Positions 1 through 64,000 of a DNA stretch of 64,000 bases are shown in pieces; within the stretch, counting starts at the first letter, position 1; the number at the start of each line of letters is the position of its first letter. The notes under the pieces are model-generated. The model saw only the letters and a program-made list of their open reading frames with translations, had not been told where the DNA came from and made no database searches. The position numbers and the translations under genes are program-made. Location: the NCBI GenBank assembly GCA_024405755.1, contig JAKSOD010000001.1:85039-149038 (forward strand), written 5' to 3'. The DNA is from Clostridia bacterium. Lineage in GTDB: Bacteria > Bacillota > Clostridia > Oscillospirales > CAG-272.

Positions 1-735
1 GATACGGAACGGGCAGGCAACGCTGCCGTCCGTCTTGCCGAACTTCTCGGACTTGAAGTTGTTCCGGAAAGAATTGAAGCATATGATATATCAAATTTTG
101 GATCTGAACACATAACAGCGGGAATGATCGTATCAGAAAACGGGAAGTTTTCAAAAAAAGATTATCGAGTATTCTCCGTTAAAACAACGCATGGAGCTGA
201 TGATTACGGGGCTCTGAGGGAGACTCTTGAAAGAAGATTTTCGTATCTGCTTCCTGACGCTCCGGCGGGAGGAAGCTTCGGAATCGTTCCGGATCTCATT
301 CTCCTTGACGGAGGTGCGCAGCACCTTGCGGTTGCAGAAGATGTTATGGATAAAATGGGCGTTTACGTTCCCTGTGTGGGAATGGTAAAGGATGATTTTC
401 ATAAAACCCGTGCCCTTGTGACCTCGGACGGTGAAGTGAGTATTGCCAAAGAAAGAGAAGTTTACGTTCTGATCTATAAGATCCAGGAAGAAGTCCATCG
501 CTTTACGGTCTCAAAAATGAGCGCGGCAAAGCAGAAGACAGTGCGCACGTCCGTGCTTGAAAAGATAGAAGGAATCGGACCTGCGAAGGCAAAAGCAATT
601 CTTTATCATTTTGGTGGACTCGCTAAAGTAAAGACTGCTTCATCAGAGGAACTAAGTAAGGTTCGAGGGATCAGCCGAACGAACGCAGAGCATATAAGAG
701 AGTATTTTGACCGTTTATCAGAAAGCAAAAAATGA
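1..735 (+). CDS. uvrC: Excinuclease ABC subunit C, C-terminal part (5' end upstream of window)
   Basis: Frame 1 is open from base 1 (..RIEAYDISNFGSEHITAGMIV..). C-terminal helix-hairpin-helix EGIGPAKAKAILYHFGGLAKVKTASSEELSKVRGIS is typical of UvrC. Confidence 0.85.
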   Translation, partial: DTERAGNAAVRLAELLGLEVVPERIEAYDISNFGSEHITAGMIVSENGKFSKKDYRVFSVKTTHGADDYGALRETLERRFSYLLPDAPAGGSFGIVPDLILLDGGAQHLAVAEDVMDKMGVYVPCVGMVKDDFHKTRALVTSDGEVSIAKEREVYVLIYKIQEEVHRFTVSKMSAAKQKTVRTSVLEKIEGIGPAKAKAILYHFGGLAKVKTASSEELSKVRGISRTNAEHIREYFDRLSESKK

Positions 736-754
736 AACAGACGGAGAAATCTTT

Positions 755-1336
755 ATGAGAATAATAACCGGAAGCGCAAGAGGAACGAAATTATATACTC
801 TTGAAGGTGATGCAACCCGACCGACATCAGAAAGAGCCAAGGAAGCTGTTTTTTCGACTTTACAGTTCTGCATAGAGGGCAGACGGGTGCTTGATTTGTT
901 CTCAGGCTCGGGGCAGTTGGCACTTGAAGCACTGTCGCGCGGGGCGGCATACGCTGTTATGGTGGATCATTCAAAGCCTGCGGCTGAAATCATACGAAAA
1001 AACGCAGAGAAAACACATCTTTCCGATAAATGCAGGATCGAAGTCGGAGATGTAAAAGACCGCCTTTACAGAATGAGAGATACGGAGGCATTTGATATTG
1101 TATTCATTGATCCCCCGTACGCATTGGGACTTGTTCCCGCGACGCTGTCGGCACTTCTGAAATACGGAAGAGTAAAATCAACAACATATATCGTTTGCGA
1201 GACGGCGTCCGAAAATGATGTTTTTTGTGGGGATGCAGTTCTTTCAGCGCAGTTTGAAGTCTTTCGCAGGTCAAATTACGGGATAGCGTGCGTTACGGTA
1301 TTACGTCCGTTGATTGACAGTAAAAAGGAGAACTAA
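755..1336 (+). CDS. rsmD: 16S rRNA (guanine966-N2)-methyltransferase RsmD
   Basis: MRIITGSARGTKL N-terminus, SAM-binding VLDLFSGSGQLALEALSRGA and catalytic DPPY. ATG 755 is preferred to the ORF-track start 707 because it matches RsmD N-termini. Confidence 0.85.
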   Translation: MRIITGSARGTKLYTLEGDATRPTSERAKEAVFSTLQFCIEGRRVLDLFSGSGQLALEALSRGAAYAVMVDHSKPAAEIIRKNAEKTHLSDKCRIEVGDVKDRLYRMRDTEAFDIVFIDPPYALGLVPATLSALLKYGRVKSTTYIVCETASENDVFCGDAVLSAQFEVFRRSNYGIACVTVLRPLIDSKKEN

Positions 1337-1338
1337 AA

Positions 1339-1839
1339 ATGAACGACAGAATAAGAACGGCAATCATACCCGGCAGTTTTGATCCGTTTACTTTAGGTCA
1401 TCTTGATGTCGTTAAACGTGCAGCTGGACTTTTTGACCGTGTAGTCGTTGCGATAATGGTGAATCCCGAAAAATCGGCATCCGGAATGTTTACTTTTGCC
1501 GAACGCAAAAGAATAGCCGAAATCAGCGTGTCAGGGATCCCCGGTGTCACCGTAATTACTGCCGGAGGTTATCTTGCTGATCTTGCAGGTGCGCTCGATG
1601 CCTGTGCTATCGTAAAAGGGGTCAGAAATACGGATGATTATGAGTATGAGCAGGAAATGGCTGTTTTCAATCATGAACGGAATCCTCATTGTGAGACCGT
1701 GTATCTGCCTTCTTACGGAAAAATGACAGAGATCAGTTCAACTTTTGCACGTCGGTTGATATTTGAAGGAAAGAATACGGATGGTGTTCTTGCTGATGGT
1801 GCTTCTGAATTTATACGTTCACTCACAGGAGAAAAATAA
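1339..1839 (+). CDS. coaD: Phosphopantetheine adenylyltransferase
   Basis: GSFDPFTLGHLDVVKRA nucleotidyltransferase motif, 166 aa, and the conserved rsmD-coaD pairing. Confidence 0.9.
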   Translation: MNDRIRTAIIPGSFDPFTLGHLDVVKRAAGLFDRVVVAIMVNPEKSASGMFTFAERKRIAEISVSGIPGVTVITAGGYLADLAGALDACAIVKGVRNTDDYEYEQEMAVFNHERNPHCETVYLPSYGKMTEISSTFARRLIFEGKNTDGVLADGASEFIRSLTGEK

Positions 1840-2564
1840 TGCTGCTTGATATTACGGATTATAAAATTAATGCAGGAATACCGCATAAACTGCGTGCTGC
1901 GGTGATTGCTGATATACACGACGAAAAATTCGATAGAGTCTATTCCGAGATCAAGGCAAGAAATGTTGATTTTATACTGATTCCCGGAGATATCATTAAC
2001 GGTCACAGACACTCAGCCGTAAACAGTTTTGAAATGCTTGAAGTTTTTCAGAAAACATTTCCGACATTTATGTCTCTCGGAAATCACGAAACAGTCGGCT
2101 ACAATGAAGTAATCAAGACTGCCCGAAATGCCGGTATCGAACTTCTTGAAGACAGAAGCGTAAGATTCGGAGGACTGAATATCGGAGGACTGACTTCCGG
2201 TTACGTTATGGAAAGTGAACATTTAAAGCAGAATCATTTCAGGAAAACTCCGGAACCGAGACTTGATTGGCTCAGAAGATATGCGGCAGAGGACGGATTC
2301 AAAGTATTGCTTTGTCATCATCCGGAATACTACGTACGATACGTCAGAAATCTGCCGGTCGATCTGACAATATCGGGGCACGCACACGGCGGACAGTGGA
2401 GAGTATTCGGTCAGCCACTGTTTGCTCCCGGGCAGGGACTCTTTCCGAAATATGCTCAGGGATTCCATGAGGGAAGACTTATCGTCAGCCGCGGACTTGC
2501 GAATAATGCTCCCGTGCCGCGTTTCTTTAACCCGCGCGAACTGATATTTATTGATTTTGAATAA
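1839..2564 (+). CDS. Metallophosphoesterase family protein
   Basis: Motifs DIHD, GDIINGH, GNHE and SGHAHGGQ. The start codon overlaps the coaD stop. Confidence 0.75.
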   Translation: MLLDITDYKINAGIPHKLRAAVIADIHDEKFDRVYSEIKARNVDFILIPGDIINGHRHSAVNSFEMLEVFQKTFPTFMSLGNHETVGYNEVIKTARNAGIELLEDRSVRFGGLNIGGLTSGYVMESEHLKQNHFRKTPEPRLDWLRRYAAEDGFKVLLCHHPEYYVRYVRNLPVDLTISGHAHGGQWRVFGQPLFAPGQGLFPKYAQGFHEGRLIVSRGLANNAPVPRFFNPRELIFIDFE

Positions 2565-2566
2565 AA

Positions 2567-2602
2567 AATTCCGCCGCGGAAAAAGACCGCGGCGGAATTT
2601 TT
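2567..2602 (+). terminator. Intrinsic terminator after the rsmD-coaD-phosphoesterase operon
   Basis: 12-bp perfect stem AATTCCGCCGCG / CGCGGCGGAATT with a 9-nt loop, running into a T5 tract. Confidence 0.75.
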
Positions 2603-2711
2603 GGGGGAGCTTGTACTGCAAAAAAGCGGACAAATTTATAAAGACAAGCATAAAAAATATGACGTTGTCATAAGGATTAATGAACAAATGCATAGAGCGG
2701 AGGATCACCTT

Positions 2712-4190
2712 ATGACAGACGCAAGCATATACCGGGATATTGCCGGAAGAACCGGCGGGAATGTTTATATCGGGGTCGTCGGACCTGTAAGAACGGGAAA
2801 ATCAACATTTATAAAACGTTTTATGGAATCCCTTGTTCTTCCGAATATCACGGAAGGGTACGACAGAGATAGAGCGCGGGACGAATTGCCTCAGAGCGCT
2901 GCCGGAAAAACGGTCATGACCACCGAACCGAAATTTATTCCGGACGAAGCAGTGGAAATAAATCCCGGAGGTGTGGGGAAACTGAGGGTCAGAATGATCG
3001 ACTGCGTCGGTTATGTCGTACCGGAAGCACTCGGAGTGCTTGAAAACGGTCAGCCGAGGCTCGTGCGAACACCGTGGAGTGAAGATCCCGTTCCTTTTAT
3101 TGAAGCGGCGGAAACGGGGACACGAAAAGTAATCAAGGAACATTCAACCGTTGGAATGGTAGTCACAACTGACGGAAGCATAGCCGATATTCCGCGTGAA
3201 GCGTATATTGAATCGGAAGAAAGAGTAGTCCGTGAACTGCGCGAACTCGGCAAGCCGTTTGCCGTAATTCTGAATTCGGCAAAGCCTTCAAGCGACGCCG
3301 CCGTTGCCCTCGGACATGAACTTGAATCGAAATACGGTGTACCCGTTGCGCTGGTTAACTGTCTTGACCTTGATTCAGAAGATATTCAGAATATTCTTGC
3401 CATGGTACTCAATGAATTCCCGGTAACTGAAGTCACGGTGTCGCTGCCGGATTGGATAGCCGCACTTCCGGAAGACCACGAGATACGCCGTTCGGTCGGT
3501 GACTCTGTGCGTGAGTGCGCAGCAGGGGCAAAAAAGATCGGAGAGATTGACGACGCTTTTGCCGGACTTGAAAAAAATGAATATATATCTGACGCGAAAA
3601 TAAAGAACGTGGATCTCGGAACCGGAAAAGCGGAAATCGTTTGCGAAATGCGCCGCGGACTTTATTATGATGTCCTCGGTCAGATGACGGGTTTTTCAAT
3701 AAAAAGCGAAGAAGAAATGTTTGCATTGCTTTGCGAGCTTGCGGAAGTCAAGAAAAAATTCGATAAGATTGACCGTGCGCTTTCTGATGCCGAGGATCGC
3801 GGATACGGAATAGTTATGCCGGATGTCAGCGAACTGCATCTTGAAGAGCCGGAAATCGTAAGACATTCAGGAGGATACGGTGTAAAGCTGAGAGCTTCCG
3901 CCCAATCTATCCATATGATACGCGCAAATATCGAAACGGAAATCAGCCCGGTAGTCGGAACGGAACAACAGTCTGAGGACCTTGTAAAATATCTCCTGCA
4001 CGAATTTGAGGAATCTCCCGCACAAATATGGGAATCAAATATATTCGGAAAATCCTTATACGAACTTGTAAACGAAGGACTTCATTCAAAACTCGAACAT
4101 ATGCCTGATGATGCTCGTACGAAACTATCAGAGACTCTTGAACGAATCATAAATGAAGGAAGCGGAGGACTTATATGCATCCTTCTGTGA
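2712..4190 (+). CDS. spoIVA: Stage IV sporulation protein A (spore coat morphogenetic ATPase)
   Basis: Matches my recollection of B. subtilis SpoIVA along its length: YRDIAGRTGGNVYIGVVGPVRTGKSTFIKRFME (Walker A), DELPQSAAGKTVMTTEPKF, and C-terminal ETLERIINEGSGGLICILL. ATG 2712 has GGAGGA 7 nt upstream and gives 492 aa. Confidence 0.9.
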   Translation: MTDASIYRDIAGRTGGNVYIGVVGPVRTGKSTFIKRFMESLVLPNITEGYDRDRARDELPQSAAGKTVMTTEPKFIPDEAVEINPGGVGKLRVRMIDCVGYVVPEALGVLENGQPRLVRTPWSEDPVPFIEAAETGTRKVIKEHSTVGMVVTTDGSIADIPREAYIESEERVVRELRELGKPFAVILNSAKPSSDAAVALGHELESKYGVPVALVNCLDLDSEDIQNILAMVLNEFPVTEVTVSLPDWIAALPEDHEIRRSVGDSVRECAAGAKKIGEIDDAFAGLEKNEYISDAKIKNVDLGTGKAEIVCEMRRGLYYDVLGQMTGFSIKSEEEMFALLCELAEVKKKFDKIDRALSDAEDRGYGIVMPDVSELHLEEPEIVRHSGGYGVKLRASAQSIHMIRANIETEISPVVGTEQQSEDLVKYLLHEFEESPAQIWESNIFGKSLYELVNEGLHSKLEHMPDDARTKLSETLERIINEGSGGLICILL

Positions 4191-4285
4191 TGCATTTTCC
4201 GCCGCCTACCGAAAATCATTAAATAAAAAAAGACATAACACCGAAAAGCGTTATCTGAACTCGGTTTTTTATCAAAAATTCATTT

Positions 4286-4326
4286 ATCCCGCTGTGCAAT
4301 TACGGAAACGCACAGCGGGATCTTTT
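4286..4326. terminator. Hairpin between convergent spoIVA and traX (bidirectional terminator candidate)
   Basis: 12-bp perfect stem ATCCCGCTGTGC / GCACAGCGGGAT followed by CTTTT. Confidence 0.6.
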
Positions 4327-4331
4327 AATGA

Positions 4332-5162
4332 CTATCTTTCAATTATTGCAATTATCAATAAATGCAAAGGGTAGAACGCATAAAATGAATAACTGTAAAT
4401 CTTTCTCAGTATTTTGTTTTCAAGGCTGATGCCGCGTTTGCCATTAAAAGGCAAAATAAACAGCAGAGAGAAAGCGGCATAAATCTGTTCCGACTGCCAT
4501 TCTGATGGTTTGACAGGTGTTATTACGGTGTCTGAAATTAACGGAAAATAATCAGATAAACAAGCAACTGCAGAGAGAAAATAATATTTGAGAATGAATC
4601 TTGCAGCAAACGCGAGCGTGACGGCACAAATAAGGGAAAGAGATCTGATCCGTGCCGAAATATCTGACGTGAGCATTTCACTTTCGGCTGTCTTCCCGGC
4701 CGCGACGGATTCGGGAAAAGTGCAGAAATAAAAATACAGAACGATAAGTGCCACTCCCCATGCGCCGTAGTCAGTTGAAAACCGTTCAGCAATGAACATA
4801 CAGAATCCGGCAGGAAGAAGTGAGAGGAGAGAAAGAGGAAATGAATATCTGATCCTGTCGGCAAGAATTACGGCGAGAAGTCCGAGTGCCAACGTAAACA
4901 TCACGTTGTAACCTTCAACATGCAGTCTACCGTAAAAGCAGTAATCGTATACGTGTTCGCTGAGTATCCCGAATAACAGTATCCGGACAAGGTATTTGAA
5001 CGGATTGGAAGTCTTTTTGTAACCGAAAGCAATAAGATAGGCAAAAATCGGAAAAGATATTCTTCCGATCATACGAAGCGCGGGCAGAGAAGAGTTATGA
5101 TAACCTATATGATCGGCGAGCATTGTAAGGCACGCAGCGATTTTCAGTATCAGTGAACTCAT
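4332..5162 (-). CDS. TraX family membrane protein
   Basis: N-terminus LILKIAACLTMLADHIGY matches the TraX-family signature. The protein is polytopic and hydrophobic throughout. Confidence 0.7.
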   Translation of the reverse strand: MSSLILKIAACLTMLADHIGYHNSSLPALRMIGRISFPIFAYLIAFGYKKTSNPFKYLVRILLFGILSEHVYDYCFYGRLHVEGYNVMFTLALGLLAVILADRIRYSFPLSLLSLLPAGFCMFIAERFSTDYGAWGVALIVLYFYFCTFPESVAAGKTAESEMLTSDISARIRSLSLICAVTLAFAARFILKYYFLSAVACLSDYFPLISDTVITPVKPSEWQSEQIYAAFSLLFILPFNGKRGISLENKILRKIYSYSFYAFYPLHLLIIAIIER

Positions 5163-5737
5163 AGATCTTCCGCAAAAATGAGATTTCCGTCCGCGTCAAG
5201 GTCAAGACGCACAAGGGAGTGAAGATTGAGTCCCGCCTCGCGGAGTTTGCGTCCACCCGGTTGAAATGCTTTTTCAATGCAGATCCCGGCACCTACGACT
5301 TCCGCGCCTGCCTGATTCACTATGTCGATAAGACCGCGGAGTGCTTCACCGTCGGCAAGAAAGTCATCTATGATAAGGACCCTGTCGTCCGGAGAAATGT
5401 ATCTCTGATCCACTTTAACATCAAATACAGTACCTTTTGTAAACGAGCGGACACGTGAGCAGAAGACTTTTTCAGTGAGGTTACGCGACTGCGATTTCTT
5501 GGCGAAAACTACGTTCACACCGAAATACCTTGCGGCAATGCACGCAATTCCGATCCCGGATGCTTCGATTGTAAGTATAACCGTTGGTTTTTTATCACCG
5601 AAAAGACGATAGAATTCTTTTCCCATTTCATCAATAAGAGGTATGTCCATTCGGTGATTGAGGAAGCCGGATACTATGACGACTCCTCCGGGTTTAAGTT
5701 CAGCATCGTTAAGTATTCTTTGTTTTAACAGTTCCAT
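5159..5737 (-). CDS. xpt: Xanthine phosphoribosyltransferase
   Basis: MELLKQRILNDAELKPGGVVIVSGFLNHRMD resembles the Xpt N-terminus, and VLIIDDFLADGEA is the PRPP-binding loop. The start was moved to ATG 5737. The stop overlaps the traX start. Confidence 0.85.
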   Translation of the reverse strand: MELLKQRILNDAELKPGGVVIVSGFLNHRMDIPLIDEMGKEFYRLFGDKKPTVILTIEASGIGIACIAARYFGVNVVFAKKSQSRNLTEKVFCSRVRSFTKGTVFDVKVDQRYISPDDRVLIIDDFLADGEALRGLIDIVNQAGAEVVGAGICIEKAFQPGGRKLREAGLNLHSLVRLDLDADGNLIFAEDL

Positions 5738-5767
5738 TTTTATGACCATTCTTTCTTTTGAAATATA

Positions 5768-5936
5768 TATAGGGAACCTCTAAATATTCATCGCGGACGG
5801 GATCGCGGTGCTTTATTCCGTCATACTTCACAAAAATCCTTCGTGGTGGGGCAACAACACGTGCGGATTTTTGTTTCGTCTGACGAAAAAATCCCTCGCG
5901 CCCCATCTCGCACTGAACTTTTAGAGGTTCCCTATA
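5768..5936. repeat. Structured intergenic element, divergent copy C
   Basis: 17-bp perfect closing stem TATAGGGAACCTCTAAA / TTTAGAGGTTCCCTATA. It shares the core blocks TTCCGTCATACTTCACAAAA and TCGTCTGACGAAAAA, 44 nt apart, with the copies at 10072 and 44914. Confidence 0.7.
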
Positions 5937-5942
5937 AAAATA

Positions 5943-6329
5943 TTATTGCGGTTGATTATACTTTTCGATCTCCTCGTCAGGCGAACATCTTGAACACGGA
6001 CGTGTTTTTCCGTTTTTCTGTGCATCTTCCGATTTGCCGGAGAATATTTCTGATGAAGATGAGATAGACGGGCAATCGGAGAAATAATGCCAAACTTGTC
6101 CGCCGGAAGTCCAGAACACAACAAAATCTCCGTGACTGTCTGTCTGCGGCATAGTAAGGAGTGATTTTTCAAAAAAATGGTTTTCAATCATTGACTGCAT
6201 TTTTTCAGGTGTCAGAGTTTCTCCTCCGTAAAAATCCTTGACTGAATATCCGATTGCTGCGCATCCTGATATTTGGAAAACAAGAATTACTGAAAGAAGC
6301 AGTATCAATAGCGGTTTCAATCGATCCAT
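5943..6329 (-). CDS. Small lipoprotein with a Cys-containing C-terminal motif
   Basis: Start moved to MDRLKPLLILLLSVILVFQISGC (lipobox ISGC), 9 nt after the upstream stop. The C-terminus WHYFSDC...GKTRPCSRC resembles the (Y/W)H-x4-C...PC-x2-C tail seen on many secreted Firmicute proteins. No family name is assigned. Confidence 0.6.
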   Translation of the reverse strand: MDRLKPLLILLLSVILVFQISGCAAIGYSVKDFYGGETLTPEKMQSMIENHFFEKSLLTMPQTDSHGDFVVFWTSGGQVWHYFSDCPSISSSSEIFSGKSEDAQKNGKTRPCSRCSPDEEIEKYNQPQ

Positions 6330-6337
6330 ATGAACTT

Positions 6338-7240
6338 TCAACGGAAGAAGCGTTCCATCATATCGAGTTTTGCACCCGAATATTCGTATGCACCTTTGTA
6401 ATCGGATATTGCACTGCAGCATTTTTCAAGATCGGAGAAAACGAAGTACATTACGGGAGCGGGAAGAGAAACCGTGTCGCTGAGCATTTTTTTAAGAATC
6501 TGATGAGCCGCTGAAAAATCATTCTTTTCCATAAGGAGACGTGCTTTTATGTGTTTCGCTAATAGAATGTTGTTTTCATCCGTAGATTCGGAATAAGCCG
6601 CTGGGGATATCAGACTTTGAGTCTCAGCTTCCGTACCGCGGGAATTCATACTTATGAACACGGAGGAATAGCGGCAGAAAGGGTCTGAGAGTGTGTCGGG
6701 AGGAACGGAATAAGCAGCGTCGTCGGAATCAAATGAAGGGGAAACTTCGCGCATATAAGCAAGATATACAGTTCCTGTTTTTTTGATAAGCCTCAGTTGA
6801 TACGGATCGTCATTTTCAAGGCGATCACGGCATAAATCACTGAAAAGCGAACCGGCAAGCCGCAGATTACCTGAGTTAAATGCGTCTTTGGCAGAGTTGA
6901 AAAAACAGATTTTGCGAATATATTCAGTCTCGTCGTCATTTCCGCCGAGAGAATCGCACAGATCAAGACAGATCTCCCAATCTCCCGCTGCAAATGCGCT
7001 CCGGATATCAGGCATTCCGGTCATTTTTCGATACATGAATTCTTCTTTGTTATCCGCAAGAAGCAGTCCTGCAGGCACTCCGAGTCTTTCGGAAAGATAA
7101 AGCAGGGTAGGCAGAGAGGGAAGTGCACTGCCGTTTTCTATCCGGCTGAGCATATTCCGTGTTATTTCAGATCCCGCAAGTTCCGATTGAGTCATCATCT
7201 TTGCGTTTCTGAGCGTTTTTATCTTTTTTCCGATATCCAT
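6338..7240 (-). CDS. XRE-family HTH transcriptional regulator with a helical-repeat (TPR-like) C-terminal domain
   Basis: N-terminal HTH IKTLRNAKMMTQSELAGSEITRNMLSRIENGSALPSLPTLLYLSERLGV, followed by about 230 aa of helical repeat. Confidence 0.7.
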   Translation of the reverse strand: MDIGKKIKTLRNAKMMTQSELAGSEITRNMLSRIENGSALPSLPTLLYLSERLGVPAGLLLADNKEEFMYRKMTGMPDIRSAFAAGDWEICLDLCDSLGGNDDETEYIRKICFFNSAKDAFNSGNLRLAGSLFSDLCRDRLENDDPYQLRLIKKTGTVYLAYMREVSPSFDSDDAAYSVPPDTLSDPFCRYSSVFISMNSRGTEAETQSLISPAAYSESTDENNILLAKHIKARLLMEKNDFSAAHQILKKMLSDTVSLPAPVMYFVFSDLEKCCSAISDYKGAYEYSGAKLDMMERFFR

Positions 7241-7270
7241 TATTGCCTTTTGACCTTATCCATTATTGTC

Positions 7271-8461
7271 TTATTGTCTTTTGACCTTTTTAAAGAAGTC
7301 ACGCAGACTGTCGCTGCCGATATGTTTGCTGCGAGAGACTCGATCTTTTTTTCTTTGTTGTTTTATGCTTTCGTCTGACGCTTTTTTTTCACCTCCGGGG
7401 TTCGGAGCGAAGACGGTATTATTACTGTCTGTTCCGGTGCTGCGTACGGATTCAGCAGGAATATCCGATTTATTTTCCTGTCTGCCGTATTTTTTCTCAC
7501 ATTCTTCTTCTGGAGGCATATCTTCTGTATCGCAGCCGATTTCCGAAATGCGTTTTTCAATTTCAGATTCAAGTGCGTATCTTATCTGAGATACTTTTAT
7601 TGAGGTGTTTGAATTGTTGACGGTTATCTGTTCACTTAATTGTTCGGTTGCGTTTTCTGCTTTTTCTACTGTCTGCATAATTTCTCCTATACTGCTCTGA
7701 GACGCTTTATCTATCATTTCATAAATATCACGCATAGCTGTATCGGCCTTTGTTCTGACGATTTCACGGGCAAGTTCCGCTTCGAGCGCAGCTTCACGTC
7801 TGATGTCCACAGCATCTCTTCTCGCATTTCGGATGATCTGTTCCGCTTCTGACTTTGCTGCTGCGCTGGTTTCAATACATTCGGAGTCAGAAGAGAATTC
7901 CGGAACAATATTCTTGATTTCCGAGAATCGTTTGTCCGATTCAGTAATCTTTTCCGTAAGTTCGTTTATCTTTGACTCATATTCCTGTTTTTCGGCGGAT
8001 AAGTCAGAAAGTCTGTTTTCGAGGTCTTCTTTTTGGGCGAGTATGTCAGCAAGTCTGTTTTCAATGCTCTTTTTTCCTGACTCTGCTGTTGTCAGTTTTT
8101 CCACAAGTTCACTGACAGATGAACGTGCTGCGTCCAGATCAGATTCAATGGATTGTTTCTCGGTGTTGAACTCTTTTTTCAGCAATTCGAACTTTGTATT
8201 CAGATCGTCATTTTCGGCTTTCAGATTATTGTATTCATTTTTTTGGTTAATGAGTTCATTTTCAAGCGTATCCGATTTTTCACGTGCGTGTGCAGCATCC
8301 AGAAGTGCGTCGGAGAGTTTTTTTTCTGTTTCAGTCAGTTCGGCGGCGTGTTCTTTATCCATTTCGGCTATATAATCGTTAACGTCGTTTTTATTGTATC
8401 CTCTGAATGATCTGCCGAATACAATCGGACGTTTTTCCTCGCCCCGGTTTTCTTTAGACAT
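7271..8461 (-). CDS. DivIVA domain-containing coiled-coil protein
   Basis: N-terminal FGRSFRGYNKNDVNDYIAEM (DivIVA motif) followed by long E/K/L-rich coiled coil. Confidence 0.75.
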   Translation of the reverse strand: MSKENRGEEKRPIVFGRSFRGYNKNDVNDYIAEMDKEHAAELTETEKKLSDALLDAAHAREKSDTLENELINQKNEYNNLKAENDDLNTKFELLKKEFNTEKQSIESDLDAARSSVSELVEKLTTAESGKKSIENRLADILAQKEDLENRLSDLSAEKQEYESKINELTEKITESDKRFSEIKNIVPEFSSDSECIETSAAAKSEAEQIIRNARRDAVDIRREAALEAELAREIVRTKADTAMRDIYEMIDKASQSSIGEIMQTVEKAENATEQLSEQITVNNSNTSIKVSQIRYALESEIEKRISEIGCDTEDMPPEEECEKKYGRQENKSDIPAESVRSTGTDSNNTVFAPNPGGEKKASDESIKQQRKKDRVSRSKHIGSDSLRDFFKKVKRQ

Positions 8462-8580
8462 ATCTTACCTCCGGAATTTCAGCATTCTGCAAGTTAATTA
8501 TATTTACTCTATTTTATCACAATAAAAGACGTCTTTCAATATTTTCTGAAGATTTTTTCCGGTAAAAAAACTATTTTTTG

Positions 8581-8609
8581 TTTACATAATGTGAAAAATG
8601 TTGTATAAT
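8581..8609 (+). promoter_or_regulatory. Sigma-A type promoter candidate for the EEP lipoprotein gene
   Basis: TTTACA, 17 nt, TATAAT. Confidence 0.45.
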
Positions 8610-8641
8610 AAAGTAAAACACAGTGCGAAAGAAGGAAAACA

Positions 8642-10063
8642 ATGAAAAGAAATCACTATCTTCTCAGTATTGCAGCGTTTCTGATGGCAATGATCTGCAT
8701 AGCTCTGGCAGGATGCACCGGAAACGATACATACAACGTAGACAACGGTACATCGGACCTTTCATCTTCAGTCACGGAAACGGATACGTCCGCTTATGGA
8801 AAGATCGTTCTGATTGACAAAAATAAAAACGATTTTTCAATTATCAGGGGCATGTATGCAGAAATAGATGAAATCGAAGCGGCAAAACAACTCAATTCTG
8901 CATTCACATCAAAGTTTTCCTCAACTTGGGACTTTGTGATCAAGGATGATTTTGTTAAAGGTGCTTCAAAAGATGATGTCATTTCCGACAATGCACGGGA
9001 AATCCTTGTGGGTTATACTAACAGAAAGGAAAGCCGTGAAACTTTTGTTGGACTTAAAAAGGATCAGTATGTTATTAAGTTCGTCGGCAGTAAACTCGTA
9101 ATAATCGGATCAGATCAGTATTCCACACTTGCTGCAGTTGAGGAGTTTGTGAAGAATGTTGTTGAAAAGAACGAGACTTCGGAGCTTTTTGCCCTTTCAC
9201 CTGATTTTGTGCTGACCGGCACGGCAAAATTACGCCAGGTTTCGATTAATCCCGAAGCGTCATACAGACTCTTTAGTTGGAATCTCGGTTGTTACGTAGG
9301 AGGAAGTACCGGTTCATCTGAAGCAGTCAAAATTATTCTGAGGTATCTTCCCGACATACTTGCCTGTCAGGAAAGTGACAAAAAAGTTCATTCCAATATC
9401 CTTCAAAAAGTGCTTGATTCGAATTCCGATTATGCTTATGCCATGAAAATGCATCCCGGAACTTCAACATATAATTATACTCCAATAATCTACAAAAAAA
9501 CCTTGTTTGATCTTGTCGATTCGGGAGTTGAATGGCTCGACGGAAGATATACCGGGACAAATACAAAATCCCTGTCATGGGCGGTCTTTAAAGATAAAAA
9601 CGATATTCAGTTTGCAATGGTAAACTTCCACGGTGCTGTGTGTTCCGCAACTTATAAAGGATATGAGGATATGACTTCCGAAGAGCGTACCGCTCAGGCA
9701 CTTGCTTGGAAGATCGATAACGTCAGACAAGTTCTTGGAGTAAGAGACAGAATATACGCTGAATACGGAGAGATACCGTTTACTGTAAACGGAGACTGCA
9801 ACTTCAATTCAGACAGCGTACCATACGCCAATATGATCAAAGGTGGAATGTATGATGCAGAGAAAACAGCAAAGATCAAAACGACGGGATACACCACTTC
9901 ATTCACATATGGAAATTTTTATAAGTCCGGTAAGAGTATAGACCATATATTCGGTATCAACGGCATAGATTTTGTGGTATTTGAAATTGTAAGGGATGCG
10001 GAAGTCAAGACTGCGAGCGATCATTGCCCGGTCTACGTTGATTACAATATCGGAATTAAATAA
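8642..10063 (+). CDS. Endonuclease/exonuclease/phosphatase (EEP) family lipoprotein
   Basis: Signal peptide with lipobox LAGC. The C-terminal SDHCPVYVDY is the typical EEP catalytic His motif. Confidence 0.75.
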   Translation: MKRNHYLLSIAAFLMAMICIALAGCTGNDTYNVDNGTSDLSSSVTETDTSAYGKIVLIDKNKNDFSIIRGMYAEIDEIEAAKQLNSAFTSKFSSTWDFVIKDDFVKGASKDDVISDNAREILVGYTNRKESRETFVGLKKDQYVIKFVGSKLVIIGSDQYSTLAAVEEFVKNVVEKNETSELFALSPDFVLTGTAKLRQVSINPEASYRLFSWNLGCYVGGSTGSSEAVKIILRYLPDILACQESDKKVHSNILQKVLDSNSDYAYAMKMHPGTSTYNYTPIIYKKTLFDLVDSGVEWLDGRYTGTNTKSLSWAVFKDKNDIQFAMVNFHGAVCSATYKGYEDMTSEERTAQALAWKIDNVRQVLGVRDRIYAEYGEIPFTVNGDCNFNSDSVPYANMIKGGMYDAEKTAKIKTTGYTTSFTYGNFYKSGKSIDHIFGINGIDFVVFEIVRDAEVKTASDHCPVYVDYNIGIK

Positions 10064-10071
10064 GTTCGATT

Positions 10072-10251
10072 TTAAGGCAACACCGCACAATTCACGGCTT
10101 ACGCCTTGACTGCGCATATGCTTGCATCTTTTCCGTCATACTTCACAAAATTTCGTTGAAATAGATTAACTATTCCTTCCTCATTTTGTATCGTCTGACG
10201 AAAAATCTGACGGCGCATCTGCACCGCCAGAATTGTGGGGTATTGCCTTAA
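10072..10251. repeat. Structured intergenic element, copy A (180 bp)
   Basis: 22-nt terminal inverted repeat TTAAGGCAACACCGCACAATTC / GAATTGTGGGGTATTGCCTTAA. By hand alignment 173/180 positions are identical to 44914-45093. Confidence 0.8.
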
Positions 10252-10287
10252 GTTGAAACCGGCACGCTTCTGCGTGCCGGTTTCAAC
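10252..10287. terminator. Hairpin between convergent genes (terminator candidate, no clear U-tract)
   Basis: 15-bp perfect stem GTTGAAACCGGCACG / CGTGCCGGTTTCAAC with a 6-nt loop. Confidence 0.5.
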
Positions 10288-10299
10288 TGTATAAAACAC

Positions 10300-10740
10300 T
10301 TAATTGCGTTTTTTCCCTGAGGGATCAGAACGAAGTTCGCGGTCTTTTTTCATTGCTTTTTTAAGGCGTGAACAAGTAATCCCTATAATCACTGCTGATA
10401 CAGCATAGATTACGATAATGAGAAGAAGTCCCGTGAAACGTCCTGATCCGGTGACGCCTGATGGCAGAAGAATGCAAGTGAATGCGCCGGTTACAGTCAA
10501 AAGAAAATGAAGGAACCATCTGATGATAGGATCCGGCCTTTCCCGGCACAGCAGAGTATTGGCTATACCGAAAAGAAATGAAAACGGGAGAAACAGAAAT
10601 ATTCTCACAGCGTCAAGTCCCGCGCCGTTTTCAACTCCGGAATAGAGAATCATTATTATTAAACTGAATAATGACGTGACCGCAGTATAGCATATTGCGG
10701 TACCAATAAGTGTTTTCTTAAAAAAATCTTTTATACTCAT
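10300..10740 (-). CDS. Hypothetical integral membrane protein (about 4 TM helices)
   Basis: Hydrophobic segments throughout and a basic C-terminal tail. No family recognised. Confidence 0.55.
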   Translation of the reverse strand: MSIKDFFKKTLIGTAICYTAVTSLFSLIIMILYSGVENGAGLDAVRIFLFLPFSFLFGIANTLLCRERPDPIIRWFLHFLLTVTGAFTCILLPSGVTGSGRFTGLLLIIVIYAVSAVIIGITCSRLKKAMKKDRELRSDPSGKKRN

Positions 10741-10927
10741 TCAATCAATCCGTCCGTTTTTCGCGATTTCCGCGGAAGATATATTATACTTTATCACATT
10801 TTCAGAAAAAAAGCAAGGTCTGGCGGCAAAAAGTTAAAAATAAAGAGTTTCTTCCGACACACCCGAAAACGCACGTCTGAAAATTCAATAAGATTTTTGA
10901 ATATTCATTGTTTTATTCATTTTTATG

Positions 10928-10955
10928 TTGACTTTTTTAAAAAAATAAGTATAAT
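10928..10955 (+). promoter_or_regulatory. Sigma-A type promoter candidate for nusB
   Basis: TTGACT, 16 nt, TATAAT. Confidence 0.45.
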
Positions 10956-11010
10956 ATAATTATTATGGATTTTTATGCGTTCAGATTAGTGAACGCAGAA
11001 AGGAATTCTT

Positions 11011-11427
11011 ATGAAAAGAAAAGAAGCAAGGGCTCAGGTTCTGTCCCTTTTGTTTGAAACCGGATTCCGAAAAGATGAAACTCCCGCAGAAATATATGCG
11101 CGTGCGACGGAAATTAGAGAACTTGAAGATGACGATTATATACGCGACTCATATTTCGGGGTTATGGATAATATTGAATTTACAGATGAAAAAATAGCAG
11201 CTTTTTCACACGGATGGAAAACAGAACGTATTTCTCCGGTTTCGAGAGCGATAATGAGACTTGCGATTTATGAGATGTATTTCAGAGATGATGTCCCCGA
11301 TAATGTTGCGGTAAACGAAGCTGTGGAGCTTGTAAAAGTCTATGATGACGAAGATAAGGTAAAGGCGTTTGTTAACGGAATATTGAACTCCGTACTTCAG
11401 GAGAAAAAATCCGGAGGAGCAGAATAA
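11011..11427 (+). CDS. nusB: Transcription antitermination factor NusB
   Basis: MKRKEARAQVLSLLFE N-terminus, 138 aa, and its position ahead of xseA. Confidence 0.85.
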   Translation: MKRKEARAQVLSLLFETGFRKDETPAEIYARATEIRELEDDDYIRDSYFGVMDNIEFTDEKIAAFSHGWKTERISPVSRAIMRLAIYEMYFRDDVPDNVAVNEAVELVKVYDDEDKVKAFVNGILNSVLQEKKSGGAE

Positions 11428-12380
11428 TGCTTTTCTGCGGTATAGATACAAGCAACTATACCACATCCGCTGCATTGTGTGACGGAGAAGGCAATATTAT
11501 TGCAAATATAAAAAAGCCTTTGCCGGTAAAGGACGGAGATTGCGGACTGCGTCAGTCGGATGCGGTCTTTGCCCATGTAAAAAATCTTCCCGAAGTTATG
11601 CGGACCCTCTCCGAAGTGCTTGACGGCAACACTCCTGATGCAATCGGGGTTTCGTATGCTCCGCGTACTGCTGAAGGGTCATATATGCCGTGCTTTCTGA
11701 CAGGAATCGCCGCCGCGGAGTCTATGTCTGCGGGTAACGGTGCGCCGGTTTTCCGGTTTTCACATCAGCAGGGGCACATTATGGCAGCATATCATACGTC
11801 GGGAGCAGAGGCGGAAAATGCATCCAGAGATGAATTTCTCGCTTTTCATGTTTCCGGCGGTACAACCGAACTTTTAAAGGTTAAACCGCTCGGCGAAGGA
11901 TTCGATGTTGCTCTTGCAGGAGGAACGGAGGATCTCAACGCCGGGCAGGCGATTGACCGTGTCGGTGTTGCACTCGGACTGCATTTCCCTTGCGGGCCTG
12001 AGATGGACAGACTTGCGCACGAGTATGTCGGTGAAATCAAAGGAGTCCGTGTAAGTGTCAACGGTATGAAGTGTAATCTGTCGGGATTGCAGAATCTCGC
12101 GGTGAATATGATTCAGCACGGAGAAGATCCTTGTGCAGTCTGTGCCTTTGTATTTACTTTTATCGGAAAAACTCTTTATAAAATGGCACTCAATGCCCGC
12201 GAGATTTGCGGTGACCTGCCTATCGTGTGGGCAGGCGGTGTTATGAGTAATTCGATCATAAAAACAATGCTGTCAGGTCTTGGCAAAGTATATTTTGCCG
12301 AGCCTCAGTATTCGGCGGACAACGCCGTCGGTACGGCACTTCTGTGCCGCGAAAAATTTTTAAGAGGTCGTAATGTCTGA
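11427..12380 (+). CDS. Kae1/TsaD-like (peptidase M22 / ASKHA fold) family protein
   Basis: GIDTSNYTTSAAL N-terminal phosphate-1-like motif and HVSGGTTELL resemble the glycoprotease/TsaD family. The assignment is tentative. Confidence 0.5.
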   Translation: MLFCGIDTSNYTTSAALCDGEGNIIANIKKPLPVKDGDCGLRQSDAVFAHVKNLPEVMRTLSEVLDGNTPDAIGVSYAPRTAEGSYMPCFLTGIAAAESMSAGNGAPVFRFSHQQGHIMAAYHTSGAEAENASRDEFLAFHVSGGTTELLKVKPLGEGFDVALAGGTEDLNAGQAIDRVGVALGLHFPCGPEMDRLAHEYVGEIKGVRVSVNGMKCNLSGLQNLAVNMIQHGEDPCAVCAFVFTFIGKTLYKMALNAREICGDLPIVWAGGVMSNSIIKTMLSGLGKVYFAEPQYSADNAVGTALLCREKFLRGRNV

Positions 12381-13599
12381 ACTGAGGATTGAAGCCTTAT
12401 CGGTAACTCAACTGAATGATTATGTCAAAACTCTGATGGAGAACGATCCCGTGCTTTCCGAGATCACCGTCAGGGGGGAGATATCAAATTTCAAAGCTCA
12501 TTACACCGGACATCTGTATTTTTCACTCAAAGATTCATCAGCTCTCGTAAAATGTGTTATGTTTGCCGGTTCAGCGTCGTCGCTCAGATTCAGACCGGAG
12601 AACGGTATGAAAGTAGTGGTCTGCGGCAGGGTATCGGTTTTTCCGCGTGACGGTGTCTATCAGATCTATGTTTCATATATGATTCCTGACGGAATCGGTG
12701 AGCAGTTCCTTGCATTTGAACAACTGAAAGAAAAACTCGGTGCCGAGGGACTTTTCGACGAATCACGAAAAAAAACCATTCCCAAGTATCCCGATTCGAT
12801 CGGTATAGTTACTTCCGCAACGGGTGCGGCAGTCAGGGATCTGCTTAATATTCTCGGAAGAAGATATCCCGTTGCTGATGTTTTCCTTTACCCCGCACTT
12901 GTTCAGGGAAGCGGAGCCGCGGCAAGCATCTGCCGTGGGATCGGATATTTTGAAACGAAACAAAAAGTTGATGTGATCATAATCGGACGCGGGGGAGGAT
13001 CGGGAGAAGATCTCGGATGTTTCAATGATGAAACACTTGCCCGAACAATAGCGGCGGCTGATACGCCGATTATCAGTGCGGTAGGTCATGAAACTGATTT
13101 CACTATTTCGGATTTCGTCGCCGATCTCCGTGCTCCTACTCCTTCGGCTGCTGCCGAACTTGCAGTTCCGGACAAAGAAACGCTAATGAGGCAGTTATGC
13201 AGGGTTGAAGACAGATGCAGGCTCCTTTTCCGACAGAAGACGGATATGCTTGAGTCCAAATTAAAATTGATCGCCTCGTCGTCTGTTCTGACTTCCCCCG
13301 AAAGATCCATTGAACTGCGCATTGATGAGATTGCAAGACTTTCGGAAAAAATCGATTCTTTATTTAGTCGGATCGTTGAATCGGACGAAAAAATACTTGC
13401 TTCCCGCGCCGCCGGTCTTGAAGCAATGAGCCCGCTTTCAGTTCTCGGAAGAGGGTATGCTGCCGTGACACGAAAAGAAAGCGGTGAGATTGTGACGGAC
13501 GCTTCACATCTTTGTGTCGGAGATTCCGTTTCGATCAGGATGCGTGACGGAACGGCGGATGCCGTGATCGGCAAAGTTTGCATCACGGAAAAGAATTGA
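12373..13599 (+). CDS. xseA: Exodeoxyribonuclease VII large subunit
   Basis: LSVTQLNDYVKTLME...VRGEISNFKAHYTGHLYFSLKD (OB-fold N-terminus), followed by xseB. Confidence 0.9.
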   Translation: MSELRIEALSVTQLNDYVKTLMENDPVLSEITVRGEISNFKAHYTGHLYFSLKDSSALVKCVMFAGSASSLRFRPENGMKVVVCGRVSVFPRDGVYQIYVSYMIPDGIGEQFLAFEQLKEKLGAEGLFDESRKKTIPKYPDSIGIVTSATGAAVRDLLNILGRRYPVADVFLYPALVQGSGAAASICRGIGYFETKQKVDVIIIGRGGGSGEDLGCFNDETLARTIAAADTPIISAVGHETDFTISDFVADLRAPTPSAAAELAVPDKETLMRQLCRVEDRCRLLFRQKTDMLESKLKLIASSSVLTSPERSIELRIDEIARLSEKIDSLFSRIVESDEKILASRAAGLEAMSPLSVLGRGYAAVTRKESGEIVTDASHLCVGDSVSIRMRDGTADAVIGKVCITEKN

Positions 13600-13616
13600 A
13601 TTTGAGGTGATTTGAA

Positions 13617-13817
13617 ATGGAAAAAGATAAAATCAGTTTTGAGAATGCCATTGCCCGCCTTGAAGTTATCGTTCGCGCACTTGAAGAGGGCAAATGCAGT
13701 CTTGACGAATCAATGAAACTCTATGAAGAGGGAGTCAGACTCGTAAGACTATGTAATGAAGAACTTGCTTCGGCAAAACAGAAACTTACGGTTATTTCGG
13801 AAGAATCGGTTGGCTGA
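13617..13817 (+). CDS. xseB: Exodeoxyribonuclease VII small subunit
   Basis: ISFENAIARLEVIVRALEEGKCSLDESMKLYEEGVRL, 66 aa. Confidence 0.85.
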   Translation: MEKDKISFENAIARLEVIVRALEEGKCSLDESMKLYEEGVRLVRLCNEELASAKQKLTVISEESVG

Positions 13818-13846
13818 ACGATAAAGGCAGTCAGGAGAAATCTTAT

Positions 13847-14740
13847 ATGAATGAAATATTAAGAAAATCAATGTCAGAAGCCGCTTCTGCGGTTGAGAAA
13901 GAACTTGAAAAATACTACTCCGTTTATCGGGATACGGATACCGAACTTGTGAGGAAGGCTGAAATTTACAGTCTGACCGCAGGAGGAAAAAGAATAAGAC
14001 CTTATCTTGTACTCGAATTCTGCCGTGCGTTCGGAGGAAATGAAAAATCGGCACTTCCGTTTGCCGCTGCTGTTGAAATGATGCATACTTTCTCGCTCAT
14101 ACATGATGATCTTCCTTGTATGGACGACGATGATCTTCGCCGCGGAAGACCGACTTCACATAAAAAGTTCGGAGAAGCAACAGCACTTCTTGCAGGAGAT
14201 TCACTGGCTCTCCGTGCCGTCGAGACGGCAATGTCTAATCCTTATGTTTCAAAAGAAACGGCACTTGCCGGCGGTCTGGCTCTTGCGCGTGCTGCAGGAA
14301 GTGAAGGAATGATCGGCGGGCAGATCATAGATATGCGCGGTGAGACCGAAATACTTGATTTTGAGACTCTGTTAAAACTCCATAATAAAAAAACGGGAGC
14401 AATGATCAGAGTCAGCGCAAATCTCGGCTGTCTTGCTGCAGGACTTACGTCAAATGATCCCGAATATGCTGCGGCAGAAGAGTATGCCGACGGCATCGGA
14501 CTTGCATTTCAGATAATCGACGACATACTTGATGCCGAATCGGATTCTGCTACTCTTGGTAAGAGTGTTGGCAGTGATGCCGAAAACAATAAAACAACGT
14601 TTCTGTCGTTTATGTCGGCAGAGGACGCAAGAGCATACGCCAGAAAACTCACGGAAGAAGCTGCCGATGCCATAAGTCCGTTCACAGGGTGTGAGAATCT
14701 GATCTTATTTGCCGATTATTTAATTGAAAGAAAGAACTGA
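13847..14740 (+). CDS. ispA: Polyprenyl (farnesyl/geranyl) diphosphate synthase
   Basis: First DDxxD region LIHDDLPCMDDDDLRRGRPT and second motif IIDDILD. Confidence 0.85.
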   Translation: MNEILRKSMSEAASAVEKELEKYYSVYRDTDTELVRKAEIYSLTAGGKRIRPYLVLEFCRAFGGNEKSALPFAAAVEMMHTFSLIHDDLPCMDDDDLRRGRPTSHKKFGEATALLAGDSLALRAVETAMSNPYVSKETALAGGLALARAAGSEGMIGGQIIDMRGETEILDFETLLKLHNKKTGAMIRVSANLGCLAAGLTSNDPEYAAAEEYADGIGLAFQIIDDILDAESDSATLGKSVGSDAENNKTTFLSFMSAEDARAYARKLTEEAADAISPFTGCENLILFADYLIERKN

Positions 14741-14745
14741 GCTAA

Positions 14746-15516
14746 GTGAGAGCGGACGTTTATATTACGAAATCGGGATATTCCGTCAGTCGTGAAGCCG
14801 CACGGAAGTCCATTGAAGCGGGACTGGTTACCGTGGACGGAAAACTCATACGAAAACCCGGCGAACAGATAGACGAAAAAGCAGATCATTCCGTTGAATA
14901 TAAAAGCAGTATTCCGTATGTCAGCCGCGGAGGACTCAAACTTGAAGAAGCACTGAAAGTATTCGGAATTGACGTGCACGGATATATCGCCGTCGATATC
15001 GGGGCATCCACGGGAGGATTCACCGACTGCCTCATTCAGCATGGAGCCGGGAAAGTATACGCCGTTGATTCCGGTCACGGACAGTTGTCCCCGCTGTTAT
15101 GTAATGAACAGCGCGTCATTTCGATAGAAGGAAAAAATGCAAGAGAACTTAAGCCGGAAGATATCGGTGAAAAATGCGATATTGCTGTAATGGACGTTTC
15201 TTTTATATCCCAGACTCTGATCCTTCCGCAGATACGCGCGCTGCTGAAATCTGAAGGAATTGCAGTTACACTTATAAAACCGCAGTTTGAAGCAGGTCGC
15301 GGGAGTCTTGGCAAAGGCGGAATCGTTCGCCGGGCGGAAGACAGAAAAAACGCAGTTCAGCGTGTTATTTCTGCAGCAAGAGAGTGTGGACTCTACGCAG
15401 CAGACGTAATACCTTCACCAATCTGCGGAGGTGACGGAAACCGTGAATTCCTTGCTTATTTCCGAAGAGAAGATAAGGTCACTGCTGATGACATACTTAA
15501 AAAAATAAACTTCTGA
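14746..15516 (+). CDS. tlyA: TlyA-family rRNA 2'-O-methyltransferase (S4 + FtsJ domains)
   Basis: GTG start. S4-like N-terminus SREAARKSIEAGLVTVDG and SAM motif DIGASTGGFTDCL. Confidence 0.8.
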   Translation: MRADVYITKSGYSVSREAARKSIEAGLVTVDGKLIRKPGEQIDEKADHSVEYKSSIPYVSRGGLKLEEALKVFGIDVHGYIAVDIGASTGGFTDCLIQHGAGKVYAVDSGHGQLSPLLCNEQRVISIEGKNARELKPEDIGEKCDIAVMDVSFISQTLILPQIRALLKSEGIAVTLIKPQFEAGRGSLGKGGIVRRAEDRKNAVQRVISAARECGLYAADVIPSPICGGDGNREFLAYFRREDKVTADDILKKINF

Positions 15517-15544
15517 AAAAATGATGAAACGAGGACGAAGCATA

Positions 15545-16399
15545 ATGAAAAGTGTTTCCGTCATTACCAACTACAATATTCCCGAAAAAGCGGAACTTGC
15601 CGCCGAGGTGGTAAAGAAGTTTCAGCAATGCGGAGTGAGGGTATGTGTGCCGTTTTACGCATGCAATATTCTTAGGCTGCCGTCGCTGACATGCCTGCCG
15701 AACAATAAGTTATACGACAATGCAGAGTTGATTGCTGTTGTCGGCGGAGACGGAACGATACTTGAAACCGCACGCCGCTCCGCAGATAAAGGTGCACCGA
15801 TCCTCGGAATAAACAAAGGCAGAGTCGGGTATATGGCTGAACTCGAACCTGACGAACTTGATCTTATCAGACGTGTCGTTGACGGAGAGTACAGAATTGA
15901 AAACCGCTCAATGCTGGACGTTGAAGTCTACGCCGGAGAACGGATGCTTTATGTCAGCCGAGCATTGAACGATGCAGTTGTCTGCAACGGTACCGCTTCG
16001 CGTATGATCGACGTTCAACTCCTTGTTGACGGCGGAAATGTCGGGACTTACCGTGCGGATGGTATGATAGTATCAACGCCGACCGGTTCAACGGCGTATT
16101 CGCTTTCTGCGGGCGGACCTCTGATTGATCCGAGATTAAAAGGAACCTGTGTTACTCCGATCTGTGCCCATTCTTTTGCGGCAAGGTCAATGGTTTTTCC
16201 GGAAGAAGCGGTTATCGAACTGCGTAACGTCAGCGCACGCCTGCCATATATAACTCTTACGGTTGACGGAAGAGTAAATATTCATATTGGAAAGAATAAT
16301 GCCGTAAAGATCACTCATTCGGAAAAATACGCTTCTTTGGTGCGTGTAAAAGAAAACAATTATTTTACCGATCTTTATTCCAAATTAAAGAATGTTTAA
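15545..16399 (+). CDS. nadK: NAD kinase
   Basis: GGDGTILETARR motif, NDAVV and STPTGSTAYSLSAGGP. The start may instead be 15521. Confidence 0.85.
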   Translation: MKSVSVITNYNIPEKAELAAEVVKKFQQCGVRVCVPFYACNILRLPSLTCLPNNKLYDNAELIAVVGGDGTILETARRSADKGAPILGINKGRVGYMAELEPDELDLIRRVVDGEYRIENRSMLDVEVYAGERMLYVSRALNDAVVCNGTASRMIDVQLLVDGGNVGTYRADGMIVSTPTGSTAYSLSAGGPLIDPRLKGTCVTPICAHSFAARSMVFPEEAVIELRNVSARLPYITLTVDGRVNIHIGKNNAVKITHSEKYASLVRVKENNYFTDLYSKLKNV

Positions 16400-16420
16400 C
16401 AGGGAAGGAACGGACAGGAT

Positions 16421-16876
16421 ATGAAAAGCGGTAGACAGGAAAAAATTATCGCACTTGTCTCAAAGTATGAGATAGAGACTCAGGAAGACCTGATAGGTAA
16501 ACTTCGCCGTGAAGGTTATAATGTAACTCAGGCGACGGTATCACGTGATATCAGGGAACTTAAACTGACGAAAGTCATGACTCCGCGCGGCGCGTACCGA
16601 TATATTCTTCCGACGAAAAAGGAGCAGAGTGAAGGTTTTAAATTTAATTCTGCACTTGTTGAGTCTATTAAAACCGTTGATTACGCCTGCAATCTCGTGG
16701 TCTTGAAAACGTACCCTGGTATGGCTCAGGCGGTAGCTACCGGACTTGATGCCATTGACTCAAATGAAATTCTCGGTTGTGTTGCGGGTGACGATACGAT
16801 TTTTGTTGCCGCTCAAAGCGCGGAGAAAGCAAAGGATATAAGCGAAAAAATCAAAACCATGCTTAAAGCGATCTGA
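16421..16876 (+). CDS. argR: Arginine repressor
   Basis: RQEKIIALVSKYEIETQEDLIGKLRREGYNVTQATVSRDIRELKL and C-terminal GCVAGDDTIFV. Confidence 0.85.
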   Translation: MKSGRQEKIIALVSKYEIETQEDLIGKLRREGYNVTQATVSRDIRELKLTKVMTPRGAYRYILPTKKEQSEGFKFNSALVESIKTVDYACNLVVLKTYPGMAQAVATGLDAIDSNEILGCVAGDDTIFVAAQSAEKAKDISEKIKTMLKAI

Positions 16877-16940
16877 ATTCCCGTTCGCTCAGGATTTGAT
16901 TTTTGGCTGGTAAGAATTATATTGTAATGAGGAAATCACA

Positions 16941-18623
16941 ATGCTGAGTTCTCTTCATATCGAAAATATGGCGGTGATAAGGCGGATCGACATTGAACCT
17001 TGCTCCGGATTTACAGCAATGACCGGAGAGACCGGTGCCGGAAAATCCATTATTATCGACAGCATAAATTTTTTGCTCTGCAATAAAGTTTCAAGAGATC
17101 TTATACGTACCGGGGAGGAGAAAGCTTCGGTGACAGCGGTTTTTACGTCACTCGGAGAGACCGAGTGCGGAGCTCTTAAAGAACTCGGAATCGAAACAGA
17201 CGGAAATGAGATCTGCATTCAGCGTACTGCGACTGCCGACGGAAGAAGCACTTGCAGAATTGACGGCAGAGCAGTATCACAGCAGATCCTTCGTTCTGCA
17301 GGACAACTTCTGGTTTCAATTCACGGACAAAATGAGACGCAGAGGCTTGGTGATCTGCGTACAAGACTCGGAATAATTGATTCACTTGCAGAGAACGACG
17401 ATCTTCTTGACGGTTATTCAGCCGTGTATGACCGGTGGTGTGCGGTTAAATCAAAACTTGACGAACTGAGACGATCCGAATCAGAAAAAAATCAACTTCG
17501 TGATCTGCTTGAATATCAGATAAAGGATATAAAATCATATAAACTTAAAACGGGTGAGGAAGAAGCACTACTTGAAGAACAAAAGCGACTTCAAAGCATT
17601 GAACGAATCAAAAAACAGTCTGACGTTGCTCTGAGAGCACTTTATCAGAATGAAAAAGGTATAACAGCCTCGTATTTTACGGAGCGGGCAGCCGATGCTC
17701 TGATGAAACTTTCGGATGTGATACCGGAGTACGGTGCGTTGTCTGACAGACTGCGGGCTTGTAAATATGAACTTGACGATATAGCTGCCGAGGTCGCCGC
17801 AAGAGTTGAAACAGATACAGGCGGAGAGGATCCATCGCGACGTCTTGACAAGATAGGGTCACGTCTTGAATCAATAAAGAAATTACGTAAAAAATATGCT
17901 CCGACGGTAGATGAGATCATTTCTTTCTGTGAGAATGCTGAGAGGAAACTCGCTGAGATCAACAATTCGGACGATTTGACAGTTGAACTGACTGAAAAAG
18001 AAGAAAAACTACGTGCTGATCTTTGTTTATGTGCGGATAAACTCACCGAATCACGACGTAATGCTTCGGCGGGTATTGAGAGGGAAATTTCCGAGACTCT
18101 GAAATATCTCGATATGCCGAAAGTCAGATTTGCTGTTTCCGTACAGAAAACGGAAAAATTCAGGTCTGACGGTCAGGATTCTGTTGACTTTTTGATTGCG
18201 ACGAATCCCGGCGAACCAATGCAGCCTATTGAAAAAGTGGCGTCGGGCGGGGAATTATCCCGTGTGATGTTAGCTGTCAAATGCGCCGCCGCCGGAGCCG
18301 AAGGAATAGGAACGATCATCTTTGATGAAGTCGATACGGGAATATCGGGAAAAACATCGAGAAAAGTCGGAATTAAACTGAAGGAGGCTTCAAGGTCGGC
18401 TCAGGTTATATGTGTGACTCATTCGGCGCAGATAGCTTCTCTTGCTCAAATGCACCTGTTTGTATCCAAGCAGGAGAGGGAAGGAAGGAACGAGACGGTC
18501 GTGACCGTACTTGATGAGCAGGGAAGGATCAATGAGACCGCACGAATAATCGGTGGTATCGATGTGACTGAGGCTCAAAGAAAGGCCGCAATGGATATGA
18601 TAAATGAAGCCGAGGAGTATTGA
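16941..18623 (+). CDS. recN: DNA repair protein RecN
   Basis: MLSSLHIENMAVI...LTGETGAGKSIIID (Walker A), coiled-coil middle, SGGELSRVMLA signature and IFDEVDTG. Confidence 0.9.
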   Translation: MLSSLHIENMAVIRRIDIEPCSGFTAMTGETGAGKSIIIDSINFLLCNKVSRDLIRTGEEKASVTAVFTSLGETECGALKELGIETDGNEICIQRTATADGRSTCRIDGRAVSQQILRSAGQLLVSIHGQNETQRLGDLRTRLGIIDSLAENDDLLDGYSAVYDRWCAVKSKLDELRRSESEKNQLRDLLEYQIKDIKSYKLKTGEEEALLEEQKRLQSIERIKKQSDVALRALYQNEKGITASYFTERAADALMKLSDVIPEYGALSDRLRACKYELDDIAAEVAARVETDTGGEDPSRRLDKIGSRLESIKKLRKKYAPTVDEIISFCENAERKLAEINNSDDLTVELTEKEEKLRADLCLCADKLTESRRNASAGIEREISETLKYLDMPKVRFAVSVQKTEKFRSDGQDSVDFLIATNPGEPMQPIEKVASGGELSRVMLAVKCAAAGAEGIGTIIFDEVDTGISGKTSRKVGIKLKEASRSAQVICVTHSAQIASLAQMHLFVSKQEREGRNETVVTVLDEQGRINETARIIGGIDVTEAQRKAAMDMINEAEEY

Positions 18624-18634
18624 TCGAGGTTAAA

Positions 18635-18805
18635 ATGTTAATTTTATTTTTGGATTATTTTCTTAAATATTATTCTCCTGCCACGGGAGACGACAGTAAG
18701 CCGTGGTTATACGGAATTATCGCCGGGGTTATGCTTATTGCGGGAATTGTATTCATGATCATCAGCCGACGACGACATTCATCCGACGACGATAATGACG
18801 AATAA
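18635..18805 (+). CDS. Small membrane protein whose sequence reads like a bare sortase sorting signal
   Basis: ATG 18635 follows GAGGT. SPATG, then a hydrophobic helix (WLYGIIAGVMLIAGIVFMII), then SRRR. Whether it is coding is uncertain. Confidence 0.35.
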   Translation: MLILFLDYFLKYYSPATGDDSKPWLYGIIAGVMLIAGIVFMIISRRRHSSDDDNDE

Positions 18806-18862
18806 TGAACAAGACAGATATAAATAAATTTCACACGAAAGAATAAACAGTAAGGAAAAAAC

Positions 18863-20587
18863 ATGCAGACATTCAAAAAAACAATCGCAAAAAAAATCAG
18901 CGAAGCGGTGCCGCAGTTATTTGCCGGTGTAACTCTTGACTCTGAAACGGTTGATAAAATGCTGGAATACCCGCCTGACGCATCAATGGGGGATATCGCA
19001 TTGCCGTGCTTTAAACTCAGCAAGACGCTGCGTCGTTCTCCCGTTCAGATTGCACTTGCGCTTGAGTCCGCTTTTGAGGCGAAAAACGAAGCGGAGGTCA
19101 GTGCAAAGGCACTCAACGGTTATCTTAATTTTACCGTTTCGGACGCGGCTCTCGCGTCACAGACTCTGAATGCCATTCTTACAGAGGGGGAAAAGTACGG
19201 CTCTCCCGATATCGGTAAAGGCAAAACAGTTGTTCTCGACTATTCCTCACCGAACGTAGCAAAACCCTTCCATATTGGTCATCTCGGGACTACCGTGATC
19301 GGTCACTCGCTGAGGAAACTTCATGAATTTGCAGGATATAAGTGTGTCGGTATAAATCACCTTGGTGACTGGGGAACTCAGTTCGGAAAACTTATTGTTG
19401 CTTTCCGCAAATGGGGAAGCCGCGAAGAGATAGAGGCGGGAGGAATCGACAAACTTGTTGAACTTTACGTCAGATTTCATAAAGAAGCTGAGGATGATCC
19501 CGAACTCAACGATCAGGCTCGTGCCGAATTTACAAAACTCGAACATCATGATCCCGATAATATCGAACTCTGGAAATGGTTTATCAAAATAAGTCTTGAA
19601 GAATATTCGAAGACATACCGTCAGCTCGATATTGAATTTGATTCCTACAACGGAGAGAGTTTCTACACGGACAAAATGCCGGCGCAGGTTGAAAAACTTC
19701 GAGAGGCAGGTCTTCTGAAACTTGATGACGGTGCTTCCATTGTCGATCTTTCAGAATATAATATGCCGCCATGCCTGATACTCAAACGTGACGGATCTAC
19801 CCTATATCCTACACGTGACATTGCCGCTGCGGCTTACCGTCATGACACATACGATTTTGAAAAGTGCATTTACGTTACGTCATCTGCACAGTCACTGCAT
19901 TTTGCTCAGTGGTTCAAGGTCGTGGAGCTTATGGGATATCCGTGGTATGATAAACTTGTTCACGTTCCTTACGGGACTGTCAGTATCAACGGTGCCAAAC
20001 TCGCCACCCGTACGGGAAACGTGATTTTACTGAAAGATCTGCTTGCGCAGGCAATAGAAAAGGTCTCGCAGATAACAGCAGAGAAAAATCCCGATATGGA
20101 TGAAGATAAACGCGCAAAGATCGCCGAGGAAGTCGGTGTCGGAGCAGTTGTGTTCTATTATCTGTCAAATAATCGGATTAAAGATATCAACTTTATGCTT
20201 GAAGACGCTCTGTCGTATGAGGGAAATACAGGTCCGTACGTTCAGTACACATATGCCCGTACATGTTCTGTATTGAAACAAGCAAAAGGACTTAAAACCA
20301 ATTCGGAATTCAAGGTTACGGCACCTGAAGAACACGAACTGCTGAAAGCTCTTTCGGTTTTCCCCGAGCGCGTCCTTGCAGCACTCGAAGCCTATGAGCC
20401 TTCATACATCACACGTTATATTCTTGATCTTGCGGCTTCGTTCAACAGATTTTATCATAACTGCCAGATCCTCACGGATCCCGACAGCGAAGTTGTAAAC
20501 ACGCGTCTTGCGCTTACCGAAGCGACCAAAACCGTTCTCGGTACTGCATTTGGTCTGATCTGTCTGAAAAAAACCGAACAGATCTGA
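18863..20587 (+). CDS. argS: Arginine--tRNA ligase
   Basis: Class I HIGH motif (PFHIGHLGTTVIG), 574 aa, and a typical ArgS anticodon-binding C-terminus. Confidence 0.9.
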   Translation: MQTFKKTIAKKISEAVPQLFAGVTLDSETVDKMLEYPPDASMGDIALPCFKLSKTLRRSPVQIALALESAFEAKNEAEVSAKALNGYLNFTVSDAALASQTLNAILTEGEKYGSPDIGKGKTVVLDYSSPNVAKPFHIGHLGTTVIGHSLRKLHEFAGYKCVGINHLGDWGTQFGKLIVAFRKWGSREEIEAGGIDKLVELYVRFHKEAEDDPELNDQARAEFTKLEHHDPDNIELWKWFIKISLEEYSKTYRQLDIEFDSYNGESFYTDKMPAQVEKLREAGLLKLDDGASIVDLSEYNMPPCLILKRDGSTLYPTRDIAAAAYRHDTYDFEKCIYVTSSAQSLHFAQWFKVVELMGYPWYDKLVHVPYGTVSINGAKLATRTGNVILLKDLLAQAIEKVSQITAEKNPDMDEDKRAKIAEEVGVGAVVFYYLSNNRIKDINFMLEDALSYEGNTGPYVQYTYARTCSVLKQAKGLKTNSEFKVTAPEEHELLKALSVFPERVLAALEAYEPSYITRYILDLAASFNRFYHNCQILTDPDSEVVNTRLALTEATKTVLGTAFGLICLKKTEQI

Positions 20588-20653
20588 TCGATTATTAACA
20601 AGTATTAAAAAATTGTATTAAAAAAATAATTCATATAAAAGAGGTACAAAGCA

Positions 20654-21385
20654 ATGTCCGGACACAGCAAATGGAGCAACATCAAACACAAAAAAGAAAA
20701 GACCGATGCCCAAAAGGCAAAGGTATTTACCAAAATTGGTAAAGAAATTACAATAGCCGTCAAAGAAGGCGGTCCCGATCCCGTTTCCAATTCAAAACTC
20801 CGTGATCTTATTCAGAAAGCAAAAGCCAACAACGTTCCCAACGACAATATTGACCGCACCATAAAAAAGGCTGCCGGAGCTGAAAACGTCAACTACGAAG
20901 AGATCACCTACGAGGGCTACGGTCCTTCCGGTGTAGCCGTTATCGTTGAGACTACTACTGACAACCGCAACCGTACAGCAGGCAACGTCCGCGCATACTT
21001 CAATAAGTATCACGGTAATCTCGGTCAGTCCGGCTGCGTCGGATTTATGTTTGACGAAAAGGGTGTAATCGAGATTTCAGATGAAGACAATGACGTTGAT
21101 GAGGATTCCCTTATGGAAACCGCTCTCGAGGCCGGGGCAGCTGATTTTGTTGCCGATGACGGTTTGTATACAATTTATACTGAACCTGATGATCTTCTTT
21201 CTGTTGTTGAAGAACTTGAAAAGGCAGGTTACAAGCCGAGTTCTGCCGATAAGGCGAAAGTACCCCAGACAACCGTTGCTCTTGAAAATGAGGATGATAT
21301 AAAGTTTATGGGTCTTCTTATTGATATGCTTGAAGAAGATGACGATGTCATGAACGTCTATCACAACTGGGAGAACGCGGACTGA
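20654..21385 (+). CDS. yebC: YebC/PmpR family DNA-binding regulator
   Basis: MSGHSKWSNIKHKKEKTDAQKAKVFTKIGKEI is the invariant family N-terminus. Confidence 0.9.
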   Translation: MSGHSKWSNIKHKKEKTDAQKAKVFTKIGKEITIAVKEGGPDPVSNSKLRDLIQKAKANNVPNDNIDRTIKKAAGAENVNYEEITYEGYGPSGVAVIVETTTDNRNRTAGNVRAYFNKYHGNLGQSGCVGFMFDEKGVIEISDEDNDVDEDSLMETALEAGAADFVADDGLYTIYTEPDDLLSVVEELEKAGYKPSSADKAKVPQTTVALENEDDIKFMGLLIDMLEEDDDVMNVYHNWENAD

Positions 21386-21468
21386 TCGTTATAAAGATGT
21401 GAAAAGCAGAGTATTAAGGCAAACAAACTTAGTTCAGGTCAAAAGATCGGAGATCGCGTGAATTCGGA

Positions 21469-22911
21469 ATGAGTATGCAGGGAATCAACAGATACAAGAG
21501 ATTGCTGTCAAATACAGCTATATTTGCGGTAGGCACGTTTGCTTCCAAATTGATGGTCTACCTTCTAATGCCGTTATATACAAGATGCCTGCTCCCGGCT
21601 GAGTCTTCAACTGCGGATCTGATCACAAGTACCGCAAATCTTCTGATGCCGCTTGCTACGATAGGCATGTGTGACGGGATCTTCCGTTTTGCATTGGATG
21701 CCGGAGATAAAAAGAAAGAAGTTTTTTCTTCGGGAATGGCAATGCTATGCGTGGGCTCCATAGGTTTTCTTGCTTTGTCACCTCTGCTTTTCATTTTTGA
21801 TTTTGTTGACGGTTACAGTGCACTTATTGTTGTGTATGTTCTGTCGGCAAATTTTCAGTATGCCTGCGCGAGTTATGTTCGTGCACTCGGTTTTACAAAA
21901 GTATACGCTTTACAAGGGATAATAAATACGGGACTTACTATCCTGTTCAATGTTGTTTTCCTTGTGGTATTTGATATGGGGGTATTGGGGTACGTTCTTT
22001 CTGTCGTGATCGCCAATATCATTGTTATGGGAATTCTTATCGTCTGGAAAAAACTGTATCTTGACTTCAGTTTTTCTTTTGTAACCAAGCAGACGGTAAT
22101 GGATCTTCTGAAATACAGCGTCCCGCTTATCCCCACGCAGACTATGTGGTTTCTGACCAGCCTTACGGACAGACTTCTGGTAAAAGAGTACTGCGGAGAC
22201 GCTGTAAACGGACTGTTTGTTTATTCATATAAGATTCCGACTGTTCTGTCTCTGCTTACAACTATTTTTATTGAAGCGTGGCAGTTTTCGGCTGTAAATG
22301 ACGCCGATGACCGTGACCGCGGACAGTTTTTCGGTAATGTGTTCAACAGTTATATGGGCATAATATTTATGGCGTCCTCGGGACTTATTGCTTTTGCGAA
22401 AGTCTTTACGAAGATTCTCCTCGCGGAGAGTTACTACGGCGCATGGGAATATATGCCGACTCTGATTGTTGCAACCGCTTTCTCGGCATTTGCAACATTT
22501 ATGGGCAGTGTATATCTGGTAAACAAGAAAAGTGTACTTTCTTTCGCAACATCTGCGACAGGGGCACTGATAAACATTGCTTTATCGTGGTCACTTGCTC
22601 CCGATGCCGGTGTACAGGGTGTTGCAGTTGCAACAATATTCAGTTATCTGTCTGTTTTCATTATCAGAACGGTGAATACCAAACACTACGTTCCTTTTAG
22701 CATTCATCCGGTAAAACTGACCGTAAACACAATTCTTGTTGCTGCACAGAGTTTTATTATGATCAAGGAGTATCCCGGATGGATCTTCTGGCAAATCGGT
22801 TTCCTTGCAGTTATTCTTGCTTTTAACGGAAAACCTATTTTTGAGGGAATAATGATGGCATTGAAAAATAAAGTGCCAGCACTTGGCAGACAAAAAAAGG
22901 AAAACTTATAA
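21469..22911 (+). CDS. Polysaccharide biosynthesis / MOP-superfamily flippase
   Basis: About 14 TM segments. The N-terminus LLSNTAIFAVGTFASKLMVYLLMPLYTRCL is typical of the Polysacc_synt family. Confidence 0.7.
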   Translation: MSMQGINRYKRLLSNTAIFAVGTFASKLMVYLLMPLYTRCLLPAESSTADLITSTANLLMPLATIGMCDGIFRFALDAGDKKKEVFSSGMAMLCVGSIGFLALSPLLFIFDFVDGYSALIVVYVLSANFQYACASYVRALGFTKVYALQGIINTGLTILFNVVFLVVFDMGVLGYVLSVVIANIIVMGILIVWKKLYLDFSFSFVTKQTVMDLLKYSVPLIPTQTMWFLTSLTDRLLVKEYCGDAVNGLFVYSYKIPTVLSLLTTIFIEAWQFSAVNDADDRDRGQFFGNVFNSYMGIIFMASSGLIAFAKVFTKILLAESYYGAWEYMPTLIVATAFSAFATFMGSVYLVNKKSVLSFATSATGALINIALSWSLAPDAGVQGVAVATIFSYLSVFIIRTVNTKHYVPFSIHPVKLTVNTILVAAQSFIMIKEYPGWIFWQIGFLAVILAFNGKPIFEGIMMALKNKVPALGRQKKENL

Positions 22912-22916
22912 AAAAG

Positions 22917-22956
22917 CACCGGCGTGAAAACAAGAAAATTTCACGTCGGTGTTTTT
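22917..22956. terminator. Bidirectional terminator between the flippase and HAD genes
   Basis: 13-bp stem CACCGGCGTGAAA / TTTCACGTCGGTG (one G.U), with an A5 tract before it and a T5 tract after it. Confidence 0.7.
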
Positions 22957-22962
22957 GAATTT

Positions 22963-23667
22963 TTAAAGAAGAAATGCAAGTTTCTGCGGAAGATTGCGGT
23001 ATTTGTCGATCTCAACATAGTCAAGACCACCTAAACGTATGTGACTGTCTCCTCCGCCGTCTGCGAAGTCGTCACCGACGTAAAGTATTTCATCACGGGA
23101 AAATCCGTTTTCACTTGCGTAAGTCATGACAGCGTCGTATTTGTTATATTTTTTTGCGGTAAAGTCAAAAGAAGAAGATCCTCCAATAAATACCGTATAA
23201 TCAGGAAAAAGTGCGCAAACTTCAGGATAGATTATGCGGCGTTTTGCTCTGTCCGGATCAAAAGCAAGTTTGTCTTCAATAAGAGCTTTAGTTCCGAGAA
23301 AGGGAAAAGTGACCATGCCTGACGGATGAAACTCAACGGATTCTCCGCGGTATTCGGTGTAACCGTATTTTTCTCGTATCATATTCATGGTCTTCAAAAA
23401 ATACTCCCGGTCGGGTTTGGTTGTGGTGGTGCGCAATAGACGGAATTCACCGTCAATAACGGTACTCTGCTGCATACCGTAGTTTCCTACAATATCAATG
23501 GGGTAACCTTCCATTTGTTTATAGATTCTCTCACAGGTACCGGCACCGATCATTGCAAGATGATATTTCTGTCCGAGGAGATCAAGAAACCTGCGATTCT
23601 GTTCTTCAAGATTTGTACGGTGATTTGACAGTGTTCCGTCAAGATCGAAGCAAATAAGTTTTTTCAT
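22963..23667 (-). CDS. HAD-superfamily hydrolase
   Basis: Start moved to MKKLICFDLDGTL (motif I DxDGT) with AAGGA upstream. GDDFADGGGD is motif IV. Confidence 0.75.
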   Translation of the reverse strand: MKKLICFDLDGTLSNHRTNLEEQNRRFLDLLGQKYHLAMIGAGTCERIYKQMEGYPIDIVGNYGMQQSTVIDGEFRLLRTTTTKPDREYFLKTMNMIREKYGYTEYRGESVEFHPSGMVTFPFLGTKALIEDKLAFDPDRAKRRIIYPEVCALFPDYTVFIGGSSSFDFTAKKYNKYDAVMTYASENGFSRDEILYVGDDFADGGGDSHIRLGGLDYVEIDKYRNLPQKLAFLL

Positions 23668-23782
23668 TTTTATCCTTAATAAATCTTTCTTTGTATAACC
23701 GAGTTTTATTTTGCAGACCACCGACATACGTGCATATTCACTTTTGCCGCCTCGATTTATCAAGTATTTTATATATATATAT

Positions 23783-23811
23783 ATTATATAATATTTTTTT
23801 GTGATTTTCAA
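23783..23811 (-). promoter_or_regulatory. Sigma-A type promoter candidate for the HAD gene
   Basis: Minus strand: TTGAAA, 17 nt, TATAAT. The -10 abuts a (TA)7 run. Confidence 0.45.
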
Positions 23812-23831
23812 GTTCTGAGCAAGTATTTTGC

Positions 23832-23860
23832 TTGAATTTTTTGTCAAACCGTGATATAAT
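23832..23860 (+). promoter_or_regulatory. Sigma-A type promoter candidate for the thioesterase-metF-metH operon
   Basis: TTGAAT, 17 nt, TATAAT, with TG at the extended -10 position. Confidence 0.5.
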
Positions 23861-23875
23861 AGCAAAAATAAGGTA

Positions 23876-24709
23876 ATGAAAGATGGTGACGCTGCGTTGA
23901 TTGATGAAAAAGCACTCATCCATACTTTAAAATTCGATATTTCAATGTATAACTCTGACGGAATCATCTATCCTTCGGCATATCAGAAACTGACAATGAA
24001 TATGATCGAGGAACATCTGGACTTACTGAATATGGGTCAGAAAACTCTGATGTCAGACTCCGGGGTTTCGTGGGTATTGCTGTATAACTGTATTGAGTTT
24101 GTCAGAAGAATAACGCCGGAAGATAAACTGACCGCACGAACGTGGCATTCCGAGTGTAAAGCACCGATATTCAGGCGGGATTTTGCATTTCACGGAGAAA
24201 ACGGAGAAAAGACAGCCGTCGGAGCTACTTTGTCAACACTATTTGATTATAAGATACGACGCGTGTGTACAGATTTGAAGAGTTATTCCCGGATAGCACT
24301 TCCGGAAGGAATAAAGCTGCTTGATATTGAACGAAGATTTGTTCCTCCGAAGGAAACGGAGATTGCAGACAGATGTCTGGCACGTCCGTCAATGACAGAC
24401 GGTATCGGTCACGTGAATAATACGCGCTATTCTGATTTTGTTTACGATGCTATGACACGGGATGAACGTGCAAGATTGTCGGATCTGTGCAGAATGGATT
24501 CGTGGTTCTTTTCCGAATTGCGTGCGGGGGATGAATTTGAGATAAGACGTTCGCCTGAAAAAGAAAATACTTCGGTATGGCTCGGAATAAAAGCAGGGGA
24601 TATCAAACCATGCTTTGCAGTGAGATTCATATTTAAAAATCAAAATAAAGATAAGGAAACAGTCGGTTCCACGACGGGATGTGAGGGTATAGATCATGAA
24701 AATAAGTGA
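23876..24709 (+). CDS. Acyl-ACP thioesterase family protein (double hot-dog)
   Basis: VSWVLLYNCIEFVRRITPEDKLTARTW...FRRDF, and GHVNNTRYSDFVYDA in the second half. Confidence 0.65.
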   Translation: MKDGDAALIDEKALIHTLKFDISMYNSDGIIYPSAYQKLTMNMIEEHLDLLNMGQKTLMSDSGVSWVLLYNCIEFVRRITPEDKLTARTWHSECKAPIFRRDFAFHGENGEKTAVGATLSTLFDYKIRRVCTDLKSYSRIALPEGIKLLDIERRFVPPKETEIADRCLARPSMTDGIGHVNNTRYSDFVYDAMTRDERARLSDLCRMDSWFFSELRAGDEFEIRRSPEKENTSVWLGIKAGDIKPCFAVRFIFKNQNKDKETVGSTTGCEGIDHENK

Positions 24710-25571
24710 AATAATCGCAGGCGGGAAGCAAACTCTTTCTTATGAGGTATTTCCCCCGAAAACAACAGATAAATTTGATTCGGTAAAGTCCGCTACTGAA
24801 AAGATTGCTGCAATGCAGCCCGATTATATGAGTGTTACTTTCGGTGCGGGAGGATCGGGATCAAGATTCACTCTTCCTATTGCTGCAAATATTGAAAAAA
24901 ATTACGGTGTCCCGGTTATTCATCACCTGACCTGTGTCGGATCTGCATTTGATCAGATCAAAAATATGCTTGATGTAATGCGTGAAAACGGTATCAGCAA
25001 TGTTCTCGCGCTTCGCGGCGATGTTCCCGACGGAGCCGATCCGTCTGAATGGGCTTTCCAACACGCCTCCGATCTTGTGGAATACATACGTTCAAGAGGA
25101 GACTTCTGCATAGGCGGTGCCTGTTATCCGGAGGGACATCCTGAGTCTGCAAGTATTGAAGAGGATCTCTGCAACCTGAGGAGAAAAGTAGATGCGGGAT
25201 GTGATTTCCTGACTACGCAGCTTTTCCTTGATAACGATATTTTTTTCCGTTTTATGGAACGTGTTTACGCACATGGTATTTTCGTACCCGTGATTGCAGG
25301 TATTATGCCGATAACCAAAGCAAAACAATTTGCAAGGATAGAAACTCTTTCGGGATCTGAGATTCCGGCTGAACTGATCCGTATCGGCAATGTGTATGCC
25401 GACGATCCCGTGTCAATGCGAAAAGCAGGTCTTGATTACGCCAAATCGCAGATCAGATCGCTCATTGACCACGGAGTAAAGAACATCCATATTTATACAA
25501 TGAATGACCCGGAAGTTGCAGAAGATATCAAGGCGGATTATTTTGACTATGCTCTCGGAGGAAAAGCCTGA
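24696..25571 (+). CDS. metF: 5,10-methylenetetrahydrofolate reductase
   Basis: LSYEVFPPKT N-terminus, ALRGD and LTTQLFLD motifs. Overlaps the thioesterase gene by 14 nt. Confidence 0.85.
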   Translation: MKISEIIAGGKQTLSYEVFPPKTTDKFDSVKSATEKIAAMQPDYMSVTFGAGGSGSRFTLPIAANIEKNYGVPVIHHLTCVGSAFDQIKNMLDVMRENGISNVLALRGDVPDGADPSEWAFQHASDLVEYIRSRGDFCIGGACYPEGHPESASIEEDLCNLRRKVDAGCDFLTTQLFLDNDIFFRFMERVYAHGIFVPVIAGIMPITKAKQFARIETLSGSEIPAELIRIGNVYADDPVSMRKAGLDYAKSQIRSLIDHGVKNIHIYTMNDPEVAEDIKADYFDYALGGKA

Positions 25572-27946
25572 TGAAGTCTTTTTCGGAGTGTCTCGGCAGA
25601 AAATTACTGGTTTGCGACGGTGCTTACGGCACTATGCTGCGCACCGCTTGCGACGAGGAAAACTGCCGTGGTGAATTACTCTCCGTTCTTCGCCCCGATA
25701 CTGTGCGGGATCTTCATATCCGATATCTTGATGCCGGAGCAGATATTATCAGTACCGATACCTTTGGTGCCAATGAATTCAATTATCCCGATCAAGGAGA
25801 ATATAGGCTTGAAAATGTTATACGAGCTTCGGTCACTGTCGCTCGTGAGGCTGTTGATTCATACGGGAGCGGTGCATTTGTTGCACTTGATATAGGTCCG
25901 ACGGGAAAACTTGTCGGAGAAAACGGGGATCTTGATTTTGAAGATGCCGTAAAAGTATTTTCGCGTGTTGTAAAAGCAGGGAAATATGGATGTGATCTTG
26001 TCCTTCTTGAAACTTTCGGATCTCTTGCAGAGACTCGTGCGGCTTTGCTTGCAGTAAAAGAGAACTGCGATCTTCCTGTTGTTGTAACGAACGTATACGG
26101 ATCCGACGGAAGGACTTTCACGGGATCCGGAGTGGACGCAATGTGTACCGTTCTTGAAGGAATGGGTGCTGATGCCGTAGGAATGAACTGCTCGATAGGT
26201 CCTGCCGAAATGGTAAAACTTCTGCCGGAGTTTATTGAAAATACGTCTTTGCCTATTGCAGTAAATCCAAATGCAGGACTGCCGCACACAGACTGCTGCG
26301 GGAACGACTGTTATGATGTTACTGCCTCTGAATTTGCTGCCGAAATGCTGAAAATGGCAGAAGGCGGTGCTGCTATTCTTGGCGGGTGCTGCGGAACAAC
26401 TCCTGAGTATATTGCCGAACTTAAACGAGCAATCAAAGGACTCGGTTACAAAAAGCACAGCAGGCGGGGTGTCTGTGTTGTTTCATCCGAAACACGTACC
26501 CGCATTATCGGAAATAAGGACGATTTCACAGTAATCGGTGAAAGAATAAATCCGACCGGAAAACCTAAACTCAAAGCTGCATTGCGTGAAAACAACATTG
26601 ATTATCTTATCGCCGAAGCGCATAAGCAGATCGCTGCAGGTGCTGATATCCTTGATGTCAACGTGGGACTTCCCGAAATTGATGAATCATCGATGCTTAC
26701 GCAGGTTGTCGGCAGACTTCAATCGGTGACAGACGTCCCTCTGCAGCTTGATTCATCGTCTTCCGATGCCATGGAAAATGCCCTGCGCAGGTATAACGGG
26801 AAAGCACTTGTCAATTCTGTTAACGGAAGCGAGTCTTCAATGACTTCGATACTGCCGCTTGCCGCAAAATACGGAGGAGTTGTCGTTGCACTTACACTTG
26901 ACGAAAAAGGGATCCCGGATGATCCCGAAGAACGGTTTCGAATTGCAGAACGAATAGTTAACCGAGCCGCTGAGTACGGCATTTCAAAATATAATATAAT
27001 CGTTGATCCGTTGACTCTTACTCTCGGTGCGGATCCCGAGGCTGCCGATAAGACTCTCGTGGCAATGAAAATGATACGGGAAAGGCTCGGTGTTCCTTGC
27101 TCTCTCGGCGTCTCAAATATTTCATTCGGTCTTCCCGACAGAGAAAAAATCAACTGTGATTTTCTTTGTGACGCTATGCGATCGGGGCTTGACGCAGCGA
27201 TTATGAATCCTTGTGTTGAGAGTATGATGTCTGCGGCAAGACGAAATTCCACGGGAGGCGGATTGGGCGGAACCGAGCAGACTGCCCGGCTCGGACTCGG
27301 AGACAACAAAGGACTTGATCCGGAAAACCTCAGCGACTGCGTACGCGGAGGAATGAAAGGAAAAGCACTTGAACTTGCCTGTGCTGAATGTACTCGCAGA
27401 GATCCCAATGAAATCATTTCGGAATTCATAATTCCTGCACTTGAACGAGTCGGTGCTGATTTTGAAACCGGAAAAATCTTTTTGCCGGGACTTCTTGCGT
27501 CAGCAGACGCAGCAATTTCCGCGCTATCTGTTGTAACGGAAACAATGGAAAAGCAGGGAAGTAATAAACTCAAGAATAAAGGAAAAGTTGTTCTTGCGAC
27601 AGTTGAAGGCGACGTACATGACATAGGTAAGAATATAGTTGCGGTAATGCTGAGAAGTTACGGATTCGACGTAATTGACCTCGGACGGGATGTACCTGCT
27701 GAACGAGTGCTGTCTGCTGCACGTGAAAGCGGTACGAGGCTTGTCGGACTTTCAGCACTTATGACGACCACTTTGCCTTCAATGGAAAAGACCATAAGTC
27801 TTCTTAATACTGAACTTCCCGGAGTGAAGACCGTAGTCGGAGGAGCGGTGCTGACTGAGGAATATGCTGCAAGAATTCATGCGGACAGGTATTCTCCCGA
27901 CGCTATGGCAACTGTAAAGTTTGCGCGTGAGATATACGGCGAATAA
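25571..27946 (+). CDS. metH: Methionine synthase, short form (Hcy-binding, pterin-binding and B12-binding domains; no reactivation domain)
   Basis: GGCCGTTPEYI (Hcy S-methyltransferase domain), a pterin-binding middle, and the GDVHDIGKNIV DxHxxG cobalamin motif. It is 791 aa and ends after the B12 domain. Confidence 0.85.
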   Translation: MKSFSECLGRKLLVCDGAYGTMLRTACDEENCRGELLSVLRPDTVRDLHIRYLDAGADIISTDTFGANEFNYPDQGEYRLENVIRASVTVAREAVDSYGSGAFVALDIGPTGKLVGENGDLDFEDAVKVFSRVVKAGKYGCDLVLLETFGSLAETRAALLAVKENCDLPVVVTNVYGSDGRTFTGSGVDAMCTVLEGMGADAVGMNCSIGPAEMVKLLPEFIENTSLPIAVNPNAGLPHTDCCGNDCYDVTASEFAAEMLKMAEGGAAILGGCCGTTPEYIAELKRAIKGLGYKKHSRRGVCVVSSETRTRIIGNKDDFTVIGERINPTGKPKLKAALRENNIDYLIAEAHKQIAAGADILDVNVGLPEIDESSMLTQVVGRLQSVTDVPLQLDSSSSDAMENALRRYNGKALVNSVNGSESSMTSILPLAAKYGGVVVALTLDEKGIPDDPEERFRIAERIVNRAAEYGISKYNIIVDPLTLTLGADPEAADKTLVAMKMIRERLGVPCSLGVSNISFGLPDREKINCDFLCDAMRSGLDAAIMNPCVESMMSAARRNSTGGGLGGTEQTARLGLGDNKGLDPENLSDCVRGGMKGKALELACAECTRRDPNEIISEFIIPALERVGADFETGKIFLPGLLASADAAISALSVVTETMEKQGSNKLKNKGKVVLATVEGDVHDIGKNIVAVMLRSYGFDVIDLGRDVPAERVLSAARESGTRLVGLSALMTTTLPSMEKTISLLNTELPGVKTVVGGAVLTEEYAARIHADRYSPDAMATVKFAREIYGE

Positions 27947-27995
27947 AAAAACTGATTCAGCGAATACTGAAAATAAAGACAATTTTATATTTTGG

Positions 27996-28025
27996 TTGGC
28001 TGACACACTGCGGGGTGTCAGCCAA
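27996..28025. terminator. Hairpin after metH (terminator candidate, no U-tract)
   Basis: 11-bp perfect stem TTGGCTGACAC / GTGTCAGCCAA with an 8-nt loop. Confidence 0.45.
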
Positions 28026-28026
28026 C

Positions 28027-28055
28027 TTGACAAAAAACGCATTTTGGTTTATAAT
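28027..28055 (+). promoter_or_regulatory. Consensus sigma-A promoter for copA-copZ
   Basis: TTGACA, 17 nt, TATAAT. Both hexamers are perfect. Confidence 0.6.
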
Positions 28056-28078
28056 AATTCCGTATGGAGGAGATACAA

Positions 28079-30301
28079 ATGCGTGAGGAAGTTTTTGATA
28101 TCGGAGGTATGCACTGCGCAGCTTGCTCTGCTGCGGTTGAACGCGTAACCCGAAAACTCCCCGGAGTTGAAGAGAGTTCCGTGAATCTGACTACCGAAAA
28201 ATTAACCATAAAATACGACGAGTCGCAGACTACCCGTGAAATGATCATAAAAAAAATTGAAAAAGCGGGATTCACGGCTGTCATACACGTTGACAAAAAA
28301 ACGAAAAGTGAATTATCGGGAAACGGAAAACTTGTCCGTCTTATCATTTCTTCCGGTTTTGCCGCATTGCTGCTTATTGTATCAATGGGACATATGCTTT
28401 TTCCTGATGTTCCTCTTCCGGATTTTATCTCTCCCCAAATTAATCCTTTGAACTTCGCGCTATTGCAGATGTTTCTCGCAATTCCCGTGATTATCCTCGG
28501 ATATGAGTTTTTCACTAACGGTATAGGATCTTTATTTCACGGGAATCCGAATATGAATACCCTTGTTGCGCTTAGTTCCGCCGCATCTTTCATTTACAGC
28601 ACAGTTATGACTTTTTTGATTGTCAGACGTCCTGAGTATGTTCATCAATTGTATTTTGAGTCTTCTGCGGTCGTTATTGCCCTTGTTTCGGTAGGAAAAT
28701 ACCTTGAAACCAAAAGCACCGAAATAACACGTTCGGCAATAACAAAACTTATGAAACTGTCGCCCGATACTGCCGTGCTTGTAACAGACGAAGGGAATCG
28801 TGAAATCAACACCGCTGACGTTAATACCGGTGATATTCTTCTTGTCAGAGCGGGGGAGCATATTCCGCTTGACGGAATAATTGAAAAAGGCACCGGAAGT
28901 GCTGATGAGGCTATGGTCACCGGCGAGAGTATGCCCATAGGCAAAGAAGCCGGGGATACTGTTATCGGAGGAAGTACGCTGATTGAGGGTGCAATCTGTA
29001 TCAGAGTTACCAAAACCGGGAACGACACGACACTTGCAAAAATAATTAAATTTGTTGAGGATGCGCAGGGGAAAAAGGCACCTATCTCAAAAACTGCTGA
29101 TAAAGTTGCGGGTGTGTTTGTGCCCATTGTTATTTGTATTTCAACTGTTTCGGCAGTCGTTTGGCTGATACTTGGGAAGGATATAACTTTTGCTTTGAGG
29201 ATTTTTACTTCCGTACTTGTTATTGCCTGCCCGTGTGCCATGGGTCTTGCGACACCGACTGCAATTATGGCGGGTACCGGACTTGGTGCTTCAAGAGGTA
29301 TACTTGTGAGAAGCGGTGAGGCACTTGAAATTCTTCACGGAGTAAATGTTGCGGTTTTTGACAAAACCGGAACTATTACGGAAGGAAAACCTTCACTCAC
29401 AGATATTTTTTGTGCCGAGGGTGTCGGAAGAACGGAACTTTACCGGATGCTTTATTCATTTGAAACCCTTTCCGAACATCCTATAGCCAAAGCTGTCTGT
29501 TCATCTCAGGAAGCAGCATATATAACGGATATTCCCGAAATAACCGATCTGCGCAGTATTGCAGGAAAAGGTCTTTTGGGAAATTATGAAGGAAATTGTG
29601 TAGCTGTCGGAAATGAAGCACTTCTTAAAGAAATAAATGCAGATTCAACAAAAATGTCAGATAAGGCGCGGCAATTCCGTGAAGAAGGAAAGACCGTGGT
29701 TTATATTTCACGGGACGGTGAGGTGATCGGACTTGCCGCCGTTGCCGATTCGATCCGCGAAGGCGTCTTTGATATGATCGGACAACTGAAAAAACATGGG
29801 ATAACCCCTGTACTTCTTACAGGAGACAACGCTGCCGTTGCCGGAAGAATTGCCGCTGAAGCCGGGATTGAAGAAGTGATTGCCGAGGTCCTGCCGGATG
29901 AGAAGGCAAATGTGGTATCTGAACGAAAAAAAACAGGAACTATTGTTATGATGGTTGGCGACGGAATAAACGACGCGCCTGCTCTTGCAGAGGCTGATAT
30001 TGGAATTGCCGTCGGAAACGGAAGTGATATTGCGATCGATTCGGCTGATATAGTTCTGATGCGAAACGATGCCGAGGATGTTTTCCGTGCAATAAAACTC
30101 GGTAAACTGACTATCAGAAATATCAAACAGAATCTTTTCTGGGCATTTTGTTATAACGTGATAGCTATTCCGGTTGCCGCGGGTGTACTTTATCCCGCAT
30201 TCGGACTATTGTTGACACCAATGATAGGAGGACTTGCAATGAGTCTCAGTTCATTGTTTGTTGTTACGAACGCCCTGCGTCTCGGAAGATTGAAACTATG
30301 A
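28079..30301 (+). CDS. copA: Copper-translocating P1B-type ATPase
   Basis: N-terminal HMA GMHCAACSAAVE, the CPC motif (ACPCAMGLATP), DKTGT and GDGINDAP. ATG 28079 has GGAGGAG 6 nt upstream; the ORF-track start is 28064. Confidence 0.9.
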   Translation: MREEVFDIGGMHCAACSAAVERVTRKLPGVEESSVNLTTEKLTIKYDESQTTREMIIKKIEKAGFTAVIHVDKKTKSELSGNGKLVRLIISSGFAALLLIVSMGHMLFPDVPLPDFISPQINPLNFALLQMFLAIPVIILGYEFFTNGIGSLFHGNPNMNTLVALSSAASFIYSTVMTFLIVRRPEYVHQLYFESSAVVIALVSVGKYLETKSTEITRSAITKLMKLSPDTAVLVTDEGNREINTADVNTGDILLVRAGEHIPLDGIIEKGTGSADEAMVTGESMPIGKEAGDTVIGGSTLIEGAICIRVTKTGNDTTLAKIIKFVEDAQGKKAPISKTADKVAGVFVPIVICISTVSAVVWLILGKDITFALRIFTSVLVIACPCAMGLATPTAIMAGTGLGASRGILVRSGEALEILHGVNVAVFDKTGTITEGKPSLTDIFCAEGVGRTELYRMLYSFETLSEHPIAKAVCSSQEAAYITDIPEITDLRSIAGKGLLGNYEGNCVAVGNEALLKEINADSTKMSDKARQFREEGKTVVYISRDGEVIGLAAVADSIREGVFDMIGQLKKHGITPVLLTGDNAAVAGRIAAEAGIEEVIAEVLPDEKANVVSERKKTGTIVMMVGDGINDAPALAEADIGIAVGNGSDIAIDSADIVLMRNDAEDVFRAIKLGKLTIRNIKQNLFWAFCYNVIAIPVAAGVLYPAFGLLLTPMIGGLAMSLSSLFVVTNALRLGRLKL

Positions 30302-30324
30302 TATCAATTTGAAGGAGAAATCCA

Positions 30325-30507
30325 ATGAGAATACTCAACGTACCTGATATGCATTGTATGCACTGTGTCAAAAGGATTCAAGATGCTCTTAAAGCAGAGC
30401 ATATTGATGCGAATATTGATCTTGTCTCCAAAACCGTCACCGTATTTGACGAAAAAGCCGAAACCGTTATCGGTATTCTTGACGATCTCGGATTCGACGC
30501 GGAATAA
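30325..30507 (+). CDS. copZ: Heavy-metal-associated (CopZ-like) domain protein
   Basis: 60 aa with ferredoxin-like HMA layout. The metal site reads MHCMHC. Confidence 0.7.
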   Translation: MRILNVPDMHCMHCVKRIQDALKAEHIDANIDLVSKTVTVFDEKAETVIGILDDLGFDAE

Positions 30508-30520
30508 ATCCGCATTTCTG

Positions 30521-30550
30521 CGGTATGCCGTGAATCACGGCATACCGTTT
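30521..30550 (+). terminator. Terminator after copZ
   Basis: 12-bp stem CGGTATGCCGTG / CACGGCATACCG with a 3-nt loop, then TTT. Confidence 0.55.
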
Positions 30551-30581
30551 CCATGTTGATTAAAATTGATTGGAAAATGAT

Positions 30582-32501
30582 ATGAATATAGAAAAATATC
30601 CGATACTGTCAACGGTCGACGATCCATCCGACCTGCGTCGGCTCAATGATAAGGATACAGATACACTTGCTGATGAAATCCGAAATTTCCTTGTGGATAA
30701 CGTAAGTCGGACAGGGGGACACCTTGCGTCAAATCTCGGGGTTGTGGAGTTGACACTTGCCCTTCATAGAGTATTAGAAACACCGAAAGATAAGATAATC
30801 TGGGATGTCGGTCACCAATGTTACGTACATAAACTGATTACCGGACGCCGTGATTGTTTTGATACTCTTCGAAAACCTGGAGGTCTTTCCGGATTTACAA
30901 AAAGAAGTGAAAGTGAATATGATCCTTTTGGTGCAGGACACAGTTCCACGTCAGTATCTGCGGCACTCGGAATTGCTGAAGCAGAACGCCTGCGCGGAGG
31001 GGATGCATATACGGTTGCCGTTGTCGGAGACGGAGCTTTTACGGGCGGCATGATACATGAAGCACTAAATAACTGCGACGAAAACAGAGGACTTCGGCTG
31101 ATAATCATTATTAATGAAAACGAAATGTCTATTTCAAAAAATACAGGACGTTTCGCTAACAGTATCTCGAAGATACGTACCCGTCCGAGTTATTTCAGAA
31201 CAAAAGCGGCAACAAGGGGATTTCTTTCAAAAATCCCCCTGTTCGGTAAACCGCTCGTTTCCGGCATTACAAAAACAAAAAAATCACTTAAAAACCTTCT
31301 TTACGGATCAAATTATTTTGAGGATCTCGGACTGTATTATATAGGACCAATAGACGGTAATGACCGTGTAATGGTCGAAAACATGCTTCGGGAAGCAAAA
31401 AAATGCAACGACAGCGTTGTACTTCACGTGAAAACCGTGAAGGGAAAAGGCTATGCTCCTGCGGAAAAGACTCCCGATGCATTTCATGCTGTACCGCCTG
31501 CCGGTTCAGTCGGGCGAAATGGATTTTCTTCTGAATTCGGTAAGTATCTCTGCAAGTCCGCAGTGGAAGATAAAAGGATTTGCGCGATAACCGCTGCAAT
31601 GGGGCGCGGGACCGGTCTTCTTGATTTTCAGAACAAGTTTCCCGAAAGATTCTTTGACGTAGGTATTGCCGAGGAACATGCAGTGACCTTTGCTGCTGGA
31701 CTCGCGTCAAATGGAATGCGACCGGTGTGTGCAATATATTCCACTTTTTTGCAGCGTTCTTACGACAGTCTGATTCATGACGTTTCACTTCAAAACCTTC
31801 CTGTATTGTTTGCCATAGACCGTGCAGGTCTGAATTCATCTGACGGTGCTACACATCACGGAATTTTCGACGTAGCGTTTTTATCGGAAATTCCCGATAT
31901 GGCAATTTATACTCCCGCAACATACGCGGCAATGACAAGTGCCTTTGACGAAGCAAGAAGACTTGAAGTTCCCGCAGCTGTGAGATATCCGAATGCTGCC
32001 GAGGATCCACGGGTCATAGACGCATTTTACGGGAACGTTCTTCCTCTGAAACCCGGTGTGCGTTTATTCGGCCTTGAAGATCCCGGACATACAGATGCCG
32101 TTATTTTCGTACATGGCCGGATGGCTGCAACTGCTCTTGATGTAAAGGATGAACTGAGAAAGCGCGGCATACGGTGCGGGATTGTACTCTGTGAATATAT
32201 TAAGCCGTACCGGAAACTTGCCGAAGAAGTCAAAGCACTGTTTGATAGTCTGAATGGGGATTCTTTGGTCGTTTTCCTTGAAGAAGAAATCCGTTCCGGC
32301 GGATTCGGTATGAATCTTTCGGACGTTCTCGTTCAGCGCGGCTTGCTTTCATCTGATCGTCTTGAAATAATTGCTACTGATGATGATTTTGTTATACCGA
32401 CGTACGGAAAAACTGTTTTTGAAGCCGCCGGTATCGATAAAGACTCGGTTGCCGCAAAAATCACCTCACGCGTAAGTATGTCTTCCGAAGTTAAATTGTA
32501 A
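30582..32501 (+). CDS. dxs: 1-deoxy-D-xylulose-5-phosphate synthase
   Basis: GGHLASNLGVVELTLALH, GDGAFTGGM (ThDP motif) and DRAGL..DGATHHG. An alternative TTG start lies at 30570. Confidence 0.9.
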   Translation: MNIEKYPILSTVDDPSDLRRLNDKDTDTLADEIRNFLVDNVSRTGGHLASNLGVVELTLALHRVLETPKDKIIWDVGHQCYVHKLITGRRDCFDTLRKPGGLSGFTKRSESEYDPFGAGHSSTSVSAALGIAEAERLRGGDAYTVAVVGDGAFTGGMIHEALNNCDENRGLRLIIIINENEMSISKNTGRFANSISKIRTRPSYFRTKAATRGFLSKIPLFGKPLVSGITKTKKSLKNLLYGSNYFEDLGLYYIGPIDGNDRVMVENMLREAKKCNDSVVLHVKTVKGKGYAPAEKTPDAFHAVPPAGSVGRNGFSSEFGKYLCKSAVEDKRICAITAAMGRGTGLLDFQNKFPERFFDVGIAEEHAVTFAAGLASNGMRPVCAIYSTFLQRSYDSLIHDVSLQNLPVLFAIDRAGLNSSDGATHHGIFDVAFLSEIPDMAIYTPATYAAMTSAFDEARRLEVPAAVRYPNAAEDPRVIDAFYGNVLPLKPGVRLFGLEDPGHTDAVIFVHGRMAATALDVKDELRKRGIRCGIVLCEYIKPYRKLAEEVKALFDSLNGDSLVVFLEEEIRSGGFGMNLSDVLVQRGLLSSDRLEIIATDDDFVIPTYGKTVFEAAGIDKDSVAAKITSRVSMSSEVKL

Positions 32502-32514
32502 AAAAACACTGCCG
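32501..32514. repeat. Left arm of a split inverted repeat flanking the accessory segment
   Basis: AAAAAACACTGCCG starts on the last base of the dxs stop codon. Its exact reverse complement is at 38939-38952. Confidence 0.7.
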
Positions 32515-32794
32515 AAATATGCCGCGTGGTGATTTGGATGTGGTTCCCAATAATCATTACCTTAGCATTGCAATGGGAAACGGATAACGCTTGGAAAGGC
32601 AGAAATGCTTTTCTGAGCGTTTTTTCTTATCTGATAATCGGCACATTATATTTGTCTGCTTGTTTCCCCGATAATTTATGGGGAATTATAAAGGATGTCG
32701 AAAGACTAGGAAACGAGGCAGAAATACTTATACTTGGATGACTTTGAAAACCGGGTATTTGTCTGGTGACTTATCATAACCGGTACTCAGCAGC

Positions 32795-32821
32795 CGGCAG
32801 AAAGCCATGCTGCCGTTTTTT
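32795..32821 (+). terminator. Intrinsic terminator candidate in the dxs-regulator spacer
   Basis: Stem CGGCAG / CTGCCG with a 9-nt loop, followed by T6. Confidence 0.5.
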
Positions 32822-32840
32822 CTAACTTTATCAAAACCTA

Positions 32841-32869
32841 TTGAAAATCCAGGTCTATTCGTATATAAT
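32841..32869 (+). promoter_or_regulatory. Sigma-A type promoter candidate for the membrane-tethered LuxR-type regulator
   Basis: TTGAAA, 17 nt, TATAAT. Confidence 0.55.
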
Positions 32870-32927
32870 ATAGTATGTTCTTATGTTCTTTTACGAAAAA
32901 GAAAAAGAGACATTCAGGAGTGATAAG

Positions 32928-34817
32928 ATGAAGCACAACTTATATAAAATGTTCACAAAAACGCTGATACTGCTTGGGGTTCTCAGCATACAGTTGATTG
33001 GTACGCCGACAGCTATAGCTGCAGAATCTTCATTGATTACATCTGTGGATGAACTTACGGATGCGCTGATGAACTCAAACGACGGCGACACGATTCTCGT
33101 AGGAGATATTACATTTAAGCCGATGCCTATGGGGATGATCGTTGTCCCGAAAAATGTAACCATAAAAAGCGGCAAGCAAACTAATGCAGTTTTTACAAAT
33201 GCCACGTTCGCTCTTAACGGTACCACAACGGATTCATCTCCCCTGACTGTAAGATTTGAAAATGTTGATTTCCGCGGAGATCAGTCAGGTATACCCATAG
33301 ACCTGAATGCGCCTCCCACAATAAGCTCGGAAATGCCCGGCATTTTGAAAACAATGTGTGCGGCGATCTTCAAAATGAATGTCAATGCCACATATATCGG
33401 CTGTTCATTTGAAGGTTATCATTACAGCTACGGCGGAGTTTTTAACGCCATTTATTCCTCTGATGACAACAAGAATGCGCTGAATCTTACCTTGATCGAT
33501 TGTTCTTTTCGTAATAACGCATCAAAATTCGGAGGCAGCATCTATTTATCCGGATACAACCACAATGTCAGTTTAGACGCCCGCCGCTGCTCTTTTGATG
33601 CTAACGCCGCCGCGACCGGCGGAGCCATTTGGGCACGGGAATCCAATATTCATCTGCTTGACTGCTCTTTGATCGGTAACGGGTATCTGAATGCCGAAGT
33701 AAATTCGCCCAACGGCGGTGCATTGGCGTTATATAACTGCGGTGTGGATCTTGACGGATGCCTGATTGCGGGTAACACTTCCGGTGGCGACGGAGCCGGC
33801 GTTTTCTGCGAAATCTCGCCCTTCAAGACTTTGATTATGGAAAATTGCACGGTGATCGGCAATACCGCCGCAGAGGATGAAGGCATTTCAGTTGCGCTTG
33901 CCAAAACAAATTTTGATACGGCAGCCGCGGCACACATTTATTTTTCATCGCTCTTCGGGAAACAGAATTTTGCCGGCAATGTGGAATTGTCCGGCTGCCT
34001 GCTTGTTGACAAGAATATCTCAGAAAGTGAACCGAACGAAGAGAATGGATATTGTTTGGAACTGATACCGGAAAGTGCGCAGGAGAAAGGACTGATCCCG
34101 GCAACACCGGAACACGTATCTCTCCCGAAAGATGAATACCCGATCCCGAAAGAAGTGACTGACAGAATTGCCGGCGGAAAATTCGCAGACAGTCTGGGAA
34201 AATTGCAAGTCGGTGATAATTACGAAAAAGAAGCCAACATTGAAATAGAAGATACCCCGGGACACACGGAAGCCGTAACTCTCCGATACGGGGATAGAAT
34301 TGTACTTGAGTCTCCAGAAAGAAAAGGTTATTCCTTTGAGGGATGGGAATATCCCAAAGGAACACCTATTGAAAGCGGGAAAGTTTTCATTGGCGGTGAA
34401 CTGCCCGAAGGGAAAGTAACGGCTCGATGGAACTTCGTTCTCTCGGAAAATCTTTATGTGATATGGGTGCCGATCCTTGTGATCGCCGCCGCAGGTCTGC
34501 TTGCTTTCGTCCTGATCCGGAGAAAAAAGAAAGCAGTCCCTGATGTCGTCCCAGCGGTGGAAAATGCGGCGGAGGAAGCCTTGACTCTGCCGGATGATTG
34601 GATAGACCGGGTGTGCGAAAAGCCGGAAATCACCGGGCTGATTTCCAAGCGTGAGATGGAAGTCCTGCAAAAACTGCTGGAAGGCAAAAGCAGAAAACAG
34701 ATCGCAGAGGAACTGTTTGTCACAGAATCAACGATAAAAAAGCACTCTGCAAGCATTTATTCCAAACTGGACGTACACAACAGGACGGAGTTGATTTACA
34801 AGCTGACCAAACAATAA
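32928..34817 (+). CDS. Single-pass membrane protein: extracellular beta-helix (Pmp-type repeats) plus Listeria-Bacteroides-type repeat, TM helix, cytoplasmic LuxR/GerE HTH
   Basis: ATG 32928 has AGGAG 8 nt upstream. Signal peptide ..LIGTPTAIAAES. FxxN..GGA[IL] units (FRNNASKFGGSIY, FDANAAATGGAIW, NGGALALYN). GYSFEGW repeat. TM helix LYVIWVPILVIAAAGLLAFVLI followed by RRKKK. C-terminal REMEVLQKLLEGKSRKQIAEELFVTESTIKKHSASIYSKLDV. Confidence 0.75.
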   Translation: MKHNLYKMFTKTLILLGVLSIQLIGTPTAIAAESSLITSVDELTDALMNSNDGDTILVGDITFKPMPMGMIVVPKNVTIKSGKQTNAVFTNATFALNGTTTDSSPLTVRFENVDFRGDQSGIPIDLNAPPTISSEMPGILKTMCAAIFKMNVNATYIGCSFEGYHYSYGGVFNAIYSSDDNKNALNLTLIDCSFRNNASKFGGSIYLSGYNHNVSLDARRCSFDANAAATGGAIWARESNIHLLDCSLIGNGYLNAEVNSPNGGALALYNCGVDLDGCLIAGNTSGGDGAGVFCEISPFKTLIMENCTVIGNTAAEDEGISVALAKTNFDTAAAAHIYFSSLFGKQNFAGNVELSGCLLVDKNISESEPNEENGYCLELIPESAQEKGLIPATPEHVSLPKDEYPIPKEVTDRIAGGKFADSLGKLQVGDNYEKEANIEIEDTPGHTEAVTLRYGDRIVLESPERKGYSFEGWEYPKGTPIESGKVFIGGELPEGKVTARWNFVLSENLYVIWVPILVIAAAGLLAFVLIRRKKKAVPDVVPAVENAAEEALTLPDDWIDRVCEKPEITGLISKREMEVLQKLLEGKSRKQIAEELFVTESTIKKHSASIYSKLDVHNRTELIYKLTKQ

Positions 34818-34843
34818 TATACGACGATTGACCTTTTCTTGCA

Positions 34844-34870
34844 CAAAACAGAAAAAGTAGACCTGTTTTG
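34844..34870 (+). terminator. Terminator after the LuxR-type gene
   Basis: 8-bp stem CAAAACAG / CTGTTTTG with an 11-nt loop. The T-rich 3' arm runs into TTC. Confidence 0.5.
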
Positions 34871-34876
34871 TTCAAA

Positions 34877-34921
34877 GGTAGCCTTTTTTCCACTACCATT
34901 TTTACAAAAGATCTGTATAAT
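34877..34921 (+). promoter_or_regulatory. Inverted repeat overlapping a weak -35, plus TATAAT: candidate activator-dependent promoter of the six-gene operon
   Basis: GGTAG-N11-CTACC at 34877-34897. TATAAT at 34916-34921. The hexamer at the -35 position is CTACCA, a poor match. Confidence 0.35.
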
Positions 34922-34970
34922 ATTAATTGTAATCACCAAGGAACAGTGCGTTCGGAAAGGAGGTACAACG

Positions 34971-35393
34971 GTGCTGGATGCAGTAACGAAGAAATACATC
35001 GATGCTTCCACGGAAGAACAGTATAACTTCTCTTTTTTCTGTGACTGCTGCGGCAAGGTCGTCAGCACCACGAAACTCGCATTTCGTCCGGGATTTGAGA
35101 AAAAGCTGTTTCTGTCCCGGGCAGAGCAAAGAGCACGGGAGCTCGTTTGGCGGCAGGATCACGATTCCGCTTATGAACGGGCAAATGTCGAAGCTCTGAA
35201 GAAGCTGAACCGCTGCGTGATATGCGGTGCGGCGATCTGCAATGATTGTACGGTTGAATGTGAAGAAACGGACGGAAAAACCGTATGTGTCAAATGCGCA
35301 AAGGAACATCACTACAAGGGTATCATCTGGAACGACAATGACGAAACCGTACGGGTCGATTTCAGTTCAGAACAGGAAAAGAACGGTGCATAA
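34971..35393 (+). CDS. Cys-rich (probable double zinc-ribbon) cytoplasmic protein, uncharacterised
   Basis: GTG 34971 follows GGAAAGGAGG (34954-34963). Four Cys pairs: CDCC, CVIC, CNDC and CVKC. 140 aa. No family recognised. Confidence 0.6.
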   Translation: MLDAVTKKYIDASTEEQYNFSFFCDCCGKVVSTTKLAFRPGFEKKLFLSRAEQRARELVWRQDHDSAYERANVEALKKLNRCVICGAAICNDCTVECEETDGKTVCVKCAKEHHYKGIIWNDNDETVRVDFSSEQEKNGA

Positions 35394-35417
35394 TTGCACC
35401 TGATCGGAGGTAAACAA

Positions 35418-36041
35418 ATGAGTTTTTTGAAAAACATTATTCGCAACGCCATCGGAGACGGCGTCAGCAAAGGTATTCGTGACGCGGTAAGTTCCGCAGC
35501 GGAAAAGATCGTTGCTCCGAAAGCTGAAGAGTATGCAAACAAAGTGGCAGATTCTCTTGATAACGCTGCCGGAGAAGTGAACGCAGCGACTGCTGCAAGT
35601 GCAGACGAAAAGAAAAGCGGCTTTTCCTCTTTGGAGGAATCTCTGAACAGACTGTCCCGGTCCGCGGAAAAGTATGCCGCAACGCTGGAAAAGGCGGCCG
35701 CTACGCAGGAGGACCTGAACAAGATGTGGAACGAGAAAATTCCCGACTTCCCCGTGTGGTGCTTCGGCGGTACGGATTTTTGGTTTGATGATAACAGTAA
35801 TGACAGCGGCACCTACTATGTATTCAATGCGGATAATGCCCCGCAGGAGGGTTTGGAACTGTATATTGCTCTGCTTAAGCAGAACGGCTTTGTGCGAAAA
35901 TATGCCTCTGCCGATGAAGTTCTTTATAAAGATCTGGGCGGCGAATATCTGCTGTTCGGCTGTACCGATGCTTTCGGCACTGCTCCCGTGATGTCTGTCT
36001 ATATGGGCCGCACGAAAGACAGAAGCGAAATTGAATGTTAA
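35418..36041 (+). CDS. Hypothetical protein (helical Ala/Lys/Glu-rich N-terminal part, globular C-terminal part)
   Basis: ATG 35418 follows GGAGG. 207 aa. No family recognised. Confidence 0.6.
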   Translation: MSFLKNIIRNAIGDGVSKGIRDAVSSAAEKIVAPKAEEYANKVADSLDNAAGEVNAATAASADEKKSGFSSLEESLNRLSRSAEKYAATLEKAAATQEDLNKMWNEKIPDFPVWCFGGTDFWFDDNSNDSGTYYVFNADNAPQEGLELYIALLKQNGFVRKYASADEVLYKDLGGEYLLFGCTDAFGTAPVMSVYMGRTKDRSEIEC

Positions 36042-36057
36042 GAGGACATAATCATCT

Positions 36058-37020
36058 ATGAAAAAGTTTTTTGCAATTATGTTGGCTTTGACTATGCTGC
36101 TTGCTTTTGCGGCTTGCGAAAAAAAGCCGGCTGATACTCCCGAAAGTTCTTCGGAGTCCGGTAATAATCAGAGTCAGTCAACGCCCGGCGACAGTACTGC
36201 TCCCGAGGGCGCGATGTCCGATAAAACCGAGCTGGGCAAAGCCATCGCTTACAGAGTCGACAGCGAAGGACACGTTGTTATCTCCGTCAAGACGTCTGCT
36301 TATATCAAGAACGGCTCCGGCTGGCTCGGCATCTGCCCCATGGGCGTTTACCTGACGGAAGAAGCCGCCGACGCTGCCGATGTTTACTATGAGCATTTTG
36401 ATCCGAATTACGATAAGGAATGGTTTGACGGCATCTACACTTTCGTACTGAAAAACGATAGTATCGATCCGGCAACCTATACGATGGTTCTGTGCGATGA
36501 CGACGATTCCGGCAGCGTGATCGGCGAATGGATCTTTAACAAGACTAAGAGCGGAAGCATCGAGATCGGCTTTGACAACTCGTGGCTGAAGGGTGCAGGC
36601 GAAGGCAGACCCGTGAAGAAGTTTGACAGCTTGAAAGACGAGGTCGCATCCTGGTTCACGTTCAACGAGCTCGATGACGAATGGTCCGAATTCTTCTTTG
36701 ACGGGTACTATCTTGAAGAGGTTGACCCGTATGGATATGACAAATATCATCTGTTTGTCTGCCCTGAAGGCGACTATTCAACGTTTGACGAGGCAATGGA
36801 AGCGCACGTCGGCGATTATTCAGGCTTCGTGGAAAAATGTCCTTATAAGTTCTCAATCGATCACAGCAATATCGGGAAGGGCAAATACACGATGGTGCTT
36901 GCGAGAATGGGCGGCAATGTCGAAGTGCAGTTTACTGCCGAAAAGAAGAGTCCTACCGATTGGAAAATGGACTTCTCAAATGCCAAGTGCCCCAAGCTTG
37001 AAAGCAAATATGTAAAATAA
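36058..37020 (+). CDS. Hypothetical lipoprotein with two internally similar halves
   Basis: MKKFFAIMLALTMLLAFAAC lipobox and a Ser-rich linker. The two halves end in ..ATYTMVLCDDD.. and ..GKYTMVLARMG.. Confidence 0.65.
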   Translation: MKKFFAIMLALTMLLAFAACEKKPADTPESSSESGNNQSQSTPGDSTAPEGAMSDKTELGKAIAYRVDSEGHVVISVKTSAYIKNGSGWLGICPMGVYLTEEAADAADVYYEHFDPNYDKEWFDGIYTFVLKNDSIDPATYTMVLCDDDDSGSVIGEWIFNKTKSGSIEIGFDNSWLKGAGEGRPVKKFDSLKDEVASWFTFNELDDEWSEFFFDGYYLEEVDPYGYDKYHLFVCPEGDYSTFDEAMEAHVGDYSGFVEKCPYKFSIDHSNIGKGKYTMVLARMGGNVEVQFTAEKKSPTDWKMDFSNAKCPKLESKYVK

Positions 37021-37055
37021 TCTCGTCACAAAATTTTGATAAGGAGACAGAAAAA

Positions 37056-37781
37056 ATGAAAAAGTTTATTGCACTTGCACTTGCCGCTTTGATAGTATTC
37101 GCGCTTGCCGCCTGCGGCGGTAAAACCGATCCCAATACGTCGGACAGCACAGTATCTTCCGCGGATACCGAAGACACGTCGTTTCCGGAGGGAGACCCTG
37201 CGGAATATGGCCGTGAGTATTGGGAAGCAAAATATCCGGGTGAGAATATCTGTCCGTTCTATATCGAGGAAAACGGTGTGGAACGCAGTTATTACTGGAT
37301 TTCCGGCCTTGACGGTTGGAACGGCACGATGGCAAGTTGGATCAATCAACCCTTTAACTGGAACGGCTGGCACAAGACAGCGGACGGCTGTATCGTGAAC
37401 AAGGACGAGACCTTGAAGATCACCGACAACTGGGCAAACGGTGACGAATCCATGTCCAGCTACTGCACGGTAACGACCGAAAAGTATGATAAAGACAGCA
37501 CCGGTAATCAGAATACGGAAGTGAGTGAAGACTGGACGTTTACAGATTATGCCAAGCCCGAAAACTGCGAGATCGGCGAGATTGAAGACTGGGGATCCTT
37601 TGCAAAGGTCTATGTTACGTGGGATAGCAAGGATGCCGCAAAGGCATATAAAGAAGCACTTGCGCTTAGCGGCGGAACCACAGCCGACATAGACGGTGCT
37701 TTTGAGTATAATAGCAGTAAAGTGATGATTTCATATTCCGAAACAAACTCTCTCGCAAACTTTGTTATCATTTATAAATAA
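37056..37781 (+). CDS. Hypothetical lipoprotein
   Basis: MKKFIALALAALIVFALAAC lipobox and a Ser/Thr/Asp linker. GGAGA lies upstream. Confidence 0.65.
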   Translation: MKKFIALALAALIVFALAACGGKTDPNTSDSTVSSADTEDTSFPEGDPAEYGREYWEAKYPGENICPFYIEENGVERSYYWISGLDGWNGTMASWINQPFNWNGWHKTADGCIVNKDETLKITDNWANGDESMSSYCTVTTEKYDKDSTGNQNTEVSEDWTFTDYAKPENCEIGEIEDWGSFAKVYVTWDSKDAAKAYKEALALSGGTTADIDGAFEYNSSKVMISYSETNSLANFVIIYK

Positions 37782-37795
37782 TAGGAGGCACAGTT

Positions 37796-38185
37796 ATGGC
37801 TGATTTTAACGAAAAGTTCAACGAATTCAACAACACTCCCGACACGACTGCAGAATACGATCAAAACGACATTCAGCAAAACAAAGTAATGGCGATTTTG
37901 GCGTATTTGTCGTGGCTTGTTCTCGTTCCGATCTTTGCGGCAAAGGAATCAAAATTTGCACGGTTTCACGCAAATCAGGGAATCGTTCTTGCCATTGCGG
38001 AAATCATCTGCTGGGTCGCGCTCGGTATTCTCGGCAATCTGCCGTTCATCGGTTGGATTTTCAGTATTATGGATGGCATGTTCAGCCTCGTGTGTCTGAT
38101 ATTTGCCGTAATAGGTATTATGAACGCCGCAAACGGCAAAGCCAAAGAACTTCCGCTGCTCGGACACTTCAAGATCTTGAAATAA
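37796..38185 (+). CDS. DUF4870-like small membrane protein
   Basis: NKVMAILAYLSWLVLVPIFAAKESKFARFHANQGIVLAI matches the DUF4870 signature (..F.rFHAnQ..). Confidence 0.65.
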   Translation: MADFNEKFNEFNNTPDTTAEYDQNDIQQNKVMAILAYLSWLVLVPIFAAKESKFARFHANQGIVLAIAEIICWVALGILGNLPFIGWIFSIMDGMFSLVCLIFAVIGIMNAANGKAKELPLLGHFKILK

Positions 38186-38210
38186 TCATTTCGGCAACAG
38201 GAGAATTTCT

Positions 38211-38642
38211 ATGAGAAGAAACCTTCTGCTTGCGGGGATTGTCGTTCTGCTTGCTGTTGCCGTATCGGTCCTCGTCCGGTCTGTGCTTGACTCAAAATCA
38301 AACGATATTTCTTCTGTGATTTATGAATCTTCATACGGGTACCGTATCGAGATGACACGGCAGCAGGACGAGTTTTTCTTCTCCTATATTCCGTCGTCGG
38401 AACATGATCCCGTCGAACAGTTGAGAGGCGTGGAAAGCTATGAGACTGTGTCGGAACTGCTGCGGGAATTTGATCTGGACTCTGCGGCGGCTGTATCGGA
38501 CAACACATCCGGAGATGACGACGACCGTCTGACCGTCGTTTTCAAAACCGGCATAAAACATGTGCTGATTCGTCCGGAATCGGACGATGCGTTCCGGAGC
38601 ATCCGCAGCTGTCTGATGGAATTTGCGGGATTATGCCGGTAA
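38211..38642 (+). CDS. Hypothetical membrane-anchored protein
   Basis: N-terminal anchor MRRNLLLAGIVVLLAVAVSVLV. GGAGAA lies upstream. No family recognised. Confidence 0.55.
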   Translation: MRRNLLLAGIVVLLAVAVSVLVRSVLDSKSNDISSVIYESSYGYRIEMTRQQDEFFFSYIPSSEHDPVEQLRGVESYETVSELLREFDLDSAAAVSDNTSGDDDDRLTVVFKTGIKHVLIRPESDDAFRSIRSCLMEFAGLCR

Positions 38643-38690
38643 AGCAGATAATCTTTTGTTTGAAGATACAACATAGTATCAAAAAAGGAA

Positions 38691-38727
38691 AATGTGGCTG
38701 TTAAAAAGTCAATACTTTTTTACAGCC
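38691..38727 (+). repeat. Block X plus A/T-cored hairpin H1
   Basis: AATGTGGCTGTTAAAAAGTCAAT recurs, reverse-complemented and with one extra A, at 60180-60203. The hairpin GGCTGTTAAAAAGT / ACTTTTTTACAGCC has 14 bp with one mismatch. Confidence 0.65.
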
Positions 38728-38764
38728 CGTCAAAAGCAGTGGTCAGGATCCACTGCTTTTGACG
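38728..38764. other. 15-bp perfect hairpin H2
   Basis: CGTCAAAAGCAGTGG / CCACTGCTTTTGACG with a 7-nt loop. No U-tract on either strand. Confidence 0.6.
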
Positions 38765-38814
38765 CGAAATTGGCGTTTTTCCGTGAAACAAGGATGAATA
38801 TTACTCAATTTTCA

Positions 38815-38843
38815 GGGCAACACGGCGGTGTGCAGCCGCTGAG
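38815..38843 (+). repeat. Block Y
   Basis: GGGCAACACGGCGGTGTGCAGCCGCTGAG matches the reverse complement of 60120-60173, apart from 2 substitutions and a 24-nt insertion in the latter. Confidence 0.6.
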
Positions 38844-38855
38844 CCAAATGTCGGC

Positions 38856-38903
38856 GGGGTGTTAAAAAACTCGATAATGAGTTTTTTAACACCCCCGTTT
38901 TTT
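38856..38903 (+). terminator. Strong plus-strand intrinsic terminator H3 with no gene directly upstream
   Basis: 17-bp perfect stem GGGGTGTTAAAAAACTC / GAGTTTTTTAACACCCC with a 6-nt loop, then CG plus T6. Confidence 0.7.
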
Positions 38904-38910
38904 CACAAGT

Positions 38911-38952
38911 TACTGTCTTATCCACCCGTGGGATAAGGCGGCAGTGTTTTTT
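38911..38952 (+). terminator. Second plus-strand terminator-like hairpin; its 3' arm is the right arm of the split inverted repeat
   Basis: TACTGTC pairs with GGCAGTG (two G.U pairs) around an inner TTATCC/GGATAA stem, followed by T6. CGGCAGTGTTTTTT (38939-38952) is the reverse complement of 32501-32514. Confidence 0.55.
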
Positions 38953-38964
38953 ATTTGACTGTTC

Positions 38965-39921
38965 TTATACATTCACAGATAGTCCGAGTGAGTCGATAAC
39001 TTCATGCAGGGAACGGGCAGATTCACGCAGAAGAGTTTCTTCTTTTTCGTTAAGTGGAATCTCAAGTACTTTTTCAATTCCGTTTCTTCCGACAATACAG
39101 GGAATACCCATACATACTCCGTCAATACCGTAATGTCCGCCTACAAGAGTGGATACGGGAAGAATAGTCTGTTCGTCTTTTACGATAGCTGTTACGATTC
39201 TTCGTACGCTTTCTGCAATGGCGTAAAATGTTGCTCCTTTGGCGTCAATGATTCTGTACGCTGCGTCACGAACGTCCTCAAACAACGGATTGAACGACGT
39301 TGGATCACATTCCGAACAGCAATCACGACAGAATGATGAAAGGTCAATGCCGGAAATATTTGCACTGCTCCATACGGGAACCTCGCTGTCTCCATGCTCA
39401 CCGATGATGAATGTGTGAACATTTCTGCTGTCAACGCCGAGTCTGTTGCCGACAAGTTGTTTGAGACGGGCGGTATCGAGTACGGTGCCGGATCCGATAA
39501 CACGGTTGGCGGGAAAGTGTGACATTGAAAGCGTAACGTAGGTCAGAATATCAACGGGATTTGTAACAACAAGCAGGATCCCTTCGCATTTTGCCTCACA
39601 TATACTCCCGACTATTGAAGAGAATACCTTGACATTTTTGTGAACTAGATCAAGACGTGTTTCTCCGGGTCGCTGATTTGCACCTGCGGTGATGATGATA
39701 ATTGCAGCGTCGGAGATATCAGAATAGTCTCCCGCGTAAATGTCAACAGGGAAATTGAAAGGAATACCGTGTACCATATCTTCCGCTTCACCGGCCGCTT
39801 TTTTACGGTCGATATCTACGAGAACTATTTCGGTGAAAAGTCCGGAAAGCATTAAAGTATAGGCGGTTGTTGCACCGACATTTCCACATCCGATAACTGC
39901 ACATTTTCTGTTATTTACCAT
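38965..39921 (-). CDS. ldh: L-lactate dehydrogenase
   Basis: KCAVIGCGNVGATTAYTL (Rossmann motif), VLVDIDRKKAAGEAEDM, and GEHGDSEVPVWS containing the catalytic His. Confidence 0.9.
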   Translation of the reverse strand: MVNNRKCAVIGCGNVGATTAYTLMLSGLFTEIVLVDIDRKKAAGEAEDMVHGIPFNFPVDIYAGDYSDISDAAIIIITAGANQRPGETRLDLVHKNVKVFSSIVGSICEAKCEGILLVVTNPVDILTYVTLSMSHFPANRVIGSGTVLDTARLKQLVGNRLGVDSRNVHTFIIGEHGDSEVPVWSSANISGIDLSSFCRDCCSECDPTSFNPLFEDVRDAAYRIIDAKGATFYAIAESVRRIVTAIVKDEQTILPVSTLVGGHYGIDGVCMGIPCIVGRNGIEKVLEIPLNEKEETLLRESARSLHEVIDSLGLSVNV

Positions 39922-39931
39922 TTTTTCTCCT

Positions 39932-39973
39932 TTAAAACAATAATACCGAGCGTTTTTCGCTCGGTATTATTGT
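39932..39973 (-). terminator. glpK terminator directly abutting the ldh ribosome-binding site
   Basis: 16-bp perfect stem ACAATAATACCGAGCG / CGCTCGGTATTATTGT with loop T5. On the minus strand it is followed by TTTTAAAGGAGAAAAAATG. Confidence 0.7.
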
Positions 39974-40016
39974 TATCATTTTCTTGCAGATTACACCGCA
40001 AAAGATTTTAAATAAT

Positions 40017-41507
40017 TTATTTAGCCCATCCGAGGGATCTTTCAATTGCCTTGTGCCATCCGTCGATACGGTGTTTTCTTTCTTTAAATGAGATAACAGG
40101 ATCAAAGGACGCTGCAATACTGCGGGATTTGCTGATAACATCAGTTGAAGCAATAGCCCCTGTTGCAAGTCCGGCAAGATATGCGGCACCGAGTGCGGTG
40201 GTCTCAATGCATGACGGGCGAATGATCTTAGTCCCGAGCAGATCAGCCTGAATCTCAAGCAGGAGATCGTTTGCGGAGGCACCGCCGTCAACATTCAGGC
40301 TCGTAAGCACAGTGTTTGATTCTTTCTGCATCAGTTCAATTACATCCGCTGTCTGATAAGCCATTGAGTCAAGAACGGCACGTACGATGTGTGCTCTTGT
40401 TGTACCGCGGGTAATTCCGAATATTGCTCCCCGTGCATAAGGATCCCAATACGGAGCACCGAGTCCTACGAATGCGGGAACAAAATAAACACCTGCACTA
40501 TCACTTACAGTGCGTGCTATCGCCTCAGTTTCAGATGCTTTTGCAACAAGTCCCATACCATCCCTTAACCATTGTACTGCAGCACCGCAGACAAACACAG
40601 ATCCTTCAAGTGCATAATTGACTTTTCCGTTCAGTCCCCATGCAATGGTGGTCAGCAAACCGTTATCGGAAAAAACGGGTTTCTCACCTGTATTCATAAG
40701 CATAAATCCGCCGGTTCCATAAGTGTTCTTGCAGTTGCCGGCATCAAAACAGCATTGACCGAAAAGTGCTGCCTGCTGATCACCTGCAACTCCTGCGACG
40801 GGAATAGAAATGCCGAATAGAATGGGATCGGTCAGACCGAAAATGCCGGAGGAAGGTCTGACCTCCGGAAGCATGGATCGCGGAATATCAAACAGTCGAA
40901 GAAGCTCTTCATCCCAATCAAGCGTGTTTATGTTGAAGAGCATGGTTCTTGCGGCGTTTGAGTAATCTGTTGCATGAACTTTACCTCCGGTTAACTTATA
41001 TATCAGCCAGCAATCTACTGTACCAAAGCAGAGTTCTCCTTTTTCGGCACGTTCTCTTGCACCCGCGACATTATCAAGTATCCATTTGATTTTTGTTGCT
41101 GAAAAGTAAGGATCAATAATAAGTCCCGTTCTTCGGCGAATGTCATCGGTAAGTCCGTCAGCTTTAAGTTCGTCGCAGTATTTTGCAGTTCTGCGGCATT
41201 GCCAGACTATTGCGTTATATACGGGTTCCCCGGTCTTACGGTCCCAAACAATAGTTGTCTCACGCTGATTCGTTATTCCGATTCCGTAAATCTCATCAGG
41301 TGATATTCCGGCTTTAGCGATAACGTCGGCTGCCACTTCGTATTGTGAATTCCATATATCTTCCGGATTATGTTCTACGCAGCCGTCATGAGGGAAAATC
41401 TGTGGGAATTCTTTTTGTGAAACGGCGATCATCTTTCCCGTCGTATCAAATAAAATGGATCTTGAACTTGTAGTTCCCTGGTCAAGGGCAAGTATGTATT
41501 GCAACAT
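40017..41507 (-). CDS. glpK: Glycerol kinase
   Basis: Start moved to [20 protein letters not shown] (GGAGGC upstream). [15 protein letters not shown] and the FGGY-family C-terminal motifs are present. 496 aa. Confidence 0.9.
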
Positions 41508-41543
41508 CAGATTAGCCTCCGGTATATGTTGTTTATTTCTTAT

Positions 41544-41572
41544 ATTGTAACAAAAAAAGAATTTCGAGTCAA
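41544..41572 (-). promoter_or_regulatory. Sigma-A type promoter candidate for glpK
   Basis: Minus strand: TTGACT, 17 nt, TACAAT. Confidence 0.5.
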
Positions 41573-41692
41573 GCACCTGAGGGAAATTTTGATTATGTTT
41601 TATCGGTTTGAATTCTGAAAATAAAAATAAAAACACCCGGTCACCATCCGTGCATGTTTGCCTTGAGTGTACGGAAAATGGATGTCAGGTGT

Positions 41693-42463
41693 TTATTTGA
41701 ATTTGTAGTCGTTTGTTTCAAGAGCATTGATAGCGGAGTCAAGTTCACCGGCGGCGGAAATGGGGGAAATCACGTTGAACTTTTCATCTGTTTCTGAATT
41801 TATGCGAAGTGCTTTGGAAGCACCGGTGAGAGAGCGGTTGATCATTGCGATAGAGCCTGCACAAATGCGTGTAAATCCGAGATATGAATGAATTATTTTC
41901 TCACATTCAAGAGCCGTAGCTCGTGCACGGAGGTGCAGGGAACGTGAACGCGTTCTTGCGGCATTTTTATTTTCCTGAACAGTATAAGCAAGTTCTGCAA
42001 GCCTTGCTTCACTTGACAGTTCCGATGCCGAAGAAACGCACGCCCTCATACGGGCCGCACAGTCGGCGACATTTACCGAACCGTCTGCAATAAGATTTAT
42101 GTATGATGATATTTCTTCGCTGACGCGGGAAAAAGTCGAACGCAGCATGTCACAGATCTCGTCGGAGAACGAAAATGTAAAATCTCTGAGAGATCCTTTA
42201 GAATACCAATAATCAGTAAGACTTCTGAGAAGTGCTGCCGTGTCTTCTGCTGCACTTTCTGTCTGCATTCTGTTTCGCTCGGCAGTTTCATGGATAGACG
42301 ATACCGTGTATTCGAGATTTGCAAGCATTTTTTCGGTCGTGGACAGATCTGTCGTACCGTTATAGTATTTCTCTATTGTTTCAAGTGAGTCCGCGTCGAT
42401 AGGTGATCGGACAAGTCCGGATGAATAGATTTTCTGAGCAATTTCCGAAACTGAGGCTTCCAA
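41693..42463 (-). CDS. Hypothetical helical protein
   Basis: TTG start, 11 nt after GGAGGG. 256 aa. No motif recognised. Confidence 0.45.
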   Translation of the reverse strand: MEASVSEIAQKIYSSGLVRSPIDADSLETIEKYYNGTTDLSTTEKMLANLEYTVSSIHETAERNRMQTESAAEDTAALLRSLTDYWYSKGSLRDFTFSFSDEICDMLRSTFSRVSEEISSYINLIADGSVNVADCAARMRACVSSASELSSEARLAELAYTVQENKNAARTRSRSLHLRARATALECEKIIHSYLGFTRICAGSIAMINRSLTGASKALRINSETDEKFNVISPISAAGELDSAINALETNDYKFK

Positions 42464-42562
42464 AATACTAACGTACCCTCCTTCCTTTATTTTTTGTGAT
42501 TCGTGAAAAGCGGAGCCTTCGTCAGATCAATACAGAACTGCGTTGACTCCGCTTCCGGGGAA

Positions 42563-42805
42563 TTACTGAATTTCCACAGAGACTTTTTTTCCGGTCCCGG
42601 CGGAGGCGGCTTTGACAACGGTGCGGATCGCTTTTGCAATCTTTCCGTGACGACCTATGACCATACCCATTTCATCAGGAGCAACATTAAGAACGAATTC
42701 GATGCTGTCATCGGTTTCGTTGCGGGTGATCCTGACTTCATCGGGAGAATCAACAATCGCACTGACTATGTCAAGCAGGAGTTTTCCAAGATCCATATCT
42801 GACAC
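42563..42805 (-). CDS. KH-domain RNA-binding protein (YlqC-like)
   Basis: VIGRHGKIAKAIRTVV contains the GxxG KH loop. 80 aa, directly after rpsP. Confidence 0.85.
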   Translation of the reverse strand: MSDMDLGKLLLDIVSAIVDSPDEVRITRNETDDSIEFVLNVAPDEMGMVIGRHGKIAKAIRTVVKAASAGTGKKVSVEIQ

Positions 42806-42810
42806 CTTGA

Positions 42811-43056
42811 TCAGTCGGTGACGCCGGCCTTTTTAAGCAGGGCCTTAACTGTTTCGGTAGGTTGAGCACCGTTGGCGATCCAGGTCTTAGCCTTTTCGGC
42901 GTCGATCTTGATACCCTCACTTCCGTTTACGAGAGGATTGTAGTATCCAATCTCCTCGATAAATCTTCCGTTGCGGGGTGAACGCTCGTCAGCGACAATA
43001 ACGCGGTAGAAGGGCTGCTTCTTGGCACCGGCTCTTCTGAGTCTCATTTTGACCAT
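42811..43056 (-). CDS. rpsP: 30S ribosomal protein S16
   Basis: [41 protein letters not shown]. Confidence 0.95.
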
Positions 43057-43099
43057 TTTCTGTATCTCCTTTTTAAGATTTTTATATGTTGAAAATCCC

Positions 43100-44434
43100 T
43101 CAGAATGGGAATTTCATTCTGTTTCTTCCTCTTCCGAATTTTTTTGAAGAAGTGAATTGCTTCATCAGTTTTTTTGTTTGATCAAACTGTTTGAGAAGCC
43201 TGTTTACGTCCTCTACGGAAGTTCCGCTTCCGGCAGCAATGCGCCGTTTCCGCGGAGAATTGATTATATCTGGTTTTGTGCGTTCGCGTGGAGTCATTGA
43301 TCTGATAATCGCTTCAACTTTTTCGATTGCCTTTTCGTCTATCTGAGCATCCTTTAACGCAGAAGTATTGACACCGGGCATCATACCCAAAAGTTGTTCC
43401 ACGCTTCCCATACTCTTAATCTGCTCGAACTGTTCAAGGTAATCGTCAAGAGTGAAGGTTTGTTCACGCATTTTCTTTTCAAGTTCGGCAGCTTGTTTCT
43501 CATCATATACCGCTTCTGCCTTTTCAATAAGGGAAAGAACATCGCCCATACCGAGAATACGGCTTGCCATACGGTCGGGGTGGAAAGGTTCAATAGCGTC
43601 AATTTTTTCTCCGGTTCCGACAAATTTAATCGGTTTTCCGGTTACATAACGTACGGAAAGGGCAGCTCCGCCTCTTGTATCACCGTCGAGTTTTGTCAGA
43701 ATAACACCGGTAATGTCAAGAAGTTCATTGAATTTTTCGGCAACATTTACAGCGTCCTGTCCGATCATAGCATCAACAGTCAGAAGGATCTCGGTGGGAT
43801 TTGTTTTTTCCTTGATGGCGATCAATTCGTCCATAAGTACTTCGTCAACGTGAAGACGTCCCGCTGTATCAATAAAAACAATATCACAGAAATTGTCCTT
43901 AGCGTATTTAAGACCTTCCGCTGCGATCTTAACGGGGGAGACTTCATTTCCCATTGTGAACACGGGAACACCGATCTGTTCACCGAGAATCTGAAGCTGT
44001 TTAATTGCAGCGGGGCGGTAAACATCGCAAGCTACGAGAAGCGGGCGTTTGCCCTGCTTTTTGTACATTGCGGCAAGTTTTGCGGCATGAGTTGTTTTAC
44101 CTGCGCCTTGCAGACCTACCATCATAACGACGGTAGGGGGATTTGATGAAATCTGAAGTTTAGCCTGGGATCCGCCCATAATATTCGTAAGTTCTTCATT
44201 GACGATCTTAACGATCTGCTGAGCGGGAACGAGGGATTCGAGAACATCCGAACCTACCGCGCGTTCGGTAACTGTTTTTATAAATTCACGGACAACTTTG
44301 AAGTTAACATCCGCTTCAAGAAGAGCAAGTTTGATTTCTCGCATACCTGCTTTTACGTCGGCTTCGGTAAGTTTTCCTTTGTTTTTAAATCGTTTGAAGG
44401 CAGCGGATAATTTATCGCTGAGGCTTTGAAACAT
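43100..44434 (-). CDS. ffh: Signal recognition particle protein Ffh
   Basis: N/G domains ([20 protein letters not shown]) and a Met-rich M domain. Confidence 0.95.
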
Positions 44435-44465
44435 TCTGTAACCTCCTTATCGGATATTTAAAAAA

Positions 44466-44810
44466 TCAGGCTTTGATGGTATCGTTTATTCGTGAGAGCA
44501 GTGAAGACAGCTCATCTTTCCCATCCTGATCACAAAAAGATGAAACAATAACGGATGCTTTTTCGGCACAGTCACTTATCACACGGAATCTTTCCGCAAG
44601 ACCGAGTTTCTCTTCGTAAAACAGCAATTCGCTTCCGGCTTTTTTTATCTGATCGAGTGCCCCCTGACGAGTTATTCCGAGGGAAGCGGATATTTCCGAC
44701 AGAGACATATCTTCGTTATAATACATATCGAGAACGCTGCGCCGCCGATCATTAAGCAGTTCACCGTAAAAATCCAACAGATAACCGATCTCGACTTGTT
44801 TTTCGTGCAT
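44466..44810 (-). CDS. ylxM: YlxM-family (UPF0122) putative HTH protein
   Basis: LLDFYGELLNDRRRSVLDMYYNEDMSLSEISASLGITRQG, and its position upstream of ffh. Confidence 0.85.
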   Translation of the reverse strand: MHEKQVEIGYLLDFYGELLNDRRRSVLDMYYNEDMSLSEISASLGITRQGALDQIKKAGSELLFYEEKLGLAERFRVISDCAEKASVIVSSFCDQDGKDELSSLLSRINDTIKA

Positions 44811-44851
44811 GAGAGCCTCCGATCTTTGCTGTAAAGCAAATCACTTTACAG

Positions 44852-44880
44852 ATTATATCACTTCCTTGCTTAGTTGTCAA
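44852..44880 (-). promoter_or_regulatory. Consensus sigma-A promoter for ylxM-ffh-rpsP
   Basis: Minus strand: TTGACA, 17 nt, TATAAT. Confidence 0.6.
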
Positions 44881-44913
44881 GAGTTTTTTCAAAAACATTA
44901 TTTATTATTTTAA

Positions 44914-45093
44914 TTAAGACAACACCGCACAATTCACGGCTGACGCCTTGACTACGCATATGCTTGCATCTTTTCCGTCATACTTCACAAAATTTCGTTG
45001 AAATAGAGATACTATTCCTTCCTCATTTTGTATCGTCTGACGAAAAATCTGACGGCGCATCTGCACCGCCAGAATTGTGCGGTATTGCCTTAA
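44914..45093. repeat. Structured intergenic element, copy B (180 bp)
   Basis: 173/180 identical to copy A by hand alignment. The 22-nt closing stem has two plus-strand mismatches (A.C and C.A) that become G.U pairs on the minus strand. Confidence 0.8.
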
Positions 45094-45163
45094 AATAATT
45101 AACCCATAAAAATGTGCGTGTAATTTTATATCAAATAATATGGATTTTTGTAGACATTTGACA

Positions 45164-45192
45164 TTGACACGATTCGGAAAAAATGATAAAAT
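45164..45192 (+). promoter_or_regulatory. Sigma-A type promoter candidate for the antiporter gene
   Basis: TTGACA, 17 nt, TAAAAT, with TG at the extended -10 position. Confidence 0.5.
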
Positions 45193-45233
45193 TCTAACTT
45201 GTGATAATGTTTATTTGTCAGAGGTATATCATT

Positions 45234-46520
45234 ATGGAAATTTTGCTTGAAATATCCATCGCAATGGTTGCGGGACTTGCTATGTCGCGTGTTGTTAAAC
45301 CGTTCAACCTGCCCGCTGTAACGGCTTATCTTGTTGCCGGACTTCTTATCGGACCTTTTTGCCTCGGTCGGCTTGGTGTTTCCGGACTCGGTTTTACCAC
45401 GGCATCGGAAGTTGAAGCTCTGGATATGATCTGTGATGTTGCGCTCGGGTTTATTGCTTTTGCAATCGGAAACGAATTCCGTCTTTCCGAGCTGAAAACA
45501 ATCGGAAAGCAGGCGGCTGTGATCGGTGTTTTTCAAGCTGTTATCGCAACCGTGTTCGTTGATACAGCACTTGTCGTACTTCATTTTATTATTCCCGACA
45601 AACTTTCTGTGTCGACTGCGATAACCCTCGGTGCCATAGCGTCCGCTACAGCCCCTGCGGCTACACTTATGGTTGTAAAGCAGTACAAGGCGCACGGTAA
45701 ACTTACTGATCTGCTTTTACCTATTGTTGCCCTTGACGACGCAGTAGGACTCGTGATTTTTTCTGTTTCTTTCGGTATTGCCAAAGCTCTGAACACCTCT
45801 TCATTTGATATTATTTCCATTGTCGTAGAGCCTTTGATCGAAATTGTAATGTCCCTTCTTCTCGGAGTTGTTGTCGGAATCGGTTTTTCATTTTTCGAAA
45901 GGTTCTTCCACTCGAACAGCAAAAGACTGTCTCTCGCAGTTACCGCTGTAATACTTACCGTTGCCCTCTCACAGTTGAAATTTGAAATCGGAGGTATTCA
46001 CTTCGGTTTCTCGACACTTCTTGTTTGTATGATGCTTGCTACCGTTTTCTGCAATATCTGTGATTTCTCACTTGAAATCATGGACAGAACGGATAAATGG
46101 ACAGCACCGCTGTTTGTGCTGTTTTTCGTTATCAGCGGAGCCGAACTTGATCTCGGAGTGCTCTCTGACATTGCTGTTGTCGGAATCGGTATCGTGTATA
46201 TCATCGCACGTTCTCTCGGAAAGTATTTAGGCGCAGGCTGGAGTGCGGCATTTATGAAATGTGACGCTCCTGTCAGAAAAAATCTCGGCATTACGCTTCT
46301 CCCCCAGGCGGGTGTTGCTCTCGGAATGGCATCTACCGTCAGCGTCCTCGGAAGTGACGGAGTGATAATCCGCAATATTGTTCTTTTCGGGGTGCTGGTT
46401 TATGAACTTATAGGTCCTATGCTTACTAAAATGGCACTTACACGTGCCGGTGATATCGAGCCAAAGGAAGAAGGAAAGACCGCAAGAAAGAACCCGGAGA
46501 ACGCCGGACGAAAGCATTGA
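45234..46520 (+). CDS. Cation:proton antiporter (Na+/H+ exchanger family, CPA-type)
   Basis: MEILLEISIAMVAGLAMSRVVKPFNLPAVTAYLVAGLLIGP is a typical CPA N-terminus. About 12 TM segments. Confidence 0.75.
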   Translation: MEILLEISIAMVAGLAMSRVVKPFNLPAVTAYLVAGLLIGPFCLGRLGVSGLGFTTASEVEALDMICDVALGFIAFAIGNEFRLSELKTIGKQAAVIGVFQAVIATVFVDTALVVLHFIIPDKLSVSTAITLGAIASATAPAATLMVVKQYKAHGKLTDLLLPIVALDDAVGLVIFSVSFGIAKALNTSSFDIISIVVEPLIEIVMSLLLGVVVGIGFSFFERFFHSNSKRLSLAVTAVILTVALSQLKFEIGGIHFGFSTLLVCMMLATVFCNICDFSLEIMDRTDKWTAPLFVLFFVISGAELDLGVLSDIAVVGIGIVYIIARSLGKYLGAGWSAAFMKCDAPVRKNLGITLLPQAGVALGMASTVSVLGSDGVIIRNIVLFGVLVYELIGPMLTKMALTRAGDIEPKEEGKTARKNPENAGRKH

Positions 46521-46532
46521 CAATAACATTTT

Positions 46533-46562
46533 ACCGGAACGGTTTTTCTGTTCCGGTTTTTT
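46533..46562 (+). terminator. Terminator after the antiporter gene
   Basis: Stem ACCGGAAC / GTTCCGGT, then T6. Confidence 0.7.
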
Positions 46563-46591
46563 CTGTATATGAGAAAAAATACAAAAAATAC

Positions 46592-46620
46592 TTGAATGAT
46601 TATAAAAACCGTGGTACAAT
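46592..46620 (+). promoter_or_regulatory. Sigma-A type promoter candidate for tldD-pmbA
   Basis: TTGAAT, 17 nt, TACAAT. Confidence 0.45.
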
Positions 46621-46659
46621 ATTCTTGGTAAGTATTTCATCTGATACATTAAAGCTGAT

Positions 46660-48060
46660 ATGGAGGATATGAAATTGTTGGAAGAATTTATTTATGAAGC
46701 CGGCGATCTGTTTCCGACAGGAAGCGATGCAGAATTACGGGTTCAGCGAAGCCGTAACCGAGCGGTAAATATTGTGCAGGGCAACCTTGTTGGCAACGGG
46801 CGTTCGGACGCTTCGGGAACTTGTGCAAGAGTCAGGCGAGGAGGCGTGTGCGGATTTTCGTCAATAGCTGATGTTTCAAAAGAGGCAGCACGTGCAGTTT
46901 TGGCATCGGCTGTTGATAATGCGGACTTTATGGACTCAAGACTTTCCCGCGGAAAGGGTGCCTATCCCGTTGTAAAAGGAGCTGTACTGAATGAATCATG
47001 GGAAGTAAGTGATCCGGAACAGAAGTATTATGTTGATTTTCTGAGAGCACTTGATTCATATATTATAGGTAAATATCCTGATTTAGCAAGCCGCGGTTTG
47101 TTTGCTCGTTCTGAATGTATTGAAAAAGTAATAGCTACATCATTCGGTACAAAAGCTCACACTACTTTCCAAAGAAGTTACATTTATGTTCAAATGTCAG
47201 CAATGACACCTGCGGGAATTACCGTAGATAATTTGGCGATACTGGGCGGTTGGAACGAATTTGATCGTAATTTTGTTAAGCCGGAAGATTTTTATGAAAA
47301 AATAGACAATCTTTACAAAGAAGTCAGACTCAAAAGCGAAGGTGTATATGCCGAGGCCGGAACAAAGACCTGTATACTCGGAGGAGATCTTTCCGGTATG
47401 CTTGCACATGAGGCTGTAGGTCATACAGTTGAGGCTGATCTTGTGATCGGAGGCTCGGTTGCAGCCGGAAAAATCGGTCAAAGAGTAGCATCTGATCTTG
47501 TCAGTATGGTTGATTACGCTAATGTCACTCCTTTCGGAATGTCCCCGCTTCCGCTTTATGTTGATGACGAGGGCGTGAGATGCACCGACGCAGAGCTTAT
47601 ACGCGACGGTATTCTTGTAGGTTATATGCACAACCGTGACAGCGCGGAAAGATTCGGCGTTACTCCTTGCGGAAATGCCCGTGCATTTGCATATTCCGAC
47701 GAGCCATTGATACGTATGAGAAATACGGCTGTACTGCCCGGAAAGTCAAAACTTGAAGATATGATCGCTTCTGTGGATGACGGTTATTATCTTTGCTCAA
47801 CCAATAACGGTCAGGCGGATACCACGGGTGAATTCATGTTCGGCATAACTATGGGATATGAGATAAAGCACGGGAAAATCGGGAAAGCCATTCTTGATAC
47901 GACAATATCCGGTGTTGCGTTTGATATGCTTAAAACCGTTGATATGGTGTCCGATACTGTCACATGGTCGTCAAGCGGATATTGCGGAAAGAAACAGCAA
48001 ATGCCTGTTTCTCTCGGCGGACCTGCACTTCGCTGCAAGGTAAATATCGGCGGAAGATGA
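46660..48060 (+). CDS. tldD: TldD-family metallopeptidase
   Basis: The HEAVGH zinc motif (MLAHEAVGHTVEAD) and the family C-terminal Gly-rich region. Confidence 0.8.
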   Translation: MEDMKLLEEFIYEAGDLFPTGSDAELRVQRSRNRAVNIVQGNLVGNGRSDASGTCARVRRGGVCGFSSIADVSKEAARAVLASAVDNADFMDSRLSRGKGAYPVVKGAVLNESWEVSDPEQKYYVDFLRALDSYIIGKYPDLASRGLFARSECIEKVIATSFGTKAHTTFQRSYIYVQMSAMTPAGITVDNLAILGGWNEFDRNFVKPEDFYEKIDNLYKEVRLKSEGVYAEAGTKTCILGGDLSGMLAHEAVGHTVEADLVIGGSVAAGKIGQRVASDLVSMVDYANVTPFGMSPLPLYVDDEGVRCTDAELIRDGILVGYMHNRDSAERFGVTPCGNARAFAYSDEPLIRMRNTAVLPGKSKLEDMIASVDDGYYLCSTNNGQADTTGEFMFGITMGYEIKHGKIGKAILDTTISGVAFDMLKTVDMVSDTVTWSSSGYCGKKQQMPVSLGGPALRCKVNIGGR

Positions 48061-48095
48061 TCTTCATAGTAACTCGAAAGGATCATAAAGAATAA

Positions 48096-49403
48096 ATGAA
48101 AGAAATATACGATCTCGGACAAATTTCCGAGGAAATAATAAAAAAACTCGGCTCTGCGGGTGCGCAGAAATCCTCATGCGGAGTAACTTGCCGTGAGAAA
48201 CATGAATTTAATTATACAAGCGGAGATTTCTCGCTATTCAGAACTCTTTTCAGTACTTCGCTGTCGATCAGTGCGATCAAAGATCAGAAACACGGTGCCG
48301 CTTCGGTAAACAGACTTGACGAAGACGCGATAAATACCGCTGTTGCTGACTGCATTGCCGCGGCAGAGGCATCAGAAGCGGATCCCGCGTGGGATATTGC
48401 TCCTTTGACGGAAAACGCAGAATTTATCAACGGAACTCTTGAACCTGATGTTGAACTTCTGTTTGAACGTACCCGTGAACTTGTTGATACAATAGGGAAA
48501 AAATTCCCCAAAATAGTTATTGAAGAACTTATTGCATCCTATTCCGTATCTCATAGTGTATACGCTAATTCTAACGGAGTAAGATATGACTCGCGAGAAG
48601 GGTATTACAGCATTTCCGTTGATTTTTCTGCTCATGACGGTGATAAGGCGTCTTCATTCTTCTATTCATTTGCTTTGACACCGACTCTGGATAAACCTTT
48701 CATTGAACTTTCTTCCATAGAACAAGATCTTGCAGATATCGAAAAGCAGATAGATACACGTCCGGTCGAAGGAAAATATGTCGGAACGGTTATTCTCGCC
48801 CCCGGATGCCTTGGAGAACTCCTCGGATCTGCACTTGAAAATTTTGCTTCAGATCCCCGAATATTAGATAAAACAAGTATATGGATTGATAAACTCGGGA
48901 AGCAGGTTGCGAGTCCACTGCTTACGGTCAGTTTATCAGTTAAAGATGACAGACTTGCCGTTACTGATGATTATACTTCAGAAGGATTCCGTTCCGAGAG
49001 TTTCAACGTGATAGAAAACGGAATACTGAAACACTTTCTGCTCTCGCTGTACGTTGCGAATAAAACAGGACTTGACCGTGCTCCTAATGACGGAGGAGCC
49101 TGCATAATCGAAGGCGGAGACAAGACACTTGACGAGATCATTTCGGGAATTGACCGCGGACTTATTGTTGGCAGATTCTCGGGAGGACAGCCTGCTGCAA
49201 ACGGTGAGTTTTCGGGAGTTGCCAAAAACAGCTTTATTATCGAGAACGGAAAAATTACGGGAGCTGCAAGTGAGACAATGATCTCCGGAAATCTTGCTGA
49301 TCTTCTTATGAATGTAAATTCAATTTCAAAAGAAACTGTTTGTGACGGTACCTCAATTCTGCCTTATATCGCCTTTGACGGCGTGACTGTATCAGGAAAA
49401 TGA
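48096..49403 (+). CDS. pmbA: PmbA/TldE-family protein
   Basis: Paralogous fold without the HExxxH motif, paired with tldD. Confidence 0.7.
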   Translation: MKEIYDLGQISEEIIKKLGSAGAQKSSCGVTCREKHEFNYTSGDFSLFRTLFSTSLSISAIKDQKHGAASVNRLDEDAINTAVADCIAAAEASEADPAWDIAPLTENAEFINGTLEPDVELLFERTRELVDTIGKKFPKIVIEELIASYSVSHSVYANSNGVRYDSREGYYSISVDFSAHDGDKASSFFYSFALTPTLDKPFIELSSIEQDLADIEKQIDTRPVEGKYVGTVILAPGCLGELLGSALENFASDPRILDKTSIWIDKLGKQVASPLLTVSLSVKDDRLAVTDDYTSEGFRSESFNVIENGILKHFLLSLYVANKTGLDRAPNDGGACIIEGGDKTLDEIISGIDRGLIVGRFSGGQPAANGEFSGVAKNSFIIENGKITGAASETMISGNLADLLMNVNSISKETVCDGTSILPYIAFDGVTVSGK

Positions 49404-50539
49404 TAAATAAAAGGAAAGTATACTGCGGTGCTGACCGGCTTTCAGAATTGAAAGCTGTTCTCGACGGAAGACGCTGCGGATTGCTTACAGCGGCGTCGGG
49501 AATTGATCGTTTCGGAGTTCCGACATACGTTCATCTTTCGGAAGAGTTTCGTCTCACGGTTATGTTTTCACCTGAACACGGTGTTCACTCAGTTCTTCAG
49601 GACGGATCGTGGAGCGGAGAATACGTTGATCCGGAGACTGGAGTTCCGGTTTACGATCTTCCTGCCCAAGGCAGTCCGCGTATTTCGGAAGCACTGTCAA
49701 TGTGTGATGTTGTGCTTTATGATATTCAGGATGTCGGTGCAAGGTTTTATACCTACGTTTATTGCCTGACGTACCTTATGGGAGAATGCGCCGTAAGAAA
49801 TATTCCGGTTTTTATTCTTGACCGTCCCAATCCCATATCCGGAGATCTTTCACTTGCAGAAGGAGCTATTCTCGATGAAGGACGTTTTTCATCTTTTGTC
49901 GGAAGATATGCGCTGCCCGTAAGATACTCACTTACTTGCGGAGAATTTGCATCATATATCAATGATACTCATGGTATTGGATGTGAACTGCACGTAATAA
50001 AGTGTCTTGGCTGGGAAAGAGGATTATATGGCGACGAACTTGATCTGCCTTGGATCAATCCGTCACCGAACATACCTTCCGTCAACTGCGCAGTAAATTA
50101 TATAGGTACTTGTCTTATTGAGGCGACCAATGTATCCGAGGGAAGAGGAACGACGCGTCCGTTTGATCTTGTCGGAGCACCGTTCATTGATTCACGGCGT
50201 CTTGCAGACAGAATGAATTCGATAGGGCTTCCTGGTATTTATTTCAGCCGTGCTTTTTTCAAACCAATGTTCGGAAAACATGCGGGGCAGGCTTGTGAGG
50301 GCGTACAACTTAACATAACGGACAGAAAATCATACCGTCCTCACAGAGCAGGACTTTATCTTCTTGCCGCGCTGAGTGAATTTGAAGGATTTGAGATGAA
50401 ACCAGAATCACTGAATCTCAGATATGGTACCGATGCTCTGACACGCGAAGGAACATTTGATCCTGCAAAGGTATTGGAATCTGAAAAATTGCCGCTTGAC
50501 ACATACGTTTCTTCAGTAAAAAAATATCTTTTTTACTGA
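49400..50539 (+). CDS. namZ: DUF1343 family protein (NamZ-like exo-beta-N-acetylmuramidase)
   Basis: GLLTAASGIDRFG..., FSPEHG, DIQDVGARFYTY and PWINPSPN are characteristic DUF1343 blocks. Confidence 0.65.
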   Translation: MINKRKVYCGADRLSELKAVLDGRRCGLLTAASGIDRFGVPTYVHLSEEFRLTVMFSPEHGVHSVLQDGSWSGEYVDPETGVPVYDLPAQGSPRISEALSMCDVVLYDIQDVGARFYTYVYCLTYLMGECAVRNIPVFILDRPNPISGDLSLAEGAILDEGRFSSFVGRYALPVRYSLTCGEFASYINDTHGIGCELHVIKCLGWERGLYGDELDLPWINPSPNIPSVNCAVNYIGTCLIEATNVSEGRGTTRPFDLVGAPFIDSRRLADRMNSIGLPGIYFSRAFFKPMFGKHAGQACEGVQLNITDRKSYRPHRAGLYLLAALSEFEGFEMKPESLNLRYGTDALTREGTFDPAKVLESEKLPLDTYVSSVKKYLFY

Positions 50540-50551
50540 TTTGTATATTAG

Positions 50552-50581
50552 ACGGTGCACGGATAATCCGCGCACCGTTTG
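50552..50581 (+). terminator. Terminator after the namZ-like gene
   Basis: Stem ACGGTGC..GGA / TCC..GCACCGT, then TTTGATTT. Confidence 0.6.
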
Positions 50582-50616
50582 ATTTAAAAAAATTTTAAAA
50601 AAATCAAGAAATGGTA

Positions 50617-50645
50617 TTGACAATATAGGCAATTTGGATTATATT
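50617..50645 (+). promoter_or_regulatory. Sigma-A type promoter candidate for rubredoxin
   Basis: TTGACA, 17 nt, TATATT. Confidence 0.5.
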
Positions 50646-50675
50646 ATTAGAGCACAATAACAAAGGAGGTAAATT

Positions 50676-50873
50676 ATGATAGTATTTGTTTGTAACCTAT
50701 GCGGTTATGAATACAAGATTTCCGAAGGCTGTCCCGAAAGCGGAATTGAAGAAGGAACAGATTTCGATGATCTTCCCGAGGACTGGACCTGTCCTTACTG
50801 CGGAGCAGGGAAAGAAGAATTCGAAGCTACGGAAGTTGAAAAAGACGAAGAAGATGAAGAAGAGGAAGAATAA
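50676..50873 (+). CDS. Rubredoxin with an acidic C-terminal tail
   Basis: CNLCGYEY ... WTCPYCGAGKEEF (two CxxC knuckles), tail EKDEEDEEEEE, AAGGAGG upstream. Confidence 0.85.
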   Translation: MIVFVCNLCGYEYKISEGCPESGIEEGTDFDDLPEDWTCPYCGAGKEEFEATEVEKDEEDEEEEE

Positions 50874-50909
50874 GATCATTCCTGTTTAATTAATATATTT
50901 TATTAGTTT

Positions 50910-50950
50910 GGCTGTTGCCCCCGCGGTTTTAAACAGCCATTTTTATTTTT
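50910..50950 (+). terminator. Terminator after rubredoxin
   Basis: Arms GGCTGTT / AACAGCC around a GC-rich core, followed by ATTTTTATTTTTT. Confidence 0.6.
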
Positions 50951-50968
50951 TCATTTTGCTGCTTTTTA

Positions 50969-50997
50969 TTGACCTTTAGTGAAAATTGTGTTATACT
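50969..50997 (+). promoter_or_regulatory. Sigma-A type promoter candidate for polA
   Basis: TTGACC, 17 nt, TATACT. Confidence 0.45.
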
Positions 50998-51026
50998 AAA
51001 TTTGTATATTATCGGGAGGAATTTTG

Positions 51027-53567
51027 ATGAAAACACTTCTTGCGGTTGACGGAAACAGTATACTCAATCGTGCGTTTTACGGCGTTCGTCCACTTACTAC
51101 GTCGAAAGGTCTTCATACTAACGCAGTATACGGATTTGTAACAATGCTTTCACATCAGATCGAAAAATTTTCTCCGGACTATTGTGTTGCGGCATTTGAT
51201 CTTCATGCCCCAACTTTCAGACACAAGATGTTTGAAGGATATAAGGCAACGCGTAAGGGAATGCCGGAGGAACTTGCCGAACAGGTCGTATATGCTCATC
51301 GTGCGGCATCCGCTCTCGGATTTACCGTGTTCGAATGTGAAGGTTATGAGGCTGACGATATTCTCGGAACACTTGCTGCACACGGAGAAAATGACGGTGA
51401 TATCAGAACTCTCGTTATGACCGGTGACCGCGATTCATTGCAGTTGATTGACAAGAATACATCAGTACTTCTTGCAACGAATAACGATTATATTCTTTTT
51501 GACCGTGATGCTTTTTTTGAAAAATACGGTGTCGAGCCGGAACAATTTGTTGATGTTAAAGCAATTATGGGGGACAGTTCAGATAATATTCCGGGTATTC
51601 CGGGGATTGGAGAGAAAGGCGCAATTGCACTTATTTCCGAGTTCGGCAGTCTTGAATCTGTTTACGAAAATTACGTTTCGTCAGGTAATTTAAAACCGGG
51701 AATGATTGCAAAACTGGAAGCAGGTCGTGATTCGGCTTTTATGTCTCAGACTCTTGCAAGAATTTTTCGTGATGTACCGTGTGTTCCACCTATATGCGAA
51801 CTCCCTGAATCGGTTAGCGATCGCGTTTTACTGAAAGAATTGTTTACCGAACTTGAATTCAACGGTCTGATAAAAAAATTCGGACTTGACCAAGTTGAAG
51901 AATCATCCGTTCTGAATGAAAGAATGACGGAATTTGACCCTTCAGATCTGACCGTGAAAAATGACCTTGATAGTTTTATCAAATGCATAGAGACCGAGGG
52001 AGCGGCTGTATATACTGATTATGACGGCTTTATTTCTGCTTTTAACGGAAAATTTTCTTCAACCGTTGAAGTTGATCGTGATATTTTAAAGATCATATCC
52101 GAAAGAGCCGCGTCTCTTTGCTGTTATGACTGCAAGACTCTATATAAGTATTTTGACTCCTGCGGAGTTTCTCTCAGAAATATTGGGTTTGACATTATGC
52201 TCGCCGCTTATGTTCTTGATGCTCAGGGAGGAACTGATCTTGACAGAATAATTACTGCTCATTTAGGTGAAATACGTAATGAAAAGATTACGGTTGCAGT
52301 ATATATACGCAGAGCAAAAGAAGTCCTTATTGAAAAACTCCGTCAGCGATCATGTGAAAAGTTGTTTTATGATATTGAAATGCCTCTTGCAGGCGTCCTT
52401 GCCGATATGGAAGAAGAAGGCTTTCTGATCGACCTTGACGGACTTGCCGAATACGGCGGCAGACTCAACGAACTTGCGGGTGAACTTGCCTCAAGAATTT
52501 TCTTTTCGGCAGGTGAAGAGTTCAATATAAATTCCCCAAAACAACTTGGCGATATTCTTTTTGAAAAACTGAAGCTTCCGGCAGGAAAGAAAACCAAAAC
52601 AGGATATTCGACCAATGCCGAAGTACTTGAAAAGCTTGCGCCTTATCATCCTATCGTTGCCGATATACTCGAATACAGGAAAATTACAAAACTAATCGGA
52701 ACTTATGTTGCAGGACTGATTAAAGTTGCAGATGCTGACGGAAGAATCCATACTAATTTCAAACAGACAGGAACTGCAACCGGAAGGCTGTCGTCATCAG
52801 AGCCGAATCTACAGAATATTCCCATTAAAACCGACGAGGGCAGGGAATTACGGAAATACTTTTTGCCGAAGAATGGCTGTGTTCTTATAGATGCGGACTA
52901 TTCTCAGATAGAACTGCGGCTTCTGGCATCTATTTCGGGTGATGAGAGACTTATACGTGCCTTCATTGACGGAGAAGATATCCACACTTCAACTGCTTCT
53001 GCTGTTTTCGGCGTTTCGAAAGAGGCTGTCACACCGATCCTGCGTAAACGTGCAAAAGCCGTAAACTTTGGGATCGTTTACGGTATCGGTGATTTCTCTC
53101 TGTCGCAGGATCTCGGAATCAGCGTAAAACAAGCGAAGGAATATATAGAAAGTTATCTTGCCAATTATCCCGGAGTCAGTGCTTATCTTCGTGATATTGT
53201 GGAAAGCGCAAAAAAGAATGGGTATGTTGATACTCTTTACGGAAGACGCAGGTTTATTCCGGAACTAAGCGGAAAAAATGCAATGCTCCGAAAATTCGGA
53301 GAGAGAGTTGCAATGAACAGCCCGATACAAGGCAGTGCCGCCGACATAATCAAAATCGCAATGATAAACGTCAGCCGAAGACTTTCGGAAGAAGGACTTG
53401 ATGCAAGAATGATACTTCAGGTTCATGATGAACTGATCGTTGAATCCTCAGTCGATTGTGTTGAGCGAGCATCTATTGTTCTCCGCGAAGAGATGGAAAG
53501 TGCTGTCAGTCTGCCCGTTCCTTTGACTGTCGATCTGTCTGTCGGTGAACGTTGGTTCGAAACATGA
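51027..53567 (+). CDS. polA: DNA polymerase I
   Basis: 5'-nuclease N-terminus (LLAVDGNSILNRAFYG, GIPGIGEKGA) and polymerase motifs (DYSQIELR, RRKAKAVNFGIVYG, QVHDEL). ATG 51027 follows GGGAGG. Confidence 0.9.
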   Translation: MKTLLAVDGNSILNRAFYGVRPLTTSKGLHTNAVYGFVTMLSHQIEKFSPDYCVAAFDLHAPTFRHKMFEGYKATRKGMPEELAEQVVYAHRAASALGFTVFECEGYEADDILGTLAAHGENDGDIRTLVMTGDRDSLQLIDKNTSVLLATNNDYILFDRDAFFEKYGVEPEQFVDVKAIMGDSSDNIPGIPGIGEKGAIALISEFGSLESVYENYVSSGNLKPGMIAKLEAGRDSAFMSQTLARIFRDVPCVPPICELPESVSDRVLLKELFTELEFNGLIKKFGLDQVEESSVLNERMTEFDPSDLTVKNDLDSFIKCIETEGAAVYTDYDGFISAFNGKFSSTVEVDRDILKIISERAASLCCYDCKTLYKYFDSCGVSLRNIGFDIMLAAYVLDAQGGTDLDRIITAHLGEIRNEKITVAVYIRRAKEVLIEKLRQRSCEKLFYDIEMPLAGVLADMEEEGFLIDLDGLAEYGGRLNELAGELASRIFFSAGEEFNINSPKQLGDILFEKLKLPAGKKTKTGYSTNAEVLEKLAPYHPIVADILEYRKITKLIGTYVAGLIKVADADGRIHTNFKQTGTATGRLSSSEPNLQNIPIKTDEGRELRKYFLPKNGCVLIDADYSQIELRLLASISGDERLIRAFIDGEDIHTSTASAVFGVSKEAVTPILRKRAKAVNFGIVYGIGDFSLSQDLGISVKQAKEYIESYLANYPGVSAYLRDIVESAKKNGYVDTLYGRRRFIPELSGKNAMLRKFGERVAMNSPIQGSAADIIKIAMINVSRRLSEEGLDARMILQVHDELIVESSVDCVERASIVLREEMESAVSLPVPLTVDLSVGERWFET

Positions 53568-53603
53568 AAACAAATATATTTAATTTAAAATAAAGGAGAA
53601 AAA

Positions 53604-55535
53604 ATGAGATTAAGACCTCCCGCCTATCCTTTGATAACAATAGATCCCAATTTCAGTATATGGTCTGCATCCGATAAACTGACCGATACCGACACGGTAC
53701 ATTGGACCGGAAGTCCTGTTATTATTTCAGGAATTGCCGTTATTGACGGCAAAGAAATGCGTGTTATAGGAAAATATGGAAATGAATTAGTTCCTTCAAT
53801 GAAACAAATAAGTGCAGATTGCAGCACTTTCTCAACTGAATATGTTTTTCAGGATGCCGGTGTTCGTTTGATACTGAAATTCACCTCAGCTCTTATTCCT
53901 GATGACTTGTATCATCTTTCACGTCCCGTGAGTTACCTTGAAGTACGTCGTGAATCCACAGACGGAAAAAAGCACAATGTATCTCTTCGCCTTTCTGTTT
54001 CAGAGCAGATCTGTATGAACATCAAGGGGGACGATGATGTCGTTACCGAAAAAATCAGTCTCGGTAAGTTATCCTCTGTGAGTATGGGACGAAAAAATCA
54101 GCAGATGCTCGTACGTTCCGGAGATAACCTGCGTGCGGAGTGGGGATATTTTTATCTGACCGGTGAAGGAGAGACTTTTGTTACTGTTGACGGGGAAGGG
54201 ATGAACTTCGTCGGGATCAATTCCGAACTCGGAAATAAGCCGTCTCTGTTTACATTTGCATACGACGATATCAAGTCAGTCGAATATTTTCATAAACAGT
54301 TGACTTCCTATTGGAATAAAAACGGGGAAAACATAAGAGACGAGATTGTAAAAGCGCACGGGGACTATAAGGTAGTCTGCCGACGCTGCAGTGAGATCGC
54401 TGACAGGTTGTTTATTGATGCTGTCAGAGCCGGCGGCGAAAAGTATGCGGAAATGCTTGAACTTGCTTTCCGTCAGGCAGTTGCTGCTCATAAGGTTGCC
54501 GTTGATGAGAACGGTGAGATCCTCTTTATTTCTAAAGAGTGTTTCTCCAATGGCTGCGCCGCTACTGTTGACGTCAGTTATCCTTCAATACCGCTTTTCC
54601 TGCTTTATAATCCGGAACTTGTCAAAGGAATGATGAGACCGATATACAAATTTGCACGTTCCGAAGACTGGAAATATGATTTTGCACCTCACGATGCCGG
54701 ACGTTATCCGATACTCAACGGTCAGGCATACGGCGCAAATATTGAACGCCAGATGCCCGTTGAAGAGTGCGGAAATATGATAATTATGGAAGCAACGGTT
54801 GCGATTGCAACGGGGGATGTGTCATTTGCCGCGGAACATATGGATATTCTTGAAAAATGGGTAAAATATCTTATTGAAAACGGAAAGGATCCTGAAAATC
54901 AGCTTTGTACCGACGATTTTGCCGGACATCTTGCTCATAACTGTAATCTGTCTCTTAAAGCGATAATGGGGATTGCCGGATTCGGTATCATAAAAGGAAT
55001 GAGCGGTCAGAAACGCGAAGAGAAAAAATATCTGACAATGGCAAGATCAATGGCACTTGATTGGACAAAGCGTGCATCCAACGGAGACGGAAGTTATCGT
55101 CTTGCATTTGATAAACCCGATACCTTCAGTATGAAATACAACATTGTTTGGGACAAACTCTTCGGGACCGGACTTATGCCGCGTGAAGTTCTGACTTCGG
55201 AGCTGTCAAGTAATCGCAAACATATGAATATGTATGGTTTGCCTCTTGATAACAGAAAAGATTATACAAAATCCGATTGGCTTGTGTGGACCGCTACTCT
55301 TGCCGATGACAGAGAGGAATTTGAATCAATTATTGAACCTATGTGGAATGCCTATAACTCGATGACATCCCGCGTTCCTATGACAGACTGGTATTCCACC
55401 ATTACAGGCTTTCATCATTCATCTTTTTCCAAGAGTGAAAATATTGAAAAAAGTTTCAGGAACCGTACTGTCATAGGCGGTCTGTTCATCAAACTGCTTG
55501 AATATCGTGGTGTACTTAATGTAAAAAAAATCTGA
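53604..55535 (+). CDS. Glutaminase-A-like DUF5127/DUF4965/DUF1793 family protein
   Basis: The N-terminus MRLRPPAYPLITIDPNFSIWS is the hallmark start of this family. 643 aa. Confidence 0.65.
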   Translation: MRLRPPAYPLITIDPNFSIWSASDKLTDTDTVHWTGSPVIISGIAVIDGKEMRVIGKYGNELVPSMKQISADCSTFSTEYVFQDAGVRLILKFTSALIPDDLYHLSRPVSYLEVRRESTDGKKHNVSLRLSVSEQICMNIKGDDDVVTEKISLGKLSSVSMGRKNQQMLVRSGDNLRAEWGYFYLTGEGETFVTVDGEGMNFVGINSELGNKPSLFTFAYDDIKSVEYFHKQLTSYWNKNGENIRDEIVKAHGDYKVVCRRCSEIADRLFIDAVRAGGEKYAEMLELAFRQAVAAHKVAVDENGEILFISKECFSNGCAATVDVSYPSIPLFLLYNPELVKGMMRPIYKFARSEDWKYDFAPHDAGRYPILNGQAYGANIERQMPVEECGNMIIMEATVAIATGDVSFAAEHMDILEKWVKYLIENGKDPENQLCTDDFAGHLAHNCNLSLKAIMGIAGFGIIKGMSGQKREEKKYLTMARSMALDWTKRASNGDGSYRLAFDKPDTFSMKYNIVWDKLFGTGLMPREVLTSELSSNRKHMNMYGLPLDNRKDYTKSDWLVWTATLADDREEFESIIEPMWNAYNSMTSRVPMTDWYSTITGFHHSSFSKSENIEKSFRNRTVIGGLFIKLLEYRGVLNVKKI

Positions 55536-55603
55536 AATAATACTAATATGATCAGACTTGGAAATATACATGACCTTATAGTTTACGAAAACTAAAAAAT
55601 TGG

Positions 55604-55633
55604 GGCTGTTAAAAAACTTGTTTTTTAACAGCC
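55604..55633. terminator. Bidirectional terminator H4 of the GGCTGTTAAAAAA / TTTTTTAACAGCC hairpin family
   Basis: 13-bp perfect stem with a 4-nt loop, flanked by A-rich and T-rich runs. It lies between convergent genes. Confidence 0.7.
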
Positions 55634-55639
55634 TTAAAT

Positions 55640-56443
55640 TTATTTTTTTAGTTTCAGCGTCTTTTCGTACGCAGAAACCACAGCGTCCATAACGGAAGCA
55701 CGGAATCCGTCGTTTTCAAGCGCGTGAACTCCCGCTATTGTAGTCCCACCGGGACTGCAAACTGAATCTTTCAAGACAGCGGGAGCAGATCCTGATTCAA
55801 GTATCATTTTTGCAGATCCCAACATCATCTGTGCGGCATATTCGTATGCGGATTTTCTCGGAAGTCCACATTCAACACCTGCGTCGGCAAGTGCTTCGGC
55901 GAAAATGTAGGCAAAAGCCGGACCGCATCCCGAAACAGCAGACCCCGCGTCAATCAGTTTTTCGGCGATCATATCAATTCTGCCTGCGGCTGACATCATG
56001 GACCTGAATTCGTCGAGTGTTTCTTCGGAAACATTATCGGAAGCAGTGCAGAGAATCATTCCTTCGCCGACGGCACAGGGAGTGTTTGGCATAATGCGAA
56101 TTATGGGGCAGTCAAACCCGAGATAAGATCGGAAATAAGCAATATCAAGTCCGGCAGCCATTGTAACGAGAATAAAGTCGTTTCTCGATATTAGTTCCGG
56201 TTTAATTGAATCAAGGGCATTGCCCATGACTTGCGGTTTTACTCCGAGAAAGATATATTTGCAAAGAGATGAGATTCCGGATATGTCGGCGCAATAAACT
56301 CCGAACTCCTGCCTTATTGCTTCCGTAAGAGCCGGATAATTATCACATACGGCAATTTTTTCACCTCCGAGTGCCTTCGCTGCGCAGCGTGCAAGAGCTC
56401 CGCCCATATTCCCGCATCCGATAAAACCTGCAGTAAATTTCAT
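55640..56443 (-). CDS. proC: Pyrroline-5-carboxylate reductase
   Basis: MKFTAGFIGCGNMGGAL (Rossmann motif) with AGGAGGG upstream, and C-terminal SPGGTTIAG. Confidence 0.9.
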   Translation of the reverse strand: MKFTAGFIGCGNMGGALARCAAKALGGEKIAVCDNYPALTEAIRQEFGVYCADISGISSLCKYIFLGVKPQVMGNALDSIKPELISRNDFILVTMAAGLDIAYFRSYLGFDCPIIRIMPNTPCAVGEGMILCTASDNVSEETLDEFRSMMSAAGRIDMIAEKLIDAGSAVSGCGPAFAYIFAEALADAGVECGLPRKSAYEYAAQMMLGSAKMILESGSAPAVLKDSVCSPGGTTIAGVHALENDGFRASVMDAVVSAYEKTLKLKK

Positions 56444-56463
56444 TTTTCCCTCCTGATTAACAA

Positions 56464-57720
56464 TCATCTGACTTGACCGTTTCCGTATATTTTGTATTTG
56501 TATGAAGTAAGTTCCCGAAGTCCCATAGGTCCCCGTGCGTGGAGTTTCTGCGTTGATATACCGACTTCGCAGCCTAATCCGAATTCACCGCCGTCGGTAA
56601 AACGTGTTGAAGCATTGACGTAGACAGAAGAACTGTCAACGGAGTTCAGAAACATCTCGGCGGTCTCGCAATTTGAAGTAATAATTGCTTCGCTGTGGTG
56701 AGTTGAATGAAGCGCAATGTGGTGTACAGCGTCTTCTGCCGAGTCAACAATTCCGACGGCAAGAATCAGGTCGAGAAATTCAGTATCAAAATCTCCGTCA
56801 CCGGCAGGAGTCCCGCTGATAATATCAGATGCACGTTTATCAAGCCGAAGTTCGACAGGGATTTTACCCGAATCAATGCGTTTTTTACATAGACGATCAC
56901 GAAGCAGAGGAAGGAATCTATCTGCCACATCACGGTGGACAAGGCAAACTTCTTCGGCGTTGCATACCGAAGTGCGGGATGTCTTGGCATTTTCAATAAT
57001 ATCAAGTGCCATATCAAGATCAGCATCTTTGTCAACGTAAATATGACATATTCCGGTTCCGGTCTGAATGCAGGGAACCCGGGAGTTTTCAATGCATGAT
57101 CGTATAAGTCCTGCTCCACCGCGGGGAATGAGAACATCAACAAGACCAACGGCTGTCATAAGTTCAGCAGCGGCGGAACGTGAATTGTCTTCAAGAATAT
57201 TTACTGCGTTTTCAAGTCCGAAAGGAATCAGTGCCGAACGAAGTACATTTACAATTGCAGTTGAGGTTGCAAATGCTTCCTTACCGGATTTCAGAACGCA
57301 GCAGTTCCCGCTTTTGAAGCAAAGAGCCGCAGTATCGGAGGTTACATTCGGACGGCTCTCGTAAATCACCCCGACAACGCCAAGTGGAACGCTGACTTTA
57401 CGGATCAAGAGTCCGTTGGGCCTTTTCTCTTCATTCAGGGTGATACCTACGGGATCAGGCAGATTTACAACATCACGGATACCTGCTGACATTCCGGCAA
57501 TACGCTTTCGGTCAAGTGTAAGTCGTTCGAGCATTGAATCTGATAATTTATCTTTTGCTGCTGCAACGTCAGCTTCGTTATATTTCAGAATATCATCAGC
57601 CGCAAGATCGATCGCATCTGCCATAGCAAGTAAAGCGGCATTTTTAACGTCAGAGGACAAACAAGCCATATTTACCGTTGCATTTTTGGCTCTGTTAATT
57701 ATTTCAATAGTTGAACTCAT
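56464..57720 (-). CDS. proA: Glutamate-5-semialdehyde dehydrogenase
   Basis: IYESRPNVT, the catalytic Cys context CNAEEVCLVH, and 418 aa. Confidence 0.9.
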   Translation of the reverse strand: MSSTIEIINRAKNATVNMACLSSDVKNAALLAMADAIDLAADDILKYNEADVAAAKDKLSDSMLERLTLDRKRIAGMSAGIRDVVNLPDPVGITLNEEKRPNGLLIRKVSVPLGVVGVIYESRPNVTSDTAALCFKSGNCCVLKSGKEAFATSTAIVNVLRSALIPFGLENAVNILEDNSRSAAAELMTAVGLVDVLIPRGGAGLIRSCIENSRVPCIQTGTGICHIYVDKDADLDMALDIIENAKTSRTSVCNAEEVCLVHRDVADRFLPLLRDRLCKKRIDSGKIPVELRLDKRASDIISGTPAGDGDFDTEFLDLILAVGIVDSAEDAVHHIALHSTHHSEAIITSNCETAEMFLNSVDSSSVYVNASTRFTDGGEFGLGCEVGISTQKLHARGPMGLRELTSYKYKIYGNGQVR

Positions 57721-57725
57721 GGTAT

Positions 57726-58508
57726 TTACCTCTTATCGGCACTGCAAAATCTTGTACATAATACTTTATCTAGTCTGCCTTCCGATATATCGTACAGATT
57801 TTCGGGAAAGGCTCCGTTTGCAATGATCATTTCACAACCGTGCTCAAGGCAGAGACGCGCGGCGGATAATTTGGTCTTCATTCCGCCCGTTCCGAGACCG
57901 GTTGATGAATCCAGGGCGAGGGATGTGATTTCAGGTGTTATATCGTTGACTTCACGGATCAGAGATGCTTCAGGATCTTTTCTGGGATCCGCAGTATAAA
58001 GACCGTTAATGTCGGAAAGCAGTATCAGTAAATCGGCACCGATATTCACCGAAACCAGAGCGGACAATGTGTCATTATCCCCGACTTTTATTTCATCTGT
58101 CGCAACGGTATCGTTTTCGTTGATAATCGGCAGGGCATTGAGTTCAAGCAGCCTTCTGATAGTGTGGACAAAATTCTCACGTCTGTCTTCATGAGAGAAG
58201 TCTGTGCCCGTAAGCAGGATCTGGGCTACCGTATGATGATACTCGCCGAAAAGTTTGTCGTAAATATACATCAGTTCACACTGACCTACTGCGGCGGCAG
58301 CCTGCTTTGTCGCAATATCAGTCGGTCTTTCGTTAAGTGATAATTTTCCCGCACCCATACCGATAGCACCGCTTGTTACGAGAATCACCTCGTTGCCGCT
58401 GTTTTTAATATCGCTGATGATGCGGCATAATTCCTCGGTACGTCTGATGTTCAGTCTTCCGGTTTTATGTGCAAGAGTCGAAGTTCCGACTTTAATTACA
58501 ATTCTCAT
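57726..58508 (-). CDS. proB: Glutamate 5-kinase (short form, no PUA domain)
   Basis: Start moved to MRIVIKVGTSTLAHKTGRLN. VTSGAIGMG and NENDTVATDEI motifs are present. Confidence 0.9.
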   Translation of the reverse strand: MRIVIKVGTSTLAHKTGRLNIRRTEELCRIISDIKNSGNEVILVTSGAIGMGAGKLSLNERPTDIATKQAAAAVGQCELMYIYDKLFGEYHHTVAQILLTGTDFSHEDRRENFVHTIRRLLELNALPIINENDTVATDEIKVGDNDTLSALVSVNIGADLLILLSDINGLYTADPRKDPEASLIREVNDITPEITSLALDSSTGLGTGGMKTKLSAARLCLEHGCEMIIANGAFPENLYDISEGRLDKVLCTRFCSADKR

Positions 58509-58554
58509 TTTTGATACCTGTTTGAATTTTAAAAATCTTTTAACCTTTTGAATT

Positions 58555-58583
58555 ATTATACCACTATTATTGCTGAAAATCAA
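58555..58583 (-). promoter_or_regulatory. Sigma-A type promoter candidate for proBAC
   Basis: Minus strand: TTGATT, 17 nt, TATAAT. The leader is about 45 nt, too short for a T-box. Confidence 0.5.
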
Positions 58584-58666
58584 TATCTGATGATATAAAA
58601 ATATAAAAATATGCATTTTCTCGCGTCCGGATATTCATTACTTTCATAGGAGTATTATGGATGGTG

Positions 58667-58695
58667 TTGACATGGCAAAGTAAAAATAATATAAT
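58667..58695 (+). promoter_or_regulatory. Consensus sigma-A promoter for the LRR/transglutaminase-like lipoprotein gene
   Basis: TTGACA, 17 nt, TATAAT. Confidence 0.55.
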
Positions 58696-58716
58696 TAAGA
58701 AAAATAATATAATTAA
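58682..58716 (+). repeat. Tandem duplication (two identical 17-mers, period 18) covering the -10 box
   Basis: AAAAATAATATAATTAA at 58682-58698 and again at 58700-58716. Confidence 0.85.
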
Positions 58717-58733
58717 AAAAAAAGAGTAGTAAT

Positions 58734-60080
58734 ATGAAAAAAATCAGTTTTTTTCTTGCTGTTCTCATGGTTATATCATGTTTTATGATATCCTGCGGAG
58801 TAGCAGGCGTAGGATCTGATTCGAGTATTTCCGAAAATTCTCAGGATCAGCCTGAAGATTCTGTTGATTCTTCTGCGGCTTCCGATAGTATTGACATAAC
58901 TGCAGATTCTTCTGTTCCGGATTCTGAGTCAGAGAGTGATACTTCGAATGATGAGACATCCGCCGACGAACCGGATGAACCCGACGTTCCCGACGTGCCG
59001 GACGAACCCGACGACCCCGATGAACCCGAAGTTCCGGAAGAGCCGGAGCCGTCCTGCGTGCGCGATCCTCTTACCGAAGAAGACGTGATACTCGATATCG
59101 GTCTCGGAGAGTCGATACGCTTATACTGCGAGCTTCCCGACGACTTCGTTCTCACGAAAAGCTACCTTGCGTCCGTGACCTCGCTCGGAATTTCCGACGT
59201 CCGCCCCGAAACACTCGTCGGGCTTGAATATCTGACCTCCCTGCAGGATTTCGGATGCTTCGGCACGCATATTTCGGACATCAGCGTCATCAGCGGCATG
59301 ACCGAGCTAAAGTATTTTTATCTTGCCACGAGTCTCGTAAAGGAGATACCCGATCTTTCGCGTCTGACGCAGCTCGAAAGTCTGGATCTCAGCGGAAATC
59401 TGATCGAAGACCTCTCGCCGCTTCTGACCGCTCCCCATATCAGCTACGTCAGCATGAACGACAACCGCATATCGACCGTCCGCCCGATCGCCGACGCGCA
59501 GAACATAGATCATATCTGTCTTTCCGGCAATCCGATACTCGACATTTCCTGCCTTTCCGACAACGACAAGCTGGTCGAAGGAATGAAGGAATACTCTTAC
59601 GATTTCAAAAAAGCGGTCGAGACCGAGAAAAAAGCGCAAAAAATCGTTTCCGAGATCATCACGGAAGATATGACCGATCTCGAAAAGGAGTACGCGGTTT
59701 ACCGCTATATCATCGACAACATGGAATACGGCGTGATGAAGGGACTCGAGAAGCCGTTCGGATACGACGGACTCATCAAGGGAAAGGGAGTCTGTCTCGA
59801 ATACGCGAACTCGTTCTGTTTGCTTGCAAAAACGGCAGGTCTTGACGTCATCGTCGTTCTCAGCGATACGCACGCGTGGGATATGATAAAGCTCGACGGA
59901 AAATATTATCACGTTGACACGACGTGGGACGACGGGAACGAGATACCGTTCTTCTTCAACGTCGGCACGGACTATATCATGATACAGTCGGATCACGAAC
60001 ACGATCTTGCCCGTTATCCTGTGGCGGAGACCATGCCTCCGGAGGTCTACGAGTATCTTTTCGGGATCGATCTGTCGTGA
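58734..60080 (+). CDS. Lipoprotein with acidic Pro-rich linker, leucine-rich repeats and a C-terminal transglutaminase-like Cys-protease core
   Basis: Lipobox FMISC. Linker PDEPDVPDVPDEPDDPDEPEVPEEPEP. LRR units (LESLDLSGNLIEDLSPL, ISYVSMNDNRISTVRPI). KGKGVCLEYANSFCLLAKTAGL..HAWDMIKLDGKYYHVDTTWD supplies the Cys-His-Asp core. Confidence 0.75.
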   Translation: MKKISFFLAVLMVISCFMISCGVAGVGSDSSISENSQDQPEDSVDSSAASDSIDITADSSVPDSESESDTSNDETSADEPDEPDVPDVPDEPDDPDEPEVPEEPEPSCVRDPLTEEDVILDIGLGESIRLYCELPDDFVLTKSYLASVTSLGISDVRPETLVGLEYLTSLQDFGCFGTHISDISVISGMTELKYFYLATSLVKEIPDLSRLTQLESLDLSGNLIEDLSPLLTAPHISYVSMNDNRISTVRPIADAQNIDHICLSGNPILDISCLSDNDKLVEGMKEYSYDFKKAVETEKKAQKIVSEIITEDMTDLEKEYAVYRYIIDNMEYGVMKGLEKPFGYDGLIKGKGVCLEYANSFCLLAKTAGLDVIVVLSDTHAWDMIKLDGKYYHVDTTWDDGNEIPFFFNVGTDYIMIQSDHEHDLARYPVAETMPPEVYEYLFGIDLS

Positions 60081-60119
60081 TCCCGAAGCTCGTAAATTCC
60101 GATCCTTCAATTATAATAT

Positions 60120-60173
60120 CTCAGCCGCCGGAAGCAAACGTGCCTCCGGCGGCTGAACACCGCCGTTTTGCCC
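60120..60173 (-). repeat. Block Y second copy (minus-strand orientation), carrying a 24-nt insertion that creates an 11-bp hairpin
   Basis: The reverse complement reads GGGCAAAACGGCGGTGTTCAGCCGC[CGGAGGCACGTTTGCTTCCGGCGG]CTGAG, versus 38815-38843. Hairpin CAGCCGCCGGA / TCCGGCGGCTG at 60122-60155. Confidence 0.6.
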
Positions 60174-60179
60174 TAACAC

Positions 60180-60203
60180 ATTGACTTTTTTAACAGCCAC
60201 ATT
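60180..60203 (-). repeat. Block X second copy (minus-strand orientation); one arm only of an H1/H4-type hairpin
   Basis: ATTGACTTTTTTAACAGCCACATT is the reverse complement of AATGTGGCTGTTAAAAAAGTCAAT. The complementary arm is absent locally. Confidence 0.65.
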
Positions 60204-60207
60204 GGTA

Positions 60208-61203
60208 TTACTTATTATACTTTTTGAATTCTTCGTAAACTAACATTCCTCCTATATTGGGTGAAAGTTTTGCAGTATTATCATCTACTACAATCAGATT
60301 CTTGAATTTTATTCCTGAATGCTTGATCAGTATTTCAAATATGCTTCGCAGCGGATCCCCTCCTGAAACAACAAGCGTTGTGCTTTCATCACATACTTTT
60401 GCAATCGGACGGATATCATCGATCAGTATTGCACCTACGAAGAAGTTTGCTGCCTCATCCTCGTTCCAGTCTCCGTGTATCTGAACATTTCTGGCTTTGA
60501 TAAGAGTGGGGGAAACACCATGATCTGCGCAATAGTCAAATCCGAACCTGATCATTTCGGGAATGATGGTACGTATAACGGGGTCAGGCAGCGAATGTTT
60601 CAGAAGAGTATGTCCGGACATAGCTGCAATAAACTCTCCGCACATTCCGGTTATCATTGACTTGATTCTTCCGTTTTCGTCGATCTGTAAAATCTTGTTG
60701 TACGATCCCGGAAGAGTAATCGTAAAGGGTGGAGTAAGTCCGAGAAGTTTTATCAGACCGTATGTCTCACATTCCTCGCCGCTGAGCGAATCCCATTGCT
60801 CAACTTTCTCTGAAAGATCGGAGACCGTATTTTCCGGAAGAGTTTTTACACCGGGAATGAAGAAGATCGGAATCCCGCTGATTTCAGGCACTGTCACAAG
60901 TTCTGAATGCGAAGCACTTTCTTTTATACCTACGGGGGCGAGAACATGCGGTACACGGTATATACCGACATCAGAAGAAAGCGTTCCGGAGGAAATGATA
61001 ACCTCAATATCATTTTCTGTAAGTTCATTTCGTGTCAGAAGTTCGTCGATACAATCGTGAAGTGAGGATTTCAGCAGGTTGTTCGTACCGTCAAAGGCGG
61101 TATTTCGTACTCCTGCTTTTCGTCGTACTTCATCAATCAGCTCCTGACCGTTAAAAAGACGACAACGCATATTTGTTGATCCGCAGTCAATTGAAATAAT
61201 CAT
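60208..61203 (-). CDS. 2-keto-3-deoxygalactonate kinase (DgoK)-like ASKHA-fold protein
   Basis: IDCGSTNMRCRLF (compare DgoK IDWGSTNLRAWL), LSGEECETYG, LPGSYNKILQI and ITGMCGEF follow the DgoK block order. Confidence 0.6.
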   Translation of the reverse strand: MIISIDCGSTNMRCRLFNGQELIDEVRRKAGVRNTAFDGTNNLLKSSLHDCIDELLTRNELTENDIEVIISSGTLSSDVGIYRVPHVLAPVGIKESASHSELVTVPEISGIPIFFIPGVKTLPENTVSDLSEKVEQWDSLSGEECETYGLIKLLGLTPPFTITLPGSYNKILQIDENGRIKSMITGMCGEFIAAMSGHTLLKHSLPDPVIRTIIPEMIRFGFDYCADHGVSPTLIKARNVQIHGDWNEDEAANFFVGAILIDDIRPIAKVCDESTTLVVSGGDPLRSIFEILIKHSGIKFKNLIVVDDNTAKLSPNIGGMLVYEEFKKYNK

Positions 61204-61213
61204 TTTATTTTAC

Positions 61214-62236
61214 TTATTTTTTATTGTCTTTCAAAAAATTTTGTGTAATATCCTCGGCAAGCTGTGCTGTTCTTATCGGAACACCCTTATCATTAAGATG
61301 AAAGTTTGTGTCATAAAAATATTCCGGCGGCATAATGTAGTCGTTGATGTCGGAAATTACTCTGCAGGGAAGTTTTGACGCAAGAAATTCTTGGAAATAA
61401 GCAATTGTTTCTTTACTCCCGTCTTCAAGTGAATTTTTGTTCATAGGCGGATAAGAAAAGACTACTTTTGCACCTTTTTTTTCGCAAAAATTTACATATT
61501 CTTCGAGATAATCAATAAAATCTTCGCCGAGAATTTCTTCTTTAAGTCTTATCGGGTTATTTCTGTCGTAGCCGCGTTTTCCCATTGTATTGGTGGGACG
61601 GGGATAAATAATGTCGCCATATTCGTTAAAGGCATCGCGCGTATACGCAGGTTTTCCCGAACTCGGTTTAGTTCCGATTTCGGCATAATGCCACTTGTCC
61701 TCGACGTAGTCAATAAAACTGCCGGCAAGATCGGAGTAATTGTCCTTTCCGATATATCTCAGCAGTCCGGCATCCGCGTCGATCGCACGCCATGTTTCGT
61801 CTGCATTGAAAAACAGTGACAAAGTGTCGATTTCGATTTCCGGAGAAAGAACAACAATATCGCCTTCGTTAATATTGGAACGTGAAAGATCAAGCATGAT
61901 CTTTGTTCCGAGTGCTGCGTAAAGTCCGAAATTGACTACGGGATAACCGGTAGCATCAGAGAGTGCTTTGCTGTCAAGACCGAACGCAACACTGCTGCCG
62001 CCGATTACTATGATTTTCGGTTCATCAATGGAATTAAGAAGGGAAAATTTGTCGCTGAGTGCAGCATCAAAAGTTTCATCAAAACATTTCGGCAGTGCAA
62101 ATGTCAATGTTACGACAAGAATAACGGGGATAAGCGCTGCAATAAAAACGGCAGTGGCTCTCAGCACAAGTTTCTTTGGGGATATTCTTTTATCTGCCGT
62201 TTCGACGGGAGTTTGGATTAGTGTATTGTTATTCAT
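61214..62236 (-). CDS. Membrane-anchored SGNH/AlgX-AlgJ/DltD-like partner of the MBOAT acyltransferase
   Basis: N-terminal TM anchor, IVIGGSSVAFG, and YDTNFHLNDKG (DxxH-type motif). It sits immediately downstream of the MBOAT gene. Confidence 0.55.
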   Translation of the reverse strand: MNNNTLIQTPVETADKRISPKKLVLRATAVFIAALIPVILVVTLTFALPKCFDETFDAALSDKFSLLNSIDEPKIIVIGGSSVAFGLDSKALSDATGYPVVNFGLYAALGTKIMLDLSRSNINEGDIVVLSPEIEIDTLSLFFNADETWRAIDADAGLLRYIGKDNYSDLAGSFIDYVEDKWHYAEIGTKPSSGKPAYTRDAFNEYGDIIYPRPTNTMGKRGYDRNNPIRLKEEILGEDFIDYLEEYVNFCEKKGAKVVFSYPPMNKNSLEDGSKETIAYFQEFLASKLPCRVISDINDYIMPPEYFYDTNFHLNDKGVPIRTAQLAEDITQNFLKDNKK

Positions 62237-62251
62237 TATATTGACCTCCCG

Positions 62252-63730
62252 TCAGAATTGAAAATAGATAAAGGAACTTGCACCGTCTCCGGCAAGAAGA
62301 AGTACCCATGCAAGTGCTACTGCCCATACCACATATCCGAAGCGGATATTCACTGGTGCCGTGTTATTTCTCAGTTCAAGTTTCCGGCGATCGATAACGG
62401 AAAGAAGTGCAAGACTCAGAATGCAAGTCAGAATTCCGGTCAGATCAAGTCCCATAGCATTAATTGAATCAGTAAGGAATCCGATGCTGAACGTCCAAGA
62501 AGTAAAGAGTTTCCGGATTATTATCCATACATCCGATGTACTGTTTGCACGGAAGAATATCCATGCAAAGCAGACAAGAATAAACGTATTGAATCTGCGG
62601 AGTGCAGAAACGAATTTCCCATCAGGAGAAACACCGATTTTTTCCCATATTCTGTTACGCGGCTTATAAGTAAACTTTCCAATAACCTGATATAATCCGT
62701 GCAAAGCACCCCAGATAACGTATGTCCAAGCCGCACCGTGCCAAAGACCGCTGACAAGAAAGACGATCATTATATTGAGACAGTTACGGAATTTTGAGCA
62801 TCTGTTTCCGCCGAGAGGAATATAGAGATAATCTTTAAACCAGGCAGAAAGGGAAATATGCCATCTTGCCCAGAATTCCTTTATTGTTTTGGCATAATAA
62901 GGACGGTCAAAGTTCTGCATCAGTCTGATGCCCATGACCTCGGCACAGCCTATCGCGATATCTGTGTAACCTGCAAAATCACAATAGATCTGGAAGGCAA
63001 ACAGCACAGTCGCAATCAAAAACATAAGACCGTTGGCGTTTTCGACATCATTGTAGACTTTTACGACGTATGACGCAAAAAGATCGGCAACAACTACTTT
63101 CTTAAAGAATCCTATCAGTATTTTATGGAGTCCTCCGCGGGCGTTTTCCCAAGTCAGTTTGTGCGGAGTTTTCAGCTGAGGAAGCAGATTTTCCGGTCTT
63201 TCAATAGGTCCCGCAACAAGCTGCGGAAAGAAAGAGACATACAGTGCGTAATAACCTAAATTCTTTTCAACCGTGGTGGTTCCACGATACACATCAATTA
63301 CATACGAAAGTGTCTGAAACGTGTAGAAGGATATACCTACCGGAAGTATCAGATCAAGCGAATAGTCCCTTGTGTCAGCACCGAAAAATCTCATAGCGGA
63401 AGTCACTGACGCTGAAAGAAAATTAAAATACTTGTAGAAGAAGAGAATTCCGAAACAAACGAGAAGAGTGACCGTAAGGCAGATCTTCTTAGTTGATTTG
63501 CTCTCTGTCCGGCTGATAATGATTCCGCTGACGTACGATACAATTGTCGTAAAGACGATAAGCATCAGCAGTTTAACTGTATCAAGAAAGGTGTGGTCGC
63601 CCTTCCAACTCAGGTAAAAGAAGTAACTTGCACCCAAAAGCATTATCCATTTTGCTTTTTTCGGCAGAGAAAAATACAAAAGGAGAACTATGGGATAAAA
63701 GATAAGAAATTCAACAGAATTGAAAACCAT
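62252..63730 (-). CDS. MBOAT-family O-acyltransferase (AlgI/DltB-like)
   Basis: FFPQLVAGPIERP, FWARWHISLSAWFKDYLYIPLGGNR and the catalytic-His region SGLWHGAAW. Confidence 0.85.
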   Translation of the reverse strand: MVFNSVEFLIFYPIVLLLYFSLPKKAKWIMLLGASYFFYLSWKGDHTFLDTVKLLMLIVFTTIVSYVSGIIISRTESKSTKKICLTVTLLVCFGILFFYKYFNFLSASVTSAMRFFGADTRDYSLDLILPVGISFYTFQTLSYVIDVYRGTTTVEKNLGYYALYVSFFPQLVAGPIERPENLLPQLKTPHKLTWENARGGLHKILIGFFKKVVVADLFASYVVKVYNDVENANGLMFLIATVLFAFQIYCDFAGYTDIAIGCAEVMGIRLMQNFDRPYYAKTIKEFWARWHISLSAWFKDYLYIPLGGNRCSKFRNCLNIMIVFLVSGLWHGAAWTYVIWGALHGLYQVIGKFTYKPRNRIWEKIGVSPDGKFVSALRRFNTFILVCFAWIFFRANSTSDVWIIIRKLFTSWTFSIGFLTDSINAMGLDLTGILTCILSLALLSVIDRRKLELRNNTAPVNIRFGYVVWAVALAWVLLLAGDGASSFIYFQF

Positions 63731-63742
63731 TGTTCTGCCTCC

Positions 63743-63982
63743 TTATATCAATAATCCCGCGAGAAGTGCCGCGAGTATGAGAAGAAGAATGATCTCCGTC
63801 GGAGCACCAATAATCAGGCAATATAAGAACAATGCTGTATGCACACAAAGATTACCAATGGAAATAAATGTCTTTCCTTTGGTAATTTTTAATTCAAGAA
63901 TGTAAAGTGATGTTATTGCGGCAAGAAAAAACATAAAAATAAGCCAGTGTTCTGTAATTACTCGAAAGGAGTCAAGAAACAT
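63743..63982 (-). CDS. Small two-TM membrane protein preceding the MBOAT gene
   Basis: AAGGAG lies 7 nt upstream. 79 aa and hydrophobic. The stop is 12 nt before the MBOAT start. Confidence 0.5.
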   Translation of the reverse strand: MFLDSFRVITEHWLIFMFFLAAITSLYILELKITKGKTFISIGNLCVHTALFLYCLIIGAPTEIILLLILAALLAGLLI

Positions 63983-64000
63983 TTCAGTTCTCCTTGTTAA

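Follow-up and report, generated by a model that had tools for sequence, protein, structure and literature searches.

The six genes at positions 34971–38642 of the window (the whole 64,000-nucleotide stretch from a gut Clostridia genome that was analysed) form a real operon, yet not a fixed machine. The set looks like the changeable envelope cargo of a membrane-anchored LuxR-type regulator, reg, encoded directly 5′ of it, whose only widely conserved companion appears to be g1, which encodes a small zinc protein from a family not yet described. We lean modestly towards an explanation in which the locus combines a membrane-spanning one-component regulator with a zinc co-regulator and with envelope cargo that varies, through a mechanism that we infer. 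An initial annotation had described a self-contained module. This did not hold: comparison with 19 related genome loci showed no co-conservation of the six or seven genes, which by that annotation's own standard refutes it in part. The features are the following.

32883..34817, plus strand: reg, transmembrane LuxR-type one-component regulator, 644 aa (GerE HTH, TM helices, orthologues)
34854..34897, plus strand: operator-like element, direct repeats and palindrome (sequence, five-locus alignment)
34916..34921, plus strand: TATAAT, -10-like hexamer, 18 nt 3′ of the palindrome (sequence)
34971..35393, plus strand: g1, 140-aa protein with four CxxC pairs, GTG start (family, AF2 model, context, fusions)
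35418..36041, plus strand: g2, 207-aa protein (homologues, AF2 model)
36058..37020, plus strand: g3, predicted 320-aa lipoprotein, body weakly duplicated (lipobox, homologues)
37056..37781, plus strand: g4, predicted 241-aa two-domain lipoprotein (lipobox, homologues)
37796..38185, plus strand: g5, 129-aa protein with three TM segments, DUF4870/HOTT (Tic20/MamF superfamily) type (Pfam, homologues)
38211..38642, plus strand: g6, 143-aa N-terminally anchored orphan (TM segment 4–22)
38856–38895, plus strand: terminator-like hairpin, 18 pairs then a T run (consensus scan)

All six ORFs lie on the plus strand with intergenic gaps of 24, 16, 35, 14 and 25 nt, a GGAGG-like Shine-Dalgarno sequence can be read upstream of every start, and GenBank holds identical products (MCQ2353579-84, MJ102_00580-00605), five of them named hypothetical and g5 named a zinc ribbon domain-containing protein. 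A consensus scan gave no strong-stemmed terminator-like site between g1 and g6; the first strong one, the hairpin 3′ of g6, likely marks the end of the transcription unit. No Rfam family was found in 32400–39100. The tight, co-oriented operon proposed by the initial annotation is thus upheld, and as read from sequence g1–g6 is an operon-like unit. The proposed division of its products stands as well: a scan for hydrophobic segments found none in g1 and g2, in keeping with the claimed absence of a signal peptide or TM segment, and the last four products are predicted envelope proteins by the lipoboxes of g3 and g4, the three TM segments of g5 and the N-terminal TM segment of g6. The flanking genes are housekeeping genes (dxs, ldh, glpK, rpsP), and another locus, L004, has the same rpsP/KH-domain-protein/ffh neighbourhood as the window. 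The GC content of the operon (0.474–0.476) is not markedly different from the window range of 0.39–0.48.

The lack of enzymatic motifs and defence hallmarks, also noted initially, was confirmed, as Pfam, NCBIfam, PHROGs, PADLOC and PDB sequence searches recognised no enzymatic, defence or phage family in any product. Small orphan proteins, variable gene content and the combination of zinc-binding and membrane proteins might still suggest phage defence, a toxin-immunity cassette or the remains of a prophage, and PADLOC did return matches, all of them weak, helical or HTH-local and non-significant (the best, g2 against ZorA with E 4e-4 and 17 bits, lies in a low-complexity helical stretch). Yet the cluster has no ATPase, nuclease, protease or toxin domain, the PHROG matches are confined to signal peptides, g1 has no match among plasmids and no significant one in BFVD, and neither the housekeeping flanks, partly shared with L004, nor the GC content speaks for such an origin; we disfavour this reading and consider it very unlikely indeed.

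The association of the operon with an upstream membrane-tethered regulator, as first put forward, is borne out by an operator-like motif in the regulator–operon spacer of all five loci that carry reg. Orthologues of reg with 66–75% identity were found in L008, L015, L019 and L024; they align from residue 10–16, except that of L019, which is cut at the contig end, and an alternative start, M16 at 32928, is possibly the true one. An N-terminal signal or anchor at residues 28–46 (hydrophobic segment scan) is followed by an ectodomain of ~480 aa, the sole internal TM helix at 526–544, an RRKKK stretch and a C-terminal GerE/LuxR HTH at 588–638 (Pfam GerE 64.8 bits, E 5e-18, cut-off 23.5). By the positive-inside rule, the HTH would be cytoplasmic and the ectodomain outside the cell. 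The latter gives weak Chlam_PMP and Flg_new hints and has no relative among PDB sequences.

Membrane-spanning LuxR-type activators of adjacent genes, DadR, HcdR and CadR, have been demonstrated in Eggerthella lenta (Dong et al. 2022, PMC9734109). Similarly, reg has a membrane-tethered C-terminal LuxR/GerE HTH and a gene next to its putative targets, large paralogous families of such regulators occur in gut anaerobes, and several regulators 5′ of g1 homologues have 8–11 TM helices. In contrast to the 10–12 TM sensor bundle of the E. lenta proteins, reg is single-pass with its large ectodomain, their targets are catabolic enzymes whereas those of reg would be envelope proteins, and no zinc-protein partner is reported in that paper, in whose text the word zinc occurs 0 times. 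The GerE HTH and TM placement identify reg as a probable transmembrane LuxR-type regulator; its ligand-dependent activation of adjacent genes is putative, with a single line of evidence pointing to it, namely that the operator-like motif is conserved and lies at a class II distance.

This element comprises the direct repeats AAAGTAGACC (34854–34863) and AAAGGTAGCC (34874–34883), with GTAG cores 21 bp apart and a spacer motif consensus of two GTAGMCC repeats, and a palindrome, GGTAG-N11-CTACC (34877–34897), whose left arm is the second repeat. In the five-locus alignment (window, L008, L015, L019, L024) the GTAG cores are invariant and their position and spacing are kept; the inverted arm is retained in four of the five loci, L019 lacking it. 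Among 105 loci scanned, the strict paired-repeat pattern was found only in L008, L015, L019 and L024 (0 of the other 101), all with a reg orthologue, the window having a one-base variant. The 18-nt spacing from palindrome to -10-like hexamer recurs with TATGGT in L024, TATAGT in L015 and TAAAAT in L008, and the palindrome centre would lie at ~-41 if transcription starts ~7 nt after the hexamer. Moreover, a hairpin followed by a T run can be read in the spacer after the regulator gene in L008, L015, L024 and L026, which fits a separate, regulated promoter. This promoter motif would link reg to the operon, the promoter, its start site and activation rather than repression all being putative. LuxR-family sites are mostly simple palindromes; unlike these, the element has a direct repeat as its best-kept feature, which counts against the operator reading.

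Turning to g1, it had been called a double zinc-ribbon protein. The four Cys pairs, CDCC(24), CVIC(82), CNDC(90) and CVKC(106), are present and invariant or nearly so across 46 homologues, and presumably form two Zn sites. What fell was the generic double zinc ribbon of Pfam, ruled out as no zinc-ribbon family was significant for g1 in Pfam (the only zinc-finger match was zf-dskA_traR, E 0.79) and DZR (PF12773) gave a single match, E 0.0089, across the 46 homologues. The family comprises 124 representative clusters at 50% identity, and the AF2 model (pLDDT 94, pTM 0.82) has no significant fold match among solved (PDB) and viral (BFVD) structures. Judged by homologues and gene context, this is a distinct, fairly large and unannotated family, defined by its setting next to a membrane-embedded LuxR regulator. 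Of the 47 assessable metagenome loci in g1's subfamily, 29 have a LuxR HTH ending ≤400 nt upstream of g1 on the same strand and 7 more have one within 1.5 kb (36/47 in total). The sensors of these regulators differ (a reg-like ectodomain, dCache_1 with 62 bits, or 8–11 TM helices), while all end in GerE; in a still more distant subfamily, g1 follows genes for a HisKA_7TM-GerE protein and for a GerE protein of 527 aa. Between HTH and g1 distances the correlation is r = 0.57, a value reached in 0 of 2000 permutations, and L038 and L044 hold paralogous arrays of g1 genes and regulators. Fusions join g1 to a LuxR HTH in P0145 (GerE E 1.7e-17) and likewise in L080, directly behind a multi-TM LuxR, to a TM segment and ectodomain in P0205, P0211 and P0224, and to DUF4870/HOTT in P0144, which has a membrane part very like g5. 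The slot of g1 between regulator and g2 is taken by a Mor-family transcription activator in two lineages (L008, 46.7 bits; L111–L113). Nonetheless, adjacency and correlated divergence can also be expected if g1 simply comes first among the regulated genes and is co-inherited with the regulator. With Mor in its place in L008, and with L015 having regulator, operator and g2 around an empty slot, g1 is not an obligatory partner, unless it is encoded elsewhere in those genomes.

ToxS and TcpH are the co-encoded partners of ToxR and TcpP. As in ToxR-ToxS and TcpP-TcpH (TTR class, PMC10269533), reg would be a one-component regulator working from the membrane, with a small partner gene, g1, immediately 3′. 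Yet the winged helix of ToxR and TcpP is N-terminal whereas the HTH of reg is C-terminal and of LuxR type, with inverted topology, and ToxS and TcpH are membrane or periplasmic proteins, unlike the predicted cytoplasmic g1 with its four CxxC pairs. ECF sigma factors and their ZAS anti-sigma partners share with this locus a sigma-70 region-4-like DNA-binding module (weak Sigma70_r4_2 matches were found in reg and several other regulators), a small cysteine-rich protein encoded directly 3′ and, in the g1 homologues P0205, P0211 and P0224, the order of cytoplasmic Cys-rich domain, TM segment and ectodomain. However, g1 lacks the H-x3-C-x2-C motif, its invariant His64 lying 17 residues from the next CxxC, and it matches no anti-sigma domain by PDB sequence or fold, which rules it out as a ZAS anti-sigma; moreover, in the window the membrane anchor sits on the DNA-binding protein. 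The analogy would be functional only. In the pairs TraR-TraM and LasR-QslA the activity of a LuxR-family regulator is tuned through the binding of a small protein, the same kind of role as we propose for g1. TraM and QslA are all-helical, metal-free antiactivators of soluble autoinducer-binding LuxR proteins and have no homology to g1.

The product of the second gene, g2, has an N-terminus that is conserved and amphipathic (MxFLKNIIRNA..GISKGI), then a long helix and, at the C-terminus, a compact domain of beta-beta-alpha-beta4 arrangement (AF2 pLDDT ~90, against <50 for the N-terminal 73 residues), with no significant fold match in the PDB. Its family is narrow, confined to gut Clostridia and made of 107–188 homologues, all unnamed; some variants have an inserted double zinc ribbon with clear DZR matches. 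In most genome loci g2 has no adjacent LuxR gene. As for g5, its DUF4870-like nature was partly sustained: it is 67% identical to the L004 protein adjoining g2 and 72% identical to the L026 Zn-ribbon-DUF4870 protein, relatives in which precomputed or direct scans find this domain, and has three TM segments (31–49, 62–80, 88–106) and the size of a small polytopic membrane protein (3–4 TM), yet it scores just under the Pfam cut-offs (DUF4870, PF09685, 22.3 bits versus 25; TIC20, 22.7 versus 28.6). Among DUF4870-type relatives the L026 protein reaches 24.1 bits and the L032 relative 33 bits, and the L109 neighbour has a precomputed, unmarked match. HOTT/DUF4870 proteins (Tic20/MamF superfamily) have no known function outside magnetosomes (Paulus et al. 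2024, PMC11628618); g5 resembles them in size, TM segments and near-threshold Pfam scores, and its close homologues bear the N-terminal zinc ribbon found in many of them (L026, L109), which the window copy lacks despite its GenBank name.

A g2-HOTT pair, adjacent or nearby, occurs in L004/L005, L109/L110, L026 and the window, with the HOTT gene immediately 3′ of g2 or of its zinc-ribbon variant in L004/L005 and L109/L110, and HOTT genes lie directly after g1 in L032 and L041 and near it in L026 and L044. Together with the P0144 fusion, the zinc ribbons of many HOTT proteins and the requirement of MamF-like relatives for magnetosome membrane-protein assembly (PMC11628618), this would suit a core made of a HOTT membrane-protein assembly or targeting device, with g5 as membrane part, g1 and g2 as its accessory subunits in the cytoplasm (one zinc, one amphipathic), g3, g4 and the anchored g6 as clients that it helps to insert or sort, and the LuxR merely controlling expression. 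Yet HOTT genes are present in only ~5/80 g1 loci and a minority of g2 loci, the family is described in the same paper as completely uncharacterised, and a client relationship is not inferable from sequence; we find this proposal quite improbable.

The remaining products are the most variable. By signal peptide and lipobox (AFAAC in g3, LLAFAA-C20; ALAAC in g4, FALAA-C20), g3 and g4 are bacterial lipoproteins with predicted lipid modification, and the Cys of g3 is invariant in six homologues. Homologues of g3 lie 3′ of g2 in L009, L010, L017, L021 (= L003), L024 and L025. The internal duplication claimed for one lipoprotein finds weak support in g3 (BLASTP E 0.003, 32% identity over 56 aa). The N-domain of g4 has homologues in L008, L011 and L054; its C-domain is swapped or fused in other loci, being joined to a g3 homologue in L003/L021. 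The only support for g6 as a gene comes from its ORF, its Shine-Dalgarno sequence, the product listed in GenBank and, in L015, a single relative with 23% identity located 3′ of g2. None of the three has recognisable relatives of known function: g3 has none in Pfam, NCBIfam and PDB beyond the signal peptide, g4 none among PDB sequences, and g6 no match in Pfam, NCBIfam and PDB.

Across the 19 related loci g2 alone is constant and the content downstream of it is mosaic. Co-occurrence of the whole set is thus absent, while three links recur: regulator-g1 (broad), g1/regulator-g2 (narrow) and g2-g5/HOTT. On this comparison of loci, g3, g4 and g6 are interchangeable cargo. Perhaps the operon does no more than bundle, for transcription, fast-evolving envelope genes that are unrelated and whose products do not cooperate, g1 being the first cargo, e.g. 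a small zinc or redox-buffering protein without a signalling role. The mosaic itself, g2 standing alone in L007, L014, L016, L020 and L022, the lack of g1 in L008 and L015 despite the same regulator and operator, and the orphan status of every product in family libraries would all be expected. Still, we think it rather doubtful, because g1 keeps its adjoining membrane LuxR across very different sensors, down to ~25% identity, with the cargo replaced entirely, and because of the g1-LuxR HTH fusions in two independent sequences, the Mor activator in g1's slot and the g2-HOTT pairing in four different contexts.

Under the explanation that we prefer, with regulator, zinc co-regulator and variable cargo, the ectodomain of reg would sense an extracellular cue, and reg, held in the membrane, would bind the GTAG-repeat/palindrome element, overlapping the -35 region like a class II activator site, and switch on g1–g6. 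As the first gene of the induced unit, g1 would belong to the signalling device and not to the cargo; its product, cytoplasmic and putatively zinc-binding, would most likely work on the LuxR-type HTH, or together with it, as a feedback co-regulator, be it an anti-activator or a co-activator. The second recurrent pair, g2 and g5, would probably work at the cytoplasmic face of the membrane, and the lipoproteins g3 and g4 with the anchored g6 would be lineage-specific surface cargo that alters the cell envelope in the presence of the signal. By a crude predictor, the product of the first gene after g1 is a lipoprotein or is secreted or membrane-bound in 40 of 48 loci versus 20 of 36 distant ORFs (Fisher p = 0.007).

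The six genes of the operon proved to be co-oriented ORFs at the place and in the tight arrangement first described, with gaps of 24, 16, 35, 14 and 25 nt and a GGAGG-like sequence 5′ of each start. Together with the elements that flank them they are the following.

Features of the operon and its flanks (window coordinates)
34854–34863 and 34874–34883: operator-like direct repeats, read from the sequence
34877–34897: palindrome GGTAG-N11-CTACC, read from the sequence
34916–34921: predicted −10 hexamer, TATAAT-like, read from the sequence
34971–35393, + strand: g1, ORF of a small protein with four CxxC pairs
35418–36041, + strand: g2, ORF
36058–37020, + strand: g3, ORF
37056–37781, + strand: g4, ORF
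37796–38185, + strand: g5, ORF of a membrane protein of probable DUF4870 (HOTT) type
38211–38642, + strand: g6, ORF
38856–38895, 3′ of g6: strong terminator-like hairpin, from a terminator scan

The membrane and surface assignments of the initial annotation agree with hydropathy; no hydrophobic segment was seen in g1 or g2, a signal peptide and a lipobox are present in both g3 and g4, g5 has three TM segments and g6 one N-terminal anchor. GenBank holds the same six ORFs (MJ102_00580–00605, from a “Clostridia bacterium” MAG), five of them as “hypothetical”. A look-up of exact matches gave nothing but very small contigs from this organism. The product of g5 is named “zinc ribbon domain-containing protein”, yet the window copy (37796–38185) has no zinc ribbon, and the name was probably transferred from zinc ribbon-DUF4870 relatives such as the proteins of the related loci L026 and L109. 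The terminator scan found no strong-stem site within the operon, and no Rfam family was matched in 32400–39100. The 320-nt spacer between g6 and the convergent L-lactate dehydrogenase gene (38643–38964) contains three hairpins, at about 38729–38766, 38856–38895 and 38913–38941.

Directly upstream of the operon, the regulator “reg” combines a GerE/LuxR HTH at residues 588–638 (Pfam, 64.8 bits) with a TM helix at 526–544 and an N-terminal signal/anchor, which makes it a transmembrane regulator of LuxR type with a single pass. Its ectodomain gave sub-threshold Pfam hints of Chlam_PMP and Flg_new and has no sequence relative in the PDB. The exact sequence of the 644-aa ORF is absent from the protein collection, and alignments of full-length orthologues start at residue 10–16; the true start is probably M16 (MKHNLYK..., at 32928, versus 32883). 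Orthologues with 66–75% identity were found by tblastn upstream of g1 or g2 in four related loci (L008, L015, L019 and L024). In all five loci, the window included, the spacer between regulator and operon contains the direct repeat AAAGTAGMCC twice, the two GTAG cores being separated by about 21 bp, and in four of the five the second repeat doubles as the left arm of a GGTAG-N11-CTACC palindrome that ends 18 nt upstream of a TATAAT-like hexamer. The palindrome centre would fall near −41, the classic position of LuxR-type class II activator sites as known from lux boxes. Among 105 loci the strict paired-repeat pattern occurs in exactly L008, L015, L019 and L024, the window being a one-base variant. 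A hairpin followed by a T run was read from the spacer sequences 3′ of the regulator gene in L008, L015, L024 and L026, so that the operon seems to own a regulated promoter. We regard the shared spacer motif as the best evidence, on sequence grounds, that regulator and operon belong together. A second copy of the motif in the window, AAGGTAGACC at 21555–21564, is single, lies within a coding region on the other strand and was dismissed as chance.

The proposal that the six genes form a self-contained envelope-associated module survived only in part when all seven window proteins were compared by tblastn with 19 genome loci and a few contigs and the ORFs were inspected. The complete six-gene set was seen in the window only, and therefore co-conservation fails in part, g2 being the sole constant gene across the loci compared. 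What follows g2 is a g3-like lipoprotein in six genome loci and a g4-like one in two; several loci have a different lipoprotein or signal-peptide protein there, L004/L005 have only a g5 orthologue, and L015 has a g6-like protein (23% identical); in L007, L014, L016, L020 and L022 tblastn with the window proteins found nothing operon-related after g2. As first framed, the six-gene module is ordinary lineage-specific content, and the conserved part worth following is the pairing of the regulator with g1.

A separate search was made with g1 because a concatenated g1+g2 query retrieved g2 relatives only. The exhaustive HMMER search gave 124 representative clusters. In an alignment of 46 homologues C24, C27, C82, C85, C90 and C106 never vary and C93 and C109 hardly do, and conservation extends to the N-terminus and to an (A/F)(Y/F)ERAN helix. 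The AF2 model is very confident (pLDDT 94, pTM 0.82), and Foldseek found no significant match to it in the PDB (best E 1.6) or BFVD (best E 0.06). Neither g1 nor g2, g3, g4 or g6 belongs to a significant family in Pfam, NCBIfam, PHROGs or PADLOC, where only signal peptides were matched, and sequence and profile searches of the PDB with these five proteins and the reg ectodomain returned only chance-level RING/FYVE-like or coiled-coil matches. No description of g1 was found in the family libraries or literature searched, and it is an unrecognised family. No plasmid homologue was found; in metagenomes a scan gave over 351 loci, 80 of them retained for context, and many appear to come from termite gut, judged by the sample prefixes of contig names.

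Within the window's own g1 subfamily (about 31–48% identity), a same-strand LuxR HTH ends at most 400 nt upstream in 29 of 47 assessable loci and lies within 1.5 kb in 7 more. Apart from the membrane tether and a GerE domain at the C-terminus these regulators share nothing; the sensor part is a reg-like ectodomain (L026, L087), a dCache_1 domain (L066, 62 bits) or a set of 8–11 TM helices. At 30% identity or below, an upstream LuxR HTH was found in 0 of 16 assessable loci of the metagenome scan; two members of a distant subfamily, examined separately, are preceded one by a GerE protein of 527 aa and the other by a HisKA_7TM-GerE protein. Loci with two to four g1 genes are frequent, and arrays of regulators and g1 genes occur in L038 and L044. 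The L038 array (4250–8712) comprises a TM-LuxR gene, g1 in duplicate and a second protein, of 9 TM helices, that matches the LuxR HTH; in L044 (2780–6279) four g1 copies are distributed over the two strands, and a HOTT gene lies between them. The sequence distances of the HTH are correlated with those of g1 (r = 0.57; 0 of 2000 permutations as high), which shows co-inheritance as a unit and is by itself no demonstration of interaction.

Several of the longer g1 homologues are domain fusions. In protein P0145 g1 is fused to a LuxR HTH (GerE E 1.7e-17), and the same fusion lies directly 3′ of a multi-TM LuxR gene in L080; in P0205, P0211, P0224 and P0180 a TM helix and then an extracytoplasmic part come after it, in P0144 it is fused to a HOTT membrane domain closely resembling g5, and in P0223 a double zinc ribbon is added. 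In L008 (9696–10001; 46.7 bits), L111 (4714–4998), L112 and L113 a transcription activator of the Mor family (PF08765) fills the g1 slot between regulator and g2, possibly as a non-orthologous replacement; in L015 the slot holds no gene. Fusions and slot replacement together favour a regulatory and membrane-proximal role, which we would predict for g1, and the Mor-filled or empty slots show that g1 is dispensable to this regulator. P0120, a metagenomic protein of 186 aa, consists of ~135 N-terminal residues from a regulator orthologue and the final ~50 of g1, which meet at a short shared “CAAI/GAAIC”, and is either a true deletion between the two genes or an assembly chimera. In L012 (6760–7590; P0002, 276 aa) the last ~35 residues of g1, probably a decayed copy, lie upstream of g2 and were fused to it by the gene caller.

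None of the 107–188 relatives of g2 has a name, and every one comes from a gut metagenome or MAG, with labels such as Acutalibacteraceae, Oscillospiraceae and Vescimonas. Its AF2 model has an amphipathic N-terminus (low confidence, highly conserved), a long helix and a confident beta-beta-alpha-beta4 C-domain; Foldseek found nothing significant for g2 in the PDB (best DcrB and the Eag chaperone SciW, E 0.06, TM 0.23–0.30). Homology of the g2 C-domain to the swappable C-domain of g4 was rejected (hhalign probability 4%). In P0105, P0106 and P0268–P0274 a double zinc ribbon is inserted between the two parts of g2. A HOTT/DUF4870 gene lies directly 3′ of g2 or of its zinc-ribbon variant in L004/L005 and L109/L110 and nearby in L026 and the window, where g5 scores slightly below the Pfam cut-offs of DUF4870 and TIC20. 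HOTT is described in PMC11628618 as a family with no characterisation at all, a relative of Tic20 and of the MamF-like proteins of magnetosome assembly, and its pairing with g2 is one of the few context clues to it.

In 40 of 48 loci the gene that comes first 3′ of g1 encodes a lipoprotein, a protein with a signal peptide or a polytopic membrane protein, against 20 of 36 distant ORFs (p = 0.007, with a crude predictor), and these proteins show no mutual sequence relationship between loci. g3 is conserved wherever present; the internal duplication claimed for it is weak. g4 has two domains. In L003/L021 (10680–12002) a g3 homologue carries the g4 C-domain as an addition, a sign that domains are shuffled among the lipoproteins, and this homologue is split by a frameshift or assembly error. 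In L111 a giant VWA-domain protein of more than 2176 aa (5631–10537) follows g2 in a regulator-Mor-g2 arrangement, and therefore the cargo can include very large surface proteins. g3, g4 and g6 are ordinary lineage-specific envelope cargo.

The most economical reading of the locus would be a transmembrane one-component regulator of LuxR type together with the operon that it controls, in which g1 may serve as a regulator-linked zinc protein and feedback co-regulator, g2 and g5 may act as a membrane-associated pair, and g3, g4 and g6 would be replaceable surface cargo. Transmembrane transcription regulators are widespread (PMC10269533), and for Eggerthella lenta it is established that LuxR proteins spanning the membrane activate adjacent genes (PMC9734109); in gut anaerobes such tethered factors are common and their control is poorly understood (PMC10269533, PMC9734109). 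The E. lenta activators resemble the present proposal in adjacent-gene control and differ in that no zinc partner is reported for them; neither paper reports one, and the word “zinc” is absent from PMC9734109. Perhaps, and we consider this rather doubtful, g1 founds a new-fold family of Cys-rich (probably two-zinc) regulators that act by docking on the sigma-4-like HTH in LuxR one-component regulators embedded in the membrane, a LuxR counterpart of anti-sigma or co-activator factors providing feedback control or a second input; gut Clostridia and metagenomes, from termite gut among others, would then contain hundreds of regulator/g1 pairs, which are often arranged as paralogous arrays. If g1 is such a dedicated partner, it would be a missing component for a whole class of LuxR-type membrane regulators and a compact, confidently modelled putative zinc domain with no solved relative, and the regulator/operator/g1 triplet would offer a simple handle on the inducing signals and regulons of uncultured gut Clostridia.

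The copper-translocating P-type ATPase and the small CopZ-like metallochaperone ORF that follows it (window 28064–30507), just upstream of dxs, are ordinary housekeeping neighbours.
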